Part shown: in pieces, positions 1 through 64,000 of the stretch
Layout of the letters: every line of letters begins with the position of its first letter
How positions within the stretch are numbered: position 1 is the stretch's first letter
Assembly (NCBI GenBank): GCA_016222825.1
Contig: JACRQF010000015.1
Span: 297,646-361,645 of the forward strand
Length of the DNA: 64,000 nt
From: Verrucomicrobiota bacterium
GTDB taxonomy: Bacteria; Verrucomicrobiota; Verrucomicrobiia; CAIQCK01
Reading direction: 5' to 3'
Notes under the pieces: generated by a model
The model's input: the letters and a program-made list of their open reading frames with translations, nothing else
Databases searched by the model: none
Told to the model about the DNA's origin: nothing
Translations under genes and position numbers: made by a program

Positions 1-864
1 AAGGGCATCCTGCCCGTGCACATCTGCGGCTATCCGTCCGACATGGAGCGCATCATGGAGATTGCCCGCAAGCACAAGCTCTTCGTCGTGGAAGACGCAT
101 GCCAGGCACACATGTCTGAGATCAATGGCAAGAAGATGGGCACGTTCGGCACGACGGGTTGTTTCAGCTTCCAGACCTCGAAGGTCATGCCGATCGGCGA
201 GGGCGGCGCGATCCTGACCGACGACCCCGCGCTGAAGGACAAGCTCTATTCGTATCACAACTACGGATTCAAGACGAACATCGCACCCGGTTCGGTGGAC
301 AACATCGCCGCGTTCATCCTGGGGAACAAGATCCGCATGGCCGAGTATCAGGCGGCTATCGGGTTGTGCCAGTTGAAGAAGCTGGAGGAGCAGACCAAGA
401 TCCGCAACGAGAACGCCCGCTACCTGACGCCGAAGCTGGCGGCCATTCCCGGCATCACGCCCGTCAAACCGTATCCGAACGTGACACAGTTGTCCTACTA
501 CATGTATCCGTTCATCTACGACGAGGCGCAGTTCAAGGGGCTGCCCCGCGCCGCGTTTCTCAAGGCGCTGTCGGCGGAGGGAGTCCCGGCGGGCACTGGG
601 TATCCCAATTGTCCGATCTATACGCAGGAGTTCATCCACCAGATGTTCCAGACGGAGGTTTACAAGAAGTTCTACCCCAGCGCCGATCTGAACTTCGACG
701 CTTACAAGCAGAAGAACCACTGCCCGAACCTGATCAAGACCTTCCACACCTCCGTTTGGCTCAGCTCGCAAGGCATCCTGCTCGGCTCGAAGTCTGACAT
801 GGACGACATCGTCCGCGCGGTCGAGAAAGTCCAGAAGAACGCGGAGAAGTTGAAGAAGGCGTAG
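1..864 (+). CDS. DegT/DnrJ/EryC1/StrS-family PLP-dependent aminotransferase, C-terminal fragment (5' end lies outside window)
   Basis: Frame 1 is open from position 1 to the stop at 862-864; translation (…LPVHICGYPSDMERIMEIARKHKLFVVEDACQAHMSEINGKKMGTFGTTGCFSFQTSKVMPIGEGGAILTDD…) matches the conserved core of sugar aminotransferases (EDxAQA, SFxxxK lysine motif). Confidence 0.8.
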   Translation, partial: KGILPVHICGYPSDMERIMEIARKHKLFVVEDACQAHMSEINGKKMGTFGTTGCFSFQTSKVMPIGEGGAILTDDPALKDKLYSYHNYGFKTNIAPGSVDNIAAFILGNKIRMAEYQAAIGLCQLKKLEEQTKIRNENARYLTPKLAAIPGITPVKPYPNVTQLSYYMYPFIYDEAQFKGLPRAAFLKALSAEGVPAGTGYPNCPIYTQEFIHQMFQTEVYKKFYPSADLNFDAYKQKNHCPNLIKTFHTSVWLSSQGILLGSKSDMDDIVRAVEKVQKNAEKLKKA

Positions 865-898
865 CCTGCAACGTGTGGCACCAAGGGACACCTCGAAT

Positions 899-2341
899 AT
901 GAACATGAACCGCCGATGCTTCTTGAAAACCACAGCCGCCGCGGCAGCCGGCTCGCGCTTGTTCTGCGCGCCGAGCATTTTCGCGGCCGGTTCGCCGAGT
1001 TCGAAGCTCGCTACCGCTGTGATCGGTTGTGGCGAACGCGGCGTGACCTTTCACGTTCCGGCCGCGACGGAAGAGCGGCTCGTTGCCCTCGCGGACACCG
1101 ACGACAAGCAATTCGCGGTCGTGACGCGGCCTCCGAAGTCGAAGCGGCCTGCTGGCGATGAGAAGAGAGTGGCAGGCGTTGATTTCTCCAAGGTGAAGAA
1201 GTTCACCGATTACCGGAGGATGTTCGACCAGATCGGCAAGGAGATTGACGCCGTGTTCATCGCGACGCCGAACCATCATCACGCGCCGGCGGCGCTGATG
1301 GCGATGCAACTCGGCAAGCACGTCTATTGCGAGAAGCCGCTCTGTCATGACATCTTCACAGCGCGCCGCATGGCGGAGTTCGCTGCGAAACACAAGGTCG
1401 CCACGCAGATGGGCAACCAGGGCCATTCGTGCGAAGGCGCGCGCCGCCTTTGCGAATACATCGCCGCGGGCGCCATTGGCAAGGTTACGGCGGTCTATGC
1501 GTGGAGCAACCGTGCCAACGGCAGCGTCGGCCCGCGTCCGCCGCAGGAACCGGTGCCGGCGGGCTTGCATTGGGACGAGTGGATCGGCCCCGCGCCGTAT
1601 CGCGATTATCACAAGGACCTCCATCCGCACGAATGGCACAACTGGCACGACTTCGGCAACGGCTCGCTTGGCAACATGGGTTGCCACATTCTGGACGGCG
1701 CGTTCTGGGCGCTGAAACTCGGCCACCCGACATCCGTCGAGGTGGAAGAAATGCTCGGCGGCAGCAAGGAGTGTTATCCGCTTGGCACGCGCATCCGCTG
1801 GGAGTTCCCCGCCCGCGACGAAATGCCGCCGCTGAAGGTCTATTGGTTCGACGGCAAGAAACGGAACGCGAAAGGCAGCGCCGCCGCCGACAACGACACC
1901 CCGGACAGCATCGGCAGCAGCGTCCAGAATCTCCCGCCGCTGGTCGAGGAACTGGAGAAGAAACACAAGATCAAGCTCGGCGGCAACGGCGCGCTTTACG
2001 TCGGCGACAAGGGTGTTTTGTGGAGCGACACCACCTGCGCCAGCGTTCGCATTATTCCCGAGAAGCAGCACAGGGCTACGCGTGTTCCTCCAGCCCGGAT
2101 CCCGCGCATCAAGGGCAGCCACGTGAGCGACTTCTACCGCGCCTGTCGCAGCGGCAAGCCCGCTTGCTCGAACTTCGAGTATGCCGCGCGGTTGACCGAG
2201 ATGATCCTGCTTGGCTCGCTGGCCTGCATTGCCGGTCCCGGCCGGAAGATCGAGTGGGACGGGCCGGGAATGAAATGCACCAACCTCTCGGAACTGGACC
2301 GCTGGGTGAAATGTCCCGTCCGCAAAGGCTGGGAAGTCTAG
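899..2341 (+). CDS. Gfo/Idh/MocA-family oxidoreductase with twin-arginine (TAT) signal
   Basis: ORF 875..2341; first ATG at 899 gives MNMNRRCFLKTTAAAAAG (RR-x-FLK TAT motif); NAD-binding GCGERG motif and typical Gfo/Idh/MocA core. Confidence 0.85.
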   Translation: MNMNRRCFLKTTAAAAAGSRLFCAPSIFAAGSPSSKLATAVIGCGERGVTFHVPAATEERLVALADTDDKQFAVVTRPPKSKRPAGDEKRVAGVDFSKVKKFTDYRRMFDQIGKEIDAVFIATPNHHHAPAALMAMQLGKHVYCEKPLCHDIFTARRMAEFAAKHKVATQMGNQGHSCEGARRLCEYIAAGAIGKVTAVYAWSNRANGSVGPRPPQEPVPAGLHWDEWIGPAPYRDYHKDLHPHEWHNWHDFGNGSLGNMGCHILDGAFWALKLGHPTSVEVEEMLGGSKECYPLGTRIRWEFPARDEMPPLKVYWFDGKKRNAKGSAAADNDTPDSIGSSVQNLPPLVEELEKKHKIKLGGNGALYVGDKGVLWSDTTCASVRIIPEKQHRATRVPPARIPRIKGSHVSDFYRACRSGKPACSNFEYAARLTEMILLGSLACIAGPGRKIEWDGPGMKCTNLSELDRWVKCPVRKGWEV

Positions 2342-2496
2342 CCAGCCTGCTGAATGAGTGTGCAAGGGACGGAAACCTGAAATCGAAGAGAAGTGATCCA
2401 GCAACGACAACCTTCAATGTATTTAGATTACGCTTGCCTCGGCCCGCGCGCGTGTTAGCGTGCGCGCTGTCGACAGCGAACTCGAAAGAACAACCG

Positions 2497-3876
2497 ATGA
2501 CGCAACTCACCTCCATGAAAACCATCATCACCTCCCTCATCGCATTGACCGTCACAATTCCGCTCCTGTCCGGCGCGGAGGCCAAAGACCCGTTCCTGCC
2601 GGCGAAGAAGCTCACCGCGCAGATGTATGACTCGAACTTCCGCGAGGGCCACGACACCTACAACGGCATGGGCACTGGCAGCGATGGTTGCATCTACTAC
2701 GTGCTCAGCACCGAGCCGCACGACCTCGGCGGCCGGATGTTCAAGTTCGACCCGAAAACCGGGAAGGTCACCTGCTGTGGCGACCTCACGGAAATCTGCG
2801 GCGAGAAGGACAAGAAGACCGTCGTGCAGGGCAAGAGCCACGTGAACTACGTCGAGGCCAACGGCAAGCTCTACTTCGCTACCCACATCGGCTACTACAG
2901 CATCGTGGACGGCATGGAGACGATGGGCATCCCGCCCGCCGGCTGGAGCAAGTATCCTGGCGGCCACCTGCTCTCCTACGACCTCAAGACCGGCAAGTTC
3001 GAGGACCTCGCCATCGCGCCCGGCGGCGAAGGCGTGCTCACGATGAGCATGGACACCAAACGCGGCCGCATCTTCTGCATGACGTGGCCGAAGGGCGAGT
3101 TCTTCCGCTTCGACCTCGCGACGAAGAACCTGAAGAACTTCGGCAAGCAGTGCGCCGAGGGCGAGAACGCCAAGGGCGAGAAATACCGCACCATCTGCCG
3201 CTCCATCGCGGTGGACCCGGAGGACGGCTCGGCGTATTTCAGCACCTCCGAGGGCACGATTCTCCAATACCGCGCCGGCACCGACGACGTCGTGAAGATC
3301 GAGGACGAGGACTTGAAGAAGGATTACTTCGGCCTCTACGAAGTCTCCAATCCCGGCCACATGGGCTACAACTGGCGGATGACCTTCTACCGGCCCAAAG
3401 ACAAGATGTTCTACGGCGTCCACGGCAATTCCGGCTACCTCTTCCGCTTCGACCCGCGCAAAAAGCGCATCCAAGTGCTCGACCGCATCACCTCCGACCC
3501 CTCCAAGGCCAGCGGCATGTTCGACCAGTTCAGCTACGGCTACCTTGGCTTCGCGCTCGGTCCCGACGGCGACACCATCTATTATCTAACGGGTGGCCCG
3601 ATCTACAAAGACGGCAAGCGCCTCAAGGGCAAGGACCGCATCGCGATGGGCGCGGCCAAGGGTCTCGAAGACCTCCACCTTGTCACCTACCACATCCCGA
3701 CCGGCCGCTGCAAAGACCAGGGTGCGATTTACTACAAGAACGGCGATCGTCCGCTCTACGTCAACTCCATCGCTGTCGGCAAGGATGGGAGCGTTTATTC
3801 GCTCGCCCGCGTGCCCGACAAGAGCCGCGTCCGCGCCGACCTCTTTTGCGTGAAGGGGCCGTTCAACGTAAAGTAG
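2497..3876 (+). CDS. secreted hypothetical protein, probable beta-propeller fold
   Basis: Long ORF 1429..3876; the upstream part is an Arg/Gly/Pro-rich high-GC artefact. ATG at 2497 begins MTQLTSMKTIITSLIALTVTIPLLSGAEA (signal peptide), followed by repeated blade-like segments. Confidence 0.65.
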   Translation: MTQLTSMKTIITSLIALTVTIPLLSGAEAKDPFLPAKKLTAQMYDSNFREGHDTYNGMGTGSDGCIYYVLSTEPHDLGGRMFKFDPKTGKVTCCGDLTEICGEKDKKTVVQGKSHVNYVEANGKLYFATHIGYYSIVDGMETMGIPPAGWSKYPGGHLLSYDLKTGKFEDLAIAPGGEGVLTMSMDTKRGRIFCMTWPKGEFFRFDLATKNLKNFGKQCAEGENAKGEKYRTICRSIAVDPEDGSAYFSTSEGTILQYRAGTDDVVKIEDEDLKKDYFGLYEVSNPGHMGYNWRMTFYRPKDKMFYGVHGNSGYLFRFDPRKKRIQVLDRITSDPSKASGMFDQFSYGYLGFALGPDGDTIYYLTGGPIYKDGKRLKGKDRIAMGAAKGLEDLHLVTYHIPTGRCKDQGAIYYKNGDRPLYVNSIAVGKDGSVYSLARVPDKSRVRADLFCVKGPFNVK

Positions 3877-3966
3877 TCATCACGTTCCGCGTGATGATTA
3901 TTGACCGGCTCTTCGGTGTTGTTTCCGCCGGCTCTCGCGCCTAGTATGCGCGACATCCGAGAAGCG

Positions 3967-4031
3967 TAGCCGCGTCACTCCGTGACGTGGTTGTGGATGG
4001 ACGACTCTCGCGTCGCGGAGTGACGCGGCTA
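3967..4031. other. long hairpin: perfect 16-bp inverted repeat (TAGCCGCGTCACTCCG / CGGAGTGACGCGGCTA) with ~33-nt spacer
   Basis: Read directly in the sequence between the stop of the 2497..3876 gene and the start of the 4052..5434 gene; no U-tract follows. Confidence 0.5.
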
Positions 4032-4051
4032 CTAAGAAAAACGGACGACTT

Positions 4052-5434
4052 ATGAAACGTTGCCTGCCGATCCTCCTGCTCGCTTGTTCCGCCGCCGTCG
4101 CCGCCGATTTCCAGGCCGGCGTCGCCAAGGTCAAGATCACGCCGCCGACGCCGTTCTGGATGTCGGGCTACTCCTCGCGCACGAACCAATCCGTCGGCGT
4201 CGTGCAAGACCTGTGGGCGAAGGCGCTGGCCGTGCGCGACCCGCAAGGCCACCGCGCTGTCATCGTCACGATGGACCTGATCGGCCTGCACAGTTCCGTC
4301 TCCGACGAGGTCTTCGCGCGGGCAAAAAAGCAGTTCAAGCTCAACCGCGCCGACGTGCTGCTGTGCTGTTCGCACACACACAGCGGGCCGGTCGTCGGGC
4401 TGAACCTGAACGTGATGTTCGACTTCAGTGCCGAGGACATGAAGCGGGTGCAGGCTTATACCGCTGATCTTGTGGACAAGCTGGTGAACGTCATCGGCGA
4501 TTCGCTGAAGGACCTGTCGCCCGCGCAACTCGCCAGCGGCCACGGCTCGGCTGGCTTCACCTCAAACCGCCGCAAGGTGCAACCCAAAGGCGTGACGATG
4601 GAGCCGAACGCCACCGGCCCGGTGGACCAGGACGTGCCGGTGCTCAAAGTGACCTCGCCGGACGGTAAGCTGCGTGCCATCTTCTTCGGCTACGCGTGCC
4701 ACAACACCACCATCAGCCCCCGCCCCGATCCCGAACTGGACTTCTACAAGATCTACGGCGACTACGCCGGCTTCGCGCAGTTGGCGGTCCAGAAGGCGCA
4801 TCCGGGTGCGGAGGCGATGTTCACGATCCTCTGCGGCGCCGACCAGAACCCGCAGCCTCGCGGCGCGCTCGATTACGCCCGGCAGCACGGCGAGGAACTC
4901 GCGGCGTCCGTGGAGAAGGTGCTGGGCGCCGAGATGAAGCCGCTCCGCGCGCCAATCCGCACGGCGTTCCAGGAGATCAAACTGGATTTCGCCAAGCACA
5001 CGCGCCAGACATTCGAGGACGAGATCAAGAAAGCCGAGGAGGCGAAGCGGCCCGATGGCAAGTTTCGCATCCGGCGCGCGAAGCAGATGCTGGCCGCCTA
5101 CGACAAAGGCCGCCCCATCCGCCAGACGCGCTACCCGGTGCAGGCGATCCGTTTCGGGAATGACTTCACCCTCATCGCGCTTGGCGGCGAAGTGGTGGTG
5201 GACTTCGCGTTGCGCAGCAAGCGCGAGTTTCCCAACGAGAACCTGATGGTGATCGGCTACGCCAACGACGTGATGTGCTACATCCCCTCGCTCCGCGTCC
5301 TGAAGGAAGGCGGCTACGAAGTGGACACAAGCATGGTCTATTACGGCCAGCCCGGGCTGTTCGCGGAGGACGTGGAGGAGAAGGTCTTTGAGGCCATCCA
5401 CCAAGTCATGGCGAAGGCCGGCGCAGGCAAGTAA
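4052..5434 (+). CDS. secreted hydrolase, neutral/alkaline ceramidase-like family (tentative)
   Basis: ORF with signal peptide MKRCLPILLLACSAAVAADF; motifs ITPPTPFWMSGY and CCSHTHSGP resemble the N-terminal domain of non-lysosomal ceramidases; family call from motif memory only. Confidence 0.65.
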   Translation: MKRCLPILLLACSAAVAADFQAGVAKVKITPPTPFWMSGYSSRTNQSVGVVQDLWAKALAVRDPQGHRAVIVTMDLIGLHSSVSDEVFARAKKQFKLNRADVLLCCSHTHSGPVVGLNLNVMFDFSAEDMKRVQAYTADLVDKLVNVIGDSLKDLSPAQLASGHGSAGFTSNRRKVQPKGVTMEPNATGPVDQDVPVLKVTSPDGKLRAIFFGYACHNTTISPRPDPELDFYKIYGDYAGFAQLAVQKAHPGAEAMFTILCGADQNPQPRGALDYARQHGEELAASVEKVLGAEMKPLRAPIRTAFQEIKLDFAKHTRQTFEDEIKKAEEAKRPDGKFRIRRAKQMLAAYDKGRPIRQTRYPVQAIRFGNDFTLIALGGEVVVDFALRSKREFPNENLMVIGYANDVMCYIPSLRVLKEGGYEVDTSMVYYGQPGLFAEDVEEKVFEAIHQVMAKAGAGK

Positions 5435-5452
5435 ACGCGCAAGCGTTTCGGC

Positions 5453-6724
5453 TCAGGCTTTCCGGATTGTGCGCGTCTTGGGGTCGTAGGTCGTGCGCCG
5501 GCCGAACTTGTAGGATTCCACCGCCATCAGACACGTGACGGAGTGCAGATAGCCCGCCTCGATCGGCGCGCGCGTCGGTTTGCCGGTGCGCATGCATTGC
5601 AGCCAGTCGAGGAAGTGGTCGGGCGTCTCGATCGGCTTCACGTCGTTGACGCCGCGGATGCCGCCGTCGCGCTTCGGCCCGCCCTCAGCGCTGTAGGTCG
5701 GCGCGCCCCAGTTGTCCATGATGAGCTGACCCTTCTCGCAGAAGTAACGGTGACGGTTGCCGCCGCCGTTGCCGAAGTTGCTTGAGTAGGCGACCATGAA
5801 GCCCTCCGGATAAACCCAGAGCGCCTCGACGTGGTCGGGGCAGGTGAACTTGTTCTCGTCCTTCCACGTGAAGACACCGCCGTTGCAGACGCAGCTCTTC
5901 GGGAACTGGACGCCGGTGATGTAGTTGTAGAGGTCAATGAAGTGGCAGCCGAGGTTCGCGACGGGGCCGTCGGTGTAGTCGAGGTAGCCATACCAGCCGG
6001 TATAGACCTCGGCGTCGAACGGCCGCTTCGGGGCGTTCATCAGGAACTCGCCCCAGTCCACGTCCTCTTTCCTTACCTGCGCGGACTTCGGGAGACTGGC
6101 TTTGACGTAGCCATACCAATACGGTTTCTCGCCGTTGCGGCATTGCTCGATGCGCGACACTTTGCCGAGAATGCCGGACTTCCACAACTCGCGGCAACCG
6201 GTGCTGGTGGGCAGGCTGCGGGTCTGCGTGCCGACTTGCACGACGATGCCCGCTGCTTTCACCGCGTCCACGGCGCGGCAAAGCTCTTCCATGCTCCGCG
6301 CCATCGGCTTTTCGACGTAGCAGTGTTTCCTGGCCTTGGCGGTGGCTTCGAGCTGGATCGCGTGATGATGGTCGGGCGAGGCGATCATGACGGCGTCAAT
6401 GTCCTCGCGCGCCAGCACGTCGCGGTAGCTGACAATCTGCTTCACGTCGGTGCCATACCACTTCTTGCACATCTCGGCGGCTTCCTCGCGCGCGAGCCGC
6501 CACGGGTCGGAGACGGCCACGAACTCGACGTTCTGCGCCTTGTCGTGCTTGTGAACGCCCTCCATGTGCGCTTTCCGGCCGCGACCGCCGCAACCGATCT
6601 GCGCGATGCGGATGCGGTCGTTCGCGCCCATGACGCGCGCGTAACTCTGCGCGGTCATGGAGGTGGCCGTCGTGGCGACGGCGGTGGTCTTGATGAAGTT
6701 TCTGCGGTTGACGTTCGTGTTCAT
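5453..6724 (-). CDS. Gfo/Idh/MocA-family oxidoreductase with TAT signal (paralog 1 of tandem pair)
   Basis: ORF 5453..6724; N-terminus MNTNVNRRNFIKTTAVATTA (TAT motif), GCGGRG dinucleotide-binding motif. Confidence 0.85.
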   Translation of the reverse strand: MNTNVNRRNFIKTTAVATTATSMTAQSYARVMGANDRIRIAQIGCGGRGRKAHMEGVHKHDKAQNVEFVAVSDPWRLAREEAAEMCKKWYGTDVKQIVSYRDVLAREDIDAVMIASPDHHHAIQLEATAKARKHCYVEKPMARSMEELCRAVDAVKAAGIVVQVGTQTRSLPTSTGCRELWKSGILGKVSRIEQCRNGEKPYWYGYVKASLPKSAQVRKEDVDWGEFLMNAPKRPFDAEVYTGWYGYLDYTDGPVANLGCHFIDLYNYITGVQFPKSCVCNGGVFTWKDENKFTCPDHVEALWVYPEGFMVAYSSNFGNGGGNRHRYFCEKGQLIMDNWGAPTYSAEGGPKRDGGIRGVNDVKPIETPDHFLDWLQCMRTGKPTRAPIEAGYLHSVTCLMAVESYKFGRRTTYDPKTRTIRKA

Positions 6725-6741
6725 GGTTGGTTGCTCCTTGT

Positions 6742-7995
6742 TCAGGCTTTCAGGATGGCGCGCTTGGCGTGGTCATAGGTCGTGCGGCGGCCAAACTTGA
6801 ACGATTCCACCGCCATCAGGCACACGACGGAATGCACATAGCCCGCCTCGATGGGCGCGCGCGTGGTCTTGCCGGAGCGCATACATTGCAGCCAATCGAG
6901 GAAGTGGTCGGGTGTCTCGATCGGCTTGACCGGCGTGATGCCGCGGATGCCGCCATCGCGTTTCGGGCCGCCCTCGGCGCTGTAGGTCGGGGCGCTCCAG
7001 TTGTCCATGATGAGCTGGCCCTTCTCGCAGAAGAATCGGTGGCGGCTGCCGCCGGAGTTCCCGAAGTTGCTCGAGTAGGCGACCATGAAGCCCTCCGGGT
7101 AAACCCAGAGCGCCTCGACGTGGTCGGGGCAGGTGAACTTGTGCTCGTCCTTCCACGTGAACACGCCGCCGTTGCAGACGCAGCTCGTCGGGAACGTCGC
7201 GCCGGTGATGTAGCTGTAGAGGTCAATGAAATGGCAGCCGAGGTTTGCGATCGGGCCGTCGGTGTAATCGAGATAGCCATACCAGCCGGAGATGAGGCTG
7301 GCGTCGAACGGCCGCTTCGGCGCGTTACCGAGGAATTCCGCCCAGTCCACGTCCTCCTTCTTGATGTCCTTGACGTAATGATACCAGTAGGGACGTTCGC
7401 CGTTGCGGCATTGTTCGATGCGCGACACCTTGCCGAGGATGCCCGACTTCCACAGTTCATTGCAGCCGGTACTGGTGGGCAGGCTGCGGATTTGAGTGCC
7501 GACCTGCACGACGATGCCCGCCGCTTTCACCGCGTCCACGGCGCTGCAAAGCTCCTTCATGTTGCGCGCCATCGGTTTCTCGACGTAGGCGTGCTTCTTC
7601 ACCTTCGCAGCGGCTTCCAGGTGCATGGAGTGATGATGGTCCGGCGAGGCGATGAGCACGGCGTCCACGTCCTTGCACGCCAGCACGTCGCGGTAGCTGG
7701 AGAACTGCTTCACGTTGGTGCCATACCATTCCTTGCATTGCGCCGCAGCCTGCTCGCGCGCGATGCGCCACGGGTCGCTCACCGCGACGTATTCGACGTT
7801 CTCGGCCTTGTCGTGTTTGTGGATGCCCATCTCCATGTGCGCCTTCCGGCCGCGCCCACCGCAACCGATCTGGCCGAGGCGGATGCGCTCGTTGGCGCCC
7901 ATAATACGGGCGTAGCTGCGCGCCGTCATGGCGGTGGCGGCGGTGCTGACGGCGGCGGTCTTGATGAAATCCCTGCGGTTGCAAACGGTGCTCAT
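6742..7995 (-). CDS. Gfo/Idh/MocA-family oxidoreductase with TAT signal (paralog 2 of tandem pair)
   Basis: ORF 6742..8352; upstream part is implausible (Pro/Ser/Thr-rich). Internal ATG at 7995 gives MSTVCNRRDFIKTAAVSTAA; by eye roughly 80% identical to the 5453..6724 protein. Confidence 0.85.
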   Translation of the reverse strand: MSTVCNRRDFIKTAAVSTAATAMTARSYARIMGANERIRLGQIGCGGRGRKAHMEMGIHKHDKAENVEYVAVSDPWRIAREQAAAQCKEWYGTNVKQFSSYRDVLACKDVDAVLIASPDHHHSMHLEAAAKVKKHAYVEKPMARNMKELCSAVDAVKAAGIVVQVGTQIRSLPTSTGCNELWKSGILGKVSRIEQCRNGERPYWYHYVKDIKKEDVDWAEFLGNAPKRPFDASLISGWYGYLDYTDGPIANLGCHFIDLYSYITGATFPTSCVCNGGVFTWKDEHKFTCPDHVEALWVYPEGFMVAYSSNFGNSGGSRHRFFCEKGQLIMDNWSAPTYSAEGGPKRDGGIRGITPVKPIETPDHFLDWLQCMRSGKTTRAPIEAGYVHSVVCLMAVESFKFGRRTTYDHAKRAILKA

Positions 7996-8152
7996 GGTGA
8001 GGTGGCTCCTGGTTGGCTGTTGAATAGGTGCTTCACAGTTCTGCCGATGGTTCGACTTTCGCGCGCATCCTACGCCCCGGCCTGTGAGTGCCGCTACATG
8101 GAAGCCGACGGTTGCTGGTATTTTTCCGACGCGCCTTCGCGACCCTTGTCGT

Positions 8153-9640
8153 TCAGCGTTTGGACTTCCCCTTCTTCGGTTGCTGCGGAGGCTTGGGCAC
8201 GACGGCGTCCATCTGCTTGCGCCACTCCAGCACGCGGGCGAACTCGGAGGCGTCGGCGGTGGAGGCGTTGTAGCGGGAGACATCCATGTCCTCGTAGAGC
8301 GCGCGATGGAGCGCGGCGTCGAACTTCGGATTCGGCGTGTTGGTCTGCACACCGGTCGCGTCGCGCCAAGCGGCCAGCTTGGCGCGGAGTTGCTTGACGC
8401 GCTCCGGCTGGCTTGCGGCGAGGTTGTTCAACTCGCTGGCGTCCCGAGCGAGGTTGAACAGCTCGATGCGGCCCTCGTAATACTCGATGAGCTTCCAGTC
8501 GCCGTCGCGCACAGCGCCGTCGGGCTGGCCGCCCTGGTTGTTGTAGTGCGGGAAGTGCCAGAACAGCGCCCGCCTCGGCGCGTCGCCGCCGGCCAGCAAC
8601 GGCGCGAGGCTCACGCCGTCGAGACCCGACGGCACGGGCAGGCCGCACATTTCCAGCAGCGTCGGCGCCCAGTCACTGTTTACCACGGGCGAGGTCACGA
8701 CGCGTCCCGCCGGCACGCGGCCGGGCCAGCGGACGATGAGCGGGATGCGCAGGCCGCCTTCGTGGAGGAAGCCCTTGCCGGCGCGATACGGCGTGTTGTG
8801 CGTGATCTTCTCGTGCTTCAGTTCGGGCACATGGAGGCCGCCGTTGTCGGAGGTGAAGATGACGAGGGTGTTCCCGGCGATGCCGAGCGCGTCGAGCGTG
8901 GCGAGCACCAAGCCGACGACGTCGTCCATCGTCTCGATGACGGCGGCATAGACCGGCTCGAACGCCTTGCGGTTCTTCGCGACGAGCGGCTCCTTGGCGG
9001 CGTAGGGAATGTGCGGGGTGTTGTGACCGAGGTAGAGGAAAAACGGCCGGCTGCGGTTCTCCTCGATGAACTTCAGCGCCTGCGCGGTGAGGTCGTATTC
9101 GCCTTTGCCGCCCTCGGTTTCGGACGGCGTGGTGTTGGGCCGGCCGGCATAAACCACGTCGAAGCCCTGCTCCGCCGGTCCGAAGCCTTTGCCGCCGAGA
9201 TGCCATTTGCCGATGCACGCGCTGACGTAGCCGGCGGGCTTCAGGTATTCCGCGAGCGTCTTCTCTTCCAGCGGCAACTGCTGGCGGATGACCGGGTGAA
9301 GCAGCTTTTGCGACGGACAATCCGGCCGGCCCGGCAGGTAGGTCGTCAGGTGCAGCCGCGCGGGATTTTTGCCCGTCATGATCGCCGCGCGCGACGGCGA
9401 GCAGATCGGCTGCGCGCAATAGGCCGACGTGAAGCGCATGCCCGCTGCCGCCATCGCGTCGAGGTGTGGCGTGTGGTGCTCGCGGCGCCCGTAGCAGCCA
9501 AGGTCGTTGATGCCGAGATCGTCGGCGAGAATGAAGACGATGTTCGGTTTTGGCGGAGACGATTCAGCGGCCAGACAGACGTTGGATGACACGAGTGCGG
9601 CAATAAGCCACATCCAGCCGGCGAGACGTTTGGCTCTCAT
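8153..9640 (-). CDS. sulfatase (arylsulfatase family)
   Basis: ORF 8153..9787; start placed at the ATG ending at 9640 (MRAKRLAGWMWLIAALVSSNVCLAAE signal peptide); formylglycine motif C-S-P-S-R (…YCAQPICSPSRAAIMTG…), plus LADDLG and GKWHLG sulfatase motifs. Confidence 0.9.
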   Translation of the reverse strand: MRAKRLAGWMWLIAALVSSNVCLAAESSPPKPNIVFILADDLGINDLGCYGRREHHTPHLDAMAAAGMRFTSAYCAQPICSPSRAAIMTGKNPARLHLTTYLPGRPDCPSQKLLHPVIRQQLPLEEKTLAEYLKPAGYVSACIGKWHLGGKGFGPAEQGFDVVYAGRPNTTPSETEGGKGEYDLTAQALKFIEENRSRPFFLYLGHNTPHIPYAAKEPLVAKNRKAFEPVYAAVIETMDDVVGLVLATLDALGIAGNTLVIFTSDNGGLHVPELKHEKITHNTPYRAGKGFLHEGGLRIPLIVRWPGRVPAGRVVTSPVVNSDWAPTLLEMCGLPVPSGLDGVSLAPLLAGGDAPRRALFWHFPHYNNQGGQPDGAVRDGDWKLIEYYEGRIELFNLARDASELNNLAASQPERVKQLRAKLAAWRDATGVQTNTPNPKFDAALHRALYEDMDVSRYNASTADASEFARVLEWRKQMDAVVPKPPQQPKKGKSKR

Positions 9641-9714
9641 GGCGCCGAGGGTATCGGATTGCCATGTCCCGCGCCACAGATTCTTAGTTTGGTCTGGCGA
9701 GAACCCGCCGGGCG

Positions 9715-10209
9715 TCACTGCAACTTGCCCAGCGCGGCCTTGATCTCGTCGAAGTTGGGAAGGTTGCCGGGATTGTCGCTGACCCACGCGTAGCGGACGA
9801 CGCCCGTCTTGTCCACGACGAACGCGCTGCGTTTCGGCACCCCGGACTGGCCGAGATTCTTTTCAGGCAGGAAGCTGTCGTAGGCGACGCCGTAGGAGCG
9901 GGCGACGCTGTGGTCGTAATCGGCTAGAAGCGGCACGGTGATTTTCTCTTTTTGTGCCCACGCTTCCTGCGCAAACGGATTGTCGCCGCTGATGCCATAG
10001 ACGGTGGCATTGAGGCCGGTGAAGGCGTTCAGGCCCTGACTGACATCGCACATTTCTTTCGTGCAAACTCCGGTGAACGCCATCGGAAAGAAGAGCAGAA
10101 CGGTGTTCTTCTTGCCGAGGTTATCGCCGAGCTTGATCCTCTTGGGACCTTCCGCGGTCTTGGTGGTCAGGTTGAAATCCGGTGCTTTGTCGCCGACGCC
10201 GATGCTCAT
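9715..10209 (-). CDS. peroxiredoxin (redoxin/AhpC-TSA superfamily)
   Basis: ORF 9715..10269; ATG at 10209 (MSIGVGDKAPDF) is preceded by AAGGAG about 7 nt upstream; FTGVCTKE active-site motif. Confidence 0.85.
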   Translation of the reverse strand: MSIGVGDKAPDFNLTTKTAEGPKRIKLGDNLGKKNTVLLFFPMAFTGVCTKEMCDVSQGLNAFTGLNATVYGISGDNPFAQEAWAQKEKITVPLLADYDHSVARSYGVAYDSFLPEKNLGQSGVPKRSAFVVDKTGVVRYAWVSDNPGNLPNFDEIKAALGKLQ

Positions 10210-10319
10210 GGTTGTCTCCTTCTGGTTTAGGTTGTTTCTCCCTGGACAGTAAATCCAGGGTCTAACCAAGCACGGCGGCGCGGAAAGTCAAACCCGGCAC
10301 ACGAACTCGCGAGCAATGG

Positions 10320-10532
10320 TTACGACTGGTCGAGCGTGAAGCCAATCTTGAGCGTCACTTGCCAGTGAGCAACCTTGCCGTCCTCGATTTGCCCGCGTGT
10401 TTCCACCACCTCGAACCAGCGCATGTTGTGCACCGTCTTCGCGGCTTTGGCGATGGCGTTCTGAATAGCCTCCTCGATGCTGCTCGGGGATGAGCCGACC
10501 AACTCGATCTTCTTGTAGATGTGATTGCTCAT
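10320..10532 (-). CDS. dodecin (small flavin-binding protein)
   Basis: ORF 10320..10622; [68 protein letters not shown] matches the dodecin fold signature. An alternative start 18 nt upstream (10550) has better GGAGG spacing. Confidence 0.75.
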
Positions 10533-10572
10533 GATGGCGCAATCTAGCATCACTCCTCCCCGTCGCAAGCGG

Positions 10573-11838
10573 TCACGGGTTCGCGAACTGAACCGTTGAA
10601 CTGACCATTGCGCCGCGGTCATCGGTGAGGCCGATGAGCCAGGTGTTGGCGTCGGCGGGCGGGCGCGGTGCGATGATGACGCCGTCGCTGATCCTGGCCG
10701 GCTGGCTCTGCCACTTGCGCTTGGAGCGGAGGCCGGTGTCGGTGGTGTAGTGAAGAGCGGCTTCTTTGAGGGTTGTGACGGACTTCACGGGCAGGCGGAT
10801 GTGGTCGCCCTCGACGACGGGTTTGCCGGGAATCGGCAGAGGTTGTCCCCCGATGCAATGCGAGTCAATGAACAAGCCGATCTCCTTCGGTGCCCAGCCC
10901 GACGGATGCCCGTGAGGCATGTTGACCTGGATGCGCATCTGTTTCAGCCCCGGCACGAGATCGAAGCTCTTCTGGTAGCTGTCGAGCGGGTAATGGACGT
11001 CGCATGTGCCGTTCACGAACAGGATCGGCACGTGGCAGCGCGGCAACAGGCTGGAAGGGTCGTAGGTCTTAACCCAAAGCTCGCGGCGGTCGCCCAACTT
11101 GTCTATGGAAGGCTTCTGCACCGACTCGCCCTCGTGCAGGAAGCCGCAACCATACACGGGAACGGCCGCTTTGAAGCGGTCGTCGAGCGAGGCCACAAGG
11201 CACGTCGTGTAGCCGCCCCAACTGATGCCCGTGACCGCTGTGCGATCGGCGTTCACTTCGGCAAACGAGCGCAGCAGCGAGTGCGCGCGAATCACGGACG
11301 CCGCCGCATGGAACGGCCAGTCGTCGCTCGCGTCGCCGCCGATGGTGTCGAACTTCTCCGGATGGCCCTGGTTCGGTCCGCCGTTCGGCAAGCGTGTGCG
11401 CGTCTCTTTCTTTGCCGCTTGGTTCAGCACCGGCGCGCTGGTCTTGGAATCGTAGATTGGGTTGGCGGGCCGGCAGCCTCCCAGGTCCATCGCGATAGCC
11501 GCGTAGCCGCGCTGCGCCCAGAGCCAGGCCCATTCGACGAATGCCGTGCCGCCGCCGCCGTGGATGAGCACCACGCCGGGAAACTTCGTCTTGCCGTCGC
11601 TGGCCTTGCCCAATGTCCGTGGCGACGCATAAAACGCAAAGACTTCCGTTGCGTGGCCCTGATAGTTCTCACCGGCGTAGAACAGCGAATACACCGGCCC
11701 CGACTGGTCCGCCCAACGCATCGTGGGAACCGTCCGCTTGAGCGCGCTGAGGTTCCACGGCCCGACTTTTTCGTCCTCGGCGCGAACGGGGGATGTGACG
11801 GCGAGTATCGTGAGAAAGAGAGCGATGAGATGTTTCAT
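10573..11838 (-). CDS. secreted alpha/beta-hydrolase (esterase/peptidase S9-like)
   Basis: ORF 10573..12030; ATG at 11838 gives signal peptide [20 protein letters not shown]; nucleophile elbow GISWGG and HGGGG motif. Confidence 0.75.
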
Positions 11839-11842
11839 GTTC

Positions 11843-13438
11843 TTATTGGATGTAGAGGGCGCTGAAACGAACCTTCGTGTTTTGTTCGCCTTCAAACGAC
11901 ACTTTGAGGCGGATACGGCCCGGCAGACCGACGATGGCGGTCTGGCCGTTCCACAAGATCGGCGTGTGGAAGCCGCTCTGGCGGACGATGGCGGCGGCTT
12001 TGCCGGAGAAGCCGGGCAACGGACGTTCACGGTCGTCCAGCAGTTCGACCTTCAGGTTTGCCTGCGCGCCGAGTCCGTCGGCGTTCAGATAGAAGCGATG
12101 GGCGATACCAGCTTTTGTCGGAACGGCCGCGGTGACGAACTCGCTTGTGATGACCGGCAATTGATAATCGCCGCTGCCTTTGCCCGCCTCCTCCACCACC
12201 AAGTCGCCGAAGCGGTCGCGCGGGAGCGTGGCGATGCCCACGCCGCCGCGTTCGGGCGTGTCTTGCCAGTGCCGCGGGTCCCACGCACCGTAGTAGATAA
12301 AGGTCTCGTCGCCAATGTTCTCGAAGCCCTGACCTTGTAGCACCCCGCCTTGGTCCCATGCGCCGTCTTCGCCGCGCTTGAGGAAGGTCCACTCGTGAGC
12401 CGGTTCGCGGAAGCTCACGCCGTCGTTGCTGACCACGAACCCGAGGTCAATCGTCACGTCCTTCCATTCCTTCCCGCCATGCCAGATGCCATACAGGCCG
12501 AGCAGCACGTTGCCGCGGTTCCAGACGCTGATGGCTTCGTGCGTCTGCTCGCCCTCACGGCTCCGGCCCGGGCCGAGGTATGTGTGCTGCGGCTCGCGAA
12601 CAAACGCGACGCTGCTGGTCTGCGACCAGTTCACGAAATCCGGCGAACGATACGTCCGCGCCACACGGCCCTGGTAGGGACGCGTCGCGTTCATGGCGTT
12701 CTGGCCGCAGACGTAATACATGCCATCCCATTTATACAGGCCGCCGCACGGCTCAAAGTGAACCGCGGGCAGCACGAGGTCTTCCTTGCGCAACTCCGCG
12801 TTCTTCGGCTTGGCTGGCGTGAGCAGTTTCCATCGCAACCCATCTGCGCTCGCAAACGGGGCCAGCGTGCCGAGGCGTCTGCTGTTCCGAAAATAAACGT
12901 GCGTGGAAATCTTGTAGCGTCGCGCCGGGTCCGGATCGTCGGGGTCACTCAGCACCTTGAGGTTGACGAAGCCCAGCGGCGCGGGATCGGTCAGGATGAG
13001 GTTGTTGTTCTTGTTACCGCGATACTCCACGAGACCGAGATTGGGTTTGGTCCAGTGCAAACCGTCCCGGCTCTCCGCGTAGGCCGCGCGCCACCGCGCC
13101 GAGGCCACCTTGTTCTCGGTGTCATCGTCAAAGGCGACATACCACATGCGGAACTTACCGCCCTCGCGAATGACCGAGCCATAGAACTGCACCCCAAAGG
13201 CGTCCGGCGTGCCCGGCTTGCCGCGCTGCACGACGGGATTGGCCGGATGCCGCGTCGGCGACCGCATTTCCAGCCGGAGGTTCTGCGAAAAAGGAATCGC
13301 CACCGAATCAAACGCAAACAACGTCACGCCCGCCGTCTCGTCGAAGTCTGCGTCCGCCGCAGCCAGTTGGCCCGCCGCGAAAGTGGAAACGCAAATCACT
13401 CCGAGCAAGGAGAACATGAGGACGCTGGGCTTGTTCAT
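11843..13438 (-). CDS. secreted glycoside hydrolase-like beta-propeller protein (GH43/GH32-type fold, tentative)
   Basis: ORF 11843..13543; ATG at 13438 gives MNKPSVLMFSLLGVICVSTFAAG signal peptide; propeller-blade repeats. The conserved 5' block (see findings) precedes the ATG. Confidence 0.6.
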   Translation of the reverse strand: MNKPSVLMFSLLGVICVSTFAAGQLAAADADFDETAGVTLFAFDSVAIPFSQNLRLEMRSPTRHPANPVVQRGKPGTPDAFGVQFYGSVIREGGKFRMWYVAFDDDTENKVASARWRAAYAESRDGLHWTKPNLGLVEYRGNKNNNLILTDPAPLGFVNLKVLSDPDDPDPARRYKISTHVYFRNSRRLGTLAPFASADGLRWKLLTPAKPKNAELRKEDLVLPAVHFEPCGGLYKWDGMYYVCGQNAMNATRPYQGRVARTYRSPDFVNWSQTSSVAFVREPQHTYLGPGRSREGEQTHEAISVWNRGNVLLGLYGIWHGGKEWKDVTIDLGFVVSNDGVSFREPAHEWTFLKRGEDGAWDQGGVLQGQGFENIGDETFIYYGAWDPRHWQDTPERGGVGIATLPRDRFGDLVVEEAGKGSGDYQLPVITSEFVTAAVPTKAGIAHRFYLNADGLGAQANLKVELLDDRERPLPGFSGKAAAIVRQSGFHTPILWNGQTAIVGLPGRIRLKVSFEGEQNTKVRFSALYIQ

Positions 13439-13487
13439 GACAAACCGCAGCCTGCCACTGTGCGCCGTGCGCGCGCCACAAGAAAAA
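13431..13487 (-). repeat. copy A of a ~56-nt conserved 5' block (…TTTTCTTGTGGCGCGCG…GTGGCAGGCTGCGG…ATGAACAAG in gene sense)
   Basis: About 49 of 56 positions identical to 16998..17053 by manual alignment; spans the ATG of the downstream gene. Confidence 0.7.
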
Positions 13488-13755
13488 TCTCGTGCGTGTT
13501 TCAGGCAGCAGCCACTCTCCGCGGACCAGGAGAAACAACACATGACGAAACAGGAAGCCCGCTGGGCCGCGTCTCAAACAAATCGCATCTCAGCGCGCAA
13601 GCTCATGGGAGGACCAGAATGCGCGGGCCGCGGCAAATGGAGAGAGCATCTATGTGCCAGTTCCGGTGTTATCAACCGCAGTATCTTTCAATCGAATATC
13701 CGATGTGGCCCGGAAACGTTGCCAGATAAGATGAAACGAAAACGAGGACAAGACC

Positions 13756-14763
13756 GTGAACACACACAACGAACAACTGACCCGCCGCGAGTTTGTGAAA
13801 AGGGTTACGCAGGTGGCTGCCGCCGCGCCGCTCGTCGCCCGCGCCGGTGAGGAAGCCCGGCCGCGTGGCTCGCGGATTTCCTATTACTGCAACGGCGAAA
13901 TTCACGTCGGTGTGCCCGGCCGGCCGGAAGGGAAGCCGCTCACGAACGGCCATTGGGATTTCAAGCCGTCGTGGTCGAAGACCGGCAACCACCTCGTCTG
14001 TTTCCGCAGGCTCAAAGACGATCCCGTCGTCGTCAACTGGAAGAGCGCGATCTTCATCATCAACGCGGACGGCACCGGGTTTCACACGTTGAGCGACGGC
14101 ACGCACACGGATTTCAATCCGACGTGGACGCGTGATGGCCGCAACACACCGATCTGGAACCGCAAGAACGCCAAAACCGCCGGCTTCCACGTGGTGCAGA
14201 GTAAGGTGGGCGCCAAGCCGGGCGAAGAGGTCGCCATCACCGACGAGAGTTTTCCCAACTGGGCGCACTCGTGCCTCATGGACGGAAGAATTGTGGTCGG
14301 CTCCCGGCACCCGACGCTGGGTTCAAGCCTGTTCTTGCTGACCCGCAGGGAAAGGGGAAAGCCACTCTACGAGCGCGTTCAATGCGAGTTAACTGCCAAG
14401 GGCAGCTTTGCCCGGCTCAGCGTTTCTCCCAGCGAAAAGAAGGTCTGCTTCGAGTTCATCCCGTTCGAGCGAGCGAGAGAAATCAAAGGCGGAGAAGCCG
14501 GCCACACGCTCTACGTCGCGGACCTCGATGCGCGCGCGCGCACGATCACGAACCTCAAGCCGTTCGCCAACGAGGCCGGGAAAAAGATTTGGTTCGCGTA
14601 TGCGCGCTGGATTGATGGCGAGTCGGCGGTGGTCTATCACTCCGGCGAGACCGGCAAGAACCAACTCTACGTTTATCGCTTGGAAGACGGCTCGACCAAG
14701 CGCGTGTCAACAAACCCAACTGCCGACTACCGCTATCCGCACGGCGAAGCCGCGCCTTGCTGA
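13756..14763 (+). CDS. TAT-signal protein, TolB-like beta-propeller (hypothetical)
   Basis: ORF with N-terminus MNTHNEQLTRREFVKRVTQVAAAAPLVARA (TAT motif); PD40-like repeats (…NPTWTRDGRN…). Confidence 0.7.
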   Translation: MNTHNEQLTRREFVKRVTQVAAAAPLVARAGEEARPRGSRISYYCNGEIHVGVPGRPEGKPLTNGHWDFKPSWSKTGNHLVCFRRLKDDPVVVNWKSAIFIINADGTGFHTLSDGTHTDFNPTWTRDGRNTPIWNRKNAKTAGFHVVQSKVGAKPGEEVAITDESFPNWAHSCLMDGRIVVGSRHPTLGSSLFLLTRRERGKPLYERVQCELTAKGSFARLSVSPSEKKVCFEFIPFERAREIKGGEAGHTLYVADLDARARTITNLKPFANEAGKKIWFAYARWIDGESAVVYHSGETGKNQLYVYRLEDGSTKRVSTNPTADYRYPHGEAAPC

Positions 14764-14799
14764 GGAAAGGCGGGGACGCGGCGACTGAATGGATACGGC

Positions 14800-15477
14800 T
14801 TAGCGGGACACGTCCTGCATTTCATCCTTCCACGAATCGTCGCGTTGCGCGCCCCAGAGGTCGGTTTGCGGGAGAAGAAGTTCGGGGATGTTGCCGCGTG
14901 ACAAACCATCGGGCAACAGATGGTGACGCGCGGGGACACCGTAGGCCAGCGTGTCGGGCGGCACGTCCTTGTTCACCAGCGAACCGGCGCCGATGACGGA
15001 GTTGCGGCCGATGGTGACGCCGGGGCAGACGGTGACGCCGCCGCCGATGCAGACGTGGTCTTCGATGTGCGCGCCGTCCACCGGTGCGGGGCGGCGCATG
15101 GGATACTTGTCGTTCAGGAAGGTCGTGCCCGGGCCGATGAAGACCATGTTGCCGATGACGGTGGTGCTGGGGATGTAAATGTGCGCCATGAGCTTCACGC
15201 CGTTGCCGATGCGGATGCGGCCTTCGAGCGTGCATTTGTGGTGGACCACGCAACGGTTGCCGATGGTCACCTCGGCGCGGATGAGGACGTGGTGACCGCA
15301 CTGGAACCGGTGGCCGATGGTGGTGTTGGCGTAGATGATCGTGCCGGAGCGGATGATGGCGTGGTCGCCGATGCGCGTGGGCCGCGAATCGCCCGGCCAG
15401 CGGTAGCCGAGGATCACGTCGGGGTCCACCTGCGCGTCGCGGCCGATCTCGTAGAAGGGTTCACTTGCCGTCTTCAT
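14800..15477 (-). CDS. hexapeptide-repeat (left-handed beta-helix) acyltransferase
   Basis: ORF 225 aa with repeated [LIV]-G-x-x-x-x hexapeptides (…IGNMVFIGPGTTFLND…VCIGGGVTVCPGVTIGRNSVIGAGSLV…). Confidence 0.85.
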   Translation of the reverse strand: MKTASEPFYEIGRDAQVDPDVILGYRWPGDSRPTRIGDHAIIRSGTIIYANTTIGHRFQCGHHVLIRAEVTIGNRCVVHHKCTLEGRIRIGNGVKLMAHIYIPSTTVIGNMVFIGPGTTFLNDKYPMRRPAPVDGAHIEDHVCIGGGVTVCPGVTIGRNSVIGAGSLVNKDVPPDTLAYGVPARHHLLPDGLSRGNIPELLLPQTDLWGAQRDDSWKDEMQDVSR

Positions 15478-17005
15478 GTTTCGCGAAACGGTTGAGGATC
15501 TCGATGCCTTTGTCGGCGAGGACGTCGCCGGCGGGTTTCTTGAACGGCGGGCGGAACTTGGTGTAGCGGTAATGCGCGCTCATGTATTCGCGGTCGCCGG
15601 TGTTCGGGCCGTCGGTGAGGTAGCCGTGGGAGACGTTGACGTAACCGCACGGGATCGCCAGCGGCAGCGGCGAGCGGCTGCGGATTTGCCGGCCGATTCC
15701 CTGGAACGGCTCGAAAGGCATGCCGACGATGCCGACATCGCCGAGCCGCAAGACTTGGATTTCCACTTCGAGATGCTTGGGCACCGTGTCGGCCTTGCCG
15801 GTCTGACGCAAATCGAGCGCCCATCGGCTCCACGGCAGGACGGCCTCGACCAGCTTGCCGCGATAGGCGGGCGTGAGTTCGGTCGGGAAGTTCAAGCCCA
15901 CACACGCCAACGTGTTCTGGTCGCCAGCCGCCGCGCGGCGGCTGAAGTCCTCCATCTCGGCGATCTCGGCCTTCAGCGTTTTCTTGGAGGGCAGCGGCCC
16001 CAGCGGTATCCGCGCTTTTTCCGCGGCGTAGTCCAGACCGTCGCGGCGGGACGGTTTGAGTTGGCCCAGCGCCTTGATGTAGCTCTCGCCGAGCATCCGC
16101 CCGTATTTCTCCGAGAGCGCGACATCACCGCGGAACATCCCTTTGGAATTCACCTCGCCGGCGCAGCCTTGCAGGAAGCTGACCGCCAACGGCTTCGTCG
16201 GCGAGAGATGGCTCGCCACGACATCGCACGCCACCTGCGGCCAATCACCGAAAACCACCGGCTTTTCCGGGTGGTAGCAGGTGCAGGGATGACTGGTGAA
16301 CTGCGCCAGCGCAGTGACCGGCTCGCCCCGCGTGTTCTTCAGCACGACGATGGGCGCCTGGCGGTCAATGTCGCCGTTGAAGTCCACGCCCATCAGGTCG
16401 CGGTCTTCCTCGCGCATGAGATAGGTCGAGCCGTCGGCGCGGCGGCCTTTGCGATTGTAGCTGATGCGGCCCTCCGCCCCCTCGGCCCACCACACCGTCA
16501 CGGGCTGGAGCATCGCGGGCAAGCGCCTGACGTGGCTGCGGAGTTTCGCTAGCAACTCTTCGCCAACCGGCAGCAGCTTCGCTTCCGGCACGCCTTCCGA
16601 CGGTGGGATGCGGTAGGTCTCGTAGGCTTCGATGTGGTTGCTGCTCACCTTCAGGTCGGTGTGATTGTGCGAGACGAACAGGATCACGTTCGCAACCGGC
16701 AACTTGAGGTCGTCGGCGAGCGTCCGGCGGAACATCGCGCTCACGTTTGCAGCCTTCGGCGAGTTCAGATGCGTCGTCACCAGACACAATCGCAGCCCGC
16801 CGTCCTCCAATAGCGTGACCGTGGTCTTCAACGGCCCGGCCACCTTCTGCACGACGGCCCCCGTCTTGCCAGCCGTCGGCCCGCCAGCTTCCGGCATGAT
16901 CGCGAATTCCAGCGAAGCCGCACGCAGTCGCGGATGCTCGACAGGCGCAGCCCCAGCCGCCATCGCGAAGCCGAGGAACAACAGCAGGCAAGTGAGCTTG
17001 TTCAT
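15461..17005 (-). CDS. secreted hydrolase, possibly distantly ceramidase-like (hypothetical)
   Basis: ORF 15461..17092; ATG at 17005 gives MNKLTCLLLFLGFAMAAGAAP signal peptide; C-terminal region resembles that of the 4052..5434 protein. Overlaps the start of the acyltransferase gene by 17 nt. Confidence 0.6.
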   Translation of the reverse strand: MNKLTCLLLFLGFAMAAGAAPVEHPRLRAASLEFAIMPEAGGPTAGKTGAVVQKVAGPLKTTVTLLEDGGLRLCLVTTHLNSPKAANVSAMFRRTLADDLKLPVANVILFVSHNHTDLKVSSNHIEAYETYRIPPSEGVPEAKLLPVGEELLAKLRSHVRRLPAMLQPVTVWWAEGAEGRISYNRKGRRADGSTYLMREEDRDLMGVDFNGDIDRQAPIVVLKNTRGEPVTALAQFTSHPCTCYHPEKPVVFGDWPQVACDVVASHLSPTKPLAVSFLQGCAGEVNSKGMFRGDVALSEKYGRMLGESYIKALGQLKPSRRDGLDYAAEKARIPLGPLPSKKTLKAEIAEMEDFSRRAAAGDQNTLACVGLNFPTELTPAYRGKLVEAVLPWSRWALDLRQTGKADTVPKHLEVEIQVLRLGDVGIVGMPFEPFQGIGRQIRSRSPLPLAIPCGYVNVSHGYLTDGPNTGDREYMSAHYRYTKFRPPFKKPAGDVLADKGIEILNRFAKHEDGK

Positions 17006-17053
17006 GGCAAGCCGCAGCCTGCCACCATCCGCTGTCCGCGCGCCACAAGAAAA
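16998..17053 (-). repeat. copy B of the ~56-nt conserved 5' block
   Basis: See copy A; located at the start of the 15461..17005 gene. Confidence 0.7.
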
Positions 17054-17189
17054 CACCACGCATAGCTGTGTTGGCACGCCTTGGGATTTCACTCGGTTGA
17101 CGCAAAGAAGTTTCTCGTCTATCTATCGAAACACATCACCCTGTCTGCGGTGGTGGAGAACAACAATTTTACTGAATCGCACCCGCCTC

Positions 17190-18011
17190 GTGAACATCCC
17201 ACTCGAAGACAATTTCAACGACGTTCTCGGCAAAGCCCTGCGCGGTTTGAAGCTTTTGCCCGCCCAACTCGCGTCCCGGGCCGGCGTTTCCGAATCGGAT
17301 GTGAAGAAAGCCCTCGCGGGTGAGTTCGATGAAGCCGTCGTCCGCAAACTCGCCCCCGTCCTCGGCCTCGGCGCGGAGCAGCTTGTCACGCTCGGCAGGA
17401 AAGCGTGGTATCCGCCGCCCCACGAAATCGCGGGGCTTGCTCTGTTCAACACGCCGTTCGCCGATTTCACGGTCAACGCCTATCTCACTTGGGACGTCAA
17501 GACCCGGCAAGCCGTCGCATTCGACACGGGCACTGATTGCGGCCCGATGTTGAGAACCGCGAAGGAGAACGGTCTCGACATCGTCCTCATTTTGATCACC
17601 CACATCCACGGCGATCACATCGCCGACCTGGCGCGGCTGAAGAAGGAAACGGGCGCGCGCGCTTTCGTCTCGGAATTGGAGCCAACGGAAGGCGCAGAGT
17701 TGTTCACGGCGGGCAGGGTGTTTCACGCCGGCGGCCTCGCGATTGAGTCGCGCCAGACCAGCGGCCACAGCAAAGGCGGCACGAGCTACATCGTCGCGGG
17801 TCTCGAAAAGACCCTGGCCGTCGTTGGCGACGCGATGTTCGCGGCCTCGATGGGTGGCGGACTGGTTTCCTACGAGGAAGCGCTCCGCACCAACCGTCAG
17901 CAGGTTCTTTCGCTGCCGGACGACACCATCCTGTGCCCCGGGCACGGGCCGCTGACGACGGTGGGCGAACAGAAGACGCATAACCCGTTTTTCCCGGAAT
18001 TCAACAAGTGA
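17190..18011 (+). CDS. helix-turn-helix domain fused to MBL-fold metallo-hydrolase
   Basis: ORF 16665..18011 with implausible upstream part; N-terminal HTH-like segment (LGKALRGLKLLPAQLASRAGVSESDVKKALAG) then HxHxDH motif (ITHIHGDHI). Start uncertain: GTG at 17190 chosen, no in-frame ATG nearby. Confidence 0.65.
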   Translation: MNIPLEDNFNDVLGKALRGLKLLPAQLASRAGVSESDVKKALAGEFDEAVVRKLAPVLGLGAEQLVTLGRKAWYPPPHEIAGLALFNTPFADFTVNAYLTWDVKTRQAVAFDTGTDCGPMLRTAKENGLDIVLILITHIHGDHIADLARLKKETGARAFVSELEPTEGAELFTAGRVFHAGGLAIESRQTSGHSKGGTSYIVAGLEKTLAVVGDAMFAASMGGGLVSYEEALRTNRQQVLSLPDDTILCPGHGPLTTVGEQKTHNPFFPEFNK

Positions 18012-18062
18012 ACCGGCGACACAGGCCTCGCTTGCGCGCTGAAGCACGTCAAGGAGAACATC

Positions 18063-18968
18063 ATGACCACTCGAATCGGCTTCGTCGGCGTTGGACGCAT
18101 GGGCGCGAACATGGCGCGACGGCTCAAGGAAGTCGGCTACCCCATCACCGCCGTCTGTGACGTGAATGCGCCCGCTGCGGAAGCCCTCGCGAAAGAACTG
18201 GGCTGCGCCGCCGCGAAAACATTCGCTGACGTTACTGCCGCCGCGGATGTCATCATCACTGTCGTGACCGATGACGCCGCGATGAAGAGAATCTTCGCAA
18301 CACGTGGTGACAGCCTCCTGGCAGGCGCGCGCGGCAAGGTTTTCGTCAACTGCGCGACCGTCTCACCGAAGGCGCACGTCGAAATCGAGAAGCGCGCCCG
18401 GAAGGTCGGTGCGGAAACGCTTGAAGGTTGCATGGCCTCCAGCATCACCCAAGCTCGCGCGGGCACGCTTTACCTCATGTGCGGCGGACAGCGATCCACG
18501 TTCAAGAAGGTGAAACCCATCCTCACCAAGCTCAGCGACGAGGGCAGACTGATGCGCTACATCGGTCCCGCAGGCAAGGCCGCGCAGGTCAAGGCGCTCG
18601 TCAACATGGTCATGAACATCAACACCGCCGGCCTCGCCGAAGGACTCGCCCTCGGCGACGCGCTCGGACTCGACCTCAAGATATTGATGGAAGTGTTCTC
18701 CCAGACTGGCGCGAACTCGCGAGTGCTGGCGACCGACGGCGGGGACATGATGAACCGCGAGCATTCCTGTTTCTTCTCCGCGGCGCACGCGGCGAAGGAC
18801 AGCGGTATCGCGCTGGACCTCGCCAAGCGCCAGCGGCTGAACCTCCCGCTGGCCGCCGCGACGTTCAGACAATACTCGCGCATGATCCGGGAGGGCCTCG
18901 GCGAACTCGACAAGTCGGGCGTCGCCGAACTGACCTTCAGAGGCCGGCATAAATCTCGAAAGAGGTAG
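18063..18968 (+). CDS. NAD(P)-dependent oxidoreductase, 3-hydroxyisobutyrate/6-phosphogluconate dehydrogenase-like
   Basis: N-terminal Rossmann motif MTTRIGFVGVGRMGANMARRL; AAGGAG about 6 nt upstream of ATG. Confidence 0.85.
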   Translation: MTTRIGFVGVGRMGANMARRLKEVGYPITAVCDVNAPAAEALAKELGCAAAKTFADVTAAADVIITVVTDDAAMKRIFATRGDSLLAGARGKVFVNCATVSPKAHVEIEKRARKVGAETLEGCMASSITQARAGTLYLMCGGQRSTFKKVKPILTKLSDEGRLMRYIGPAGKAAQVKALVNMVMNINTAGLAEGLALGDALGLDLKILMEVFSQTGANSRVLATDGGDMMNREHSCFFSAAHAAKDSGIALDLAKRQRLNLPLAAATFRQYSRMIREGLGELDKSGVAELTFRGRHKSRKR

Positions 18969-19011
18969 TTTCAGATCACCCAACCCAACCCACCAACAGA
19001 AGGAGATAGTC

Positions 19012-19452
19012 ATGAACAAAATAGCGCCCCTCATCAGTTCCGGCGTCGCAGGCCCGCTCGGTGTCCTGCATCTGCCCCGCCTCTGGCTTAAAGTTTCGCT
19101 TGCGGCCGCGGGCCGGCTCGCCGACGGCTACCCCGATTGCGGCAAAGGCTACGACATGATTACCCTCAACGCGCTCGGCCTGGACGCCGACGCCGCGTTG
19201 AAGTTCCTCCGCGAGAAGCACCCGACGTATCCGCAGTTCGAGGCGTGGGTTCGGCAGCAGCCGGGCGTGAAACTCGACAAGGCGACCATCGAGAAGCACA
19301 ACGCCGCCGTCCGCGGCTACAACCACGACGACGCCACGCGCAAGAGCATCCTCGACGCCAACGGCATTCCCGACGACGGCACGATCAAGGACGCCGTCAA
19401 CCTCAACAACCTCGACGACTGGAAGGAATTCCACGCCGCGTTATGGGGCTGA
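19012..19452 (+). CDS. hypothetical protein (conserved domain of unknown function)
   Basis: 146-aa ORF with AAGGAG 7 nt upstream of ATG; no family confidently recognised. Confidence 0.65.
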   Translation: MNKIAPLISSGVAGPLGVLHLPRLWLKVSLAAAGRLADGYPDCGKGYDMITLNALGLDADAALKFLREKHPTYPQFEAWVRQQPGVKLDKATIEKHNAAVRGYNHDDATRKSILDANGIPDDGTIKDAVNLNNLDDWKEFHAALWG

Positions 19453-19507
19453 GAATCCGCCCCGCCCGTCATTGACAGCCGCCGGTCGCCGATGGCGCGG
19501 CCCCCAT

Positions 19508-20743
19508 TCACCGACCAAACAAATTCACGAGTTCCGTGATGGCGATCCAACCGAAGAGTGCCAGCGCGACCACGAGCGCAATGTTGCGTGTCGCGTCGTT
19601 GCGCAACGAACCGATCCAATCGCGGCGGTTGTTGAGGTAAAGCAGCAACGCGGCCAGGAACGGCATGAAGAACGCCCCGATGACCGTGAAGAGCACCACC
19701 ATCGCCACCGGTTTCTCGGCAAACAGCAGCACCAGCGGCGGGCCGGCGAGAAAGAGCAGGTAGCCGCGATAGGCGCGCGTGGTCTTCAGGTCCACATCGC
19801 CCACGGCCGTGGCGCGCGAGCGTTGCGCCATGAAGTCGGCGAAGAGATACGGCACGCCCTGCCACACCGCGAGCATCGCGCCAAACACCGCGCACCAGAA
19901 GCCGATGAGAAACGCCCAGCGCCCCGCCGGCCCCAGCAACGCCTCCAGCCGCGACGCGACTTCCAGCGCCATGCCGCTGCCCTGCGTGACCGCCGCGCTG
20001 CAGCCCGCCGCGACCACGGTCAGCGCGAGTGCGAAGACCAGCGTTACCGCATACGCCAGCAACAGGTCTGCGCGCACGGTGCGCTGGCAGCCGACGCCGC
20101 TCCATGCGTTCTCGCGAATCCAGTAGCCGTAGCAAAGCATCGTCATACTGCCGCCGATTCCGCCGAAGATGCCGAGCACGGATTTGCCCGAGGCCGGCGG
20201 CAACTCAGGCCACGCGAGATGGCGCAGCAGTTCCCCGACATGCGGTTTCACCAACACCGCGCAGACCGCCACCGTCAACACCATCACGCCGACGAGCGCC
20301 TTCATCACACGCTCGAAGAACGTAAACCCACCCGCGAGCGCAAGCGCCGCCGCCGCTACAGAATGGATGATGCCCCACACCCACACAGGCCATTGCGGGA
20401 ACAGCGTGTGCCCGGCGAGGCCGCAGGCGTTGGTGAGCGAGCCGCCGACGAAGAACGTCCACAGCAGCAGGTAGAGGAAGAAGTAACCGCTCACCCATCG
20501 CGGCAGCCGTTGCGCGCACGCCTCGATGATCGTGCTGCCGGTGGCGAGCTGCCAGCGGGCCACGCCTTCGTTGAGGGCGAACTTCAACGCCACGCAGGCC
20601 GCCAGCGCCCAAGCGAGCCGCGTGCCGAACGTCGCTCCCGTCACCGTCGCCGTGATGACATCCCCCGCGCCGATGCCCGCCGCCGCCACGACCAAGCCCG
20701 GCCCCAAGGCCTTGAGCGGTGAGAGGAGGGTCAAGCGCGGCAT
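19508..20743 (-). CDS. polytopic membrane transporter, Nramp/MntH-like (tentative)
   Basis: 411-aa ORF with ~11 hydrophobic segments; N-terminal LGPGLVVAAAGIGAGDV resembles the Nramp signature region. Confidence 0.65.
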   Translation of the reverse strand: MPRLTLLSPLKALGPGLVVAAAGIGAGDVITATVTGATFGTRLAWALAACVALKFALNEGVARWQLATGSTIIEACAQRLPRWVSGYFFLYLLLWTFFVGGSLTNACGLAGHTLFPQWPVWVWGIIHSVAAAALALAGGFTFFERVMKALVGVMVLTVAVCAVLVKPHVGELLRHLAWPELPPASGKSVLGIFGGIGGSMTMLCYGYWIRENAWSGVGCQRTVRADLLLAYAVTLVFALALTVVAAGCSAAVTQGSGMALEVASRLEALLGPAGRWAFLIGFWCAVFGAMLAVWQGVPYLFADFMAQRSRATAVGDVDLKTTRAYRGYLLFLAGPPLVLLFAEKPVAMVVLFTVIGAFFMPFLAALLLYLNNRRDWIGSLRNDATRNIALVVALALFGWIAITELVNLFGR

Positions 20744-20992
20744 ATGATTTGTGTTCCGGCGTGTTTCGCGGAGCGAAGCTCAAGCTAGAGCGAGTTTTAG
20801 TTTCCGCGGCATTGTAGGCCGTCGTCGCCGCCACACAAGGGCGAAGTCCCCGCCGCCGCGTTGACGGCCGGGTTTGTTCTTGACGTGACTGCGCGGCGGG
20901 CGAGAATGGCGCGCGTTGACGGCCTTGATGAAGGCTAGGACTTGGACAGGCTTCTCATCGGCCTTCGGAACGTCAACAGAAGGAGCGCGAAC

Positions 20993-21694
20993 ATGTATAT
21001 GGGTCTTGCGGCGGCAATTATTCTTCTCCTGCTCGTGCCGGGGCTTTTGGGATGGATCATTCCCCTCGCGTTTGGGATCGGGCGCATCCGGAAAAAGACA
21101 GGCGGAGTGGTGCTGACGGTTGTGGGCGGAGTGTGGGGGCTGCTCGCCCTCTGTTTTGGCGGCTTGGTCGCGTGGTCCATCACGATGGGATTTCGCGCCA
21201 TGCAGGTCGAGGACTTCGACCCGGCGAAATTCCAGGGCAAGACCGGCAAGATCACCCTGGCCCACAAGGCGGAATCGGAGCTTGTTTTGATGAGCTTCGG
21301 CGGCATGGACACCAAACGGATGCGGTTCAAAACCCTCGACGGCGTCTTCTCGGTCCCCGAAGGGAAGTATTTTCCATTTGAGTTTGCGGCATTCGCTCGC
21401 GATCCGGCGGGCGCGAAGTGGAAGGCTACCTGCCAACTGTTCGGCGGGGCGAAGGATGAACTGTCTGTCAGCGCGGAGTCGTCGCAGGAACTCGCGGCCG
21501 GCCCTCCGTTCACGGCCAAGGTGAAGGTTTCCAAGCAGTCAGGAAATGAGGTCGCCTTTGACCTGAAGATCACGGGTCAAGGCGGCCACAATTATGCTTT
21601 TCAACGGACTGACGCGGCAGACACGCCACCAGGGTTTGAGGTCGTCGGTCCGGATGGCAAAGTGGTCCTGAAAGACAAGTTCCACTTTGGGTGA
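20993..21694 (+). CDS. membrane-anchored hypothetical protein
   Basis: ORF 20942..21694; ATG at 20993 is preceded by AGGAG 8 nt upstream; two N-terminal hydrophobic helices, then a soluble domain. Confidence 0.65.
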   Translation: MYMGLAAAIILLLLVPGLLGWIIPLAFGIGRIRKKTGGVVLTVVGGVWGLLALCFGGLVAWSITMGFRAMQVEDFDPAKFQGKTGKITLAHKAESELVLMSFGGMDTKRMRFKTLDGVFSVPEGKYFPFEFAAFARDPAGAKWKATCQLFGGAKDELSVSAESSQELAAGPPFTAKVKVSKQSGNEVAFDLKITGQGGHNYAFQRTDAADTPPGFEVVGPDGKVVLKDKFHFG

Positions 21695-21707
21695 GGGGGC
21701 ACATGCC

Positions 21708-21726
21708 GGTATTCCGGGCGAATACC
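21708..21726. terminator. short hairpin (GGTATTC-CGGGC-GAATACC) between convergent genes
   Basis: 7-bp perfect inverted repeat 14 nt after the stop of the 20993..21694 gene; no clear U-tract, so terminator function is uncertain. Confidence 0.3.
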
Positions 21727-21842
21727 AGAGAACGTCAAGGGCACGTTGGTCGCGCGGCCTGTGCTGGAGAAGAATCCGTTTCAAGTGACGATTGAAGAAA
21801 CGCGCTGGACCCAATGAACAACGAGGGAAAGGACTAGACAAC

Positions 21843-24800
21843 CTATCGCGGCAACGACGCGGTCCGCCGCGAGGCGCGCAAGGTCCGCAATCCCACAGCC
21901 GCTTGGTCCGCCACGAGCACGGCGGGATGCTCGTCGAGCACGCGGGTAAGCAGAGCTTCGATTCCCGGCGCGTGGGTTTCGGTCAGGCCGGCCAGCGCTC
22001 CAGTTCGCAGCCAGATGTTGTCGCTGGCCAACAGACGGCGCACTTCGGGATGCTCGATGTTTCGGGCGAGCCGGGCGATGGCCTTGGCTGCCGGATAGCC
22101 CAGCCCCATTCCCAACGGCCCGTGCATGCCGGGGAAGTTCTCCGCTTGGGCGTATCGCACCAGCGCCGGCAGCGCATCGGCCACGCCGCGTTGCGCAAGG
22201 GCCTCGCACGTCCAGTAAAACCCAACCGTCTCGGCGAGCTTGGCGTAGGCATCCAGTTTCTTTAGCAGCAGCGGATTCAAATCGGCGTGCTTGCCCGATA
22301 GCAGTTCCCGCAATGCGAGATAATTGGCAAACGGGTAAGGTGAATCAAGCAACCGCTGCAACATCGGCGGCGCAGCATCAGTATAGCGCGCCGACAACTC
22401 AACGACCGCGCGGTCTAGAGGGTGAATGCCAGTGACCATCATCCGCGTCGCGCCGGGCGCCTGGTTGTTCCCATTGTTCAGGTTGCGGTAGTGGTCCTTC
22501 TTGAGACCTTCGGCAATGTCGCGTTCGAGCGACGCGAGGCTTGGCGCTCCCGGCGATGCTCGATCCTGTCGCGTTTCCACGACTGGCCCCGGCCACTTCA
22601 GACCGCGCGGCGGATACCACGCTTCGTAGGGCATCGGCGGGGGCAGCTTGATTTCCGGCACGCGATGGCCGGCGATGCGCTGGGTTTGTTGGATGGACCG
22701 CAGCGACTCCAAAGCCTGGCGTCGCACCACGGAGATCGGGTCGCGAGTGGCGATCTCGACCAGCAGGTCAATCGCGTCGGTCTTGCCGCGGGTCCCGAGT
22801 CCCACCGCGAGTCCGTAGCGCACGTCGCGGTAGCGCGTTATTGGATCGGCGAATGTCCGCAACTGCGCCACGTCCGCTGCGTGCCGGGCGAGCGCCATGA
22901 CGAGGTAGCACTTGTCGCGGAAGTTCGTTTCGAACCGCCCTTTGCCGATGGACATGATCTCCTTGAAATCATAGGGCTTGGCAGCTTCCGTCCGCAGCGC
23001 CGCGGCGGTCTTGGGACCGAAACCGAGCCGGTGAAGGAGCACGGCCCCGTCAATCCGCTCCCGCCAATTCTTGCTGGCCAGACAGGGCGCGACCAGTTCG
23101 TCAGGCACTTCCGATTGCTCGACGGCGAGACAGCCCAAGAGCCAGAGCGCCTGCTCCGGCTCGATCCGCTTCACCACCGGGAACGGGTGGCCGTGTTCGC
23201 TAAACGGGCGCTCCAGATTGATGCCCTCGCGAAGTTTCACATAGAGCGGATCCTGCTCCGGCGCGGCGTCACCACGCAGCACGTCGGCCAGCAACGCGAC
23301 TGCGTGCCGCCGCAGCCCCGCACGTTCCAACAAGAGCCGCACCAGTAACACACGTTGCGACTCGGGCCGGAGGCGGTCCTCGTAGCGCGGCTTCTCCAGA
23401 AATGTGCCGGGCAACAAACCGATCAACAGCGGCACGTCCTTCAGCACGGGTTTCGCGCCAGCCAGAACGAGGCCATGCAACCAGGCGTATTCTTCCGGCC
23501 GCGGCCCGTGCTGGAAGTAGCGAGCCAAGTAGCTGGGCCGCTTGGGAACCATCTCGTGGACCATCCGCCACAACGCCTCGATTGCCTGCGGTGTTCCAAT
23601 GCAACCCAGCGCGAGCGCTGCTTCGAACGCGTGATCTTGATGCTCCGGCCGCGACAGCCACGGAATCAGCAGCGGCACTGACGACGCATCGCGCATCCAG
23701 CCCGCCGCGCGAACCGCGCCCAACGCGGGCGGACGACCCGCCATGTCATTTCGCTTCCCTTCCACCGGATCGAATTTGACAGGCGGCGGCATGGGAGCCT
23801 GCAACGCCGTGCGCACGACCTGCCGGGCCGAATCCAGCGCGGCTGTTCCCAAGCGCCCGACCGCTTCAAACCACCGGTCGTTCAGTTCGTCACCCGCCTT
23901 CTGCCCGTGGCCGCACAATGCCGTGGGGCCTTTGCCAATCAGCTTCGCCAGTCCCTCCGCGCCGCCTACATCCGCAAGCAGCTTCGCATAGAACTTCACT
24001 CCATCATGGAGTGGTACGCAGGCCGTGATCGTCTCCAACGCAGCCGCCGCATGGAACCGAACCTGCCAGTCCGAGTCTCCGAGAGCTTTGCAGAGCGCAA
24101 GCGCCGTCTCCGGCGTGCCGAGCCGTGTCAGCGCCAGCGCGGCGGCGCGACGCACCTCCACCGTCTCGTCCGCGAGCAACCGGGCGATGGCGCCGCCGTC
24201 TTGTCGCGCTCCATCCTCCATCGTCATCAGCGTCTCGCAGCCGAGCCGCCGCAATTCCGGGTCCGCGTTGCCCAACCACGGCCGATAAATGGACTCCTCA
24301 CCCACGCGGGCTTGGCAACGATATTCCTCAAGTTCGTTGCGGCGATAGAGAATGTCGGTCACGTCAAGCCCGACCTGGACAGGCTCGCGCACGACAGGTG
24401 AGTGCAAAGCCGTGTGCGCAGGCGCGTCGTCCTGCGGCGCGTGGCAGCCTTGGCACGACTTGGTCTCGCCGGGTCGCGACGTGACGTAGCTCATCTCCAT
24501 CACGTTCTGCCGCGAGCCGACGGGCGCCGACGTGACAGGGTAGTTCCAGTCGAACGCAATCCGCCGCTGTGCCGCGTCCAGCGGTTCCACGAACAAGCCC
24601 GTGTCCGCCGGCGCTTCAAAATACGCCGAGCCATCCGGGAGCACGGGCACGATGCCGAGACTGCGCGTCGCAAGGCTCGTGTGGCTCGCAGAAGTCACTG
24701 CGGTCGGCAACGCTTCGATCACGCGGTAGTAACGGACCTTGCCCAGCACCGCCGCGACGTGTGGATTGTCGGAGCGGCGCGCGTTGAAGATCGCCATGCG

Positions 24801-26051
24801 ACAGCGGCCGGTGACCTGCACGAGGCTGGAATCTTTCGCAGAATCCGAAAACCCGCCCTTTGGCGCGAGCATCGTCGGTCGGGGGCGCTCCAGCAAGATA
24901 GGCCGCGCATCAAACTCGACCGTGTCTGGCCGATTGAACACTAGTTTCACCTCGCGCGTTTTCGGATCGGCCACGTAGATGCCCAGATCGCGCGCGCCCG
25001 GCTGCGTCGCCGAGAACAGGAACCGCCCGTCCGGCAGCGGATACGGCGTGGTTCTCGATCCCAGCGGCGAGAGATGAACGCGATGGGTCGCACCGCCGAG
25101 TTGAATCGTGGTCGCGCATGGGAAGACCGGCGAGAGCGCCGCCGTCGGAGTGAGCCCGCGCCGCACGTCGAGGATACACGGCCCCAATTCCGACAGCACC
25201 AGCAACGTCCCGTCGGGCATCTCACCCGCCTGCGCGTAGGCCAGGCCGGAGTGCCGCTCGCGGTTGTAGAACCGATAGCCGCCGATGCCGAAATAGTGGC
25301 TCTCGTCGGTGCCGTCGGGCCGGATGGTCATCAGGTAGTTCTCGTGCTTGTCGAGCGGCGGGACGTTCAGATGAAACGTGTCCCACAGCGTGAACAGAAT
25401 ACGCCCGTCCCGCAGCACCGTCGGGTCGAACACCGTGCCGGGATTGAACGTGAGTTGCTGCATCCCCTTCCCGTCGCTGTCCATGATCCAGAGCGTCTCC
25501 GTCCGCTCCTCGTGGTATTCATCGAGATAGCCATTGCGGTCGCTGACGAAGACGATCCGCCCGTCCGGCAGATACACTCCCGAAACGTCGTTGAACGGCC
25601 CGTCGGTCAACTGCACGAGGTTCAGCCCGTCCGCGCCGATCTCGTAGAGATGAAACCAATCCTCTCCGTCGCGCCGCATGCTGAACAGAATCCTGCGCCC
25701 GTCATAGGACGGCTCCGGGTCGAAGACTTCACCCTCCGTCAAATGGGTGATGCGCCGCAGTGTGCCGTCCGGCTGCGCGGGGATGAGCGTGTAGAGATTG
25801 CGTCCGGACCGCGAAGGCGTCGTCGTCCGCTCCAACGGATGCAAAGTGGTCCCGCGGTGGAAAATGTAACCTTCCTTCCAATGCGCCGTCCCCGGCCGCC
25901 CTTCCCACAAATGATGCGGTCCCAGAATATCGTCCGACACAAAGACGATCCCCGGCAGCCGATCATCCGCCCGGCCGCAGATCGCGCAGGATAGCAACGC
26001 CACGAGCGCGAGAAATGCCTCGAACATGGCTCGTCTGGACATCGGCGGCAT
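21843..26051 (-). CDS. large multidomain protein: N-terminal beta-propeller, single c-type haem site (CxxCH), C-terminal HEAT repeats (PVC-type)
   Basis: ORF 21843..26099 (1418 aa); signal peptide from ATG at 26051 (or 26042); propeller-like repeats (YLPDGRIVFVSDRNG, RDGRILFTLWD); CQGCH haem-binding motif; multiple HEAT-like repeats (…EVRRAAALALTRLGTPETALALCKALGDSDWQVRFHAAAAL…). Confidence 0.8.
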   Translation of the reverse strand: MPPMSRRAMFEAFLALVALLSCAICGRADDRLPGIVFVSDDILGPHHLWEGRPGTAHWKEGYIFHRGTTLHPLERTTTPSRSGRNLYTLIPAQPDGTLRRITHLTEGEVFDPEPSYDGRRILFSMRRDGEDWFHLYEIGADGLNLVQLTDGPFNDVSGVYLPDGRIVFVSDRNGYLDEYHEERTETLWIMDSDGKGMQQLTFNPGTVFDPTVLRDGRILFTLWDTFHLNVPPLDKHENYLMTIRPDGTDESHYFGIGGYRFYNRERHSGLAYAQAGEMPDGTLLVLSELGPCILDVRRGLTPTAALSPVFPCATTIQLGGATHRVHLSPLGSRTTPYPLPDGRFLFSATQPGARDLGIYVADPKTREVKLVFNRPDTVEFDARPILLERPRPTMLAPKGGFSDSAKDSSLVQVTGRCRMAIFNARRSDNPHVAAVLGKVRYYRVIEALPTAVTSASHTSLATRSLGIVPVLPDGSAYFEAPADTGLFVEPLDAAQRRIAFDWNYPVTSAPVGSRQNVMEMSYVTSRPGETKSCQGCHAPQDDAPAHTALHSPVVREPVQVGLDVTDILYRRNELEEYRCQARVGEESIYRPWLGNADPELRRLGCETLMTMEDGARQDGGAIARLLADETVEVRRAAALALTRLGTPETALALCKALGDSDWQVRFHAAAALETITACVPLHDGVKFYAKLLADVGGAEGLAKLIGKGPTALCGHGQKAGDELNDRWFEAVGRLGTAALDSARQVVRTALQAPMPPPVKFDPVEGKRNDMAGRPPALGAVRAAGWMRDASSVPLLIPWLSRPEHQDHAFEAALALGCIGTPQAIEALWRMVHEMVPKRPSYLARYFQHGPRPEEYAWLHGLVLAGAKPVLKDVPLLIGLLPGTFLEKPRYEDRLRPESQRVLLVRLLLERAGLRRHAVALLADVLRGDAAPEQDPLYVKLREGINLERPFSEHGHPFPVVKRIEPEQALWLLGCLAVEQSEVPDELVAPCLASKNWRERIDGAVLLHRLGFGPKTAAALRTEAAKPYDFKEIMSIGKGRFETNFRDKCYLVMALARHAADVAQLRTFADPITRYRDVRYGLAVGLGTRGKTDAIDLLVEIATRDPISVVRRQALESLRSIQQTQRIAGHRVPEIKLPPPMPYEAWYPPRGLKWPGPVVETRQDRASPGAPSLASLERDIAEGLKKDHYRNLNNGNNQAPGATRMMVTGIHPLDRAVVELSARYTDAAPPMLQRLLDSPYPFANYLALRELLSGKHADLNPLLLKKLDAYAKLAETVGFYWTCEALAQRGVADALPALVRYAQAENFPGMHGPLGMGLGYPAAKAIARLARNIEHPEVRRLLASDNIWLRTGALAGLTETHAPGIEALLTRVLDEHPAVLVADQAAVGLRTLRASRRTASLPR

Positions 26052-26095
26052 TGTCGCTGCCTCTCCGCAGCGTGCAAGCGCAAAACCCTCTCCGA

Positions 26096-28042
26096 TCATT
26101 CTGACGCGGCGCCGGTGAGCGCAACTTGCGTCTTCAGTTTCAGCCGCTGCACCGGCTGGTCAGTGCGCAGGACGACGCACGCGTGCTGCGTGATCGTGTT
26201 GGGCGCGAGCGTCGCGTCGGGCATGGACTCGATGCGAGCCGCAACCGCTTGGTCTGCCAAGTAGGTGACTGACACGTCGCCAGCCGTGATCTGGCCCGCG
26301 CTGGCGCGACTTGGCGCTTCCGCCGGCACGCCGAGATGCCAGCGGAACTGCACGATGTCGGGCTGCTTCAACTCGACCTCGTCTTCGATGGTCACGGAGG
26401 TTTGGCTCCATTCCACGCGCCGCTTCCATTTGACGACTGACTCGTAGCAGCCGGACACGTCCACGGAAGCCGCACCGCCCGATTCGTCCATCCGCTCGAC
26501 GGTGATCGGAGCCACGCGCCGCTCCTTCGTGAGCACTTGGCCCGCTTGCTTCAACACGGCAGGCGTGAGCTTCTCCAGGGCGGCGTCGCCGACCTGCAAC
26601 ACGTTATGGCCGGCGATGCTGCGCAAGTGCGTGGCGTTGTTCGGCACGGCGTAGTTGAGCGTGCCGGCCTCGATCAGCAACGCGCGCCGGCCGATGATGA
26701 AGTTCACATGGCCGCGGTCCATGTGATCGTGAAAATCCGTCGCATGGCCGCCGCGCAGCCAGAGGCCGGCCGCCGTGTCGTCGTCCCAACTGCTGCGCCA
26801 GTTCAGCCGCGCCGCCTTCGCGTAGTTCGCAAACAGCGGCGGCGCGCCCGCCCGCGAGGCCGGCATGTTCGCGGCGAGAATCGCGTCGAGCGTTTCGCCG
26901 AACCTGGCGCGCGTGCGCAGTCCCCACAGTGCGTGCGGACTGCCAGTCACGAAAGCTGCGGTCGCGAGAAGGTTCCGGTCGCGCGTGAGGTTTCCCCTCG
27001 AGCTGCCCGGCGCGTCGAACGCGTTGATCAGAAATCCGCCGGGCTGGAAATGATGGACAAGCCACGTCGGGAACTTCTGTAGGAATGGATGCGCCAGCAG
27101 CCGATTGTCACTTGTCCGCGCCGTCGCGCGCGCGATGGAGTAGAGGCTCTCCAGTGACAGACCGGAATAACGCAGTCCTTCGACGAACTCGCCATCGCTG
27201 CCTTGCACATCCATGGACCGGAGCAGCCGCGCAATCCCGGCCTCGCAGGTTTCGCGATGCCGGTCCACGCCGAGAAACAGGCAGGCTCGGACGAGAGCTT
27301 CGTTCGGCAGAATCCACTGATTGCTGTGCGCGGCCTCGCTGCGGACATACCACGGCCGCTTCGTCGCCCAATCCTTCTCCATCAAGGCCAGTTCGTCGGC
27401 CAGCCGCGATTCCAGTGCCGCGCGCAGGTCCGGCGAAATCGTGCCGGGCGGGAGCAGATCCACCGTGTCCGCAATCACCCGCACCAGCCAGCCGGTGCCG
27501 AGCCACGCGCCGTCGTCGCCCTTGTAGTGGGGCTTCGCATTGTTCAACGACCAGCCGCGCCGTTCCAGCGGAGACCACGCCGCCAACTCGGCGAGTTGCG
27601 CGCGGACGCGCTCGAACAACGCCGCATCGCCCGTCAGCGTGGCCGCCGCCGCAAGACGCGGAAGCTCGACCTTGAGCAAAGCGCCCGCATAGTTGTCGCC
27701 CTGCGAGAGGCAGAATATCTCCCACTCCTTGTCGGGAAGCGCCGACATCTGCGGTGGGCGCGTCTTGTATTTCAGCGTCACCCGCCACTTCCGCAGCTCC
27801 TCAAGCGTTTGCGGCCGGCGGAGCACCGGCTTGGCCGCGTCGTGTCTTGCCCCCGCGATGAGCTTCGCGCGCGCGCCCGCAAGCGCGGAATTGGTGGCAA
27901 CTGCCGAGAGAAGCTGTCTCAGCGGCGCGCGAGCAAGCTCATCGGGGGCGCGGTTGTCCGCTCTCGCGCATGAGCAGAACGCGACCGCGAGCGCCAGCAG
28001 CGAGGATGGCGCCCGCGGCAGATTCAGTCTGGGGATTGTCAT
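26096..28042 (-). CDS. heparinase II/III-like protein (polysaccharide lyase-like)
   Basis: ORF 26096..28096; ATG at 28042 gives signal peptide MTIPRLNLPRAPSSLLALAVAFCSCARA; C-terminal GGHATDFHDHMDRGHVNFI segment is typical of the heparinase II/III C-terminal domain. Confidence 0.75.
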   Translation of the reverse strand: MTIPRLNLPRAPSSLLALAVAFCSCARADNRAPDELARAPLRQLLSAVATNSALAGARAKLIAGARHDAAKPVLRRPQTLEELRKWRVTLKYKTRPPQMSALPDKEWEIFCLSQGDNYAGALLKVELPRLAAAATLTGDAALFERVRAQLAELAAWSPLERRGWSLNNAKPHYKGDDGAWLGTGWLVRVIADTVDLLPPGTISPDLRAALESRLADELALMEKDWATKRPWYVRSEAAHSNQWILPNEALVRACLFLGVDRHRETCEAGIARLLRSMDVQGSDGEFVEGLRYSGLSLESLYSIARATARTSDNRLLAHPFLQKFPTWLVHHFQPGGFLINAFDAPGSSRGNLTRDRNLLATAAFVTGSPHALWGLRTRARFGETLDAILAANMPASRAGAPPLFANYAKAARLNWRSSWDDDTAAGLWLRGGHATDFHDHMDRGHVNFIIGRRALLIEAGTLNYAVPNNATHLRSIAGHNVLQVGDAALEKLTPAVLKQAGQVLTKERRVAPITVERMDESGGAASVDVSGCYESVVKWKRRVEWSQTSVTIEDEVELKQPDIVQFRWHLGVPAEAPSRASAGQITAGDVSVTYLADQAVAARIESMPDATLAPNTITQHACVVLRTDQPVQRLKLKTQVALTGAASE

Positions 28043-28332
28043 TGTTCCATTCCGTCTGCGTCGCCGGCAGGGCTGCGTCAAGGGCAGGAGAACCACGCGG
28101 CCGGCCAGTTCGCAGCCGGCTTGTGAACGCGGGTTGTTGGTTCGACGGCCATCATGCGCGGCACTTTAAGGTTTCGCGGCCGGAAAGACAACACCAGCGG
28201 CATTGGAGGGCGGGTTCGCGCCTGGAACAAATCGCAAGCCAAGACAGGGGCCGTGCTGTTCCACGTCCTCGGCGGCAACGACGTGGCAGGGAATCCAAAG
28301 ACCGTTTGAGAAGCTTCAGGACGGCTCGCCCA

Positions 28333-29250
28333 TCAAGCCACCGCGGTCTTGTTTCTGACCGTGGCGGTTGACTGTTCGGCAACGGCGATGTTTGGCGAAC
28401 GGCGCGCTTCTGGCAGACTGTCGAACCCTCCGACAGCACCGCAGGACTGCGCCGGCGCGTCGGGCGCAGCGCCGACGTGCAACGTCGGGTTGGGCGCGTC
28501 CTGCGAGGTGACGTGGACACGGACGTGGCGCGCGTCGGCGTTGTGGAGGGCGGCGGTCACGGCGCGGTGGGCCAGTTCGGGGCGGTTGCACTCGCGGCTG
28601 AGATGGCCGAGGAAGATGTGCCGCAGGCCGCCGCTTGCGAGCTGTGTGACGACTTCGGCGGCGGCCTCGTTGGATAGATGGCCGAAGCGTGAGAGAATGC
28701 GCTGCTTCAACGACCACGGGCGGCTGGCGTCCTGCAACATGCGCGGGTCGTGGTTGGTCTCCAGCATGAGGACGTTGGCGGGCCGAACGCGTTCGAGCAC
28801 CAGGCGCGTGCAGTGGCCCAAGTCGGTCAGCACACCGACGTTGCCGCACTCGTGCCGCAGCAGGAAACCGACCGGATCGTGCGCGTCGTGCGGCACGGTG
28901 AAGCTCTCCACCAGCACGTCGCCCAGTTCGAACGCGTGGCCGGTCTGAAACACGCGCCATTGTTTCAACTCCGGCATCTCCTCCTGCACGGCCTCGGCGG
29001 TGAGGCGGTTGGCATAGACGGGAATCTCGTAACGTTTGCAGAGCACGGGCAGTCCTTGCGTGTGGTCGTGGTGCTCGTGCGTCAGCAACACCGCGCTCAC
29101 CTCTTCGAGCTTGCGTCCGATGCTGGCGAGCCGCATCGCGATCTGTTTGCCGCTGAAGCCGGCATCAATGAGCAGCCGCAGCCGTGGCGTCTCGATGAAC
29201 GCGCAGTTGCCGGCCGACCCGCTGCCGAGGATGGTGATCGTTGCTGCCAC
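28333..29250 (-). CDS. MBL-fold metallo-hydrolase
   Basis: ORF 28333..30018; MBL core begins at GTG 29250 (MAATITILGSGSAGNC…LLTHEHHDHTQG…, HxHxDH motif). An alternative ATG start at 29364 would add 38 residues and lies inside the palindromic element. Confidence 0.7.
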   Translation of the reverse strand: MAATITILGSGSAGNCAFIETPRLRLLIDAGFSGKQIAMRLASIGRKLEEVSAVLLTHEHHDHTQGLPVLCKRYEIPVYANRLTAEAVQEEMPELKQWRVFQTGHAFELGDVLVESFTVPHDAHDPVGFLLRHECGNVGVLTDLGHCTRLVLERVRPANVLMLETNHDPRMLQDASRPWSLKQRILSRFGHLSNEAAAEVVTQLASGGLRHIFLGHLSRECNRPELAHRAVTAALHNADARHVRVHVTSQDAPNPTLHVGAAPDAPAQSCGAVGGFDSLPEARRSPNIAVAEQSTATVRNKTAVA

Positions 29251-29337
29251 AGCCGTTGAGCGTAGCGAGCCGAAGCGGCGGTCACAAGGAGGAAAGTGGA
29301 GGCGGAAAGAAGGTGACGCTTTGATGACGGATTTTTG

Positions 29338-29373
29338 GGGCAAAATCGTGATTTTGCCCTCCATGATTTTGCC
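29338..29373. promoter_or_regulatory. operator-like element: palindrome GGGCAAAATC-GT-GATTTTGCCC plus a third direct half-site GATTTTGCC
   Basis: Read directly: 10-bp perfect arms at 29338-29347 and 29350-29359, third half-site at 29365-29373; lies between the DUF4339 gene stop (29382) and the MBL hydrolase gene. Confidence 0.45.
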
Positions 29374-29381
29374 GTTCCCCG

Positions 29382-29897
29382 TTACTTCCCTTGCAACCGC
29401 CTCAGATACTCGTCGAGGAGTTGTTGCTGCGCGGCGGGGTCCAGACTTGCGACAAGCCAGATGTAGATAATGCTCAGCACACCCAGCAACAGCCCGGCGA
29501 AACCGAGGATGATGCCGCAGATTGCCAGCGCCCGGCCACGCTCGCGGCGCTGGCGGATTTGCGAGAGTGAGACAAAGCCACAAATGACGCATGGGATGGC
29601 AAAGGGAAAACAGCACAGGCCCAATTGCGCCAGCACGAAGCTCCAGATCGCCTGCGCGTTCACCGGCGGCCCAACCACTGGCGGCGCGCCCGCTTGAAAC
29701 CACGCCGCGAAAGCCGCGTCCAACTCGCGTCGCTCTCCCGCCGCGCGCCACTGGCTGTCCGACGACGACCAGACCATCGTCGCCTTCGTCAGGCGCGCCT
29801 CGCGGGTCCATCGCTCCAACGTGGCGATGTCCACGGGGCCGTATTCCCGCTCGTCGCCGCCGCAGACGCGGTAGGAAATAGAGAAAGGTTCGGTCAT
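29382..29897 (-). CDS. DUF4339 (GYF-like) domain membrane protein, tandem paralog 3
   Basis: ORF 29382..29921; ATG at 29897 gives MTEPFSISYRVCGGDEREYGPVDIATLERW… then two or three TM helices. Start overlaps upstream gene stop (ATGA). Confidence 0.7.
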   Translation of the reverse strand: MTEPFSISYRVCGGDEREYGPVDIATLERWTREARLTKATMVWSSSDSQWRAAGERRELDAAFAAWFQAGAPPVVGPPVNAQAIWSFVLAQLGLCCFPFAIPCVICGFVSLSQIRQRRERGRALAICGIILGFAGLLLGVLSIIYIWLVASLDPAAQQQLLDEYLRRLQGK

Positions 29898-30385
29898 GTG
29901 CCGAGGCCCTCCACGCGGCACCTGAACACGGTCCAGAACAATCCGAGAAGCAGGCTAAGCACGAGGGAGAAGATGCCGATGGCGATGCCGGCGATGGCCA
30001 GCCCGCGTCCGCCTTCACCGCGCGTGTTGATCTGCGACAGCGAGATGGCGCCGAGGATAATCGCCGGGACGGAGAGGCAACCGCAGCAGTTCAACCCGAA
30101 GACCGCCAGCGACAGGCTCCAGACCGCGAGTGTGTTTGTGCGCGGCACTGCGAAGGAGAGCGGCGGGATGACGGCGGGCGGCAACGGGGCGATTCCGAGG
30201 GCTTGGGCCAGTTCAGGGATTTGCACGGCGGGCTGCCAGTTGCCGGTGCGCGAGTCCCACACCTTTGTCGGGGCGGCGACGCGGCGCTGGCGGATCCACT
30301 CTTGAAGCGTGGCGAGGTCCACCGGGCCGTATTCCTGACCGTCGCCGCCGATGATGCGGAAGGTAACTGGTGTCGCGTCTGTCAT
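29894..30385 (-). CDS. DUF4339 (GYF-like) domain membrane protein, tandem paralog 2
   Basis: 163-aa ORF: MTDATPVTFRIIGGDGQEYGPVDLATLQEWIRQRRVAAPTKVWDSRTGNWQPAVQIPEL then hydrophobic C-terminus. Confidence 0.7.
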   Translation of the reverse strand: MTDATPVTFRIIGGDGQEYGPVDLATLQEWIRQRRVAAPTKVWDSRTGNWQPAVQIPELAQALGIAPLPPAVIPPLSFAVPRTNTLAVWSLSLAVFGLNCCGCLSVPAIILGAISLSQINTRGEGGRGLAIAGIAIGIFSLVLSLLLGLFWTVFRCRVEGLGT

Positions 30386-30415
30386 GGTTTCTGGGATGGC
30401 TCGGCGCCAAGCACG

Positions 30416-31393
30416 TCAGGTTTGCTGACCGAAAATGTTCTCGTAAGCGACCATGAACATGCAGAAGCACATGGGCAGAGTGAAAACGATCCCGACAATG
30501 CAGGCAAGCAAGCCGAGCATGGTCAGCAGTCCCACCACGAGACCGTATGCGAAAATGGCAAACCAATGCCTGGCCACAACGCGACGGCTGGTTTCCATCG
30601 CCGCCCAGAACTGCATCCGCCGGTCCGCGACCAACGGCAACGCGAACGAATAGCAGACGCCGAGATACAGCACTGGCACCATGATCAGGCCCACGCCCAG
30701 CACCACCAACGAAACGCCCAACATATTGCGCGAGTCGGCCAGGAGCGCGCCGATGCCCACGACAACTCCACCAGGCAGAGCCGCGGCGAGGATCAGCACC
30801 GTCATGATGAGGTTCACCAGGATGGCTTGGGCGAAGAACAGATTGAAGCCATCGAAGATGTTGCCGAAACTCACGGTTTGTCCGCGCCGTCGCTGCAACA
30901 GCACATACCACACGCCGCCGATGAGCACCGGCTGGACAACGAGGTTGAAGGCCAGTTGCACCACGGCGCCAAAACAGGGAATCATCCCGATGGCGCTGAC
31001 ACCGAAGGACATGCCGAAAACGATCCAGCACGCGCCGAGCGCGAAACCCATATTGGCCTTGAAGAAGTTCCATCCCTGATTGAGCCAGTCGCCGAAGGCG
31101 ACCGTGTAATCGCGTTGCAGAATCTGACCCGCCAATTCTGCGCCCGGCGCGGGGCCGGTGGGAGCGACGCCGGGCGCGGCGGCTGGCGCGGGCGGCGGCG
31201 CGCTGAAGGCAGCGGCCAGTTCCGCAATCTGCGCGGCGGGCTGCCATTGGCCGGTGCGCGAATCCCACACCTGCGTCTGGCCGGCGACGCGGCCCTCGCG
31301 CGCCCATTGTTGGATGGTGGCGAGGTCAATGGGGCCGTATTCCTTGCCGTCGCCGCCGACGATCTTGAACGTGGGTGATGCTGGTGTGCTCAT
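30416..31393 (-). CDS. DUF4339 (GYF-like) domain fused to polytopic membrane domain, tandem paralog 1
   Basis: ORF 30416..31501; ATG at 31393 gives MSTPASPTFKIVGGDGKEYGPIDLATIQQWAREGRVAGQTQVWDSRTGQWQPAAQIAEL, Pro/Ala-rich linker, then ~6 TM helices. Confidence 0.7.
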   Translation of the reverse strand: MSTPASPTFKIVGGDGKEYGPIDLATIQQWAREGRVAGQTQVWDSRTGQWQPAAQIAELAAAFSAPPPAPAAAPGVAPTGPAPGAELAGQILQRDYTVAFGDWLNQGWNFFKANMGFALGACWIVFGMSFGVSAIGMIPCFGAVVQLAFNLVVQPVLIGGVWYVLLQRRRGQTVSFGNIFDGFNLFFAQAILVNLIMTVLILAAALPGGVVVGIGALLADSRNMLGVSLVVLGVGLIMVPVLYLGVCYSFALPLVADRRMQFWAAMETSRRVVARHWFAIFAYGLVVGLLTMLGLLACIVGIVFTLPMCFCMFMVAYENIFGQQT

Positions 31394-31522
31394 GTGGGAC
31401 TCCTTGGTTGATTGATGGCCGACTATCTCCGTCTGGACGCAACCATTACCAGAAAGCCGCCGCCGCGTCGAGGGGCGAAAAACCGCTTGCGTTCGCGGCA
31501 AGCGCGGCTAGACTGCTGCGCA

Positions 31523-31576
31523 AATGAACAAGATGACGCAGCATTGGTGGTGGCATAGATCGGGCCTCAAGCCCTG
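31523..31576 (+). CDS. candidate attenuator leader peptide (17 aa, MNKMTQHWWWHRSGLKP)
   Basis: Short ORF read directly from sequence (ATG AAC AAG ATG ACG CAG CAT TGG TGG TGG CAT AGA TCG GGC CTC AAG CCC TGA); three consecutive Trp codons flanked by His codons, immediately upstream of hisF-hisI-trpE-trpG. Confidence 0.55.
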
Positions 31577-31609
31577 ATCGCGCTATCCCTGCGCTGCGCT
31601 TGAGGACCC
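31562..31609 (+). promoter_or_regulatory. candidate antiterminator stem (GGGCCUCAAGC pairs with GCUUGAGGaCCC)
   Basis: 11-bp pairing with one bulge between 31562-31572 and 31598-31609; its 3' arm shares CCC (31607-31609) with the terminator 5' arm, so the two structures are mutually exclusive. Confidence 0.45.
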
Positions 31610-31642
31610 GGTGATTTGAGAAAGTCATCGGGTTTTTTATTT
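31607..31642 (+). terminator. intrinsic terminator-like hairpin plus U-tract (CCCGGUGAU…8-nt loop…GUCAUCGGG then UUUUUUAUUU)
   Basis: 9-bp stem (two G-U pairs) followed directly by T6AT3; ends 10 nt before the hisF ATG at 31652. Confidence 0.55.
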
Positions 31643-31651
31643 CAACGAATC

Positions 31652-32419
31652 ATGTTAGCCAAACGCATCATACCGTGCCTGGATGTCACCGGCGGTCGCG
31701 TGGTGAAGGGAACCAAGTTCCTGAACCTGCGCGACGCGGGCGACCCTGTGGAGTGCGCCCGCGAATACGACCGCCAGGGCGCCGACGAACTGGTGTTTCT
31801 CGACATCACCGCCAGCAGCGACGGGCGGCCGACGATGGTTGACGTGGTGCAGCGCACGGCCAGCGAGTGTTTCATGCCGCTCACGGTTGGCGGTGGCATC
31901 CGCACCGTCGAGGACATCCGCGCGATGCTCAAGGCCGGCGCGGACAAGACCTCGCTGAACACGGCGGCGGTGCAGAACCCCGACGTCGTGCGCGCGGGCG
32001 CGGAGCGGTTCGGCAGCCAATGCATCGTGGTGGCGGTGGACGCGCGGCGCGTGTCCGGCTCGTCGCCGCAACGATGGGAGGTCTATACGCACGGCGGGCG
32101 CAAGCCGACGGGCATTGACGCCATCGAGTGGGTGCGGCGCGTCGAGTCGCTCGGCGCGGGCGAGATTCTGCTGACCTCGATGGACGCCGACGGCACGAAG
32201 GCCGGCTACGACATTGAGTTGAACCGCGCGGTGAGCGAGGCGGTGCGCATCCCGGTGATCGCCAGCGGCGGCGCGGGCACGCTGGAGCACATGGCAGACG
32301 TGTTGCAGCGCGGCAAGGCCGATGCCGTGTTGGCGGCTTCCATTTTTCACTTTGGCGAGTATCAGGTGGCGGACGTGAAACGGTTTTTGCAGAGCAAAGG
32401 AATTTGTGTGCGACTCTGA
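31652..32419 (+). CDS. hisF: imidazole glycerol phosphate synthase, cyclase subunit HisF
   Basis: ORF 31616..32419; canonical HisF N-terminus begins at ATG 31652 ([23 protein letters not shown]…), full-length TIM barrel. Confidence 0.95.
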
Positions 32420-32431
32420 AAGGAAAACAAA

Positions 32432-32827
32432 ATGGCTGAACCGACATTCGACAAACTGAAGTTCGACTCCAACGGACTGATCCCGGCTGTCATCCAGGAG
32501 AGCGGCACGGGCCGCGTCTTGATGGTGGCCTACATGAACGCGGCGTCGCTGGCGAAAACGCTGGAAACCGGCAAGACGTGGTTCTGGAGCCGCTCGCGGC
32601 AAAAATACTGGCTCAAGGGCGAGTCCAGCGGCCATGTCCAGACCGTCAAGCGCGTGACGACGGATTGCGACTGCGACACGGTGCTCATCGAGGTCGAACA
32701 GGTCGGTGCGGCGTGCCACGAGGGTTTCAAGAGTTGCTTCTACCGCGAACTGCGCGCCGACGGCAACCTGAGTGAGCCGATCGAGCAGCGGTTGTTCGAC
32801 CCGGCGAAGGTGTATGGAAAGAAATGA
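32432..32827 (+). CDS. hisI: phosphoribosyl-AMP cyclohydrolase HisI
   Basis: 131-aa ORF with HisI motifs (…[26 protein letters not shown]…[20 protein letters not shown]…DCDCDTVL…). Confidence 0.9.
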
Positions 32828-32830
32828 GTC

Positions 32831-33391
32831 ATGAGCGAACTCTACGCACCGCCATTCGGACTGGCCTACTGGGCCGGCGTGGCGTTGCTGTTGTTCGCGC
32901 GCGGGCTGGATTTCCTCAGCACGTGGATCGCGACGCCGAGTTTGTTGCTGGAGGCGAACCCGATCGCGCGGCGGCTGGGCTGGCAAGGCGGAATTGCGGT
33001 GAACCTGCTCGTCTGCCTGGTGGCGGCGATGATTCCGTTTGTGGCTGTGCTGATCAGCGTGACGAGCGTGCTGGTGGCGGCGCGGAATTTCCAGGCGGCG
33101 TGGGTGTCGCGGACGATGGGCGAGTATGAGTTCCGCGAGCATCTGGAGGAGCAGTTTGGCCGCGCCGACAAGCGGCTGGTGCTCGGCTGTGTCTGGGCGC
33201 AAGGACTGCTCTACAGCGCGGTCGGCGTGGCGGTGGTGGCGCTGACGAACGACCTGATGGCGCAGGCGGTCGGCGGCGGCATCGTGGGTTTTGGCGTGGC
33301 GATAGCGGTCCATTCAATACATTATTACCGAAGAGCAAGACATGTATTATCCGACAAAGAGCGAGTTTCGCAGTTTAGCGAGCCGCGGTAA
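32831..33391 (+). CDS. hypothetical integral membrane protein (about 4 TM helices)
   Basis: ORF starts 4 nt after the hisI stop and overlaps trpE by 50 nt; strongly hydrophobic; no recognised family. Could be a frame artefact. Confidence 0.4.
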   Translation: MSELYAPPFGLAYWAGVALLLFARGLDFLSTWIATPSLLLEANPIARRLGWQGGIAVNLLVCLVAAMIPFVAVLISVTSVLVAARNFQAAWVSRTMGEYEFREHLEEQFGRADKRLVLGCVWAQGLLYSAVGVAVVALTNDLMAQAVGGGIVGFGVAIAVHSIHYYRRARHVLSDKERVSQFSEPR

Positions 33392-34826
33392 CCTCATTCC
33401 GGTTTACTGCGAGCTGCTGGCCGACCTGGAGACGCCGGTGTCGGCCTACCAGAAACTTCGCGGCAAAGGCCCGGCGTTCCTGTTCGAGTCCGTCGAGGGC
33501 GGCGAGCACATCGGCCGCTATTCGTTCATCGGCGCGGACCCCGGCATCACGCTCGTGCAGGACGGCGGCACCGTCCTCGTGCGCGAGGGCCGCAAGAGCA
33601 CGCGCGTCAAGTTCAAGCGCGACCCGTTGGAGGTCGTGGAGAAGGTGATGGCGCGCTACCGGCCGGTGGCGCTGCCGGAACTGCCAAGGTTCAGCGGCGG
33701 CGCGGTCGGATTCCTCGGCTATGAGTTCATCCACCACGTCGAGCCGGTCGTGCCGCGTCCGAAACAGGACGATCTTGGCGTGCCGCCGATGTATCTGATG
33801 CTGACGGACACCATCGTCATTTTCGATCGCGTCCGCCAGACCATCAAGGTCGTTTCCAACGCTCACGTCAGCGGCAACGCCGCCGCCGCCTACGACAAAG
33901 CCTGCCGCCGCATCGCCGCCATCATCGAACGGTTGCGGCGACCGCTGCCCGCCCGGCACGTCGAGTTCCAGCGCGAGGCGACGCCGCTGACGATGGAGAG
34001 CAACATGCCGGTCGAGCGTTACCAGACGATGGTGCGCAAGGCGAAGGAATACATCAAATCCGGCGACATCATCCAGGTCGTGCTCAGTCAGCGGTTCTCC
34101 GCGAAGGTGCGCTCCAAGCCGCTCGACGTTTACCGCGCGCTTCGCAGCGTCAATCCCTCCCCCTACATGTTCATCCTCGAACTCGGCGATTTCTCGCTCG
34201 TCGGCGCGTCGCCGGAGGTCCACGTGCGTTGCGAGGACGGCAACGTGGAGATTCGCCCCATCGCCGGCACGCGCAAACGCGGCAAGACGCCCGCCGAGGA
34301 CCTCGCGCTCGAAAAAGACCTGCTCGCTGACGAGAAGGAGCGTGCTGAGCACCTGATGCTCGTGGACCTCGCCCGCAACGATATTGGCCGCGTGTGCGAC
34401 TTCGGCAGCGTGAAGGTCGAGGAATTCATGGTCATCGAGCGTTACAGCCACGTGATGCACATCGTCAGCCAGGTCGAAGGCAAGCTCCAGAAGGAGCGCA
34501 CCGTCTATGACCTGATGCGCGCGACGTTCCCGGCAGGCACGGTCAGCGGCGCGCCGAAGATTCGCGCAATGCAGATCATCTCGCAACAGGAGGCGACGCA
34601 GCGCGGCCCCTACGCCGGCGCGGTCGGCTACTTCAGCTTCAACGGCAACCTCGACTGCTGCATCACTCTGCGCACCGCGTTGCTCAAGGGCGGCCGCGCA
34701 TACGTGCAGGCAGGCGGCGGCATCGTTGACGACAGCACGCCGGAAAACGAGTTTCAGGAAACGGTGAACAAGTCCATGGCATTGAGAAAGGCCATTGCGG
34801 TGGCGGAAGGTTTTGGAAAGACGTGA
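33342..34826 (+). CDS. trpE: anthranilate synthase component I TrpE
   Basis: 494-aa ORF; chorismate-binding enzyme signature and TrpE N-terminal region (MYYPTKSEFRSLASRGNLIPVYCELLADLETPVSAYQKL). Confidence 0.95.
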   Translation: MYYPTKSEFRSLASRGNLIPVYCELLADLETPVSAYQKLRGKGPAFLFESVEGGEHIGRYSFIGADPGITLVQDGGTVLVREGRKSTRVKFKRDPLEVVEKVMARYRPVALPELPRFSGGAVGFLGYEFIHHVEPVVPRPKQDDLGVPPMYLMLTDTIVIFDRVRQTIKVVSNAHVSGNAAAAYDKACRRIAAIIERLRRPLPARHVEFQREATPLTMESNMPVERYQTMVRKAKEYIKSGDIIQVVLSQRFSAKVRSKPLDVYRALRSVNPSPYMFILELGDFSLVGASPEVHVRCEDGNVEIRPIAGTRKRGKTPAEDLALEKDLLADEKERAEHLMLVDLARNDIGRVCDFGSVKVEEFMVIERYSHVMHIVSQVEGKLQKERTVYDLMRATFPAGTVSGAPKIRAMQIISQQEATQRGPYAGAVGYFSFNGNLDCCITLRTALLKGGRAYVQAGGGIVDDSTPENEFQETVNKSMALRKAIAVAEGFGKT

Positions 34827-34915
34827 TTCGTAACTCGTGATCCGTGATTCGAGCCGCGTCACCAATCACGAATCACGGATCACGAGTTACGAGTCACGCA
34901 TTACGGATTACGAAC
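34827..34915. repeat. array of 7-nt repeats (TYACGRR and its complement) forming a 24-bp perfect inverted repeat
   Basis: Read directly: arms at about 34828-34851 and 34868-34891, ~16-nt spacer; about seven consecutive 7-mers (aatcacg/aatcacg/gatcacg/agttacg/agtcacg/cattacg/gattacg) run to 1 nt before the trpG ATG. Confidence 0.75.
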
Positions 34916-35482
34916 ATGCTCCTAGTCATAGACAACTACGACAGCTTCACCTACAACCTCGTCCAATACCTGGGCGAGATGGGCGTGGAGATGAAGATCG
35001 TCCGCAACAACGAGGTCACTCTCGACGATGTGCGGGCGTTGAAACCGGCGCGAATCCTCATATCGCCCGGCCCGTGTTCGCCGGCACAGGCGGGCATTTC
35101 GGTGGAGGTCATCCGCCAGCTTGGACCGAAGATTCCGCTCTTCGGCGTCTGCCTTGGCCACCAGAGCATCGGCTACGCGTTCGGCGGCGAGGTCATCCGC
35201 AACTACCGGATGATGCACGGCAAGACCTCGCCGATCCACCACGACGGCCGGTTCCTCTTCCAAGGTCTGGCGAATCCTTTCGAGGCGACACGTTACCATT
35301 CGCTCGTCGTCAAGCGCGAGACGCTGCCGGATTGCCTGGAGATCACCGCCGAGACGCGCCCTGAAGGCGAGATCATGGGCCTGCGCCACAAACAATTCCC
35401 GATCTGGGGCGTGCAGTTCCACCCGGAGAGTGTGCTGACCACCGAAGGCAAGAAACTGCTGAAAAACTTCCTGACACTCTGA
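34916..35482 (+). CDS. trpG: anthranilate synthase component II (glutamine amidotransferase) TrpG
   Basis: ORF 34844..35482; canonical start at ATG 34916 ([19 protein letters not shown]…), class-I GATase catalytic Cys (GVCLGHQ) and His (QFHPES). Confidence 0.9.
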
Positions 35483-35575
35483 GGCCGCAGGCCGGGAACA
35501 TGGTGTCGGCGGGTTCCAGCGACGAGCGGGGGACGGTCTTGCAGTTTCGGTTGAGAAGCTGATTGTTCAACCGTT

Positions 35576-35601
35576 GTCCGAAGAATTTGTCCGAAGAATT
35601 T
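35576..35601. repeat. perfect 13-bp tandem duplication (GTCCGAAGAATTT x2)
   Basis: Read directly in the trpG to oxidoreductase intergenic region. Confidence 0.6.
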
Positions 35602-35726
35602 CCCTTTTCGTCGTGAATGACTGGCGGTAGTATCCGTCCGCCGTTTGCTTTTGAGAAGTCACCATGACATCGAGCAACCAATACTCCTTGCCGCAGTCGC
35701 GGACCGAAACCAACCCCTCACTCACC

Positions 35727-37091
35727 ATGAAGACTGAATCATCCTCCAAACCTACGCCTCAACCCACGCGCCGCGAATTCCTCCAGTGGAGCGGCAAAGC
35801 CGTCGCCGCGTCTGCTCTTGCAGGCGTCGCGCTGCCCCAAGTCCACGCCGCAGGCACCAACGCCATCAAGCTCGCCCTCATCGGCTGCGGTGGCCGCGGC
35901 AGCGGCGCCGTCGTCAACGCCCTCGAATCCGCCAATGGCCCCGCCAAGCTCGTCGTCATGGCCGACCTCTTCGAGGACCGGCTCAAGCGCTCCCACAAGG
36001 CCCTCCACGACAAGTTCGGCGACAGTGTGGATGTGCCGGAGGACCGCCGCTTCGTCGGCTTCGACGCTTACAAGAAGGCGATTGATTCGCTGCGGCCGGG
36101 CGACGTAGCGATGCTGACCGGCTATGCCGGCTTCCGGCCGGGCCAGTTGGAATACGCCGTCGAGAAGGGCGTGAACGTCTTCATGGAGAAATCGTTTGCC
36201 GCCGATCCGCCGGGATGCCGTCGCGTCATCGCGGCGGGCGAGGCGGCGGAGAAGAAGGGGCTGAAGATCGCCGCGGGTCTCCAGTGCCGGCATTCGCGCA
36301 ACCGGCAGGAACTCATCCGCCGCATCCGCGATGGCGAGATGGGGCAGATCATGCTCATCCGCGCCTACCGTTGCGAGGGAAGCGGCTGGTTGAAGCCGCG
36401 CCCACCGGAGATCAAAGACCTGCACTATCAAATCCGCAACTTCACGAAGTTCCTGTGGGTTTCGGGCGGACTGTGGGCGGAGATGGACATCCACCAGATT
36501 GACGAGATCTGCTGGCTTAAAGGCGAGTATCCGGTGAGTGCGCACGGCATCGGCGGCCGGGTCGCGAACAGCAAGGATTGCAGCCAGAACCTCGACTCGT
36601 TCTCGGTGGAATGGACGTTCGCCGACGGGACGAAGGCCTACGACGTGGTGCGCTACATCCCGAAGTGCCTCTACCAGTTCGACACCTACGTCCACGGCAC
36701 CAAGTGCGCGGCGCAGTTCTCCGGGCCGATCCACGCGGGCATTGTGCATACCTACAAGGACCAGCGTTGCGCGCCGGACAACATCGCGTGGGAGGCGGAG
36801 AAGGAGCCGATCACGCCGTGGCAGGCGGAGTGGGACGCGTTGTTCGACGCGATTCGGAACAACAAGCCGCACAACGAGGCAAAGCGCGCGGCGATGAGCA
36901 ACCTGGCGGACATCATGGGCCGCGCGGCGGTTCACATGGGCCGGGTGATCACGTGGGAGGAAGCGATGAAGTCCGACTTCAAGTTCTGCCCGAACATTGA
37001 CAACCTCACCGACGACAGCGAGCCGCCGATCAAGGCCGATGCCAACGGCTGCTACCCCGTGCCGATCCCGGGACAGTGGACGGAAATCTAG
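35727..37091 (+). CDS. Gfo/Idh/MocA-family oxidoreductase with TAT signal (paralog 1 of second tandem pair)
   Basis: ORF 35664..37091; TAT motif TRREFLQWSG, GCGGRGSG motif. Start at ATG 35727 chosen (alternative ATG 35664). Confidence 0.85.
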   Translation: MKTESSSKPTPQPTRREFLQWSGKAVAASALAGVALPQVHAAGTNAIKLALIGCGGRGSGAVVNALESANGPAKLVVMADLFEDRLKRSHKALHDKFGDSVDVPEDRRFVGFDAYKKAIDSLRPGDVAMLTGYAGFRPGQLEYAVEKGVNVFMEKSFAADPPGCRRVIAAGEAAEKKGLKIAAGLQCRHSRNRQELIRRIRDGEMGQIMLIRAYRCEGSGWLKPRPPEIKDLHYQIRNFTKFLWVSGGLWAEMDIHQIDEICWLKGEYPVSAHGIGGRVANSKDCSQNLDSFSVEWTFADGTKAYDVVRYIPKCLYQFDTYVHGTKCAAQFSGPIHAGIVHTYKDQRCAPDNIAWEAEKEPITPWQAEWDALFDAIRNNKPHNEAKRAAMSNLADIMGRAAVHMGRVITWEEAMKSDFKFCPNIDNLTDDSEPPIKADANGCYPVPIPGQWTEI

Positions 37092-38446
37092 CGCCGTTGA
37101 ATTCTTCATCATCCACGCGCCGTGAGTTTGCCGGGTCGCGCGGAAAAGCGATGGCCGCTTCCGCGTTGGCGGGCGTGGCCGTTCCGCGAGTCCATGCCGC
37201 GGGCGACAACACCATCCGCCTTGCGCTCATCGGCTGCGGCGGGCGCGGCAGCGGTGCGGTGGTGGATGCGTCGCAATCGCCCTACGGCCCGGTGAAACTC
37301 TACGCGATGGCCGACCTGTTCGAGAAACGGCTCGCGTCTTCGCACAAGGTCCTCAGCGAGAAACTCGGCGGGCAGGTGGACGTGCCACCGGACCGGCGGT
37401 TTGTCGGCTTCGATGCTTACAAGAAGGCGATTGACCTCCTGCGCCCCGGCGATGTGGCGATGCTGACCGGTTACGCCGGCTGGCGGCCGATGCAACTGGA
37501 ATACGCCGTTGCCAAGGGCATCAACGTCTTCATGGAGAAATCGTTCGCCACCGATCCGCCCGGCGTGCGGCGCATCATCGCGGCGGGCGAGGTTGCGGAA
37601 AAGAAGGGGCTGAAGATCGCCGCTGGCCTGATGGCGCGCCACGCACCCAACCGGCAGGAACTCATCCGCCGTATCCGCGACGGCCAGCTCGGCGATATCC
37701 AGATCATCCGCGCCTTCCGGATGCAGCCTTGCGGAACGTTGCCGCCGCGAAAGCCGGAGGACAACGAGCTCCGATGGCAGATCAGCCGCTTCACACATTT
37801 CCTCTGGGTTTCCGGCGGACTCTGGGCCGAGATGAACATCCACCAAGTGGACGAGATTTGCTGGATCAAGGACGCCTGGCCGGTCTCCGCGCACGGCGTC
37901 GGCGGACGGATTGCCGGCAGCCGGGACTGCGGGCAGAACCTCGACTCGCTCTCCGTCGAATGGACCTTCGCCGACGGGACGAAGGCGTATCACGTCACGC
38001 GCTGGCTGCCGAAGTGCCACGCCGAGTTCAACACCTACATGCACGGAACCAAATGTGCGGGCGTCTTCCCGTGGCTGAGCGGTCATCGCGACGACCTCAC
38101 GCGAATCTACAGGGACCAACGCTGCGCGCCCGACAACATCGCATGGCAGGCCGAGGAGGGGCTGTTCACTTACTACCAAGCCGAGTGGAACGTCCTGCTC
38201 GACGCCATCCACAACAACAAGCCGCATAACGAAGCGAAGCGCGCGGCGTTCTCGAACCTTGCCGACATCATGGGCCGGGCCGCCGTCCACATGGGTCGCG
38301 TCATCACGTGGGACGAAGCGATGAAGTCCGACTTCCGCTTCTGCCCAAACATCGAGAGTCTCACCGACGCCAGCGAGCCGCCGTTGAAAGCCGGCGCCGA
38401 CGGACGCTACCCCGTGCCGATTCCCGGCCAGTGGACGGAAATCTGA
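37076..38446 (+). CDS. Gfo/Idh/MocA-family oxidoreductase with TAT signal (paralog 2 of second tandem pair)
   Basis: ORF 37076..38446; TAT motif TRREFAGSRG; by eye roughly 80% identical to the 35727..37091 protein. No ATG upstream of the TAT motif, so start is GTG 37076 (overlapping the upstream gene) or TTG 37097. Confidence 0.8.
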   Translation: MDGNLAPLNSSSSTRREFAGSRGKAMAASALAGVAVPRVHAAGDNTIRLALIGCGGRGSGAVVDASQSPYGPVKLYAMADLFEKRLASSHKVLSEKLGGQVDVPPDRRFVGFDAYKKAIDLLRPGDVAMLTGYAGWRPMQLEYAVAKGINVFMEKSFATDPPGVRRIIAAGEVAEKKGLKIAAGLMARHAPNRQELIRRIRDGQLGDIQIIRAFRMQPCGTLPPRKPEDNELRWQISRFTHFLWVSGGLWAEMNIHQVDEICWIKDAWPVSAHGVGGRIAGSRDCGQNLDSLSVEWTFADGTKAYHVTRWLPKCHAEFNTYMHGTKCAGVFPWLSGHRDDLTRIYRDQRCAPDNIAWQAEEGLFTYYQAEWNVLLDAIHNNKPHNEAKRAAFSNLADIMGRAAVHMGRVITWDEAMKSDFRFCPNIESLTDASEPPLKAGADGRYPVPIPGQWTEI

Positions 38447-38504
38447 GCGGAGCCGCGGCGAGCTTGCGGCGCGCGCCCATTCTGACTAAAACAATCCGCG
38501 CGAT

Positions 38505-38837
38505 ATGAAGAACGAAGCTCAGAGACAGACTTTGATCGAAGAGAATCCGATACCGGAAGTGTATCGGCAGATCATCCACGACCATAATTTTACCTGCGTC
38601 TTCTCCTGCAAGGTTGGAAGACGCGCCTCTACCGGGCAGATGGGGATCACCTCGTCCAACCTCGACCCTCAGACTTTCAAGGACGCTGAACAAAAAGCGA
38701 TCGTCCGGGGCGACCCGGAACTGGTGCTCAAGCGCGGCGCCGCCACGTTCGTTTATCGGCTCATCACCAAGACCGCCTCGGCGCGGCTCTACAGGGTGGC
38801 GGCCCATCTGGCGGATTTCGCGCGAGGGAAATACTAA
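38505..38837 (+). CDS. hypothetical small protein (lower GC than surroundings)
   Basis: 110-aa ORF, no recognised family; 5' half appears markedly lower in GC than neighbouring genes (by eye, not computed). Confidence 0.5.
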   Translation: MKNEAQRQTLIEENPIPEVYRQIIHDHNFTCVFSCKVGRRASTGQMGITSSNLDPQTFKDAEQKAIVRGDPELVLKRGAATFVYRLITKTASARLYRVAAHLADFARGKY

Positions 38838-38932
38838 CCCGTCCATCGCGGCCTTGGGCGTGATGTGAAAATGCTTGTTTGGAGCGGACTGGCTGGCGTA
38901 GCGTGCGCGCGGTTTCTGCGGAGGAATAAACT

Positions 38933-39775
38933 ATGATGACAAGGCGAGAGTTCCTGAAACATAGCGCCGTCAGCGCGGCGGCGGCGTGGGCGGCGGGTTG
39001 CGCGACCGGTTCGGGTCGGGCGGGTGGAAAGATTCCGATTGCGCTGGAACTTTACTCGGTGCGCAAGGAATGCGCCCAAGACACCGCAGGCACGATTCAA
39101 GCCGTCGCAAAGATGGGCTACCAAGGCGTCGAGTTCGCCGGCTTCTACAACAAGGACGCGAAGACGCTCCGCAAGATCCTCGACGACTGCGGCCTCAAGT
39201 GCTGCGGCAGCCACACACCGCTGCCCGACCTGCTCGGCGACAAACTCCAGAAGACCATCGAGTTCAACCAGACGCTCGGCAACAAGTTCCTCATCGTGCC
39301 CGGCCTGCCGAAAGACCGCACCGCGTCGCGCCAGGCGTGGCTCGACACGGCCAAGCTCTTCAATGAGCTTTCCGACAAGGTCGCTCCGCAAGGCATGCGC
39401 GTCGGCTATCACAACCACACCATCGAGTTCAAACCGCTCGACGGCGAACTGCCGTGGGACACATTCTTCGGCAACACGAAGAAGGAGGTCATCATGCAGT
39501 TCGACACCGGCAACGCCATGCACGGCGGCGGCGACGCGACGGTTTATCTGAAGAAGTATCCCGGCCGCGCCGTGACGGTCCATTGCAAGCCGTTTTCCCA
39601 CGCCAAGCCCGACGCGCTCATCGGCGAGGATGAACTGCCGTGGAAGGATATCTTCCACCTCTGTGAAACCATCGGCAACACCGAGTGGTATATCGTTGAA
39701 TACGAGCGTCCGAACGTGCCCGCGTTGGAGGCCGTCGAGAAGTGTCTGCAAGCAATGAAGCAGATGGGCAAGTAA
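38933..39775 (+). CDS. sugar phosphate isomerase/epimerase (xylose isomerase-like TIM barrel) with TAT signal
   Basis: GGAGG 8 nt upstream of ATG; N-terminus MMTRREFLKHSAVSAAAAWAAG (TAT); TIM-barrel motifs. Confidence 0.85.
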   Translation: MMTRREFLKHSAVSAAAAWAAGCATGSGRAGGKIPIALELYSVRKECAQDTAGTIQAVAKMGYQGVEFAGFYNKDAKTLRKILDDCGLKCCGSHTPLPDLLGDKLQKTIEFNQTLGNKFLIVPGLPKDRTASRQAWLDTAKLFNELSDKVAPQGMRVGYHNHTIEFKPLDGELPWDTFFGNTKKEVIMQFDTGNAMHGGGDATVYLKKYPGRAVTVHCKPFSHAKPDALIGEDELPWKDIFHLCETIGNTEWYIVEYERPNVPALEAVEKCLQAMKQMGK

Positions 39776-39793
39776 CCAAACCGCCGGGATGCC

Positions 39794-40690
39794 ATGATTG
39801 ACACACTGCAAACCAAATTCGGGATTCCGGGGGCGGTCGCGGTCACGGCGGGCAACAACGGCCTGCCGCGCGTGACGCTCTCGCACCGCTCCGGCGCGAG
39901 CGCGGAGATTTACCTGCACGGCGCGCACGTCACGTCGTGGCGGAACGCGAAGGGCGAAGAGCTTTTCTTCCTGAGCCGATCCTCCAACTGGGCCGCCGAC
40001 AAGCCGATTCGCGGCGGCATCCCGATTTGCTTTCCGCAGTTCAGTAATCACGGTCCGTTGCCGCTGCACGGTTTCGCGCGCATCAGCGAGTGGACGCTGG
40101 CGCAAACCGAACGGCTTGGCTCCGGCGAGGTTGTGGCCGCGTTCCAACTCAGCGACTCCGACGCCACGCTCGCGCTCTGGCCGCACCGGTTCACCTTCGA
40201 GCTGCGCGTGACGCTTGCGGAGACGGTGCTGACACTGGCAGTGCAAGTGAAGAACAACGGTGACAAGCCGTTCGACTTCGAACTGGCGCTCCACACCTAC
40301 TTCGGTGTCGGCGAAATCCAGCGCGCGGCTGTCTGCGGGCTGGAGGGCGTCACGTTTAGCGATTCGCTGCGGAACAATGTCCACGAGGTTGAGACGCGGC
40401 AGGAAATCCGCTTCGATCAGGAAACCGATCGCATTTACATCAACACGCCGGATTGTGTGCGCATCCGCGACGAAGCCCGCAACCGCGTCATCGCCGTCCA
40501 GAAGAGCGGTATGGCCGACGCCGTCGTGTGGAATCCGTGGATCGCAAAATCGCAGCGCATGCCCGACTTCGGCGACGACGAGTATCTGCGCATGGTTTGC
40601 GTCGAGACCGGCAACATGGCCAGCCGCATCAACCTCGCCCCGCGCGGCCAGTGGCACGGCTCGACCGTCCTCTCCGTGCTGCCCGCCTGA
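39794..40690 (+). CDS. aldose 1-epimerase family protein (D-hexose-6-phosphate mutarotase-like)
   Basis: 298-aa ORF; …IRGGIPICFPQFSNHGPLPLHGFAR… motif typical of the glucose-6-phosphate 1-epimerase subfamily. Confidence 0.8.
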   Translation: MIDTLQTKFGIPGAVAVTAGNNGLPRVTLSHRSGASAEIYLHGAHVTSWRNAKGEELFFLSRSSNWAADKPIRGGIPICFPQFSNHGPLPLHGFARISEWTLAQTERLGSGEVVAAFQLSDSDATLALWPHRFTFELRVTLAETVLTLAVQVKNNGDKPFDFELALHTYFGVGEIQRAAVCGLEGVTFSDSLRNNVHEVETRQEIRFDQETDRIYINTPDCVRIRDEARNRVIAVQKSGMADAVVWNPWIAKSQRMPDFGDDEYLRMVCVETGNMASRINLAPRGQWHGSTVLSVLPA

Positions 40691-40696
40691 CCGAAA

Positions 40697-41578
40697 TCAG
40701 TCCCGCACGGCTTTCGCGTAGCAGTCGAGCATGTATTGCCGCGACTTCGCTGCCGCCGCCGTCATCTCGTCCGGCTCCGGTTCGCCGTGCATGAATGGGT
40801 TCACATAGCGCGCGTAGCCGATCTTCGCCAACGCCGCCAGCCACGGCGTGAAATCGGTCGGGCCGTGGCCGGGCAGTTGCTCGAGTCCTTTGCCGTGCTG
40901 CCAGGCGTAGAAGAAAAACAGTTGCTTGCCGCACGCCGCGATGGCGTCCTCCACGGACATCTTCCCCGCCTGGATGTGATACGGCGCCAGCGCGATGCCG
41001 AGGTGTGGATGCTTGTTGAGGTCCGTGAACGCCTTGAGCGAATCAATCGAGTCGAGCAGCGCGTTGCCGTGGTTCTCAATGGCGAGATACGAGTTGTTCT
41101 TCCCCGCCAGATCGGCAAACGGCTTGAGCCGCTCCAGGAAGTCTTTCATCTTCGCCGTGAGTTCCTCCGGCTTGCAGGGCCGCTCGCTGCCGCGGATCGC
41201 CACGCCGCCGCCTGCCGCGCCGAGCATCGTGACATATTTCTGGTAGTCGCCGCGATAGAGCGAGAAGGCGCAGAGCTTCAGCTTGTGTTTCGCCAGCAAC
41301 TCTTTCAGCCCGCTGGCGCCGAGCCGGGCCTCGATGTCCTCCAGATGGGTGCATTTGAACAGCGGCCCCCAGATGTCCACCGCCTCGAAACCGAGCTTCG
41401 CGGCGCGCTCGCAGAACTGCTCGATGGACAGCTTCACGAACATGACCGACGACGTCGAGAGGCGCATCTTCCAGCGCGCTTCCGCCGCGCCTGCCAGCGT
41501 CGCCGCCAACCCGGCGCTCGCGGCGATGAATTGCCGCCGGCTTAGCTTCGTTTCCGTTGCTTGATGGCTCGTCTCCAT
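40697..41578 (-). CDS. sugar phosphate isomerase/epimerase (xylose isomerase-like TIM barrel) with TAT signal
   Basis: 293-aa ORF; N-terminus …LSRRQFIAASAGLAATLAGAA (TAT); starts 4 nt after the stop of the upstream gene. Confidence 0.8.
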   Translation of the reverse strand: METSHQATETKLSRRQFIAASAGLAATLAGAAEARWKMRLSTSSVMFVKLSIEQFCERAAKLGFEAVDIWGPLFKCTHLEDIEARLGASGLKELLAKHKLKLCAFSLYRGDYQKYVTMLGAAGGGVAIRGSERPCKPEELTAKMKDFLERLKPFADLAGKNNSYLAIENHGNALLDSIDSLKAFTDLNKHPHLGIALAPYHIQAGKMSVEDAIAACGKQLFFFYAWQHGKGLEQLPGHGPTDFTPWLAALAKIGYARYVNPFMHGEPEPDEMTAAAAKSRQYMLDCYAKAVRD

Positions 41579-41582
41579 GGCT

Positions 41583-42635
41583 TCATTCCTTTCGTGCAGC
41601 CTCGCGGCGCAGCTTCCTGAACCACGCGTCGAGGATCTTGTTGCTCCGACAGAAAACCACCGTCCCGGCTAGCATCCGATTCACGTCGCCTTGCGCGACC
41701 ATGATGCGTTTGTCGGGATCGAGCACGTCGTCGCTGCGGCGCAGCAACGCGAGCGTCTTCAGCCCGATGAAAATCGGCCAGAGGCACGCGAGCCGCAGCC
41801 GGCCGCACGAGCGGGGAATCGCCAGTGTGTAGCGCCACGCGGCGTCGTAATGATCGAGCGCCAGGTCGAGATGCCGGTCGTAAACCTCCCGGAACCGGCT
41901 CATCGTTGCCGGCGAGAGCAAGTCTTCCGGCTTCAGTCCCGCTTCTGCTAATCGCTGGCGCGGCACGTAGCAACGGGCGATGCGCAAGTCCTTCGGGATG
42001 TCGCGGAGAATGTTCGTGAGCTGGAGCGCTTTGCCAAAGCGGATGCCGAGCGCCGTCATCTCGGCGGGATTCCATCCGTGCAACGCCCGCAGATGCGCCG
42101 CGCACATCTCCGTCCAGAACTTCCCGACGCAACCGGCGACGGCGTAGGTGTAATCGTCAAGTTGCTGGTCGGTGTCGAACGCCGCGAGTTCCTTCTCCGT
42201 CTCGCCCGGAAACTGCACGAGGTCGTCCTCCTGCCCGCGCGTGATGACGCCGAGCAACTCGCCGATGCGCCGACGGTCGTCCTCCGGCAGCGACGCGAGC
42301 ATGGCGAAACAGTCGTCGAGCCGCTCCAGCAGCAGCTTTTCCGCCGGCAGACTTTGGTATTGCGCGAGGTCGGCCCGGATGAGCGCCGTCTCACCTGAGT
42401 CGTGGCGATGCTCGAACTGCTGGCGGAAGAGGACAAGGTGGGCGCGGCGTTTGTCGCGCGGGACGACCTTCGTGTCGGCGATGGTGTCGCTGGCGCGTGC
42501 CAGCAGGTAACCGAGCGAGATCGCCGGTCGCAACGCCTTCGGCAGCACGCGCAACGTCAGATAAAACGAGCGCGACACGTCGCGCAGCAGCGGGCCAATG
42601 AGTTGGTCGCGTTCTTGTTGGATCACGCGGCGCAT
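41583..42635 (-). CDS. squalene/phytoene synthase-family protein (HpnC/HpnD-like)
   Basis: ORF 41583..42662; ATG at 42635 (MRRVIQQERDQLIGPLLRDVSRSFYLTLRVLP…); substrate-binding motifs (…YTYAVAGCVGKFW…, …LQLTNILRDIPKD…). Confidence 0.8.
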   Translation of the reverse strand: MRRVIQQERDQLIGPLLRDVSRSFYLTLRVLPKALRPAISLGYLLARASDTIADTKVVPRDKRRAHLVLFRQQFEHRHDSGETALIRADLAQYQSLPAEKLLLERLDDCFAMLASLPEDDRRRIGELLGVITRGQEDDLVQFPGETEKELAAFDTDQQLDDYTYAVAGCVGKFWTEMCAAHLRALHGWNPAEMTALGIRFGKALQLTNILRDIPKDLRIARCYVPRQRLAEAGLKPEDLLSPATMSRFREVYDRHLDLALDHYDAAWRYTLAIPRSCGRLRLACLWPIFIGLKTLALLRRSDDVLDPDKRIMVAQGDVNRMLAGTVVFCRSNKILDAWFRKLRREAARKE

Positions 42636-42686
42636 CGTAGGCGCGGCCCGCGGCGGGCGCAAGTCTGCGCGTAACGGCCGCCATGC

Positions 42687-43199
42687 TTACTGTTCCGGCG
42701 GCTTGAGGATCGCCAGCACCTTGAAGCCGCTGCTGGTCTTTCGGAAGACGAAGATGCGCCGGACCGGCTCGCCGTTGTCGCGCAGGTCCGCCACCACGAC
42801 AGTGTCGCTGGCCGTCAGCACGTCGTCAGCCTCCGGCGGTAGGCCGGCCTCGCGCGCGGTTGTTTGCACGGCGCTTTCCACGGCGAACGCATGCGGTTTC
42901 TCGACGGCCTTCTGGATGAAATCGGCGAGCGACTGCTCGTCTTCGATCTTCTTGCCTTCGAGGTAGAACGGCACGGTGAACTGCTCCCGCAGTTTGGCCG
43001 CGTCGTCCTTGTTGAGGAGCGAGATGAGGTCTTCCAGGGCAGCGGTGGCGTCGCGTTGCAAGGGCGCGCCGGCGGGCCGCGGCGGGGTTTTGGCTCTGGC
43101 TTCGGCGCGCTCGCCGCCCTTCCTCCCGCCGAGCGCGAACAAGCCCAGCACAACACCCAACACCACCAACACCACAACGGGTCGAGAAATACGGTTCAT
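42687..43199 (-). CDS. hypothetical membrane-anchored protein
   Basis: 170-aa ORF with N-terminal hydrophobic anchor (MNRISRPVVVLVVLGVVLGLFALG); no recognised family. Confidence 0.6.
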   Translation of the reverse strand: MNRISRPVVVLVVLGVVLGLFALGGRKGGERAEARAKTPPRPAGAPLQRDATAALEDLISLLNKDDAAKLREQFTVPFYLEGKKIEDEQSLADFIQKAVEKPHAFAVESAVQTTAREAGLPPEADDVLTASDTVVVADLRDNGEPVRRIFVFRKTSSGFKVLAILKPPEQ

Positions 43200-43308
43200 G
43201 TGTTTTCCTAAGCTCTGCTCTAGTCATACCGCCAGCCGGGGAAAAGGTTACATGCCGCAGGCAATTCAGTCTTGAATTACCCGCGCCAATCAGGAGAAAT
43301 TCGCGTTC

Positions 43309-44520
43309 ATGTTCAGAGCACTCATCCTTTCGAGCACGATCGTCAGTCTGTTGGCTTCCGCTCTTCGCGCCGACGACTGGCCGCATTGGCGCGGGCCGGC
43401 GCGTAACGGCCACTCTGCCGAGACGGCGTGGAGCGATCAGTGGCCCGCGGAGGGGCCACGCGTCGCATGGAAGGCGAACGTCGGCCTCGGCTTCTCGACG
43501 TTCGTCGTCGCCAAAGGCCGAGTGCTCACCACCGGCCACGCCGGCGGCAAAGACACGGTCTTCTGTTTCGACGCCGACGGCGGCAAGCTACTCTGGAAAC
43601 ATTCCTACGCCGCCGAGCTTGGCGACAAATACTTCGAGGGCGGTGCGACCGGCACGCCGACGATTGACGGCGACCGCGTCTATCAACTCAGCCGCTGGGG
43701 TGATCTCTTTTGTCTCGACGCGGCGACGGGCAGCGTCGTCTGGTCCAAAAACCTCCAGCAAGAGCCGGGCGTGCGGATTCCCGACTGGGGTTTCAGTGGC
43801 GCGCCGCTCGTGCTCGGCAATCTGCTCATCCTCAATGCCGGCGACGCCGGCATGGCGCTCGACAAGACCAGCGGCAAGGTTGTCTGGCAGTCGCAGAACA
43901 AGGAAGCCGCCTACTCGACGCCGCTGCCGGTCAAACGCGGCAACGAGACGCTCGTGTTGCTCGGCTCGCGGCAGAGCTATGTCGCTGTGGATGCGCAGAC
44001 CGGGAAAGAGGCCTGGCGTCATCGCTGGCTCACGCAATACGGCGTCAACGCCGCCGACCCGATCGTGCAGGGCGACCTCGTTTTCATCAGCACCGGCTAC
44101 GGCAAGGGCGCGGCGATGCTCAAGCTCGGCGCGGGACAGCCGCAGGAGCTTTGGAAGAGCAAGGCGCTCCGCACGCAGATGAATCCGGCTGTGTTGGTAG
44201 ATGGCCACCTCTACGGCATTGATGGCGACACCACTTCGTCGGCGTCGCTCAAGTGTCTTGAGTTCGTCTCCGGCGTCGAGAAGTGGGAGCATCCGAACGT
44301 CGGCTCCGGCGCGCTCATCACGGCGGGCGGGCGCTTGATCGTGCTGAGCGGCACTGGTGAACTGATGGTCGCGCCAGCTTCGCCTGCCGGCTTCAAGCCG
44401 ACGGCACGCGCCCAAGTTCTTAGAGGCAAGTGCTGGACCTCGCCCGTGCTGGCCAACGGCCGGATCTACTGCCGCAGCGTTGCCGGCGATGTCGTCTGCC
44501 TCGACGTGCACAAGCCATGA
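43309..44520 (+). CDS. PQQ-like beta-propeller repeat protein
   Basis: 403-aa ORF; signal peptide then DWPHWRGPARNG start typical of PQQ-repeat propellers; stop overlaps the start of the next gene (ATGA). Confidence 0.8.
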   Translation: MFRALILSSTIVSLLASALRADDWPHWRGPARNGHSAETAWSDQWPAEGPRVAWKANVGLGFSTFVVAKGRVLTTGHAGGKDTVFCFDADGGKLLWKHSYAAELGDKYFEGGATGTPTIDGDRVYQLSRWGDLFCLDAATGSVVWSKNLQQEPGVRIPDWGFSGAPLVLGNLLILNAGDAGMALDKTSGKVVWQSQNKEAAYSTPLPVKRGNETLVLLGSRQSYVAVDAQTGKEAWRHRWLTQYGVNAADPIVQGDLVFISTGYGKGAAMLKLGAGQPQELWKSKALRTQMNPAVLVDGHLYGIDGDTTSSASLKCLEFVSGVEKWEHPNVGSGALITAGGRLIVLSGTGELMVAPASPAGFKPTARAQVLRGKCWTSPVLANGRIYCRSVAGDVVCLDVHKP

Positions 44521-45833
44521 AACTAACCCGCCGTCATTTCCTGCGCACCGCCGCCGTTGCGGGATTCGCAGCGCCGTTTACGATGCGCGGCGCTGACGCG
44601 GGGCGCAAGTTCCGCACCGCGCTCATCGGCGCGGGTTGGTGGGGCAAGAACATCCTCAAGGAAGCGTTGGCGTCCGGCCGCTGCGAGATCAGCGCGCTCT
44701 GCGACGTGGACGCGATGGGCCTCGAAGTCGCCGCCGAACAAGTCAGCGACCTCAGCGGCAAGCAACCGAAGACCTACAAGGATTTCCGCGAGCTTCTCAA
44801 AAAGGACCGCCCGGAGATCGTCATCATCGCCACGCCGGACCACTGGCACGCGCTACAGACCATCGCCGCGCTCAAGGCCGGCGCGCACGTGTTCGTTGAG
44901 AAGCCCACCGGCCACACCGTCAACGAAAGCCGCGCGATGGTGAAGGTCGCGCGCGACGCGGGCCGCGTCGTGCAGGTCGGCCTCCATCGCCGCGTCGGGC
45001 CGCATCACGCCAGCGCGATGAAGTTCCTCCAGTCCGGCGCGGTCGGCGAGATCGGCATGGTGCGCGTGTTTGCACACAGCGGCGGCGGGCAGGAAAAACC
45101 GGCGCCGAACAGCGAGCCGCCGGACGGGATGGACTGGGATTTCTGGTGCGGCCCCGCGCCGAAGCGGCCCTTCAACAGCAAGCTCCATCCCGGCGGTTGG
45201 CGCAACTTCCTCGACTACGCCAACGGTCAGATCGGCGACTGGGGCGTGCATTGGCTCGACCAAGTGCTGTGGTGGAACGGCGGCGAATACCCCCGTCGCG
45301 TCTTCAGCACCGCCGGCCGCGCTATCCGCGGTCCCGCCGTGCTCAACGGTTGGGAGCAGACCACCGACGCGCCCGATCATCAGGTCGCCACGTTCGAGTT
45401 TCCGAAGTTCACCTGCGTCTGGGAGAACCGCCAGTTCGCCGGCAACGAGGCCGAGAAGCACCGCATCGGCGCTTACTTCTTCGGAACGAAGGGCACGCTC
45501 CATATCGGCTGGCGCGACGGTTGGACGTTCTATCCGGCGAACAAGAAGGAGAAGCCGCTGCACGAGGACGCGCAGTTGCAGGAACCCGACGGCCACAACC
45601 TCAAGCTGCTCTGGGCCGACCTCCTCGGCGCAATCGAGAGCCGCAAGCCCGCCGCCGCGCGAATCGAACTGGCGCACCGCTCGTCGGTGCTGCCGATGCT
45701 GGCGATGATCTCCTGGCGCACGGGCCGCAGCCTCCAATGGGACGGAGCGAAGGAGGAGATCGTCGGCGACGCGGAAGCGAGCAAGTTACTCCGCCGCCCC
45801 TATCGCGCGCCGTGGGTTTATCCTGCAGCCTAG
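44517..45833 (+). CDS. Gfo/Idh/MocA-family oxidoreductase with TAT signal
   Basis: ORF 44430..45833; ATG at 44517 gives MKLTRRHFLRTAAVAGFAAP (TAT); IGAGWWGKN NAD-binding motif. Confidence 0.85.
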   Translation: MKLTRRHFLRTAAVAGFAAPFTMRGADAGRKFRTALIGAGWWGKNILKEALASGRCEISALCDVDAMGLEVAAEQVSDLSGKQPKTYKDFRELLKKDRPEIVIIATPDHWHALQTIAALKAGAHVFVEKPTGHTVNESRAMVKVARDAGRVVQVGLHRRVGPHHASAMKFLQSGAVGEIGMVRVFAHSGGGQEKPAPNSEPPDGMDWDFWCGPAPKRPFNSKLHPGGWRNFLDYANGQIGDWGVHWLDQVLWWNGGEYPRRVFSTAGRAIRGPAVLNGWEQTTDAPDHQVATFEFPKFTCVWENRQFAGNEAEKHRIGAYFFGTKGTLHIGWRDGWTFYPANKKEKPLHEDAQLQEPDGHNLKLLWADLLGAIESRKPAAARIELAHRSSVLPMLAMISWRTGRSLQWDGAKEEIVGDAEASKLLRRPYRAPWVYPAA

Positions 45834-46597
45834 CGGGCTACTTCCAGCGGCACCTGCATGGCGATGTTCATGATCGGCGTCGTCTCGGCGAAAACGGCGG
45901 CGACGGCCTGCACAAGCTCGTGGCCGGTCATGCCGCGGACTTCCTTCTCCGGGAACGGATAGTAAATCTGGAAGCCGACCCAGTCGCGCCTGCCGACTTT
46001 CTTCAGCGCATCGCGCACTTGCGCGACCGATCGGAAGTTCTTCGTGTCGAAGACCTGCATCCGTTCCCAGTCGCCGATCTGCGCGACGAACTCGTCCTGC
46101 CGTATCAGCCGCAACAACTCTCGCTCCAGCGCGCTGCCCGCTCGCAGGCCGGCGACGAGGCGGTGCCAGTCCCAGTCGGGCTTCAGCACGCAGCCGGGAA
46201 ATTCCTCCGGCCCTTCCGCCGGGCCGCGCTCGATCTGCGCGCCGGCCTTGAAGACGCGCTCGTCCTGGTCCACCGAAATGAAGAACTTCGCGCAGCTCCA
46301 GTTCACGTTGTTGCTGAAGGGTTTGGCGTCGCGGTTCTTGCGCGGCACCCAACAAATCCACTGCCAGAACACGCCACGGCCCCAGCGGTCGCACGTGAAC
46401 GGCTGCCGGTAACGCTGTTCGAGGTGATACTTGAAGATCTGCGTGACGCGCTCGTGCGGTTCGAGGTTGCCGACGCGGATGCCGTTCTCGAAATCAATCC
46501 ACTCCGACCGGAACGCCGCGCCCGTCGGCAACTCGCCCGCCGGCTGCGCGCCCCGCGCCAACGGCAACCATGATTTGATCGAAGCAGCCTTCTTCAT
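45830..46597 (-). CDS. hypothetical protein
   Basis: 255-aa ORF with protein-like composition; no family recognised. Confidence 0.55.
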   Translation of the reverse strand: MKKAASIKSWLPLARGAQPAGELPTGAAFRSEWIDFENGIRVGNLEPHERVTQIFKYHLEQRYRQPFTCDRWGRGVFWQWICWVPRKNRDAKPFSNNVNWSCAKFFISVDQDERVFKAGAQIERGPAEGPEEFPGCVLKPDWDWHRLVAGLRAGSALERELLRLIRQDEFVAQIGDWERMQVFDTKNFRSVAQVRDALKKVGRRDWVGFQIYYPFPEKEVRGMTGHELVQAVAAVFAETTPIMNIAMQVPLEVAR

Positions 46598-46607
46598 CGA
46601 TGGATTC

Positions 46608-48008
46608 CTATTCTCGTGGAAAGATAACGCGCGCTGCTTCCCCGCGCATCGCGTCGTAGAAATACATGCCGACGTCCTTGGTGCCCGGCGGATATTTCGA
46701 GTCGCCGTAGCTCCAGAGCAACTGGAAGTCGCCCGGCCCGCGCTGGTGTCCGAAGACGACCTTCACGCAGTTGTGACTCAGCGGCGAAGCGCGCGTGACG
46801 TGCTTCGTGTTGGCCCATGTCTTGCCGCTGTCGGTTGAGCGCCATTCCTCGATATCGCCGCCGTCCTCCTGTGCTTGCGTCGCCGTTGTTGGCGCATAGA
46901 CGCGAAAATCGTCCGCGGCGCGGATCACCAAGCCGCCGTCGTCATACATGTGATCGCTCGCGACCACGTCGGTGATCGCCCAGCGCCCGGCGGCGTGACG
47001 CGCGAACTTCCACGCGCTCGCGTAGGTCGCCACGTCAGCGTCAATGAAAAGGATGCAGGGGTTGCCTTGCGGATCGATCTGGATGTCCTTCAGCCACACG
47101 CCGTGCTCGCCGCAGTCGTAGATCTTCTCCGCGGCTGCCTCGGTGATCGGCAGCGTGTAACGCGAACCGTCCGAGCGTTTCCAGGTCGCGCCGCCGTCGT
47201 CGGAGCAGGCGTAATAGACGTTGTAGCGCCGCGCCCAGAGATGCTTGGTCTTCTGTTCCTCGGGCGTGCCGCCGCCGAGCCGCGACCACGCGATGTGGAG
47301 CTTGCGCGGATACGCGCCTTCCCCGGCGATGGTGACGGCATAGGCTGTGGCGCCCGCAAGCCTGATGAGATCGGTCGCGGGTTGCCAGGTCGCGCCGCCG
47401 TCGTGCGAAATGGTGAACCGCCAGCCGGGAGCCTGGCCTTCCAAGCTTTTGGGATCGCGCACCGCCGACAACGGCTGGCCGCGCCACGAGACGAAAAGCT
47501 CGCCCGCTTTGAGCTGCCACGGCTGCGGGTAGGTCGTCTTCGCGTCCGGCAGGTCGGGCTTCCGCTCCCATGCGGCGATGTCGTAGGGCGCGCGTGACTT
47601 CACGACGCGGGTCGGATGTCCGTGCGCGCCGTAGAAGACGTAGAGATGACCGTCCTCGGCGACGTGCAGCGTCGGATTGCGGTGCGCGTCGCCGTCGGGA
47701 TTGTTGCCGAGAACCACCGGTTTGGCGAAGACGCGCCGCGCATGGTCGTAGAAGCTGATGGTCGGCGCGTTGGTGGCGTTGCCATAGACGAAGAAAGTTC
47801 TGTTCACCGCCGGCGCGAACACCGCCATCGGTCGGTGCCAGACGCAGTAGGTCGCCATCGGCCCGGAATAAACGTAGTGGTGCCCCGGCAGCGTATTCAC
47901 CGTGCCGCAGCCATACCACACGCCGCGGTGTTCGGGCGGCGTCTCGGCCGCAAGAACGCAGGCTGATGACAGCAGCGACACAATGACTACCAGCGCGATT
48001 GTTTTCAT
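46608..48008 (-). CDS. BNR/Asp-box repeat protein (sialidase-like glycosidase)
   Basis: ORF 46608..48038; ATG at 48008 gives signal peptide MKTIALVVIVSLLSSACVLA; three Asp-box motifs (SHDGGATW, SDDGGATW, STDSGKTW). Confidence 0.8.
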   Translation of the reverse strand: MKTIALVVIVSLLSSACVLAAETPPEHRGVWYGCGTVNTLPGHHYVYSGPMATYCVWHRPMAVFAPAVNRTFFVYGNATNAPTISFYDHARRVFAKPVVLGNNPDGDAHRNPTLHVAEDGHLYVFYGAHGHPTRVVKSRAPYDIAAWERKPDLPDAKTTYPQPWQLKAGELFVSWRGQPLSAVRDPKSLEGQAPGWRFTISHDGGATWQPATDLIRLAGATAYAVTIAGEGAYPRKLHIAWSRLGGGTPEEQKTKHLWARRYNVYYACSDDGGATWKRSDGSRYTLPITEAAAEKIYDCGEHGVWLKDIQIDPQGNPCILFIDADVATYASAWKFARHAAGRWAITDVVASDHMYDDGGLVIRAADDFRVYAPTTATQAQEDGGDIEEWRSTDSGKTWANTKHVTRASPLSHNCVKVVFGHQRGPGDFQLLWSYGDSKYPPGTKDVGMYFYDAMRGEAARVIFPRE

Positions 48009-49339
48009 GAAGCCGGCTCCGTTGCGCGATACACCCACAGATAACGGCGGTCGTAGATGATGACCTCCTTCACGCCGTCGCCGTCCCAGTCCACGATCTT
48101 CGTCGCGAAACCGTAGCCGAGGTCATCGGCGCGCGCTTTCGGCGGTAACTCGTGCTCGGGCTGGCGCGAGTTCGGCGGCAGTGCGAACTCCAGCGTGATG
48201 TTGCCGTCGCCGTCCATGCCCCACGGCCAGCCGCCGTCAGTGTAGATGATGTAGTCCTTCGTGGGCTTGCCGGCGCGCGGGATGGGAAATGGCTTGATGG
48301 GGCCGTTGCGGTGAAACACGCGGCCCTCGCACGCTCTCGGGCAACCGAGCGGCCAGCGGCGCGGCGACGGCCGCTGCCAGAGTTCCTTGCCGTGGGCGTC
48401 GTAGAGGACGATCGGGCCGTTGGGGGCGTTATAGACGGCAACCTGAAACTCCGAGTCGTCGCGGAACCGGCCCAGCGCACTGCACTGCACGTGAGGACCG
48501 GGGTGCGCGAACAACGTCCGCCCGCCGCGCTCGACGAGGTAGGACTTGTCGGAGCCGGCGAACGCGAGCATCAGTTTGCCGGAAGCGAGCCGCAACACGT
48601 CGGTGTAGTCCACGTGCTGTTTGCCTGCGTCGAGCTTCGCCGGGTCAATCGCGTCCACCGTCCACGCGATCTTGCCGGACGGTTTCACCGCGCAATAGCC
48701 GATGAGGAACTCGCTGCCTTTCTCGCCGTCGAGGTCGAGCGTGAGGATGTGATGACCTGCGCCGGGAATCGCGACGGGTCCCCAGACGGGTTTGAGTTTT
48801 GCGTCGAGCGCGATGAGCGGCTCGCCGTAGCGCCACTTGCCATAGCCGCCCTCGCCGTTCTTCACGACGACGGCTGCTTCGCCGGGCGCAGTCCGCTCGC
48901 CGAGCACCTGCACGATGTAGAAGTTGTCCTCCGGCATCTCGGCTTCGGCGCGCACACGGCCGGTGAGGCCGTCGAGCAAATGGATTTTGCGCCCATCGGC
49001 CAGCGCGACTTCCACGCGCCCGTCGCCATCCACGTCGCCCGCCGCAACGCACGATTCGAAAGCGTGACTCGTGTAGGGACGGTCGGTTGGGTTCGGCGTG
49101 CCCCAGGTCCACAAGCGCGTTCCGTCCTGCCGGAACGCGATCAGGCAGGTGGACTTTGGCAGCGCCGGTTTCACTTGCGGCCAGCTCGAATACAATGCCG
49201 AGCCGAAGACAGCCGGCCCTTGATACGCGAGCACTTCGGGCCGGCCGTCGTGGTCGAGGTCGGCAAAGAAAAGTTCCGCGCCACCGAACGCAGCGACGGA
49301 GAGTTCCTGAAGGAGCTTGAGGCAGATGGAGGCACTCAT
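48005..49339 (-). CDS. FG-GAP/VCBS repeat beta-propeller protein
   Basis: ORF 48005..49357; FG-GAP-like calcium-binding repeats (DLDHDGRPEV, GDVDGDGRVEV, DWDGDGVKEV); stop overlaps start of the BNR gene. Confidence 0.75.
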   Translation of the reverse strand: MSASICLKLLQELSVAAFGGAELFFADLDHDGRPEVLAYQGPAVFGSALYSSWPQVKPALPKSTCLIAFRQDGTRLWTWGTPNPTDRPYTSHAFESCVAAGDVDGDGRVEVALADGRKIHLLDGLTGRVRAEAEMPEDNFYIVQVLGERTAPGEAAVVVKNGEGGYGKWRYGEPLIALDAKLKPVWGPVAIPGAGHHILTLDLDGEKGSEFLIGYCAVKPSGKIAWTVDAIDPAKLDAGKQHVDYTDVLRLASGKLMLAFAGSDKSYLVERGGRTLFAHPGPHVQCSALGRFRDDSEFQVAVYNAPNGPIVLYDAHGKELWQRPSPRRWPLGCPRACEGRVFHRNGPIKPFPIPRAGKPTKDYIIYTDGGWPWGMDGDGNITLEFALPPNSRQPEHELPPKARADDLGYGFATKIVDWDGDGVKEVIIYDRRYLWVYRATEPAS

Positions 49340-49429
49340 GACAACGGGAGAATCCACCTCCGCGTGCCAAGAGCCAAGCCCGAAGTGAGATGGCGAACCG
49401 GACAGGAGTGTCCGGCTTGCGATGAGACC

Positions 49430-49687
49430 TCAGTCCGGCAGCATGTCAATGTCGTGGGCGATGTCGAGAAACTCGTTTTTCGAAACCTCTTCGAGCGTCT
49501 TGCCGCGCTGCTTGAGCTTCTCGTTGAACTTGATCGCCTTCTCGGTCATGTGGTCGTGCGTCTCTTCGCTGCCGCCGAGCAGCAGGAAATTCTCGCCTTT
49601 CGTAACCCGCTTGTGGTGGTCCTTGTTGTCCAGCCCCAGACCGAGCAGGAGGGCTTTCTTTGACTTGGCTTTTTTTCGAGGCTTCAT
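49430..49687 (-). CDS. hypothetical small charged protein
   Basis: ORF 49430..49702; ATG at 49687 (MKPRKKAKSKKALLLGLGLDNKDHHKR…); no recognised family. Confidence 0.5.
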   Translation of the reverse strand: MKPRKKAKSKKALLLGLGLDNKDHHKRVTKGENFLLLGGSEETHDHMTEKAIKFNEKLKQRGKTLEEVSKNEFLDIAHDIDMLPD

Positions 49688-49745
49688 CTGTAAGGATCGC
49701 AACTACGAAGAAAGTTATCCGGAAACCAGCGGTTGTCGCGGGGCA

Positions 49746-50099
49746 TCATTTGCGGGGTCGAGCGCTGAAGAGGAGCACCCCGCCTGCCGCCACCGTCAAC
49801 AGACTGATGCCACAGAGCGCGAGCTTCACCCGGTAATTGGTTCGCGTCAGCAGGATCGTGCCGGTGGCAAAACCCTTCGTTACTCCAAACACCTGCTGGC
49901 TGTTGCTGGCGATCTTCGGCCAGTTGCTTTCCAGTTGCTGAAGATTCCGCTGGGCTTGCTCCAATTGTTCCGCGCTCTTGAGCGTGGCAAATCCCGCGTA
50001 GAGCAACATCACCGCGCCGACTACGAAGCAAACAAGGCCCATGACCAGCGGCAGCTTTGCCGTGGTTGTCGGCGCGGTTGACGGGTTTTTCATGCTCAT
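49746..50099 (-). CDS. hypothetical small membrane protein
   Basis: 117-aa ORF with two hydrophobic helices flanking a soluble segment. Confidence 0.5.
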   Translation of the reverse strand: MSMKNPSTAPTTTAKLPLVMGLVCFVVGAVMLLYAGFATLKSAEQLEQAQRNLQQLESNWPKIASNSQQVFGVTKGFATGTILLTRTNYRVKLALCGISLLTVAAGGVLLFSARPRK

Positions 50100-50147
50100 G
50101 GCCGGCTAGCCTATTCGCGGACAGGTCGTTTTCAAGGGGATTCTCGG

Positions 50148-51212
50148 CTACTTCAGATCTATCACGGAGATCGTGTAGAGCTTGCTCGATTTGTGCGGGC
50201 CGTAGGCGAGATTGATGTTCGAGACGTAGAGCTTGTTGCCGCGCACGATGCACTCCGATGGCGAGTGGAGGCTGCCGTCGGCGCCGTCGCTCTCGCCGTT
50301 CTTGGCAACGACCGTCACCGCGCCGGACTTGGAATCAATCCGCACGACGGCGTTGCCGAGAAAGTCGGCCACCCAGAGGTTGCCGGCGGCGTCGCAATGA
50401 AGGCCGTCGGTGCTCTCCATGCCGTTGTCCTTCGCGAGCACGGCCTGTGACTGAACCTTGCCGGCGGCATCGAAGACCACCTTGATGACCTCGCGGTCGC
50501 CGAAGTTGCAGACATACATGTTGCCGGCGGCGTCGAAGTCGAGGCCGTTCGCGCCGACGGGATGCTCCTTGTTTTGCGTGGAGAGCTTCACGACCAGACG
50601 CGGGTCGCCGAGGCCGGTCACCTTCAAAGGATTCTTCGCGTCCAGTTCGGCGATGGCGAAGCGATAGACGCCGCTGGCCATGGGTGTCTCTTTGTTGAGC
50701 GTCGTGTCGCAGACGTAGATGCAGTCGCCTTTCGCCGCCACGCCATTGGCCATGTTGAGGCCGACCGCCACCACGTCACAGCCGGTCGCCTTGCCGTCCT
50801 TCATGTTCACGCGCAACAGCCGCGACTTTGCCGGCTCCTTCGTGCAGAACGCCTGGCAGTCGGCGACGTAGAGGTTGCCGTCGGAGCCGAACGCGACGCC
50901 GAGCGGGCTGGCGAGCTTGGTGTCGGGTTGCGGCGGCAGCGTGATGACTTCCTCCAACTGGTCGTCAGGCGTGATGCGCAGAATTTTCGCCGGATGTTGC
51001 TGAAGCACGACGTTGTTCATGGCGAGGTAGATGCAGCCGTCCTTGCCGAGGGTCATGCCGTCGGGGCTGTTGTATTTCTCCGGCAGCATAAAACCGACGC
51101 GCGGCTTCATGAGGCCGGCCTTTCCGCATTCGCACTCGCAGCCGCAGCCGCCGAGGAACCAGCACAATCCCAAAACTGCCATCAAGCTCGCTACTCTTGT
51201 CATCGTTCGCAT
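50148..51212 (-). CDS. SMP-30/gluconolactonase/LRE-like beta-propeller lipoprotein
   Basis: 354-aa ORF; lipobox-type signal (…LGLCWFLGGCGC…); NHL/SMP-30-like blade repeats (GNLYVAD, GNMYVCN, GNLWVAD). Confidence 0.75.
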   Translation of the reverse strand: MRTMTRVASLMAVLGLCWFLGGCGCECECGKAGLMKPRVGFMLPEKYNSPDGMTLGKDGCIYLAMNNVVLQQHPAKILRITPDDQLEEVITLPPQPDTKLASPLGVAFGSDGNLYVADCQAFCTKEPAKSRLLRVNMKDGKATGCDVVAVGLNMANGVAAKGDCIYVCDTTLNKETPMASGVYRFAIAELDAKNPLKVTGLGDPRLVVKLSTQNKEHPVGANGLDFDAAGNMYVCNFGDREVIKVVFDAAGKVQSQAVLAKDNGMESTDGLHCDAAGNLWVADFLGNAVVRIDSKSGAVTVVAKNGESDGADGSLHSPSECIVRGNKLYVSNINLAYGPHKSSKLYTISVIDLK

Positions 51213-51239
51213 GTCTTTCTCCTTTGGCTGATCGCGAGG

Positions 51240-52733
51240 CTACCACTTCGTCCAGACGTTCTCCAAAGACTGGATGACTTCCAGATACCTCGCATACTTC
51301 GCTGCATACAAATCCTTCATCGCCGGGTCCGGCTCCTGCCGCCGCGCGACGCGGGTCATCGCCGCCACCGCCTGCGGATAGCCTGCGTAGCAGCCGCTCG
51401 CAACCGCCGCGGCGATGGCCGCGCCGAGCGCGCCGAGTTCCGTGCCGGCGGGAATCTCCACCGGAATCTGGAAGCAGTCGGCGAACATCCGCACCCATAC
51501 GTCGCTGCGCGCCGCGCCGCCAGTGAAACGGATCGCCTCCGGCGGCGGGCGGAATTGCAGCAGCCGGCGCACGTGCCAGTGGTGGGCGAAGACGATGCCT
51601 TCATAAACCGCGCGCAAGATGTGGGCGCGCGTGTGACGGCCTTCGAGACCGATCAAGCATGACTTCGCTGCCGGATGCGCATTGGAGCCGTAAAGGAACG
51701 GCAGGAACACGAGCCGCGAGTCACGCGCATCCACCGAAGCGACCAGTTCGTTGCAAAGTTCGTAAGCGGACCCGCGTTGCTCCGGGCCGAGAAATTCGGC
51801 GATGAACCACTCGAGGTTGCCGGCGGAGGTCGGGCTGCCTTCCAGCATCAGATGCCAACCCGGCACCGCGTAGCAGGTGGTCATGAAGAGGTCTTTGTCT
51901 ATGAGCGGCTCGCGGGCGACGTAGAGGTTGCAGCCCCACGTGCCGGCCACCACTGACATCAGCCGCTCGTCCACCATGCCCGCCGCCAGACCGCACGCAT
52001 CAATGTCGAACAACCCGCCCGCGACCGGCGTGCCCGCGACCAGGCCCGTCTCGGCGGCGGCTTGCGCAGTGACCTTGCCGCAGAGGTCGGCGCTCCCGAC
52101 CAGCGGCGGCAGCAGGCGCTTCATGTCCGCGATGCCGAACAGTTCCAGCACGCTGTCGTCGTAGCCGGCGGTGACGACGTTCATCAAGCTCGTGCCGGAC
52201 ATGTCGGTCAGTTCGGCACCAACCTCGCCCGTGAGCCGGAAGCGGATGTAGTCCTTGCACATCAACGCCCACCGTGATTGGGCAAGCGTCTCAGGCTCAT
52301 GATCGCGCAGCCACGCCAGCAAAGCGTTCGGCTGGCCGGGCCAGAGGCATTGCGCAGTCTTCGGCAGCGCCTGCTCGCCGACGCCCGCCGCGCGCCACCG
52401 CGTGACGATGTCCAGAGCGCGAGAGTCGGTGGAATAGATGCCGTTCCGCGCGGGGCGGCCGTCCTTGTCTATGAGGTAGAGGCCGTTGCCGTGGCCCGCG
52501 CAGGCGACGCAGAGAATGTCGCGCGGATTGACGCCGGACTTCGCCAGCACTTCGCGGATCGCCTCGGCCGTGCTGCGCCAGAGCGCGTCCGCGTCGCGCT
52601 CGGCGTGGCCCGGCTTCGGCTCCAGCGACGGCAGTTTTCGCCCTGCGACGGCGACCTCGTCGCCGTTAAGCGTGAACAACGCGGCCTTCGAGACCGTGCC
52701 GCCGTTGTCAATGCCGAGCAGATAGCGCGACAT
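51240..52733 (-). CDS. FGGY-family carbohydrate kinase (xylulokinase-like)
   Basis: 497-aa ORF; N-terminal LGIDNGGTVSKAALF phosphate-1 motif and typical FGGY N- and C-domains. Confidence 0.9.
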   Translation of the reverse strand: MSRYLLGIDNGGTVSKAALFTLNGDEVAVAGRKLPSLEPKPGHAERDADALWRSTAEAIREVLAKSGVNPRDILCVACAGHGNGLYLIDKDGRPARNGIYSTDSRALDIVTRWRAAGVGEQALPKTAQCLWPGQPNALLAWLRDHEPETLAQSRWALMCKDYIRFRLTGEVGAELTDMSGTSLMNVVTAGYDDSVLELFGIADMKRLLPPLVGSADLCGKVTAQAAAETGLVAGTPVAGGLFDIDACGLAAGMVDERLMSVVAGTWGCNLYVAREPLIDKDLFMTTCYAVPGWHLMLEGSPTSAGNLEWFIAEFLGPEQRGSAYELCNELVASVDARDSRLVFLPFLYGSNAHPAAKSCLIGLEGRHTRAHILRAVYEGIVFAHHWHVRRLLQFRPPPEAIRFTGGAARSDVWVRMFADCFQIPVEIPAGTELGALGAAIAAAVASGCYAGYPQAVAAMTRVARRQEPDPAMKDLYAAKYARYLEVIQSLENVWTKW

Positions 52734-52741
52734 GCGAGCGT

Positions 52742-53431
52742 TTACTTCACATCCTTCAGGAAGAAGTCGTTCATCGCCTTGTCGAGATGACGCACGCCGG
52801 CGTTGGTGTGGACGTTGGCCACCTCGGTGATGATCGCGCCTTCGGGGCCGGCCATCTGCCAGTGATGCGCGCCCTCGCGGTTGAGCGGAACGAAATCGCC
52901 GGGCTTCGCGGCGACCTCGTGCTCGACGGTGACTTTGCCGCCGTTGTGGATGGTCGGCACCTTCACCGTCAGGTTCGGCTCGCCCTCACCGACGATGTGC
53001 GAGAGACCGTAACGCACCAGCCAGCCTTCGAGCTTGGAAGGATTCTCCTTCGCGGCTTGGTGCCAGTGCTCCGGCAACATCTGGTTCGGCATCAGGTAGA
53101 TGTCCATGAGCATGTAGCGGTCCTTCTCGTTGTTGTTCCACATCACCGCCGCGAGCCCGACCTCGGTGAAATGGCCGAGGCCGTAGTCGGAAACCCAAAT
53201 CTTCTCGCGGATGCCGGGATAGACCGGATAGCCGTGGTATTTCATCAGCGCCATGACGGCGTCCTTGCCTTTCTCCTCGTCGAACTTGCCGTCCTTGTAG
53301 AAGAAATTGTTGTCGAACTTGATCTTCACTTTCTTGGCTCCTTGTGCGTCGCAGGCGCCCGGCATCGCGACCGCCAGCAACATCATGCCCGCGCAAACCG
53401 CGCGGAGGGTTTGGTTCAGCTTTAGGTTCAT
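52742..53431 (-). CDS. cupin-domain protein, D-lyxose/D-mannose isomerase-like (tentative), with signal peptide
   Basis: ORF 52742..54544, upstream part implausible; ATG at 53431 gives MNLKLNQTLRAVCAGMMLLAVAMPGACDAQG; cupin His cluster (…PEHWHQ…). Specific isomerase assignment is tentative. Confidence 0.6.
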   Translation of the reverse strand: MNLKLNQTLRAVCAGMMLLAVAMPGACDAQGAKKVKIKFDNNFFYKDGKFDEEKGKDAVMALMKYHGYPVYPGIREKIWVSDYGLGHFTEVGLAAVMWNNNEKDRYMLMDIYLMPNQMLPEHWHQAAKENPSKLEGWLVRYGLSHIVGEGEPNLTVKVPTIHNGGKVTVEHEVAAKPGDFVPLNREGAHHWQMAGPEGAIITEVANVHTNAGVRHLDKAMNDFFLKDVK

Positions 53432-53472
53432 GTGGCTCCTCGTCTTGGTTGGTTGTCTTGGTTGAAACTCGA

Positions 53473-54771
53473 TTACACGATCTCTTCCTTCACCGGATCC
53501 CAGCGCACCTGACGGCGCTTCAGATAGGACTCGACGGACATCAGCGACGTCGCGATCTCCACGAACGCTTCGTCCACGCCGCACTTCGGCGTGCCGCGGC
53601 TGCGGATGCAGTTGAAGAAATCCTCCATGTGGTTCGGCTGGCGCGGCGTCTTGCCGCGAATGTAGCCCTTCGGCAGGTCCTTCTTCTCGTTGTGGCCTTC
53701 GGGCGTGATGGTGAAGTTCGTCGCGTCGTGCGCGATGCCGTCGAAGCGCAGCAGCGCGTCCTTGCCGCAGAACTCCACCGGCTGGCCGACGCCGGTGTTC
53801 ATGCTCGCGGTGAACGTGACCGTGCGGCCGAGCTTGATGAACTGATACGTCGCCGCCCACGTGTCGGGCACCTCGCGGTCGTCCTTGAGCAGCGCGTTGA
53901 GACCGGCGCAGATGCAGGTGTCGGGAATGCCGTGGCCGAGGATGTATTGGACGAAGTCCAGCTCGTGCGAGAGCAGGTCGCCCGCCTGGCCGGTGCCGTA
54001 GCGCCAGTAACAACGCCAGTGCCAGAAGTGCCGCTCGTTGAACGGAATCTTCGGCGACTCGCCTAGCCAGAGCTTCCAGTCCACGTCCTTGACGACCTTC
54101 GCGGGATCGGGACGCTCCCATTGGCCGTAGTAACCATACCAGCGCCAGATCGGATGGGCCGGCTCGGTGTTGCCGTAGCGGCCGGTGCGCACGAGCGTGA
54201 TCGGGCCGAGCGCGCCGGTGGCGATGAGTTCCTTGGCTTGCAACGCGCACGCGCTCTGCCGCGCCTGGTGGCCGAGCTGGAACACGACCTTGCTCTTCTT
54301 GAGCGCGGCGCGCATCAGCTTCGCCTCCTTGAGCGTGCGCGAGAAACCCTTCTCGCAATAGATGTCTTTGCCGGCCTTCACCGCATCGAGAACCATCTGG
54401 CAATGCCAGTGGTCCGGCGTGCCGATGACGACCGCATCCACGTTCTTGTCGGCAAGCAGCTCGTGGTAATCCACGTAAGCCTTCACGTCGGGGTTCTTGC
54501 TGCGCTCGACGCCTTTCTGGCGGTGCGGTCCATACACGTCGCACACCGCCGTCATCTTCACGCCGTCGCAGTTGACCGCCCCGTTGATGAGATCGCCGCC
54601 GCGCGTGCCGAGGCCGATGCAGCCGACGCCGATGGTCGCGTTCGGCGATTTGGCACTGAGGATGGCTGGCGCGAAAGCCGAAGCCGCGGCGAGCGTTGTC
54701 GCGGTCCTGCCGGTGGTGCTGAGAAACTCCCGTCGGGTGAAGTGGGTCTGCTCGTTCATGTTGGTTTCCAT
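53473..54771 (-). CDS. Gfo/Idh/MocA-family oxidoreductase with TAT signal
   Basis: ORF 53473..54831; start at ATG 54771 (METNMNEQTHFTRREFLSTTG) or 54759; GCIGLGTRG NAD-binding motif. Confidence 0.85.
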   Translation of the reverse strand: METNMNEQTHFTRREFLSTTGRTATTLAAASAFAPAILSAKSPNATIGVGCIGLGTRGGDLINGAVNCDGVKMTAVCDVYGPHRQKGVERSKNPDVKAYVDYHELLADKNVDAVVIGTPDHWHCQMVLDAVKAGKDIYCEKGFSRTLKEAKLMRAALKKSKVVFQLGHQARQSACALQAKELIATGALGPITLVRTGRYGNTEPAHPIWRWYGYYGQWERPDPAKVVKDVDWKLWLGESPKIPFNERHFWHWRCYWRYGTGQAGDLLSHELDFVQYILGHGIPDTCICAGLNALLKDDREVPDTWAATYQFIKLGRTVTFTASMNTGVGQPVEFCGKDALLRFDGIAHDATNFTITPEGHNEKKDLPKGYIRGKTPRQPNHMEDFFNCIRSRGTPKCGVDEAFVEIATSLMSVESYLKRRQVRWDPVKEEIV

Positions 54772-54895
54772 GTTTGACTGCCGCCTGTCTGGGCGCGCAG
54801 AAAACACTACTTTCCGGCGAAGTGCAAGCATTCTGAGGTTTTGTTCCCGACCGCGTGGTTAACTTTCCGCGCCGACCGTATTAGCTGGAGGCATC

Positions 54896-55120
54896 ATGAT
54901 GCCACGGTCACGGTGGAACAAGCGCAGGCGCAATGGGAGGGGGTTCTTTGCCGTCTCCAAACACGGCAAGACTGTCGGCTTCTTTATCTCCTTGGACCGT
55001 ATGGAGGCGCTGCTGGAAACTATTGAGATCATGGGAAATCCAAAGGCGATGAAAGCCATACGTGACTATCAAGCGGGCAAGATGAAGTTCCGCGATATTG
55101 ACCGCTTGCATGAAAACTAA
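54896..55120 (+). CDS. Phd/YefM-like antitoxin-domain protein (solitary; no cognate toxin recognised)
   Basis: 74-aa ORF with GGAGG 4 nt upstream of ATG; C-terminal two-thirds (…FFAVSKHGKTVGFFISLDRMEALLETIEIMGNPKAMKAIRD…) resembles Phd/YefM antitoxins; N-terminus atypical (see findings). Confidence 0.55.
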   Translation: MMPRSRWNKRRRNGRGFFAVSKHGKTVGFFISLDRMEALLETIEIMGNPKAMKAIRDYQAGKMKFRDIDRLHEN

Positions 55121-55233
55121 TGGATCGCACAGCTAGCCGTCGCCGCGCTTCGGGCAAGGACAAGTCAAGAGGGCGGCTACCACTCGGAACCGGGGGTCTC
55201 TTTCGTTGGATTCCGCAGCAGCGGAAGGGCTGG

Positions 55234-55803
55234 TCAGGCTTGCGGCGGAGGCGCTGCCTTGGCGCGGGAAGCTTCGCGCGGAACCAAAGCGGCCGGGACC
55301 ACGCGCGCCGCCGATGGCGCTTCGGTCTTGACGTTCGGGACGCAACTGTCGCAGTAGCGAAGAACGTAGTAACGGACGATCTGGTGGAAGGCGCGGTTCA
55401 GTTGCTCGAAGACGTCGAACCATTCCTCTGGCGCCGCTTCGAGGCGCGAGTGGATCCAGCGGCGCACGACGCTCTCGCCGACCAGAAACACCTCGATGCC
55501 CTGGCAGAGCGTCAGTTTCCAGACGCTCATCGGGCCGAGTCGGCAGAGGGATTGGGAGGCGGGCGGCTGGGCGGGGAGTTTACCCTCGATGATGCGGACG
55601 ACATCGCGCAGCAACAGCTTCAACGGCTCCTGCGGCGCTTCGGCGAGGTTGATGCTCGCCAGCACGGCATCTTCGTTCAGCCGGCGCATCCAGCCGGCGC
55701 AAAGCTGTTCTTCATCGCGGGTGAGCAACTCGATCAGTTGCTTCTTGATCGTGCGCGCCGCGCCATCGCTCTTGCGCTTAACGAGATTGTCTTTGGAATC
55801 CAT
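55234..55803 (-). CDS. hypothetical protein
   Basis: ORF 55234..55872; ATG at 55803 (MDSKDNLVKRKSDGAARTIKKQLIELL…); protein-like composition, unlike the overlapping plus-strand ORF. Confidence 0.5.
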   Translation of the reverse strand: MDSKDNLVKRKSDGAARTIKKQLIELLTRDEEQLCAGWMRRLNEDAVLASINLAEAPQEPLKLLLRDVVRIIEGKLPAQPPASQSLCRLGPMSVWKLTLCQGIEVFLVGESVVRRWIHSRLEAAPEEWFDVFEQLNRAFHQIVRYYVLRYCDSCVPNVKTEAPSAARVVPAALVPREASRAKAAPPPQA

Positions 55804-55970
55804 GTGTGCCGTCGAGGCTGGCTGCGGCCCGATTTGCGAACGGCTCCAGACGGCCAGCTTCCTACAGTGCATCCTAGGAGAACGGGAGCGAGCCAGCTAC
55901 ACCATGCTTGGCTTTCTTTTTGCAGCCATTGCACGAGCCACGGTGGCGAGCGACCGCCAAAGAATCCGCG

Positions 55971-57320
55971 CTATTTGCCGGCAGGCGTTATCGGCTTTTT
56001 CGAGACGATGTCGTCGGCAGGAATGTCCACGAAGATGCCGGGCGCGGTCTCGAAATGAACGGTGCCGTCGTTCTCGACGCGGTTGATCAGGCCGCGCAGG
56101 GTGCGACCATCCTTGACTACTATAATGGTGTCGGGAAGGAAGAGGCGCTTGAGTTGGACGTTGCTGATCGTCGTGGTCTGGCCGTCCTGGATGCTGGCCA
56201 CGACCTGGACGTCGGCGCAGCCGGGCCTGACAAACTTCACGATGCGCTGGCCTTGCGGCACGTTGGAGATGATCAGCGGGACCGAGTAGGCTTGGTTGGG
56301 CGGCGCCTGGGTGACGCCACGCGGGTCGTTGTCCACAAACACCTGCACGCCGGCCGGGATCGTCGTCACTTGAAGGATGCCGAAAAGTTTCGCGAACGGT
56401 ATCTTCAGGTCCAAGTCCGCCCCTTTCTTCAGTGTGACCTTTCTCTCGACGGGGTCGAAGCCGTGCTTGGTGATCTTGATGGCGTATTCGCCTTCGTGGA
56501 GCCGGTCGAGGATGACCGGGGCCTTGCCACGCGCTTCGCTGTTAAGAAACACCTCGCCGCCGGTCGGATCGGTGTCCACCTTGATGCGACCGAGTTTCTC
56601 CTTGAGCAGGGCGTCGACGTTAAATTCCTTCATGCTTTTGACTTCGGCTTCCTGCTCGAACGGTTCATAGCCATCGAGTTCGACGCGGACCTGGTGTTTG
56701 CCGGCAAGGACGTTTTGGATGCTTTGCGGCGAATCACCCACGTAGGAACCGTCAAGGTAAACCTTGGCCTTCTCAGGCGTGGAAATGACCTTGATGGCGG
56801 TGAGCAGCGAGCGCAGTTCGAGCGAAATCAGCTTCGGCTGGCGGTCGCCTTCGTTCTGGATGTTCAGCACCGTTTCCTTGGACTCGTAGCCGTCCTTCTT
56901 GATGACGATGCGATGCTGGCCGGCGGGCAGGTCGGTCAACAGCACCGGCGTCTTGCCGCGGAACACATTGTTCACGAGCACTTCGGATTCCGCGGGGAAC
57001 GATTCGGCGAGGACCAGGCCGAACAACGGCCGCAGCGACAGGTCGAACCGCGTGGTTCCTTCCGGCAGCACGTTGACGGTGGCGCGCGTCTCCAGGAAAC
57101 CGTCGCGCGTGGCCACAACCAGATGTTGTCCCGGCGCAACCTTTAGCTTGATGGGCGAGTCGCCCTGGTAAACACCATCCAGTTCGATGCGCGCGCCGGA
57201 TGGCGACGTGCGCAGTTCGAGCAGGCTGCCGGGTTGTTCAACACAGCCGGCGGCCAGCAGTGCTGCCAGTATCAAGGCACTCAGTCCGCAACGTGCGATG
57301 GCAATCGTAGGGTTCATCGG
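55971..57320 (-). CDS. PEGA-domain lipoprotein (several PEGA repeats)
   Basis: ORF 55971..57437; ATG at 57320 gives lipoprotein-type signal MNPTIAIARCGLSALILAALLAAGC; repeated PEGA-like modules (…GKTPVLLTDLPAGQHRIVIKKDGYE…, …GKAPVILDRLHEGEYAIKITKHGFD…). Confidence 0.8.
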   Translation of the reverse strand, partial: PMNPTIAIARCGLSALILAALLAAGCVEQPGSLLELRTSPSGARIELDGVYQGDSPIKLKVAPGQHLVVATRDGFLETRATVNVLPEGTTRFDLSLRPLFGLVLAESFPAESEVLVNNVFRGKTPVLLTDLPAGQHRIVIKKDGYESKETVLNIQNEGDRQPKLISLELRSLLTAIKVISTPEKAKVYLDGSYVGDSPQSIQNVLAGKHQVRVELDGYEPFEQEAEVKSMKEFNVDALLKEKLGRIKVDTDPTGGEVFLNSEARGKAPVILDRLHEGEYAIKITKHGFDPVERKVTLKKGADLDLKIPFAKLFGILQVTTIPAGVQVFVDNDPRGVTQAPPNQAYSVPLIISNVPQGQRIVKFVRPGCADVQVVASIQDGQTTTISNVQLKRLFLPDTIIVVKDGRTLRGLINRVENDGTVHFETAPGIFVDIPADDIVSKKPITPAGK

Positions 57321-58744
57321 CGTGGCAGATGTCGTTGCACACCAATCAGTTTCCGGTCGGCCTCCTTGTAACGCTCGTCCTCGCGGTCGGGAACGCGCGC
57401 CAGGATCTCCGACAGGCATGTCTGCGCCTTGGCCCACTCGCCGAGCTTCATGGCTTGCTCGGCGTTGAAGCGCAAGCTGTTGATCTTTTCCTTGAGCATG
57501 TCCTTCGCCAGCGTCTCGTTCTGGACCGCCGCGGCGAAGTTGGCCGGTTTCGGCTCGATGATCTCCAGGTCAATCTGGACAAGCTGGAATGCCTTGATGG
57601 CGTTGTAGAGGTTGGGATAGTCCACGTCGCGCTGCTCGAAGAGCTGCTTGCCGCGCAGGTAGGCCTCGTCCGCTTCCCTGATCAACTCCTCGCGGGAGCG
57701 GTTGATCGCGGCGATGCCCAGTTCGTTCTGGGCGAAATCCTCCAGCACTTTCTGCGCGTTGACGAATGCGTCGGGGGCGATGGTGTTTTCGATCTCGACC
57801 CGCTTCACGCGCGCGCCGCGGGTCAGTTCGATGACCGCCATTTCCTGCTTGTCAGCAGGGAAGCCGCCGTATTTGGGTTTCTCCAACTTGTCGAAGCCGC
57901 CGTTCTCGATCTGACGGACCAGTTCTATGATGAGGCCCTCGCCCACCTTCTTCTCGCGCTGGACGTGGCGGCGCTGTTTGAGGTCATCCACGTTCAACGT
58001 CACTTTGTCGCCGCTGAGGCGTAGCGCGAACCGGAAGATGTTCTGCGTGCTCGCCTCGACCTTCTCGTAAAACAGGTCTGGCCGCCGCGTCTCGCCGCCC
58101 ATGCTCGACACCACTTGTGGCATGGAGCGCTGGACTTCCTTCCAAACGTAGAGTCCGCCGCCGATGGCCACGATTGTCAGGAGGGCCGTCAGCCCCAACG
58201 ACATCAGGCGGCGGCCGATGGGAGCGGCGGGCTTCTTCTTCGCGGGGCGTTTGGGCTTGCCGCCGAAGGTCAGTTCGGCCGGAGCCTCTTCGCCGGTTTC
58301 CCCGGCTTCTTCAACCTCTTCCTCCTTCCTTCGGGGCTGCTCCTCTTCCGCCGTCTCCTCCTCGGCTTCTTCCACGGCGGGCTTTGTGACCACGGGAAGC
58401 TTCTCGGTCGCCGGGCCGCGCTTGGGCGGCTCGCTCTCGCGGACGGGGCGCGCGGCTTCCTCAATGACCTCGAAGAGGGTGCTGCCGATGGAAATCTCGT
58501 CGCCGGGCTTCAGGACGCTCTCGTCAATGGACTGGCCGTTGACCTCGGTGCCGTTGACCGATTCGAGGTCGCGGATGACCATCTGGCCGTGCTCATCCAT
58601 GCGCACGTCGGCGTGTTCGGAGGAAACGAGCTGGTCGTCGGGAATGACGATGTCGCACTGCGCCGCGCGGCCGATGGTCACGGGGTTTTTGCCAACCGAG
58701 TATTCCCGGCCGCGGCGTCTGCCTTGTAGGATGCGAAGTTTCAT
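57314..58744 (-). CDS. FHA-domain membrane protein
   Basis: 476-aa ORF; N-terminal FHA domain (…YSVGKNPVTIGRAAQCDIVIPDDQLVSSEHADVRMDEHGQMVIRDLESVNGTEVNG…), Glu-rich linker, one TM helix, C-terminal domain. Confidence 0.85.
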   Translation of the reverse strand: MKLRILQGRRRGREYSVGKNPVTIGRAAQCDIVIPDDQLVSSEHADVRMDEHGQMVIRDLESVNGTEVNGQSIDESVLKPGDEISIGSTLFEVIEEAARPVRESEPPKRGPATEKLPVVTKPAVEEAEEETAEEEQPRRKEEEVEEAGETGEEAPAELTFGGKPKRPAKKKPAAPIGRRLMSLGLTALLTIVAIGGGLYVWKEVQRSMPQVVSSMGGETRRPDLFYEKVEASTQNIFRFALRLSGDKVTLNVDDLKQRRHVQREKKVGEGLIIELVRQIENGGFDKLEKPKYGGFPADKQEMAVIELTRGARVKRVEIENTIAPDAFVNAQKVLEDFAQNELGIAAINRSREELIREADEAYLRGKQLFEQRDVDYPNLYNAIKAFQLVQIDLEIIEPKPANFAAAVQNETLAKDMLKEKINSLRFNAEQAMKLGEWAKAQTCLSEILARVPDREDERYKEADRKLIGVQRHLPRR

Positions 58745-58763
58745 CCGCTTTGTGGTCTTCTCA

Positions 58764-59114
58764 CTACGCTACAACAAATTCAAGCTGGTCGCCCGGCTGC
58801 GAGTGGCTGCGGGCAATGGCGCCCACGGGCAACTCCAGCACACCCGCCGCGCCCAACGCGCCGCAGAACAGCCTCCAAGGAGCGAGCGCCGGCACCATTT
58901 TCACTATCGTCAGTCGCTTGTCAAAGAATATCACGTCAAGCGGCATCCGCATGAAACACATGTGGATGGCGTTGGCCGGCCGCAGCATCATGCCGTCGAA
59001 CCCCTCGAACCGCTGGAACATCAGCCCCAGCGTGCGGCTCCAGAGGGTCACGGCGGGCCGGGCGTTCCCGGCCAGCGTCGTGCCGCGGGTTGTGTTGCGG
59101 ATGATCATCGGCAA
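58764..59114 (-). CDS. DUF192-family protein
   Basis: 116-aa ORF; …RTLGLMFQRFEGFDGMMLRPANAIHMCFMRMPLDVIFFDKRLTIV… matches DUF192/COG1430 pattern. Confidence 0.7.
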   Translation of the reverse strand: MPMIIRNTTRGTTLAGNARPAVTLWSRTLGLMFQRFEGFDGMMLRPANAIHMCFMRMPLDVIFFDKRLTIVKMVPALAPWRLFCGALGAAGVLELPVGAIARSHSQPGDQLEFVVA

Positions 59115-59128
59115 CGAGTCGAGGCGGC

Positions 59129-60070
59129 TCAGAACGCGCTCCGGAACGCCTGCGCGAGGATCGGGCCGAGCAGGAACAGCATCACCGCCGGGAAAATCAG
59201 CAGCAGCAGCGGGCCGAGCATTTTCACCGGCGCCTCATAAGCGAGCTTCTCGGCGCGCTGGAACCGCTTCACGCGCATCTGGTCGGCCATGATGCGGAGG
59301 ATGGTGCCGAGGCTGACGCCGAGTTCGTCGGCCTGGACGAGCGCGGAGACGACGGAACTGAGGTCGGGCTGGTCCGCCCGCAAGCCCATGTCCCGCAGCG
59401 CCTGTCGGCGCGTCTTGCCGACCTGGATTTCATGGAACACGCGCAGCAGTTCCTCGCCGAGCGGGTCCATCGCGCGCTTCTCGATGATCTTGCGGATGGC
59501 GGTCATGAAATCGAGGCCGGCCTCCACTGAGAGCGTCATCAGGTCGAGCACGTAGGGCAGCGCCTTCTGCATGCTGCGGTGCCGGGCGTTGCGGGTCTGT
59601 TTCAGCCAACTCGTCGGGTAGATCAGGCTGTAGCCGATCATCAGGATCATCCCCACATTCCAAAAGCGGCCAACACCGGGCAGATCCTCCAATGCCGGCT
59701 TCATGCCGAAGCTGAGCGGCACGGCCACGATGAACAGCAGGACCTGGATGGACATGAACTCCTCCGCGCTCAGCAGCCCTTCATAGCCCGCGGAAATCAG
59801 CCGCCCGTCGAGCTTGGCGCGGTAGTTGTCCAGTTTCTTGTGCCGGAACAACGGCGCGACGTTGGGCACAAACGGCAGCAACAGCCGGAACAGCAGCGGC
59901 AGTTTTCTCATCTGCTGCCGGCCGTCGGCCAACCGCACGTATTTCACCTCACTCGCCGACATCCCGACATACCACGCCGCGGCAAACGCAAAGACCATCC
60001 ACATCAACGGCGCGATGATCTCCTGCGGCGTGATCTGCGTGACATACGGCACGATTCGCTCTGGTTCCAT
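59129..60070 (-). CDS. tadC: type II secretion system F-family protein, TadC-like (Flp pilus assembly)
   Basis: 313-aa ORF with GspF/TadC-type domain (…ALPYVLDLMTLSVEAGLDFMTAIRKI…) and flanking TM helices. Confidence 0.85.
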   Translation of the reverse strand: MEPERIVPYVTQITPQEIIAPLMWMVFAFAAAWYVGMSASEVKYVRLADGRQQMRKLPLLFRLLLPFVPNVAPLFRHKKLDNYRAKLDGRLISAGYEGLLSAEEFMSIQVLLFIVAVPLSFGMKPALEDLPGVGRFWNVGMILMIGYSLIYPTSWLKQTRNARHRSMQKALPYVLDLMTLSVEAGLDFMTAIRKIIEKRAMDPLGEELLRVFHEIQVGKTRRQALRDMGLRADQPDLSSVVSALVQADELGVSLGTILRIMADQMRVKRFQRAEKLAYEAPVKMLGPLLLLIFPAVMLFLLGPILAQAFRSAF

Positions 60071-60169
60071 TGCTTGTTGTCCTGCTCGTTAAAAAGTTGT
60101 GTCTCTGCGTTGTTGCGCTCCCGGATGCCGCTGGCTTAAACTGTGCCGGCAAAGAAACCGGAGCGCGTC

Positions 60170-60997
60170 ATGAAATTGTTACTGCTCATCATCTGCTTCG
60201 CTGCAAGCGTTATTCAGGCCGCCGACAAGCCTGTGCGCATCAAGTTCAAGGACAAGTCTGAACTGGAGGGCATCGTCAGCACCAGCATCAGCGATACCCA
60301 AGGGTTCACGCTCAAAACCAAGTTTGGCGAAACTCATTACAACTGGAACCAGATTGACATCAACGACCTGCGCCAATCCAACCCGGAACTCTACCAGTTC
60401 TACGTCCAACAAAGTCATGGCCGCTCGGTCAATGCCAGCCTGCTCAAAATCAAGCTCCGCGACGGCACTGTGCTCGAAGGTTCCGTTACCACGTCGCAGA
60501 CCGACACGCGAGGCTTCACGTTTCGATCCCAGTTTGGCAGCCGCTATTACGAATGGACTCAGATTGACCTCGAACATCTGAAACAGTCCAAGCCGGAGCT
60601 TTACCAGTTCTATCTCCAGCAGTCCCAGATTGACGACATCAAGACCGACGAACAGATCATCCAGTTCGTGAAGGGCAAGTTCGTCTTTCGCTCCGAGGCC
60701 AATGTCATCCTCAAGAACTACGGCCGCGTCCTCGACCAGGTGACCGCCGCGATGCGCATCAGACAGGTGTCCCAGCGCAACCAGCAGCTCGCCACCATTG
60801 TCAGCAACAGCCGGCCCGTGCTGCAAGCCGTCATCCAAAAATGCCAGGTGTTCTACGGCGCCACGCGCAGCCGCCCGCTCCAGTCGTTGCTGCTCAGCTA
60901 TCGCAACGCCTACGACGCCCTGGTCCGCACCGACTACGCGAGCTTCGCCTACAACCACAAGTTCGTCCAGGAGGCGCTCGCCGGGATGCAGCAGTAG
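60170..60997 (+). CDS. secreted hypothetical protein with internal tandem ~45-aa repeat
   Basis: ORF 60143..60997; ATG at 60170 with GGAG 8 nt upstream; signal peptide MKLLLLIICFAASVIQA; two repeat modules (DTQGFTLKTKFGETHYNWNQIDINDLRQSNPELYQFYVQQS and DTRGFTFRSQFGSRYYEWTQIDLEHLKQSKPELYQFYLQQS); GC appears lower than neighbours. Confidence 0.65.
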   Translation: MKLLLLIICFAASVIQAADKPVRIKFKDKSELEGIVSTSISDTQGFTLKTKFGETHYNWNQIDINDLRQSNPELYQFYVQQSHGRSVNASLLKIKLRDGTVLEGSVTTSQTDTRGFTFRSQFGSRYYEWTQIDLEHLKQSKPELYQFYLQQSQIDDIKTDEQIIQFVKGKFVFRSEANVILKNYGRVLDQVTAAMRIRQVSQRNQQLATIVSNSRPVLQAVIQKCQVFYGATRSRPLQSLLLSYRNAYDALVRTDYASFAYNHKFVQEALAGMQQ

Positions 60998-61019
60998 CCG
61001 GCCGCGGCAGCTTTCTTTT

Positions 61020-61916
61020 TCAAATATCAATGTTCACGATTTTGCGGATGATCAGGTAGCCGCAGATCTCAAAGCCGAGCGCCAGCACGATGATCATCAC
61101 ACCCACCGTGGAGAAAATGAAGCCCGTCATCATCGCCGGGCTGATGAAATACATCGCCGTCGCCAGCAGCAGCGGCATGAACCCGACGATGATCGCCTGA
61201 AGCCGCCCCTGCGCCGTCAGCGAGCGGATCTTGCCCTCCACCCGCATCCGTTCGCGGATGACCGTGGCGAGCTGATCGAACACTTCTGTCAGGTTGCCGC
61301 CGGTCTGGCGCGAAATCTCGATGGCGGTGATCATCAGGTCGAGGTCCTGGCTGCCGACGCGCTTGCTGAGGCTGTCCATCGCCTCCTCGAATTTCACGCC
61401 CAGCCGGTGCTGGTGCAGGAACAGCCCGAACTCCTCGCTGATCGGCCGGCGGTTTTCTTTCACCACCATGTCGAAGGCCTGCAACACGCTGAAGCCGGCG
61501 CGCAGCGAGTTGCTCATCGTCTGCATCGCCTCCACCAGTTGCTCGTTGAACAGCTCCAGCCGCTTTTGCCGCATCCGCCGGATCACCCAGCGCGGAATCA
61601 TGAAACCGATGGCGCCAAAGATCAGCGAGAACGCCGCCGTGCCGGCGAGGTGCAGCGTGTCCTCGAAGCTGCCCACCAGCGCGAACATGATCAGCGCGAA
61701 CGACACTCCCGTGATCTGCGCCAGCATCACCACCTGCTGCGGGTTGAGCGACAGGAACATGTCGTCCAGATGCCGGCCGGTCTCCTCGATATAGACCTCG
61801 CGATACGTCCGGGACATTTCCGCCATCCACTCGCCGAGCGCCCAGACGATGCCGGCCGCCGACAGGAAATAGAGCAGCGGCACCAAGTAACTGACGCTGA
61901 GGTCGTAAAAGGTCAT
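61020..61916 (-). CDS. tadB: type II secretion system F-family protein, TadB-like (Flp pilus assembly)
   Basis: 298-aa ORF, GspF-type domain with TM helices (…SNSLRAGFSVLQAFDMVVKE…). Confidence 0.85.
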   Translation of the reverse strand: MTFYDLSVSYLVPLLYFLSAAGIVWALGEWMAEMSRTYREVYIEETGRHLDDMFLSLNPQQVVMLAQITGVSFALIMFALVGSFEDTLHLAGTAAFSLIFGAIGFMIPRWVIRRMRQKRLELFNEQLVEAMQTMSNSLRAGFSVLQAFDMVVKENRRPISEEFGLFLHQHRLGVKFEEAMDSLSKRVGSQDLDLMITAIEISRQTGGNLTEVFDQLATVIRERMRVEGKIRSLTAQGRLQAIIVGFMPLLLATAMYFISPAMMTGFIFSTVGVMIIVLALGFEICGYLIIRKIVNIDI

Positions 61917-63640
61917 GGCATCGGCTCAGTCTGCTGGGTGAAAACACTGCGGTCCAGTTGCAGACCGCGGATCCGCACCTCGTCAATGAACGTCGGCACC
62001 GAGCCGGTGGCGGTGAAGTAGCCGAGCACCTTGCCCCTCGGATCCAGCCCGGTCTGCTTGAAGATGAACATGTCCTGCATCACGATCACATCCTTCTCCA
62101 TGCCGGTGACCTCGGAGATTTTCGTGACGCGCCGCGTGCCGTCGCTGAGCCGGTCGGTGTGGCAGATGATGTCCACCGCGGCGGCAATCTGCTCGCGGAT
62201 GGCGCGGCTGGGCAGGTCCATGCCCGCCATCAGCACCATCGTCTCCATGCGGCTGATGGTGTCGCGCGGCGAGTTGGAGTGGACGGTCGTGAGCGAGCCG
62301 TCGTGGCCGGTGTTCATCGCTTGGAGCATGTCGAGCGACTCGCCGCCGCGGCACTCGCCGACAACAATGCGGTCGGGCCTCATGCGCAAGGCGTTGCGGA
62401 CGAGGTCGCGGATGGTGACGGCGCCGCGGCCCTCGATGTTCGCCGGGCGCGCCTCCAGGCTGACGACGTGCGGCTGGTTCAGGCGCAACTCGGCGGTGTC
62501 CTCGATGGTGACGATGCGCTCGTCCTTCGGGAGATAGTTGGAGAGCACGTTCAGCAGCGTGGTCTTGCCGGAACCGGTGCCGCCGGAGATGATGATGTTC
62601 TTGCGCAGCAGCACGCAGATGCGCATGAAGTCAGCGATCTGGTCGGTCATCGTGCCGAACCGGACCAAGTCTGGCACGGTGGACGGCGTCTTGGCGAACT
62701 TGCGGATGGTGATGGTCGGGCCTTTGAGCGAGAGCGGGGCGATGATGGCGTTGACGCGGCTGCCGTCGGCCAGGCGCGCGTCCACATAGGGCGAGCTTTC
62801 GTCAATGCGCTTGCCGATCGGCGCGACGATGCGCTCGATGATGGCCAGCACCTGCGCGTCGTCCACGAACGAGCGCTCCGTCAGTTGTATCTTGCCGCGA
62901 CGCTCCACGTAAACCTTGTCGGGGCCGTTGACCATGATTTCGGTGACCTCGTTGTCTTCCAGCAGGTCGTCGAGCGGGCCGAGGCCGATGGCTTCCTGGA
63001 TGATCTCGCGCGTCAGCACCGCGGGCGCGATGGAGGCCGGAAGCTGGTCTTTGATCTCGTTGACGATGGACGCGACGGTGGCGCGGACCTTTTCCTGCAA
63101 CGACTTCGTCGCGGCCGTGTTGGTGCCCACCAGCCGTTTCAGGTCGAGCCGCTTCAGCAATTCGGCGTGAATCTGCGCCTTGAACTTCCGCATCAGCGCG
63201 CGCGCGGGATCGCCGCCGGCGGGCGGCGACGGTTCGGCTTCGCGCGGCGCGGGCTGTTTGGACAGGTAATCGAGTTCCGGGGCGCGTTCCGCTTGGGCGC
63301 GCTGTCCCGGCGCGGCGTCGTCCTTCGGGTAGTCCAGCCAGATGACGCAGGCGCCGATGATCACGCGCTGGCCGACGTTGATGCGGACGCGGCGCTTGAT
63401 GCGGACGCCCTCCACGAAGGTGCCGTTGGTGCTGCCAAGGTCTTCGATCTGGATGTCGTCCGGTTGGTAAAGAAGCCGGGCGTGCTGGCGGGAGACGCCG
63501 CTGTTGCTGACGCAGATGGCGCAGGCCGGATCGCTGCCGATGGAATACTCGGCCGGATGCAGGCGCTGGCGAATCCTGCGTTTCTGGCCGTCCTCGGTCA
63601 CTTCCACGACGAGGTCGAGTTGGTCGGTGGTCTTCGGCAT
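61913..63640 (-). CDS. cpaF: CpaF/TadA-family secretion ATPase with N-terminal FHA domain
   Basis: 575-aa ORF; N-terminal FHA (…SRQHARLLYQPDDIQIEDLGSTNGTFVEG…); Walker A GGTGSGKTTLLN; VirB11/CpaF core. Confidence 0.9.
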   Translation of the reverse strand: MPKTTDQLDLVVEVTEDGQKRRIRQRLHPAEYSIGSDPACAICVSNSGVSRQHARLLYQPDDIQIEDLGSTNGTFVEGVRIKRRVRINVGQRVIIGACVIWLDYPKDDAAPGQRAQAERAPELDYLSKQPAPREAEPSPPAGGDPARALMRKFKAQIHAELLKRLDLKRLVGTNTAATKSLQEKVRATVASIVNEIKDQLPASIAPAVLTREIIQEAIGLGPLDDLLEDNEVTEIMVNGPDKVYVERRGKIQLTERSFVDDAQVLAIIERIVAPIGKRIDESSPYVDARLADGSRVNAIIAPLSLKGPTITIRKFAKTPSTVPDLVRFGTMTDQIADFMRICVLLRKNIIISGGTGSGKTTLLNVLSNYLPKDERIVTIEDTAELRLNQPHVVSLEARPANIEGRGAVTIRDLVRNALRMRPDRIVVGECRGGESLDMLQAMNTGHDGSLTTVHSNSPRDTISRMETMVLMAGMDLPSRAIREQIAAAVDIICHTDRLSDGTRRVTKISEVTGMEKDVIVMQDMFIFKQTGLDPRGKVLGYFTATGSVPTFIDEVRIRGLQLDRSVFTQQTEPMP

Positions 63641-63672
63641 GTCAGGGGGTCGCTTGGAACGGTGTGGTGGTT

Positions 63673-64000
63673 TCAGCGGCCCAGCGTCGGCAACGGCGTG
63701 GTCCTCGGAACGGCCGTCGCCGGCACGGGCGACGACGGTGAAAGCAACTGCGGGTGCAACCGTTGCTGGCGGACCCGGTTCAGCTCGTTGAAGTTCTTCT
63801 CCAGCTTCTGGAAATCCACGTTCTCCAGTTGCTGCTCCACCGAAACATCCTCACGGTTGCGCAACGAGAGCGCGAGGCGGCCTTTCTGGTGCGCGAACAC
63901 CAGCATCTCCGCCTCGCGTGGTGTCACACCCACCGTTACGGAGGAATACTGGCTGCCGAAACGGTCGGCTCCTCCCTGCGTCTCCGTCGCGCGCCGGCTC
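63673..64000 (-). CDS. cpaB: Flp pilus assembly protein CpaB/RcpC-like, C-terminal fragment (5' end outside window)
   Basis: Reading frame open from the window edge to the stop at 63673; …VTVGVTPREAEMLVFAHQKGRLALSLRNRED… resembles the conserved C-terminal region of CpaB. Confidence 0.55.
   Translation of the reverse strand, partial: SRRATETQGGADRFGSQYSSVTVGVTPREAEMLVFAHQKGRLALSLRNREDVSVEQQLENVDFQKLEKNFNELNRVRQQRLHPQLLSPSSPVPATAVPRTTPLPTLGR

Follow-up and report, generated by a model that had tools for sequence, protein, structure and literature searches.

The locus raises the question of whether the intergenic region upstream of hisF, where a small ORF rich in Trp and His codons precedes a group of his and trp genes, acts as a ribosome-mediated attenuator, and which amino acids such an attenuator might sense. 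The whole stretch of DNA analysed, 64,000 nucleotides long, is referred to here as the window. We consider it very probable that a ribosome-mediated leader-peptide transcription attenuator controls hisF-hisI-ORF186-trpE-trpG in this uncultured member of the Verrucomicrobiota, where ORF186 is a small gene inside the operon. The established part of this reading comprises the sequence elements, their folding, their conservation and their co-variation. The genes downstream of the element are the following:

31652..32419, + strand: hisF, imidazole glycerol phosphate synthase cyclase subunit (TIGR00735, 391.6 bits; cut-off 294.55)
32432..32827, + strand: hisI, phosphoribosyl-AMP cyclohydrolase (NF000768, 174 bits; cut-off 126)
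32831..33391, + strand: 186-aa hydrophobic membrane ORF inside the operon, overlapping trpE by 50 nt
33342..34826, + strand: trpE, anthranilate synthase component I (TIGR00564, 590.6 bits; cut-off 517.7)
34916..35482, + strand: trpG, anthranilate/aminodeoxychorismate synthase component II (TIGR00566, 256 bits; cut-off 121), with the start at 34916 taken from the sequence

The successive gaps between these genes are 12, 3, -50 and 89 nt, and the profile matches together with this tight packing confirm the mixed his-trp operon (hisF, hisI, trpE, trpG) recognized in the initial annotation. The 186-aa ORF had no match in Pfam or NCBIfam; it is kept at the same position in the relatives L082, L083, L164 and L169, and its counterparts in L043 and L141 are 44-45% identical. 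The gene on the 5' side of the element (30416-31393, minus strand) is divergent, and a terminator located between the promoter and hisF therefore serves no other gene.

The region immediately upstream of hisF begins with a promoter-like segment and the leader ORF:

31478..31482, + strand: A-tract GAAAAACCGCTTGC next to the -35 hexamer, UP-element-like, found in all relatives including L105 and L181
31487..31514, + strand: conserved promoter-like motif, TTGCGT (31487-92), 16-nt spacer, TAGACT (31509-14)
31524..31577, + strand: leader ORF of 17 codons plus TGA, MNKMTQHWWWHRSGLKP, read from the sequence

The leader ORF starts with the ATG at 31524 and ends with the TGA at 31575-31577. Its three Trp and two His codons, which precede hisF-hisI-trpE-trpG, are arranged as His-7 (31542-44), Trp-8 to Trp-10 (31545-53) and His-11 (31554-56). 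An ORF with three Trp codons flanked by two His codons had already been reported here; the ORF and its codons were correct, but the coordinates given, 31523..31576, were one nucleotide off. Three consecutive Trp codons occur in only 3 of the 584 ATG-started small ORFs of 6-35 codons in the window, and two of these three are the leader ORF itself, counted through its two nested ATGs. Similarly, with up to two mismatches allowed, a single occurrence of CATTGGTGGTGGCAT was found in the window, where 0.09 would be expected, and when both strands of the window were scanned for a small ORF with two adjacent Trp codons followed by a hairpin and a T-run, the leader site was the sole match.

The promoter proposed at about 31487-31514 (TTGCGT, 16-nt spacer, TAGACT) is present and its motif is conserved in the relatives: CTTGC(G/C) and TA(G/A/C)ACT are invariant over nine sequences (alignment A2). 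The generic sigma-70 promoter scan missed TTGCGT-N16-TAGACT. The adjacent A-tract (31478..31482) may act as an UP element. The distance from the end of the -10 hexamer to the leader ATG is 8-9 nt in the eight sequences of the clade to which the window belongs (the window clade), and 6 nt to the GTG or ATG in the clade formed by L105 and L181. From this promoter, transcription would begin about 0-3 nt from the leader AUG, so that the leader ORF is probably leaderless or near-leaderless. No Shine-Dalgarno sequence was found upstream of the leader ATG, and this, together with the fixed spacing of 6-9 nt between the -10 element and the start codon, suggests that the leader would be translated as a leaderless message. 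The 7-bp inverted repeat noted over the promoter (31484-31504) does exist, but it is not consistently conserved among the relatives, being absent as a conserved feature in L083, L082, L164 and L168, and is therefore probably no operator. The built-in promoter and terminator scan flagged this repeat as a terminator-like structure of the minus strand; this candidate was rejected, since nothing on the minus strand needs a terminator there and the repeat is unconserved in these four relatives.

The RNA from 31515 to 31655 has a folding energy of -55.9 kcal/mol (z = -4.35 against shuffled sequences), and three helices can be distinguished in it:

31538..31597, + strand: leader hairpin (anti-antiterminator, analogue of the "1:2" hairpin), from the single-sequence minimum free energy (MFE) fold and the RNAalifold consensus
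31559..31612, + strand: antiterminator, a 14-bp helix of 31559-31572 and 31598-31612 in which A31606 bulges out, from folding and conservation
31606..31642, + strand: intrinsic terminator, 31606-31617 with 31622-31633, 12 bp with a GAGA loop, followed by a U-tract, from folding and conservation

In the leader hairpin, the outer stem pairs the region of the His and Trp codons with 31582-31597, and the inner part corresponds to 31558-31579 (GAUCGGGC-CUCAA-GCCC-U-GAUC). The inner hairpin is 98.4% paired over eight sequences, and one of its pairs shows a compensatory change from C-G to G-C. The terminator hairpin (-16.9 kcal/mol) is followed by the U-tract TTTTTTATTT at 31633-42, and the hisF ATG (31652) lies 9 nt further on. 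This terminator was missed by the built-in terminator scan. It had previously been described as 31607-31615 paired with 31624-31632 and ending 10 nt before hisF; a terminator is indeed present, but its stem comprises the full 12 bp listed above and the gap is one nucleotide shorter. Over eight sequences, 97.9% of its cells are paired, and one pair is U-A in three sequences and C-G in four. The terminator, the antiterminator and the leader hairpin contain one to two compensatory pairs each.

The antiterminator required a larger correction. The pairing of GGGCCTCAAGC (31562-72) with GCTTGAGGaCCC (31598-609), proposed in the initial annotation, does occur, but that version is too short, as the helix extends by three further pairs. 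The overlap with the 5' arm of the terminator, earlier thought to be limited to CCC (3 nt), amounts to 7 nt (31606-31612). The 11-bp version was discarded, because MFE folds can contain it together with the full terminator; according to the folding models, only the extended helix would be truly exclusive with the terminator. Antiterminator cells are paired to 92% over eight sequences, but the covariation statistics of the helix are weak, since its score was matched by 94 of 500 shuffles of these eight close sequences. The arm-to-arm duplex has an energy of -19 to -26 kcal/mol, compared with approximately -10 to -18 kcal/mol for shuffled arms (eight of the nine sequences give p <= 0.006). Moreover, the cognate arms out-pair non-cognate combinations in the divergent L164 and L105, and the sequences indicate that the 5' and 3' arms co-evolve.

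When the first Trp codon is placed in the A site and the 3' arm of the terminator has not been made, the antiterminator is the MFE structure in seven of eight sequences. For the same stall, the five members in which the full helix could be forced favour the terminator conformer over the antiterminator conformer by 2-4 kcal/mol, and L176, L164 and L082, in which only a partial helix could be forced, do so by 4.8-13.6 kcal/mol. As the terminator is the more stable structure at equilibrium, read-through must depend on kinetic trapping. In the trp operon of E. coli, the terminator is likewise more stable than the antiterminator.

The layout of a classical trp or his attenuator, which the initial annotation had suggested, is supported by these data: the ORF, the three alternative helices and the terminator stand in the classical order before hisF. 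We infer that the leader is translated, that ribosomes stall on it in the geometry described below, and that the element responds to Trp. When charged Trp-tRNA, and perhaps His-tRNA too, is plentiful, the ribosome would reach the UGA at 31575-77 and cover the RNA from 31562 to about 31587; alternatively, after release of the ribosome, the leader hairpin (31538-31597) would re-form. Either the ribosome at the stop codon or the leader hairpin would block the 5' arm of the antiterminator (31559-31572), the terminator (31606-31633) would fold, and RNA polymerase would halt in the U-tract before hisF. When charged tRNA is scarce, a ribosome whose A site is stalled over His-7, Trp-8 or Trp-9 would have its 3' edge at approximately 31554-31560, melting the lower part of the leader hairpin and leaving 31559-31572 free. 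The free arm would pair with 31598-31612 once this segment is transcribed, tying up ACCCGGU, which forms the base of the terminator stem, at a time when the 3' arm of the terminator is not yet made. The terminator would thus be avoided, and the polymerase would continue through hisF to trpG. If the 3' edge of the ribosome is assumed to lie 10 nt beyond the A-site codon, stalls at His-7, Trp-8 and Trp-9 would leave the antiterminator arm free or nearly free, stalls at Trp-10 and His-11 would hide 4-8 nt of it, and once the ribosome reached the stop codon the arm would be hidden entirely.

Seven other distinct sequences carry the element in front of hisF. Their HisF proteins are 89-97% identical to that of the window, and they are all the recovered relatives with upstream DNA and a HisF identity of at least 89%. 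The initial annotation had regarded a missing ORF or missing stems in close relatives as evidence against an attenuator. The ORF, the terminator and the antiterminator are present in all seven, and their leader peptides are as follows:

L083: MNKTTQHWWWHGSGLKP
L169: MNKTTQHWRWHGSGLKP
L162: MNKATQHWWRHGSGLKP
L082: MNTTAQYQWWHGSGLKP
L176: MNKTAQHGSWHRSGLKP
L164: MTTTHHWWHGPGLWP
L168: MTTTLHWWWHGSGFNP

Indels inside the leader ORF are of 3 or 6 nt, compared with 1, 2 or 4 nt outside it (alignment A3), and the N-terminus of the peptide varies freely in the window clade. The number of Trp codons ranges from one to three among the relatives; two independent TGG to CGG changes have occurred, and L176 is down to a single Trp (HGSWH). 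The ORF-preserving indels and the kept Trp and His codons argue for translation of the leader. The second clade consists of L105 (HisF 68% identical; leader MCSAHWWK) and L181 (leader MICRMHWWK; HisF 91% identical to that of L105). Both have the promoter motif of the window clade, and in both the anti-antiterminator, antiterminator and terminator follow one another as they do there, but the stem sequences are unrelated. Between L105 and L181, one antiterminator pair changes from C-G to U-A, with both sides changed. As L105 could not be reliably aligned with the window clade, it was handled as a separate instance. In total, enrichment in Trp and His codons is observed in ten distinct leaders of two clades, always 5' of hisF-hisI-trpE.

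A covariance model of the element (R1) found one copy in the window; when 1.3 Mb of related loci were searched with this model, no additional copy appeared, and on L105 it gave a weak full-length match. The match of L106 to this model, limited to the terminator, was rejected, and P0001 was set aside because of its unrelated HisF context. The leader is absent 5' of both hisF and trpE in the next clade (L001, L002, L084-L091, L177, L179 and L180), where HisF is at most 87% identical and the order hisF-hisI-trpE is the same. No leader was found either in the hisI-trpE gaps of the loci that lack one at hisF. The closest HisF proteins among the GTDB species representatives are 81-82% identical, and no leader was found in the representatives with the hisF-hisI-trpE order (L001, L002, L043). 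Until the closer metagenomic relatives were added, the result with the GTDB representatives resembled a refutation.

Within the attenuator reading, His may be sensed in addition to Trp. A His codon lies directly 5' of the Trp codons in nine of the ten distinct leaders, in both clades, which makes it plausible on sequence grounds that both amino acids are sensed. One version is a bivalent leaderless attenuator, in which one His codon before the Trp codons would allow a leader of 8-17 codons to read the charging levels of both tRNAs; this is quite possible, if short of probable. Its counterpart, a sub-case of the same attenuator, is that only Trp is sensed, by the same mechanism, and that the His codons are passengers retained by descent or RNA constraint; we regard this as possible but rather doubtful. 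The His codons are not constant, as the first one is lost in L082 (YQWWH) and the second is missing in the L105/L181 clade. One His codon in a suitable position makes a weak sensor; in E. coli, hisL carries seven His codons. The second His codon (31554-56), estimated from the footprint, would be too near the antiterminator arm for a useful stall and therefore badly placed to cause antitermination. There is also a precedent for an attenuator acting solely on trpE, the first enzyme of the pathway, namely trpE(G) of S. meliloti (PMC6614838). Against the view of the His codons as passengers, the codon 5' of the Trp run recurs even in a clade whose peptide is otherwise unconserved. In addition, every one of the eight window-clade sequences retains the second His, although its codon has changed synonymously from CAT to CAC in two of them, L164 has gained an extra His (HHWWH), and the first two genes under control are his genes. 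A response of the attenuator to His may thus exist alongside that to Trp.

Another explanation is that the region encodes an independent sRNA, or a dual-function one that also specifies a small peptide, acting in trans, and that hisF has its own promoter. The unit from promoter to terminator is compact and conserved, with a predicted transcript of approximately 115 nt, and the attenuator-derived rnTrpL and peTrpL of Sinorhizobium can work in trans (PMC6614838, PMC7298713). However, the U-tract is separated from the hisF ATG by just 9 nt in the window, L083, L162, L164, L169 and L181, which leaves no space for a separate hisF promoter. A pure sRNA model also leaves unexplained the Trp and His codons, the placement of the stop codon and an antiterminator that overlaps the terminator. 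We therefore judge this explanation improbable; a trans role could nevertheless be additional to attenuation.

Control of the terminator by a protein or ligand (TRAP-like, T-box or riboswitch), with a fortuitous small ORF, is very unlikely. Such systems are also read out through alternative terminator and antiterminator structures, but the ORF-preserving indels and the conserved Trp and His codons favour translation. In a cmscan of 30000-36000 against Rfam (E <= 10), the sole match within 31480-31651 was a 15-bit chance match to anti-hemB, and neither the T-box and riboswitch models nor Trp_leader (RF00513) and His_leader (RF00514) were matched; the element is analogous to the last two, but is a member of neither. 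A leader of about 115 nt is also too short for a T-box. TRAP-type attenuation, as in Bacillus, relies on 9-11 (G/U)AG triplets spaced 2-3 nt apart and overlapping the antiterminator, and no such repeat series was found on direct reading of 31515-31640. Finally, a chance juxtaposition of a small ORF and an ordinary terminator or hairpin is hardly credible: small ORFs containing two adjacent Trp codons are not exceptional (11 of the 584 small ORFs of the window), but the arrangement occurs once in the window and in ten distinct sequences of two clades, always 5' of hisF-hisI-trpE, and these comparative data effectively refute it.

According to Naville and Gautheret, leader-peptide systems were in 2010 known essentially from Proteobacteria and Actinobacteria (PMC2965389). 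The initial annotation knew of no such element in this lineage, and our literature search likewise found no leader-peptide attenuator described for Verrucomicrobiota. If the attenuator reading is true, this would be, as far as that search shows, the first leader-peptide attenuator family in Verrucomicrobiota, extending classical leader-peptide attenuation to this phylum; the understanding of the mechanism itself would be unchanged. If the bivalent reading is also true, the mid-pathway enzymes HisF and HisI would be co-regulated with the first tryptophan enzyme (TrpE/G) in a conserved verrucomicrobial operon, a hint that parts of histidine and of tryptophan synthesis are controlled jointly; both pathways draw on PRPP and glutamine. 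The compact conserved module of promoter, leader and terminator could aid regulatory annotation of uncultured Verrucomicrobia, and the related leaders, with one to three Trp and one to two His codons, offer a natural test of the minimal number of regulatory codons.

Among known systems, the closest likeness is to the trpL leader of E. coli and other enterobacteria (RF00513). In both, a short leader ORF has its tandem Trp codons at 3-7 codons from the stop, the order is leader hairpin, antiterminator, terminator, and trpE and trpG are under control; the greater stability of the terminator relative to the antiterminator would make this control kinetic. Unlike trpL, the element has no sequence or structure match in Rfam, lacks a Shine-Dalgarno sequence and is probably leaderless. 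Its Trp run is flanked by His codons, hisF and hisI are the first genes controlled, and the host belongs to Verrucomicrobiota.

Multivalent leaders are known in E. coli for thr (Thr and Ile) and ilvGMEDA (Ile, Leu and Val). As in these, one peptide combines codons of two or more amino acids, which match the products of the operon. However, the E. coli leaders have many codons of each kind, whereas the element has one to two His and one to three Trp codons, and its two amino acids come from different pathways within one operon, the sensing of His being putative.

With regard to the start of translation, attenuators with leaderless polycysteine small ORFs have reportedly been found in mycobacteria. 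For Deinococcus deserti, 14 leaderless leader peptides were predicted, including that of trpEGD with transcription starting at -1 (PMC4007540). As in these leaders, the ORF of the element lacks a Shine-Dalgarno sequence, is predicted to start at or near the transcription start, and has codons that match the downstream pathway; the starts in Deinococcus and mycobacteria were mapped, whereas that of the element is deduced from the spacing of 6-9 nt between the -10 element and the start codon, which places it near the leader AUG.

In Sinorhizobium meliloti the trp genes are dispersed, and a Trp leader-peptide attenuator is described solely on trpE(G) (PMC6614838, PMC7298713). As with S. meliloti trpL, the anthranilate synthase genes of the window, alone in a dispersed set of trp genes, would stand under a Trp leader, and the terminated leader RNA is predicted to form a discrete small transcript. 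In comparison with all these systems, the mechanism itself is textbook, and the phylum would be the new part.

The putative attenuator lies upstream of an operon in which four genes were assigned by NCBIfam models, all above the curated cut-offs, and in which an ORF overlooked in the initial annotation closes the apparent gap before trpE:

31652-32419, + strand, hisF
32432-32827, + strand, hisI
32831-33391, + strand, hydrophobic ORF of 186 codons between hisI and trpE, overlapping trpE by 50 nt
33342-34826, + strand, trpE
34916-35482, + strand, trpG

The 186-aa ORF matched no family in Pfam and NCBIfam searches. Its position is conserved in the window clade (the window and the relative loci L083, L169, L162, L082, L176, L164 and L168), it is 44-45% identical in the loci L043 and L141, and it seems to encode an uncharacterised membrane protein and to share a transcript with the His/Trp biosynthesis genes. 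Intergenic spacings of 12, 3, -50 and 89 nt make a single transcription unit plausible, and since the gene at 30416-31393 is on the opposite strand, the terminator upstream of hisF cannot end another gene. A Pfam survey of 30 of the larger window ORFs revealed no other his or trp genes; the neighbours encode a sulfatase, a heparinase-like protein and GFO/IDH/MocA oxidoreductases. The operon lacks hisH, the usual hisF partner, and contains trpG, a glutamine amidotransferase gene.

The order hisF-hisI-(ORF)-trpE(-trpG) was also observed in L001, L002, L043, L084-L091, L105, L141, L152, L177 and L179-L183 (HisF 66-97% identical to that of the window), and across these Verrucomicrobial lineages it occurs with or without the attenuator. 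In L164 (3253-3922; also in L165 and L166), two small genes, encoding 64 aa and 161 aa (the latter with weak DUF6036/DUF2204 nucleotidyltransferase-like matches), are inserted between hisF and hisI and may represent a toxin-antitoxin-like module. The trpE-trpG gap is filled by a 30-bp near-perfect hairpin of tandem CGTGATT-type heptamers (34822-34898) with no U-tract after it, which produced spurious Rfam microRNA matches. It may serve RNA stability or processing within the operon, or may be a mobile REP-like repeat. Relatives retain a hairpin at this position but with other heptamers, GGTGACT/GGTAACT for L083 and L082 and CGTGATT for L169. A similar heptamer-repeat hairpin (GGAGTGA/TGGAGTG/TTGGAGT and others) is located between the terminator and hisF at L082:3924-4000, L176:492-563 and L105:3783-4000, and no such hairpin occurs there in the window, L083, L162, L164, L169 and L181. 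A second long intergenic inverted repeat of the window (3966-4032; 22-nt arms, 95% complementary, GTGACG/CGTCAC core) is flanked by ORFs 1429-3876 and 4052-5434.

Direct reading of 31200-31900 recovered the elements of the initial annotation, with its coordinates corrected by a one-base shift. With the leader hairpin and the extended antiterminator included, the layout is:

31524-31577, + strand, leader ORF, 17 codons and then TGA, encoding MNKMTQHWWWHRSGLKP
31538-31597, + strand, leader hairpin, formed in RNAalifold between the His/Trp codons and the post-stop stretch
31558-31579, + strand, small inner hairpin enclosed by the leader hairpin
31559-31572 with 31598-31612, + strand, antiterminator, 14 bp, sharing 7 nt with the 12-nt terminator 5' arm
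31606-31633, + strand, terminator, 12-bp hairpin ACCCGGUGAUUU-GAGA-AAGUCAUCGGGU, then UUUUUUAUUU to 31642

The leader codons are ATG AAC AAG ATG ACG CAG CAT TGG TGG TGG CAT AGA TCG GGC CTC AAG CCC TGA, and the hisF ATG (31652) is found 9 nt past the UUUUUUAUUU of the terminator. RNA 31515-31655 has a folding energy of -55.9 kcal/mol (z = -4.35 versus dinucleotide shuffles), and fold prediction recovered the terminator, antiterminator and leader hairpin. The antiterminator had been proposed as an 11-bp helix; the helix itself stands, and its real length is 14 bp, as it is extended by C31561-G31610, U31560-G31611 (U-A in relatives) and A31559-U31612. The 11-bp version was rejected as a switch, because it overlaps the terminator by just 3-4 nt and coexists with the intact terminator in MFE folds. 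The leader sequence AUCGGG at 31559-64 duplicates the terminator 3' arm AUCGGG (31627-32), a copy that is the signature of a putative antiterminator. As the leader hairpin occupies the antiterminator 5' arm, a role as anti-antiterminator is suggested.

HisF assigns the window to Verrucomicrobiota, where the best species-representative genomes are just 81-82% identical, and no leader was present upstream of hisF in L001, L002 and L043, species-representative loci sharing the hisF-hisI-trpE order. Closer relatives were obtained from a metagenome scan and exact-protein look-ups. Comparison of the hisF upstream regions supported the proposed attenuator: the element lies directly upstream of hisF in all relatives with upstream DNA recovered and HisF at least 89% identical. 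No leader was detected before hisF or trpE in the clade with 80-87% HisF identity (L084-L091, L177, L179, L180; same gene order). In L152, a terminator is located immediately upstream of hisF, on a contig reaching just 94 nt upstream.

Leader peptides of the window clade relatives
L083: MNKTTQHWWWHGSGLKP
L169: MNKTTQHWRWHGSGLKP (six further contigs identical)
L162: MNKATQHWWRHGSGLKP
L082: MNTTAQYQWWHGSGLKP
L176: MNKTAQHGSWHRSGLKP
L164: MTTTHHWWHGPGLWP (also in NCBI assembly GCA_017973835.1)
L168: MTTTLHWWWHGSGFNP

In the alignment of the eight distinct sequences, indels within the ORF are of 6 nt (L164) and 3 nt (L168), and those past the stop codon are of 1, 2 and 4 nt; there is free variation at the N-terminus, and the second His codon changes from CAT to CAC in L176 and L168 with His retained. 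The ORF-preserving indels, variable N-terminus and synonymous His change suggest that the leader is translated. The C-terminal GSGLKP is also conserved, possibly at the RNA level, since it overlies the antiterminator arm. Among 584 ATG-started sORFs of 6-35 codons in the window, 11 contain WW and three WWW, two of the latter being the leader ORF itself through two nested ATGs. The 15-mer CATTGGTGGTGGCAT, with up to 2 mismatches, occurs once in the window versus 0.09 expected, and a scan of both window strands for a WW-containing small ORF with a hairpin and T-run returned the leader site only. A WW sORF by itself is unremarkable; what is remarkable is its combination with position and conservation.

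Over the eight sequences, 97.9% of cells are paired in the terminator (one pair is U-A in three and C-G in four), 98.4% in the inner hairpin (with one C-G to G-C compensation) and 92% in the antiterminator. The antiterminator arms co-vary, being CAAGC/GCUUG in the window, GGCC/GGCC in L164 and GGGG/CCCC in L168. In an arm-versus-arm matrix, the cognate pair was the best of its row for L164 (-23.4 versus -16.0 to -22.8) and L105 (-26.1 versus -9.8 to -16.7); the L168 pair (-19.3) was marginal, beating the strongest non-cognate of the row (-18.9) by 0.4 kcal/mol and not ranking first in its column. Shuffled 3' arms matched the observed duplex energy at p <= 0.006 in eight of nine sequences. The antiterminator covariation score of the eight close sequences was equalled by 94 of 500 shuffles, formal covariation measures being weak with so few and such close sequences.

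All ten distinct sequences carry an A-tract followed by CTTGC(G/C) and, after a 16-nt spacer, TA(G/A/C)ACT, and in the window clade 8-9 nt separate the end of the -10 hexamer from the ATG. The leader start is not preceded by any Shine-Dalgarno-like sequence. We infer that the 5' UTR spans about 0-3 nt, so that the leader would be translated from a leaderless or near-leaderless message. Precedent exists in Deinococcus deserti, with 14 predicted leaderless leader peptides and a trpEGD leader transcription start at -1 (PMC4007540), and in mycobacteria, for which polycysteine leaderless sORF attenuators are reported (bioRxiv 10.1101/834739). The previously noted inverted repeat CGCTTGC-N7-GCAAGCG (31484-31504) is present in the window but not consistently conserved: only the window, L162 and, with a shift, L176 retain it whole or almost whole, and the copies in L083, L082, L164 and L168 are degraded. 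We do not consider it a conserved operator. On the minus strand it reads as a terminator-like hairpin followed by GTTTTTCG, and the A-tract bordering it (31478-31482) is conserved in all. The hisF gene has no Shine-Dalgarno-like sequence, its ATG being preceded by the U-tract and CAACGAATC (31643-31651), and AGGA is located ahead of hisI. Read-through would leave an unstructured A/U-rich region, on which translation of hisF may depend.

Stalling positions were derived by assuming a ribosome 3' edge 10 nt beyond the A-site codon:

His-7 in the A site, edge at 31554
Trp-8 in the A site, edge at 31557
Trp-9 in the A site, edge at 31560
Trp-10 in the A site, edge at 31563
His-11 in the A site, edge at 31566
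Stop codon in the A site, edge at 31587

A stall at His-7, Trp-8 and largely Trp-9 would leave the antiterminator arm (from 31559) free, a stall at Trp-10 or His-11 would erode it, and a ribosome on the stop codon would bury it. When only the RNA between a ribosome stalled at the first Trp and the terminator 3' arm is folded, seven of the eight sequences adopt the extended antiterminator as their MFE structure (-27 to -30 kcal/mol). Once the whole terminator is present, the terminator conformer is the more stable in the ribosome-stalled folds, by 2-4 kcal/mol in five sequences with the full antiterminator helix forced and by 4.8-13.6 kcal/mol in L176, L164 and L082, where the helix was only partly forced; read-through therefore requires that the antiterminator form first and persist. 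In E. coli trp, the terminator is likewise more stable than the antiterminator. The ribosome-free MFE has the leader hairpin formed and the terminator arm free in the window, L169 and L162, and favours the antiterminator in the remaining sequences, in which co-transcriptional folding order would have to decide.

The same design was found in a second, distant clade, L105 (HisF 68% identical to the window) and L181 (91% to L105; NCBI GCA_964582645.1):

L105 leader: MCSAHWWK, or VMCSAHWWK from GTG
L181 leader: MICRMHWWK
Anti-antiterminator: GAAGU(G/A)ACGG with CCGUUGCUUC, covering the stop codon
Antiterminator: (C)GGGGCUGCC(C/U) with (G/A)GGCAGCCCU(G), overlapping CCCUG of the terminator arm
Terminator: U-run after the stem

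Both loci have the A-tract and CTTGCC-N-TACACT motif, a start codon 6 nt past the -10 hexamer, and leaders ending in H-W-W-K before the stop codon; a C-G to U-A compensatory change distinguishes their antiterminators. The stems have no sequence in common with those of the window clade, whose covariance model scores L105 at only 19.6 bits (E about 0.008); that the design recurs on unlike stems is an argument for function.

Sensing of Trp is better secured than that of His, though not rigid: TGG gave way to CGG on two independent occasions, and a single Trp remains in L176. That the leader senses His besides Trp is a possibility to which we give slightly less than an even chance. The codon just upstream of the Trp run is His in nine of the ten distinct leaders (L082 is the exception), including the distant clade, where the rest of the peptide is unshared; this first His codon is optimally placed for productive stalling, two His codons precede the Trp run in L164, and the operon begins with two his genes. 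However, sensing by a single His codon would be weak, the second one is poorly placed and missing from the distant clade, and the CAU conservation could stem from descent or RNA-level constraint.

Identification of the element as a T-box, riboswitch or TRAP site was rejected, and in an Rfam scan it was not a member of Trp_leader or His_leader. The E. coli thr and ilv leaders contain regulatory codons for several amino acids. We know of no His and Trp leader, and the literature titles and abstracts searched contained no leader peptide with both histidine and tryptophan codons. According to Naville and Gautheret (2010), knowledge of such systems was at that time confined to Proteobacteria, Actinobacteria and their new Firmicutes case (PMC2965389). 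Nothing relevant was found in the literature searched for attenuation, leader peptides, the trp operon, attenuators or terminators in Verrucomicrobia. Later Russian comparative work reportedly extended leader-peptide attenuation to some other phyla. The initial attenuator interpretation was essentially right, and the element is very probably a ribosome-mediated attenuator. We file it as a new family of attenuators from a phylum new to them, with bivalent His/Trp sensing and leaderless translation as putative variant features. The mechanism itself is textbook, the element working like a classical trp attenuator.

Follow-up and report, generated by a model that had tools for sequence, protein, structure and literature searches.

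A lineage-typical hisF-hisI-X-trpE-trpG cluster in Verrucomicrobiota, probably switched by an upstream Trp/His-codon leader

Five genes, hisF, hisI, a membrane-protein gene that we call X, trpE and trpG, follow one another in a 64,000-nucleotide stretch of DNA from a Verrucomicrobiota bacterium (the window). We propose that this cluster is a lineage-typical operon and that, in the close clade of the source genome, it is expressed as one hisF-hisI-X-trpE-trpG mRNA under ribosome-mediated attenuation, a reading to which we assign a probability of about 0.68. An upstream leader with Trp and His codons probably switches transcription, and a contribution of its His codons to sensing is possible.

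The five ORFs lie head-to-tail on the + strand, contiguous and at the places given by the first-pass annotation (Table 1). Profile matches identified hisF as the cyclase subunit of imidazole glycerol phosphate synthase, trpE as anthranilate synthase component I, and trpG, the final gene of the five-gene unit, as a TrpG/PabA-type glutamine amidotransferase. The hisI product is a monofunctional phosphoribosyl-AMP cyclohydrolase consisting of the PRA-CH domain alone, in which Pfam and NCBIfam profiles detected no HisE domain. Values of dN/dS were 0.05-0.09 for hisF and 0.04-0.14 for hisI. That the window holds no other his or trp genes was upheld by a Pfam scan of 40 additional predicted proteins (leaving a few gaps and ORFs without a match), among which none was a further his or trp gene and hisH, hisA, hisE and hisG were not found. 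The cluster is neither a canonical his operon (hisGDCBHAFI/E), having just hisF and monofunctional hisI, nor a canonical trp operon (trpEGDCFBA), having just trpE and trpG.

Table 1. Features of the cluster and of the region upstream of it, in window coordinates
Feature	Position	Strand	Remarks
Putative sigma-70-type promoter	31487..31514	+	Hexamers conserved in relatives; -35 TTGCGT 31487-31492, 16-nt variable spacer, -10 TAGACT 31509-31514
Leader peptide ORF	31524..31577 (ATG..TGA)	+	17 codons + stop, MNKMTQHWWWHRSGLKP; His-Trp-Trp-Trp-His at 31542-31556
Small hairpin	31559..31578	+	ATCGGGC / GCCCTGAT; contains leader stop codon
Proposed antiterminator	31559..31612	+	31559/31561-31572 pairs with 31598-31610/31612
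Intrinsic terminator	31606..31638	+	12-bp stem, GAGA loop (31606-31633), T6 tract (31633-31638)
hisF	31652..32419	+	TIGR00735 391.6 bits (cutoff 294.6); PF00977
hisI	32432..32827	+	NF000768 174 bits (cutoff 126); PF01502
X	32831..33391	+	Hydrophobic ORF, 186 aa, between hisI and trpE
trpE	33342..34826	+	TIGR00564 590.6 bits (cutoff 517.7)
Inserted repeat element	34823..34914	+	trpE–trpG spacer; at this site, specific to source genome
trpG	34916..35482	+	TIGR00566 256 bits (cutoff 121); PF00117

The description of the junctions as short or overlapping was right for hisF/hisI (12 nt), hisI/X (3 nt) and X/trpE (a 50-nt overlap), and had to be revised for trpE–trpG. The true start of trpG is almost certainly the ATG at 34916 and not the GTG at 34844, because residue 1 of the profiles and all relatives align at the former and not at the latter; the TIGR00566/PF00117 trpG profile begins at residue 25 of the longer ORF. 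The trpE–trpG spacer therefore measures 89 nt, not 17 nt. It is occupied by a 29-bp perfect hairpin made of heptamer repeats (34823-34897; free energy -56.6 kcal/mol, z = -8.8) and by a TCACGAA-like tandem array at 34859-34914, scored by TRF as 8 copies of a 7-nt unit. The repeat element occurs as a single copy in the window, and the corresponding spacer of relatives is 6 nt long or holds other heptamer hairpins. In the source genome, the 29-bp hairpin could uncouple the expression of trpG.

The first-pass annotation had called this architecture unusual; it proved to be the norm in a large verrucomicrobial group. The gene order recurs across many independent genomes with unrelated flanking genes, and the five-gene unit itself was found intact in differing genomic contexts, with variable genes downstream of trpG. 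In 105 of 109 loci, a hisI gene precedes X at a distance of no more than 200 nt; the commonest hisI-to-X junctions are -1 and -4 nt, i.e., overlaps of 1 or 4 nt, and hisF lies upstream in about half of the X loci. On the other side, trpE is found within 300 nt downstream of X in 74/106 loci, and X is the last gene, with trpE elsewhere, in 29/106. The trpE start falls within X in all 14 close-clade loci, and in most of the remaining loci it lies at most 50 nt away. A trpG gene after trpE is seen solely in the close clade of the window, most relatives having trpE without trpG. This recurrence is far beyond chance, and the cluster is typical of a large verrucomicrobial lineage and not a quirk of the source genome. 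The counts point to hisI–X(–trpE), and not the five-gene set, as the conserved core.

The membrane ORF X, whose conservation and selection the first-pass annotation had proposed to check, proved to be a genuine gene that evolves under purifying selection. We recovered 556 homologues, in at least 317 species-level genomes that are nearly all labelled Verrucomicrobiota, with dN/dS of 0.16-0.47. The alignment has 29 invariant columns, the window protein carries all of the invariant residues, and the family shares the signature R-x2-D-F-x-S-T-W-x-A-T-P ... L-E-x-N-P ... A-A-R-N-F-Q-x-x-W-x-x-R-x-x-G-E. About 5 TM helices are predicted in a family length of about 175-190 aa, the AF2 model is helical and confident (pLDDT 88), and the conserved polar residues group on the predicted cytoplasmic face. 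In length, TM helices, motif and context, the window protein fits a family of hisI-coupled verrucomicrobial membrane proteins. X matched no Pfam or NCBIfam family, and no solved PDB structure of similar fold was found. Known trp-associated membrane proteins (the actinobacterial Trp-operon family and TrpP-type transporters) were considered as an identity for X; X and 34 homologues matched none of these families in Pfam (E up to 10), nor did X in NCBIfam (E up to 0.01). For this inner-membrane protein, our best guess is a role in small-molecule transport or membrane tethering tied to HisI. Distant members of the superfamily are encoded away from his and trp genes, and X may therefore play a general membrane role and simply have been carried along. 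The 50-nt overlap with trpE, present as first described, has no special meaning: in three relatives (L007, L014 and L094), premature stop codons cut X short and the TrpE frame is intact, so the tail of X within the overlap is dispensable. The N-terminus of TrpE is conserved from residue 1 in distant relatives.

The evidence for regulation lies upstream of hisF. A promoter-like block was recognized there by its conservation: across 11 relatives the two hexamers are fixed or almost fixed, the spacer between them is variable, and the block persists even at loci with a different gene upstream. A consensus promoter scan did not flag it. Transcription from this putative promoter would start 0-3 nt before the leader ATG, which would make the leader ORF near-leaderless; since no Shine-Dalgarno sequence was found before the leader ORF, its translation would depend on such a leaderless start. 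A counterpart of the leader ORF occurs at every close-clade locus, and it is conserved in 11/11 distinct sequences of the clade. Its Trp-Trp-His is invariant, and changes elsewhere are synonymous or conservative, the variants of the run among relatives being HWWWH, HWRWH, HHWWH and YQWWH. The first-pass annotation had described a dual-codon leader: the ORF is real and its Trp-Trp-His is fixed, but the upstream His codon has given way to Tyr/Gln in three relatives (L009, L016 and L018).

Downstream of the leader codons, two mutually exclusive structures are predicted. Pairing within the terminator is kept in 98.5% of cells across 11 relatives, with an invariant U-tract, and its T6 tract ends 14 nt before the hisF ATG in the same orientation. 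A single pair of its stem is changed on both sides, a compensatory UA-to-CG exchange in 4 sequences; covariation support is thin because the leaders differ little from one another (84% mean column identity). The small hairpin has standard pairs in 98.7% of cells (11 sequences), and its 5' half doubles as the 5' strand of the proposed antiterminator, which would sequester CCCG(GU), the 5' arm of the terminator. By manual reading, L009-type and L017 sequences keep the antiterminator helix with other base pairs, and its register shifts between relatives, which precludes scoring by column. Until the 3' arm of the terminator has been made, this helix is the fold of lowest energy for the nascent RNA. 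With a ribosome stalled at the Trp codons, it is also the minimum-energy fold in 5/11 sequences (L007, L009, L016, L017 and L018), and in the window and five other sequences the equilibrium fold retains the full terminator. In the window sequence, the equilibrium difference is 3.9 kcal/mol in favour of the full terminator over the extended antiterminator, and antitermination there must therefore be kinetic. Both with a ribosome at the stop codon and with no ribosome, the full terminator is predicted. Taken from sequence and predicted folds, the leader, the terminator and the alternative pairing appear to form the anatomy of a classic ribosome-mediated attenuator. A hairpin, T-run and TGGTGG upstream of hisF occur in 10/11 close-clade loci vs 0/44 distant loci, and about 90% of X-bearing loci are without such an attenuator.

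In the operon that we propose, the five genes would be transcribed into a single mRNA from the conserved putative promoter that lies some 165 nt before hisF. When charged tRNA-Trp is plentiful, the ribosome would reach the leader stop codon and cover the 5' strand of the antiterminator, so that the terminator hairpin and U-tract form before hisF and transcription ends. When tRNA-Trp is scarce, the ribosome would stall on the Trp codons and leave 31559-31572 free for 31598-31612; this pairing would catch the 5' arm of the terminator before the 3' arm is transcribed, giving readthrough into hisF. The upstream His codon could act likewise when His is scarce. Beyond the clade, hisI and a translationally coupled X form a module kept in hundreds of species, with trpE directly after it in most.

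Whether the leader senses histidine as fully as tryptophan is a separate matter. It is conceivable, though we consider it doubtful, that His-Trp-Trp-Trp-His is a true dual sensor in which shortage of either charged tRNA stalls the ribosome within one short stretch and opens the operon, so that the leader would match the mixed his/trp content in the manner of the Leu/Val/Ile and Thr/Ile leaders of ilv/thr operons. Each leader variant brings together one or more His and two or more Trp codons in a single contiguous run, and a row of five Trp/His codons would hardly arise by chance, with Trp at 1.7% and His at 2.3% of codon usage in the genes of the window. The leader His codon is CAT, the minor one (115 CAT vs 290 CAC in the window), and in the predicted geometry a stall at the first His codon would free the whole antiterminator strand; without His sensing, moreover, surplus Trp would be expected to repress hisF and hisI. 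Against this stands the replacement of that first codon by Tyr-Gln in the three relatives named above. The only invariant His follows the Trp codons, and for a ribosome stalled at that codon the prediction in 11/11 sequences is that part of the antiterminator is covered and the full terminator can form; such a stall would mask the antiterminator and not free it, which leaves the dual-codon description only partly supported. The invariant His codon (CAU) also lies within a stretch that pairs in the leader, and this pairing may be what keeps it conserved. One or two His codons would in addition be a weak sensor compared with known His attenuators, which use long His runs (7 in E. coli hisL).

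It is unlikely that the genes are mere neighbours, with hisF-hisI-X attenuated, trpE(-trpG) expressed mainly from a promoter inside X or hisI, and the order kept by descent. Detached trpE-trpG pairs are common in nature (PMC2395257), and this would agree with such an arrangement. So would the very stable hairpin that parts trpG from trpE in the window, and the loci in which X is the last gene suggest that hisI-X can function without trpE. The starts of trpE inside X or close behind it, however, leave no non-coding room for a promoter, in line with the first-pass description of contiguous junctions, which are too short for ordinary intergenic promoters. A Trp-codon leader before hisF would make sense only with trpE/G on the same transcript, and the leader is confined to the clade whose unit includes trpE-trpG. 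Terminators between the his and trp genes, which had been named as a finding that would speak against co-transcription, show no excess: 7 terminator-like sites were seen within the cluster vs 7.0 expected, with no excess of promoter-like sites either. That the upstream element is no attenuator and encodes a small conserved protein or an sRNA, or just serves a different transcript as its terminator, its Trp/His codons being incidental, is very improbable: the lack of an Rfam match (Trp and His leaders included, even at E up to 10), the lack of a Shine-Dalgarno sequence and a peptide C-terminal half (GSGLKP) as conserved as the Trp codons would fit it, but the upstream gene is divergent (minus strand) and differs between relatives, so that nothing upstream needs a terminator, the hairpin and T6 tract stand just before hisF in its own orientation, the C-terminal codons coincide with the 1:2 hairpin and with the antiterminator strand, which explains their conservation, and tandem Trp codons beside mutually exclusive hairpins are the hallmark and defining signature of trp-type attenuators.

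Compared with known systems, the attenuation that we propose shares with the E. coli trpL/trp and hisL/his leaders and the multivalent thr/ilv leaders a short leader ORF in which codons for the regulated amino acid are clustered. As in classical attenuators, a Rho-independent terminator stands directly before the first structural gene, the predicted alternative helix uses bases that also belong to the 5' arm of the terminator, and the predicted default without a stalled ribosome is termination. Unlike in these systems, the histidine genes come first after a Trp-rich leader, His and Trp codons are mixed in one run, the leader ORF probably begins no more than 3 nt from the 5' end of the transcript and is without a Shine-Dalgarno sequence, and the advantage of the antiterminator appears kinetic, not thermodynamic. 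The verrucomicrobial leader also matches no curated leader family: no such Rfam family matched in the window at gathering thresholds, and the Rfam Trp and His leaders gave no match over 31400-31700 even at the relaxed threshold. A literature search found no described attenuator for Verrucomicrobiota.

With regard to gene order, M. tuberculosis has hisF-hisI ... trpE-membrane protein-trpC, in which the membrane protein belongs to the "Trp-operon-associated membrane protein" family. In Streptomyces coelicolor, his (SCO2048-2054) adjoins trp1 (SCO2036-2043) (PMC7947799, PMC2175336). The verrucomicrobial cluster resembles the actinobacterial neighbourhood in that only a few genes separate late his genes from trpE and the trp region includes the gene of a small membrane protein. 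It differs in that the genes directly abut or overlap, the membrane gene lies between hisI and trpE and not after trpE, X has no detectable similarity to any Pfam/NCBIfam family, and trpD, C, F, B and A are absent. Because the phylum differs, the his–trp linkage would be convergent or very old. Control of trp in Bacillus is exerted by the TRAP protein, not by a leader peptide. The aromatic supraoperon of Bacillus subtilis (aro genes–trpEDCFBA–hisHb/hisC–tyrA–aroE) is a characterised unit of transcription in which trp genes are joined by a histidine-named gene (PMC1173090). The linkage there has a direct biochemical reason, because its his gene encodes an aminotransferase shared with aromatic amino-acid synthesis, whereas HisF/HisI share no substrate with TrpE/G. 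In a survey of marine metagenomes, trpE-trpG pairs with non-trp flanks were the commonest two-gene arrangement (44 cases), and genes of unknown function were seen inserted in trp operons with unclear significance (PMC2395257). The present cluster likewise has a detached trpE–trpG pair and an uncharacterised inserted gene, but its flanks are specifically hisI and hisF, and X keeps its place across hundreds of species.

Neighbourhoods that mix his and trp genes, and detached trpE–trpG pairs, are thus already known (PMC7947799, PMC2175336, PMC1173090, PMC2395257), and the cluster is a familiar regulatory design in a new form, not a novel type of system. For histidine genes to be controlled by Trp sensing would be physiologically odd if the His codons had no part in it. 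Without an effect of the upstream His codon, tryptophan alone would shut off the histidine genes.

The five genes claimed by the first-pass annotation, hisF, hisI, a membrane ORF, trpE and trpG, were borne out as a row on the + strand at 31.5-35.5 kb, four of them identified by profile searches. The hydrophobic ORF, hereafter X, has no match in Pfam or NCBIfam, and the profile scan found no HisE part in the hisI product. The junctions measure 12 nt (hisF-hisI) and 3 nt (hisI-X), followed by a 50-nt X/trpE overlap. The start of trpG is almost certainly the ATG at 34916, because the profiles and all relatives begin there, which would make the trpE–trpG spacer 89 nt in this genome. Gene calling by codon-position GC was extended across the window, and a Pfam scan of 40 further proteins recovered no his or trp enzyme; the claimed absence of other his/trp genes in the window holds for the proteins scanned. 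Among the neighbours are sugar-metabolism oxidoreductases, isomerase-like proteins, a sulfatase and a heparinase-like protein, together with three GYF-domain membrane proteins and one secretion-ATPase cluster. The GYF-like proteins are tandem paralogues, divergent from the his–trp operon, in which an N-terminal domain (GYF_2/DUF4190 in the homologous locus L007 of a relative) precedes membrane segments; the trio recurs in L007, a pair in L009, and they are not in L006. Two further tandem paralogues adjoin trpG downstream with a 16-nt mutual overlap; each starts with a twin-arginine-like N-terminus and contains a GCGGRGSG nucleotide-binding-like motif, and the 475-aa protein gave no Pfam match at E up to 1e-8. 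The secretion/pilus-type cluster encodes a T2SSE ATPase with an N-terminal FHA domain, two T2SSF-like membrane proteins, a second FHA-domain protein and a PEGA-domain protein.

Coordinates of the his–trp cluster, its leader and associated features (window positions, unless a relative's locus, L plus number, is named)
Feature	Coordinates	Strand	Remarks
GYF-like paralogues (three)	29382-31501	-	
19-nt block	31478-31496		AAAAACCGCTTGCGTTCGC
-35-like hexamer	31487-92		TTGCGT, invariant in alignment
-10-like hexamer	31509-14		TAGACT, invariant in alignment
Leader ORF	31524-31577	+	17 codons, MNKMTQHWWWHRSGLKP
Leader peptides in relatives			MNKATQHWWWHGSGLKP, MNKTTQHWRWHGSGLKP, MNKMAQHWWWHGSGLKP, MNKTTQHWWWHGLGLKP, MKQTAQYQWWHGSGLKP, MNTTAQYQWWHGSGLKP, MKQAAQYQWWHGSGLKP, MTTTHHWWHGPGLWP
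Small hairpin	31559-78		includes leader stop codon
Terminator	31606-33		12-bp hairpin, GAGA loop, then T6; end 14 nt before hisF ATG
hisF	31652-32419	+	TIGR00735, 391.6 bits (curated cutoff 294.6)
hisI	32432-32827	+	NF000768, 174 bits (126); cyclohydrolase domain only
X	32831-33391	+	hydrophobic, 186 aa
trpE	33342-34826	+	TIGR00564, 590.6 bits (517.7)
Inserted repeat, trpE–trpG spacer	34823-34914		29-bp perfect hairpin (34823-34897) plus 8-copy tandem array
trpG (TrpG/PabA-type amidotransferase)	end at 35482	+	TIGR00566, 256 bits (121)
13-nt direct repeat	35574-35601		TTGTCCGAAGAAT, perfect, 2.2 copies
Paralogue, 475 aa	35664-37091		
Paralogue, 456 aa	37076-38446		
Secretion/pilus-type cluster	57314-63640	-	
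DMT_6 gene, 119 aa	L001 7253-7612		
Heptamer hairpin	L016 6995-7063		
Heptamer hairpin	L018 6995-7080		
Distant X subfamily member	L148 5001-5555		
Distant X subfamily member	L149 5001-5561		
Distant X subfamily member	L150 5001-5546		

X and MBI5687110.1, a protein of a Verrucomicrobia MAG, are identical. Searching 5.8 billion proteins returned 556 homologues; of the 120 matches listed, all that carry a name are verrucomicrobial. With a profile, 468 matches came up among 1.8 billion cluster representatives. Relatives are encoded in 317 genomes of a scan that held one genome per GTDB species, and the labels of the best 80 of these are nearly all Verrucomicrobiota, Limisphaerales or Pedosphaera. 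Alignment of 35 diverse members left 29 invariant columns, with the signature R24, D27-F28, S30-T31-W32, A34-T35-P36, L40-E41, N43, G50-W51, N86, W91, R94, G97-E98. Measured against nine close relatives, dN/dS was 0.16-0.47 for X and 0.03-0.22 for the enzymes, which indicates that purifying selection acts on X, more loosely than on the enzymes. A spurious ORF is ruled out by the hundreds of homologues, the invariant motifs and dN/dS <0.5, and the question of whether the membrane ORF is conserved and under purifying selection is settled in its favour. The AlphaFold2 model is confident (pLDDT 87.9) and all-helical, with five or so helices of membrane length plus an amphipathic one; from the positive-inside rule we infer that the N-terminus lies out and the C-terminus in, an orientation that would cluster the conserved polar residues at the cytoplasmic face. 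The idea that X replaces the missing HisE domain was set aside, X being strongly hydrophobic with ~5 predicted TM helices. A distant subfamily at ~33% identity keeps the motif R..D..ST...LE.N...W..R..GE; its genes are isolated in unrelated contexts, one in a MAG labelled Lentisphaeria, and a search for his/trp context around these members found none, so that the fold family extends beyond the hisI-linked subfamily.

Homologues of the five window proteins were placed by tblastn in every fetched locus, giving 136 distinct X loci. hisI lies <=200 nt upstream of X in 105 of the 109 loci with enough upstream sequence, most commonly with a 1-nt overlap (46 loci) or a 4-nt overlap (13), the signature of translational coupling. 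Of 106 loci, 74 have trpE within 300 nt downstream of X, and 29 (27%) have hisI–X without trpE, X there being the last gene with convergent genes beyond. MAGs labelled Limisphaera and Pedosphaera (L085, L032) are among the carriers of hisI–X–trpE. hisF stands directly upstream of hisI in 29 of 79 loci, upstream with an insertion in 20 and is absent from 30, where the upstream genes are unrelated to one another. The inserted gene frequently encodes a small DMT_6 (PF04342) membrane protein. Only in the window's own clade (X >=69% identical) does trpG come after trpE, and there the five-gene unit is embedded between differing flanking genes on both sides. The order is not unique to this genome, and judged by these counts the stable core is hisI–X, in most cases extended by trpE, and the arrangement of five genes is a clade-specific elaboration. 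The DMT_6 gene, absent from the window, separates hisF and hisI in ~13 distant relatives (L001, L021, L025, L031, L035, L051, L053, L060, L067, L076, L107 and L126 among them), which have two small membrane proteins among their his/trp enzymes. In the close-clade loci L017 and L095 the hisF–hisI gap is ~650-660 nt rather than 9-15 nt, which suggests an extra gene inserted in the attenuator-controlled operon.

All 14 close-clade loci share the 50-nt X/trpE overlap, but a special significance for it is ruled out: stop codons end the X frame sooner in L007, L014 and L094, whereas every locus keeps an intact TrpE N-terminus (MYYPTKSEFRSLA.RGNL), and TrpE is conserved from residue 1, distant relatives included. 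The overlap is simply the X frame running to a stop inside trpE; it does show that this junction leaves a promoter no intergenic room.

Direct reading of 31478-31660, aligned with 11 distinct relatives, resolved a compact element upstream of hisF. Two invariant hexamers flank a 16-nt spacer that varies, a pattern of conservation typical of promoters that makes this a putative one, and the leader ATG stands 8-9 nt past the -10 hexamer; a search for a Shine-Dalgarno sequence of the leader ORF found none. The 19-nt block around the -35 hexamer, almost invariant in the 11 relatives, reaches well past the 6 nt that a -35 hexamer needs; it could be a UP element or the operator of an additional regulator besides the attenuator. 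Trp-Trp-His is invariant across the leader peptides of the relatives, in a window whose genes use Trp and His for 1.7% and 2.3% of codons. The terminator and small hairpin have standard pairs in 98.6% of alignment cells, with one compensatory UA-to-CG change, in four sequences. The element precedes hisF in 10/11 close-clade loci, plus a WRW variant, and in 0/44 distant loci; no consistent short Trp/His-rich ORF or hairpin-plus-T-run was found upstream of hisF, hisI or trpE in distant relatives. The leader matches no Rfam family, at gathering thresholds or at E up to 10, and an Rfam scan of 13 distant loci gave no match.

The leader was folded with the ribosome-covered segment held single-stranded. 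With no ribosome, a long imperfect hairpin (31537-98) containing the Trp codons is predicted together with the terminator, which is also predicted with a ribosome at the leader stop codon. A ribosome stalled on the Trp codons frees the bases from ~31559, and in that state CGGGCCTCAAGC (31561-72) would pair with GCTTGAGG-A-CCCG (31598-610). In nascent RNA whose terminator 3' arm is not yet made, this helix is predicted to grow to 14 bp and to include the terminator 5' arm. The equilibrium fold of the Trp-stalled state is likewise the extended helix in L007, L009, L016, L017 and L018, where it cuts the terminator down to 8-9 weak pairs that no longer adjoin the U-tract. Five other sequences and the window keep the full terminator at equilibrium, by a margin of 3.9 kcal/mol in the window, so that antitermination there would have to rely on co-transcriptional kinetics. 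Because the register shifts between subgroups, the antiterminator pairings were read by hand from the alignment and not scored by column: CCTCAAGC:GCTTGAGG plus CGGG:CCCG in the window group, CGGGCCT:AGGCCCG plus AGCC:GGCT in the L009 group, and CGGG:CCCG, CCTC:GAGG and GGCC:GGCC in L017. By our own readings, the antiterminator helix appears to be preserved through different pairs in the subgroups. The leader has the anatomy of a trp-type attenuator, and from this we infer the mechanism.

The invariance of the tandem Trp codons makes tryptophan the safe choice for the amino acid that the leader would sense. The first-pass annotation had proposed a dual-codon leader, and of this the Trp codons stand, as does the presence of His codons in every leader variant. 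Bivalent sensing of Trp and His would, moreover, avoid excess Trp turning off two histidine enzymes, and the leader His codons are CAT, the minor one (115 CAT vs 290 CAC). However, three relatives have Tyr-Gln in place of the upstream His, and a ribosome stalled on the invariant downstream His would, by prediction, mask part of the antiterminator, with termination as the outcome in 11/11 sequences, which leaves a bivalent leader a possible but rather doubtful alternative to tryptophan sensing.

Co-transcription of the cluster is favoured, on genomic grounds, by the junction lengths, the overlap, movement as a block and the Trp-codon leader before hisF. Terminator-like matches inside the cluster are at shuffled expectation (7 found, 7.0 expected), which also counts for it; the occurrence of hisI–X without trpE in 27% of loci counts against. 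The inserted repeat in the trpE–trpG spacer, the sole copy in the window, is built of 7-nt repeats (TCACGAA-like) and is very stable (-56.6 kcal/mol, z = -8.8); lacking a U-tract it is not a typical terminator, and it could affect trpG, either in relative expression or in stability. At this junction relatives have a 6-nt spacer or different heptamer hairpins, as in L016 and L018. The heptamer element looks recurrent, mobile or slippage-generated, and may resemble the cyanobacterial STRR repeats. No convincing intrinsic terminator was found past trpG; the 181-nt spacer to the next gene holds a perfect 13-nt direct repeat.

That leader peptides attenuate trp and his operons is textbook knowledge, and the control logic proposed here is the same; the window leader fits no curated family. 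In mycobacteria, hisF-hisI lies near trpE, followed by a small membrane protein. Why a tryptophan-codon sensor should govern two mid-pathway histidine enzymes along with the first tryptophan enzyme is a physiological question that connects to older observations of a histidine–tryptophan 'metabolic interlock'. Mixed arrangements also exist in S. coelicolor, whose trp1 locus (SCO2036-2043; PMC7947799) and his cluster (SCO2048-2054; PMC2175336) are four genes apart. In B. subtilis an aromatic supraoperon encloses the trp operon, which adjoins hisHb (PMC1173090), and a marine metagenome survey found detached trpE–trpG pairs and unexplained inserts in trp operons to be common (PMC2395257). With hisI–X(–trpE) common across verrucomicrobial X loci, the architecture is not unusual for this lineage, and the first-pass interpretation as a whole is partly supported. 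Our literature search found no description of attenuation in Verrucomicrobia, nor of a hisF-hisI-X-trpE-trpG cluster. The control logic and the pathway mixing were already known; what is new is the unstudied phylum, the unannotated, position-locked X and the uncurated leader.

To our knowledge, almost no gene regulation has been studied experimentally in Verrucomicrobiota, to which these results would extend leader-peptide attenuation, with an example that is unusually clean and short (~115 nt). The most valuable leads are this compact, possibly leaderless Trp/His leader and the X family, which is widespread (at least 317 species) and without annotation, and whose position, glued to hisI and mostly followed by trpE, makes for an unusually specific functional hypothesis. 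If X is a passenger and the attenuator senses Trp alone, this is an ordinary lineage-specific operon. The fuller reading, to which we give a probability of about 0.2, is that a leaderless attenuator bivalent for Trp and His co-regulates steps of two PRPP-consuming pathways on a single transcript and that X, translationally coupled to hisI, is a functional partner of these enzymes; X could then tether them to the membrane, or act as a small transporter or exporter linking the His and Trp intermediate pools. If that is true, hisI–X–trpE would be an unrecognised cross-pathway module specific to Verrucomicrobiota.

Follow-up and report, generated by a model that had tools for sequence, protein, structure and literature searches.

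The trpE-trpG junction

The window analysed here is a whole stretch of 64 kb of DNA from a verrucomicrobium. It carries the genes for the two components of anthranilate synthase, separated by a spacer of unusual structure. The features of this region, all on the plus strand, are the following:

33342..34826, plus strand: trpE, anthranilate synthase component I, 494 aa (NCBIfam TIGR00564 trpE_most, E = 2e-177)
34820..34851, plus strand: left (5') heptamer array, 4.5 units, GACGTGA TTCGTAA CTCGTGA TCCGTGA TTCG
34822..34851, plus strand: 5' arm of a 30-bp stem (inverted-repeat search, 30 nt, 97% complementary; MFE and centroid folds; base-by-base check)
34852..34868, plus strand: 17-nt loop, AGCCGCGTCACCAATCA (inverted-repeat search and RNA fold)
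34859..34914, plus strand: right (3') heptamer array, eight TCACGRR-type units (TRF period 7, 8.0 copies)
34869..34898, plus strand: 3' arm of the 30-bp stem (inverted-repeat search, RNA fold, base-by-base check)
34899..34915, plus strand: 17-nt tail between the stem and the trpG ATG, CATTACGGATTACGAAC (RNA folds)
34916..35482, plus strand: trpG, glutamine amidotransferase component II, 188 aa (NCBIfam TIGR00566 trpG_papA)

The trpG product scores 257 bits against TIGR00566 trpG_papA, for which the cut-off is 121. A protein 100% identical to this TrpG is present in NCBI from a Verrucomicrobia MAG, and the nearest sequences to both TrpE and TrpG are those of uncultured Verrucomicrobia MAGs from groundwater and lakes.

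The spacer (34827-34915, 89 nt) is intergenic and filled by a heptamer array, with the layout (YYCGTGA)x4, a 17-nt loop and (TCACGRR)x8, the array ending 1 nt before the trpG ATG. A first-pass annotation of this DNA had described the spacer as made of 7-nt units, a description borne out by TRF (period 7, 8 copies) and by the unit-by-unit register. It had also counted about seven units in the right array up to 1 nt before the ATG; the 1-nt gap is correct, and the units are in fact eight, in the order TCACCAA, TCACGAA, TCACGGA, TCACGAG, TTACGAG, TCACGCA, TTACGGA and TTACGAA, followed by C and the ATG. The left array starts 7 nt before the end of trpE, and its first unit, GACGTGA, comprises the last trpE codon (ACG) and the TGA stop (34824-34826). 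In the orientation of the left array TGA or TAA occurs in all three frames; the right array has stop and start codons in none. The sequence TYACGRRTYACGRR, with at most one mismatch, has nine matches in the 64-kb window, all within the trpE-trpG spacer, against 0.77 expected and a maximum of five in 100 shuffles. The array is the only one of its kind in the window, and on that count the genome is not obviously rich in repeats.

The two arrays face each other as an inverted repeat. The first-pass annotation had reported two perfectly complementary 24-nt blocks, and these exist, with the second displaced by one base from the position it had given (34868-34891): positions 34828-34851 are the perfect reverse complement of 34869-34892. 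The repeat grows to 30 nt on each side (34822-34851 and 34869-34898), with a T/G mismatch, a U.G wobble in RNA, as its sole imperfection, and its 5' arm includes the trpE stop codon. The long stable hairpin predicted at first pass is confirmed by RNA folding: the spacer forms a 30-bp stem with an MFE of -57.5 kcal/mol, compared with -29.4 +/- 3.4 kcal/mol for shuffled sequences (z = -8.3), and 0 of 200 shuffles folded as well. The 17-nt tail that follows the stem is essentially unpaired in the folds and has no clear Shine-Dalgarno motif (compare GAGGAACC, the spacer of the array-free alleles described below).

Alleles of the junction in related loci

The same junction was compared in related loci, and the series was widened with contigs fetched via TrpG homologues (L145-L162). 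The array is missing from 14 of the fetched loci, a 6-nt spacer being found in L001-L004, L007, L023, L145, L146, L154-156, L158 and L162. This array-free junction reads TGA-GGAACC-ATG, and a GAGGA Shine-Dalgarno motif overlaps the trpE stop. In L001-L004, L007 and L023, whose TrpE is 84-94% identical to that of the window, trpE ends in AAAGTGA.

Other relatives carry arrays of differing make. L005 (90% identity) has a 67-nt spacer of TGATTGG and CCAATCA heptamers, and L006 (87%) an 87-nt spacer in which a different GC hairpin precedes heptamers. Among the contigs fetched via TrpG homologues, a 67-nt allele is found in L157, a 75-nt allele in L147-149 and a 110-nt allele in L159-161. An 89-nt allele, equal in length to that of the window, occurs in L150-153, from four samples; it differs from the window by five substitutions, two of which lie in the stem, both C to T and both leaving G.U pairs. 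Relatives whose proteins are 87-98% identical thus have spacers of 6, 67, 75, 87, 89 and 110 nt at one and the same gene junction, a natural allelic series in which both the number and the sequence of the units vary. The 89-nt allele nevertheless has the same length in four independent samples and so is not hypervariable on short time scales.

The array alleles have several traits in common. Their TrpE is 494 aa long, the extra codon being provided by the first repeat unit, against 493 aa in array-free alleles; they are in a common 7-nt register, which leaves 1-2 nt to the ATG (2 nt for the window when the units are taken as RTYACSR); and they carry linked synonymous codons at the 5' end of trpG (ATGCTYCTNGTCATA versus ATGTTGCTGGTGATA). 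The extra TrpE codon, the common register and the linked synonymous codons together indicate a single origin of the array alleles. One and the same TrpG protein can stand beside either kind of spacer: P0020 occurs with 67 nt and with 6 nt, and P0016 with 110 nt (L161) and 6 nt (L162), these last two loci also having the same downstream spacer. As the concatenated gene tree is nearly a star, the simplest history is that the array allele arose once and later diverged as units were gained and lost, and that recombination exchanged the two allele classes.

Of the five array alleles, four retain the hairpin, the folds being -57.5, -53.1, -57.7, -27.7 and -28.4 kcal/mol. Between the CGTGA/TCACG and TGGTGA/TCACCA alleles, the arms differ by complementary C to G and G to C changes over several units. 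Pairing of the arms is thus maintained among the alleles compared, through selection or through the mechanism that generates the arms. A persistent hairpin with concerted changes in its arms could reflect positive selection for a function rather than tolerance. The loops are conserved neither between alleles nor between unrelated loci.

An alternative start for TrpG was considered, an N-terminal extension from the GTG at 34844, and was rejected because the array-free alleles start at the same ATG.

Heptamer arrays are not limited to the trpE-trpG spacer in these loci. The spacer between trpG and gdh also bears heptamer hairpins in L005, L157 and L159-162; L006 has arrays in the corresponding spacer, and L009 and L011 have arrays elsewhere. 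The trpG-gdh hairpin (L005 12113-12216 and L159 2064-2170, also in L157 and L160-162) consists of inverted (GTGATTC)n ... (ATCACGA)n, starts 0-10 nt downstream of the trpG stop, with a normal Shine-Dalgarno motif (GGAGG or AAGGAG) after it; in L005 the hairpin has an RNA MFE of -42 kcal/mol (z = -4.7). In L009 (15330-15790), at least four different heptamer arrays (ATCTTCC, TGGGGTT, TGGTGCT and TCCTAAC) lie in one 460-nt intergenic region, and the final one, nearly free of G, stops 4 nt short of an ATG. The tandem repeats of the trp loci by themselves, a small set, show no excess of period 7; that excess appears only in the metagenome contigs described below.

The heptamer in metagenome contigs

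Metagenomes were scanned with the pattern TCACGRR-TYACGRR-TCACGRR. Arrays of this unit were found in at least 120 contigs, ranging from 36 to 71% in GC and with the arrays lying beside unrelated genes. The first-pass annotation had named such a spread over many unrelated intergenic sites, as of a generic REP element, as evidence that would tell against its reading, and across metagenomes this spread is what is seen. In a collection this large a few of the three-unit matches could be due to chance; among the matches listed, 106 of 124 arrays have at least four units, which makes them true arrays rather than chance 21-mers, 64 of 124 have at least five, and the longest has 19. The layout stop-(YYCGTGA)n-loop-(TCACGRR)n-start is common among these matches, examples being L043, L030, L099, L118, L142 (in the tuf-rpsJ spacer) and L040 (5' of rplO). 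The gene adjoining the array of L144 has cluster-mates at 90% identity or more in Burkholderiales MAGs; the unit therefore extends beyond Verrucomicrobia.

By crude gene calls, the arrays among the matches listed lie between genes that run in the same direction, apart or towards each other. These counts of flanking-gene orientation led to the rejection of a purely 5'-leader function, as the arrays occupy every intergenic context. Some arrays seem to sit within genes and in frame. Three arrays of TCACGAR units (L039 1678-1705; L122, minus strand, five units; L134 1305-1325) apparently lie within coding sequence, the hosts being a fumarate-hydratase-like gene, a carA-like gene and another gene, and would add peptide repeats of the SRITNHE type; the array of L122 is 35 nt long, not a multiple of 3.

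The contigs contain many tandem repeats besides the unit used as seed. Beyond 300 nt from the seed array, 80 arrays have a period of 7, compared with 12, 25 and 31 for periods 6, 8 and 9 respectively, and the period-7 arrays away from the seed comprise dozens of unrelated units. In L027 (minus strand, ~6430-6720), GGAGTAG, GGCAAAT, TCACGAA, TTACGAA and CTTACTT units stand back to back, an unbroken run of five units which suggests a process specific to the period and not to the sequence. A single contig, L029, has about 10 separate arrays of CTGATCG, AACTGAT and TATCAGA (see also L102, 3980-4013), and the heptamers of L029 and L102 resemble the TAACTGA repeats of Beggiatoaceae and Cyanobacteria.

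Orientation and composition of the arrays

Three regularities emerge from the matches listed: 1) the order of the arms is YYCGTGA then TCACGRR at 19 loci, while the opposite order, sought with the same detection pattern, is found at no more than three, all weak (two further candidates, L045 and L117, were noted by eye); 2) in the TCACGRR orientation at least 12 arrays end 1-12 nt before a credible ATG, mostly without a Shine-Dalgarno motif, against at most one dubious case in the opposite orientation; 3) period-7 arrays next to a credible start, whatever their unit, have more C than G on the mRNA strand in 23 cases versus 7, and in 13 versus 1 when the seeded unit is left out. The first of these properties is identical on either strand.

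Pfam confirms 10 of the 10 downstream genes tested (recR, ppk2, queG, fumarase, dnaX, sdhB, alaS, which encodes AlaRS, bolA, flgD and FAA hydrolase), with N-termini at the profile starts. Eight of the proteins were looked up, and for six of them the identical product is already recorded, which means that the start had been assigned independently at the same place. The metagenome gene calls themselves are crude (longest ORF or composition rules), which makes the orientation counts noisy; in GC-rich contigs longest-ORF calls take shadow ORFs, and L040 was called on both strands. Statistics on the distance to stop codons were discarded, as the TGA of a YYCGTGA array ends any ORF that enters it.

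The two orientations differ in codon content: YYCGTGA arrays have TGA in all three frames every 21 nt, plus GTG; TCACGRR arrays, as their sequence dictates, have neither stop nor start in any of the frames. Arm order, orientation at start codons and C-rich, G-poor leaders suggest that arrays are filtered by selection at the RNA level. On this analysis, the same regularities could alternatively stem from a positive role in Shine-Dalgarno-independent initiation.

Relationship to known heptanucleotide repeats

The element shows the features of a heptanucleotide simple sequence repeat (SSR): at least three head-to-tail 7-nt units, an intergenic position, and a number and sequence of units that are polymorphic between relatives. 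Among long SSRs, those with 7-nt units form the most abundant class in many genomes, as summarised in PMC4679880. Such repeats and the cyanobacterial STRRs (short tandemly repeated repetitive arrays), the subject of Mazel 1990 and Mrazek 2007 as summarised in PMC4692102 and PMC4679880, have no known function, and polymerase slippage with a 7-nt preference has been put forward for them. As portrayed there, STRRs are, like the element described here, tandem 7-nt units in intergenic regions, including those within operons, which vary between relatives, and one genome holds many different units. The present element differs from STRRs in its host (a verrucomicrobium, and Burkholderiales for at least one other locus), in its TCACGRR/YYCGTGA unit, in its low density in the window and in its arrangement as an inverted pair, with a 30-bp hairpin reaching from stop codon to start codon.

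In Xanthomonas, related species have heptamer arrays at the same gene junctions, but with differing lengths and sequences and sometimes as inverted pairs (PMC4692102). The Xanthomonas GGGAATC and Nostoc GGGGAYT repeats thus share with the element their occurrence at the same sites, extensive variation and occasional inverted pairs capable of forming stem-loops (PMC4692102), but their units are G-rich and form G-quadruplexes, whereas the units here have one to three G, no G-runs and form a Watson-Crick hairpin.

A further parallel is offered by the TAACTGA repeats of marine Beggiatoaceae, some Cyanobacteria and Bacteroidetes, which end a few nucleotides before start codons without a Shine-Dalgarno motif and have been proposed to act in Shine-Dalgarno-independent initiation (PMC4679880). 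As with the present element, they overlap the expected ribosome-binding site, few of the downstream genes have a Shine-Dalgarno motif, these genes have no functional theme, and the hosts belong to distant phyla (PMC4679880). TAACTGA repeats are nearly all direct, with one indirect case in BOGUAY (PMC4679880); here the unit is different and an inverted partner array abuts the upstream stop. No paper with a TCACGAA-type unit was found in the limited literature collection searched. The element belongs to the class of intergenic heptanucleotide SSRs (STRR-like), with a new unit and a new host phylum.

Origin of the array and its predicted effect on the trpEG mRNA

The explanation that we consider probable is that an inverted pair of heptanucleotide SSRs, 5'-(YYCGTGA)n-loop-(TCACGRR)n-3', was inserted or expanded in this lineage at an ancestral 6-nt junction; the pair would have no tie to tryptophan, and its orientation would be filtered at the RNA level. 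STRR-like arrays of this kind would originate and evolve as 7-nt units are gained and lost, and selection would act mainly as a filter on the orientations tolerated beside genes, with the stop-rich arm facing the upstream stop and the C-rich arm, free of starts and stops, facing the downstream start.

Under such an explanation the element would work only via the trpEG mRNA, and it is from the sequence that we infer an effect of the array on trpG expression. The 30-bp stem-loop would begin in the trpE stop codon and would have to be opened by the terminating ribosome. A hairpin this near a stop codon can hinder termination; REPs within about 15 nt of a stop codon were reportedly found by Liang, Rudd and Deutscher in 2015 to be able to interfere with it. 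About 17 nt of unpaired, G-poor repeat would then lead from the stem into the trpG AUG. Because the folded hairpin loops out most of the insert, the trpE stop and the trpG start would stay about 18 nt apart. Since the array interrupts the ancestral junction, trpG would be initiated without the ancestral Shine-Dalgarno motif, on an unstructured leader and probably without the ancestral coupling of stop and start. Duplexes of such length are possible substrates of RNase III or barriers to 3'-exonucleases, and the long duplex of the trpEG mRNA may plausibly act as either.

Alternative explanations

An explanation that goes further, and that we find doubtful, is that the element is a positively selected translational module, in which the hairpin adjoins the trpE stop to the trpG start and the C-rich, G-poor tail is a Shine-Dalgarno-independent standby or enhancer site. 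The tail might be bound by ribosomal protein S1 or by a cold-shock-domain protein, with a footprint of about 6-7 nt; the element would actively set the translation of trpG and its coupling to trpE, and the class as a whole would be a general translation-initiation device. Such a role would agree with the TCACGRR arrays abutting verified starts, mostly without a Shine-Dalgarno motif, where the opposite orientation does not, with the bias of C over G beside starts and the fixed order of the arms among the matches listed, and with the retention of the hairpin across alleles through complementary changes in its arms; the same idea was put forward for the TAACTGA repeats (PMC4679880). It agrees less well with the alleles of sister strains, which work without the array and with a plain 6-nt spacer, or with the presence of arrays in convergent and divergent regions and apparently in coding sequence. 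Shine-Dalgarno motifs are apparently little used in this genome in any case (8 of 33 crude gene calls), and the orientation bias could just reflect the removal of arrays containing GUG or UGA from the vicinity of starts. Also against it, we know of no binding protein for heptamer arrays.

In its broadest form, which we hold to be unlikely, this idea would make the element one instance of a widespread undescribed intercistronic module in several phyla: a stop-embedding hairpin, (YYCGUGA)n/(UCACGRR)n, with a C-rich, G-poor leader of 7-nt periodicity that replaces the Shine-Dalgarno motif and recruits ribosomes directly or via a protein with a 7-nt footprint (S1 or cold-shock-domain). If this were true, the fixed arm order and the orientation at start codons would be functional signatures and not mutational leftovers.

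Insertion by a transposase (RAYT or another) of a mobile element of the REP/BIME or MITE kind, instead of growth by slippage, is very unlikely. The element does form a hairpin, fills intergenic space, occurs at many unrelated loci in at least two phyla and is clearly either present or absent at the trpE-trpG junction. Like enterobacterial REPs and BIMEs, it is a transcribed intergenic, intra-operon palindrome, and REPs can stabilise the upstream mRNA. A REP, however, is built on a conserved sequence and not on tandem 7-nt units, occurs in hundreds of copies per genome and goes with RAYT transposases, while the present element consists of heptamers, has one copy in 64 kb and shares with copies elsewhere the 7-nt unit only, with no conserved element. 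As for MITEs, loops and lengths differ in every copy and a conserved core is absent, loops and cores being different at every locus. No target-site duplication is visible when filled and empty junctions are compared (AAAG/ACGTGA...TTACGAAC/ATG versus AAAGTGAGGAACCATG). Neighbouring arrays use many unrelated 7-nt units, which a period-specific mutational process fits better than a sequence-specific transposase, and exchange of alleles with linked synonymous differences accounts for the array being present in some strains and absent in others. Of the suggestion made at first pass that the element is REP-like, what stands is that the repeat is intergenic, generic in kind, able to form a hairpin and tied to no particular gene; its identity is not that of a REP or BIME, as it is a heptanucleotide SSR array.

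Control specific to tryptophan synthesis, by a TRAP-like protein, by an sRNA or by an attenuator or terminator between trpE and trpG, had been considered in the first-pass annotation and is now extremely improbable. It is suggested by repeats that reach the trpG start and by a strong hairpin inside a trp operon, and the site bound by TRAP at trpG (pabA) of B. subtilis is likewise a repeated short motif overlapping the translation-initiation region. TRAP, however, needs 9-11 (G/U)AG triplets spaced by 2-3 nt and a conserved mtrB; the period here is 7, and the 104 nt of 34827-34930 contain only four such triplets, at spacings of 33, 7 and 32 nt, so that the pattern is absent. A T-tract after the stem, as an attenuator or terminator would have it, is lacking (the post-stem sequence is CAUUACGGAUUACGAAC), and a promoter/terminator scan found no consensus site in the spacer. 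The Rfam 15 covariance models gave no match in the window at gathering score; at permissive E-values only miRNA-precursor models appeared, below threshold, as generic matches to a long hairpin. A target specific to trp mRNA would not be expected to be missing from the majority of sampled close relatives, strains with identical TrpG among them, to differ in unit sequence between alleles, or to recur 5' of recR, dnaX, alaS, sdhB, flgD and other genes. Comparison of the spacer in relatives, many of which have 6 nt instead, thus gives a trp-specific role no support, and this explanation is largely refuted. There is no sign of trp-specific control. The interpretation offered at first pass is, as a whole, partly supported.

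Equally improbable is a role at the DNA level (sites for a DNA-binding protein, or a cruciform) or in Rho loading on the C-rich tail, causing polarity on trpG when untranslated: the C over G bias near starts does resemble the composition of rut sites and the inverted arrangement is symmetrical on both strands, but the units are too diverse for a single DNA-binding protein and typical rut regions are far longer than the unpaired tail of about 17 nt.

Tested as a TRAP site, an intrinsic terminator, a REP/BIME and a MITE, the element does not qualify as any of them. A CsrA (GGA) site, brought to mind by ACGGAU motifs, was also tried and rejected, as the L005 and L147 alleles have no GGA on the sense strand.

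Significance of the locus

With the lineage-specific expansion of a heptanucleotide SSR pair as the probable explanation, the locus itself is ordinary in function, and for trpG of a verrucomicrobium a tempting false lead, that of TRAP-like or attenuator control, is removed. Why the period is 7 and what heptanucleotide arrays do are old questions, for which the trpE-trpG locus offers a usable handle in its allelic series, with TrpG sometimes identical between spacers. The arm order, the contact with start codons in the TCACGRR orientation only, the C-rich and G-poor leaders and the concerted change of the arms are further concrete handles.

Genes and repeats around trpE and trpG

Between hisI and trpE lies a 101-aa ORF (32824-33129) with no NCBIfam match; a second ORF (32831-33391) overlaps its 3' end and extends into trpE. 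On the other side, the 181-nt gap (35483-35663) between trpG and a Gfo/Idh/MocA-like oxidoreductase gene starting at 35664 contains a perfect 13-nt direct repeat (TTGTCCGAAGAAT x2.2, 35574-35601, TRF score 56).

The gene 3' of trpG changes in almost every relative compared (L005, L145, L146, L147, L150, L154 and L159). In place of the oxidoreductase of the window, relatives have glutamate dehydrogenase, PolX/PHP, a B12-binding protein, PMT_2 or a HEAT-repeat protein, and, on the opposite strand, DegT. This variation puts a synteny break directly after trpG, upstream of which hisF-hisI-trpE-trpG are kept together.
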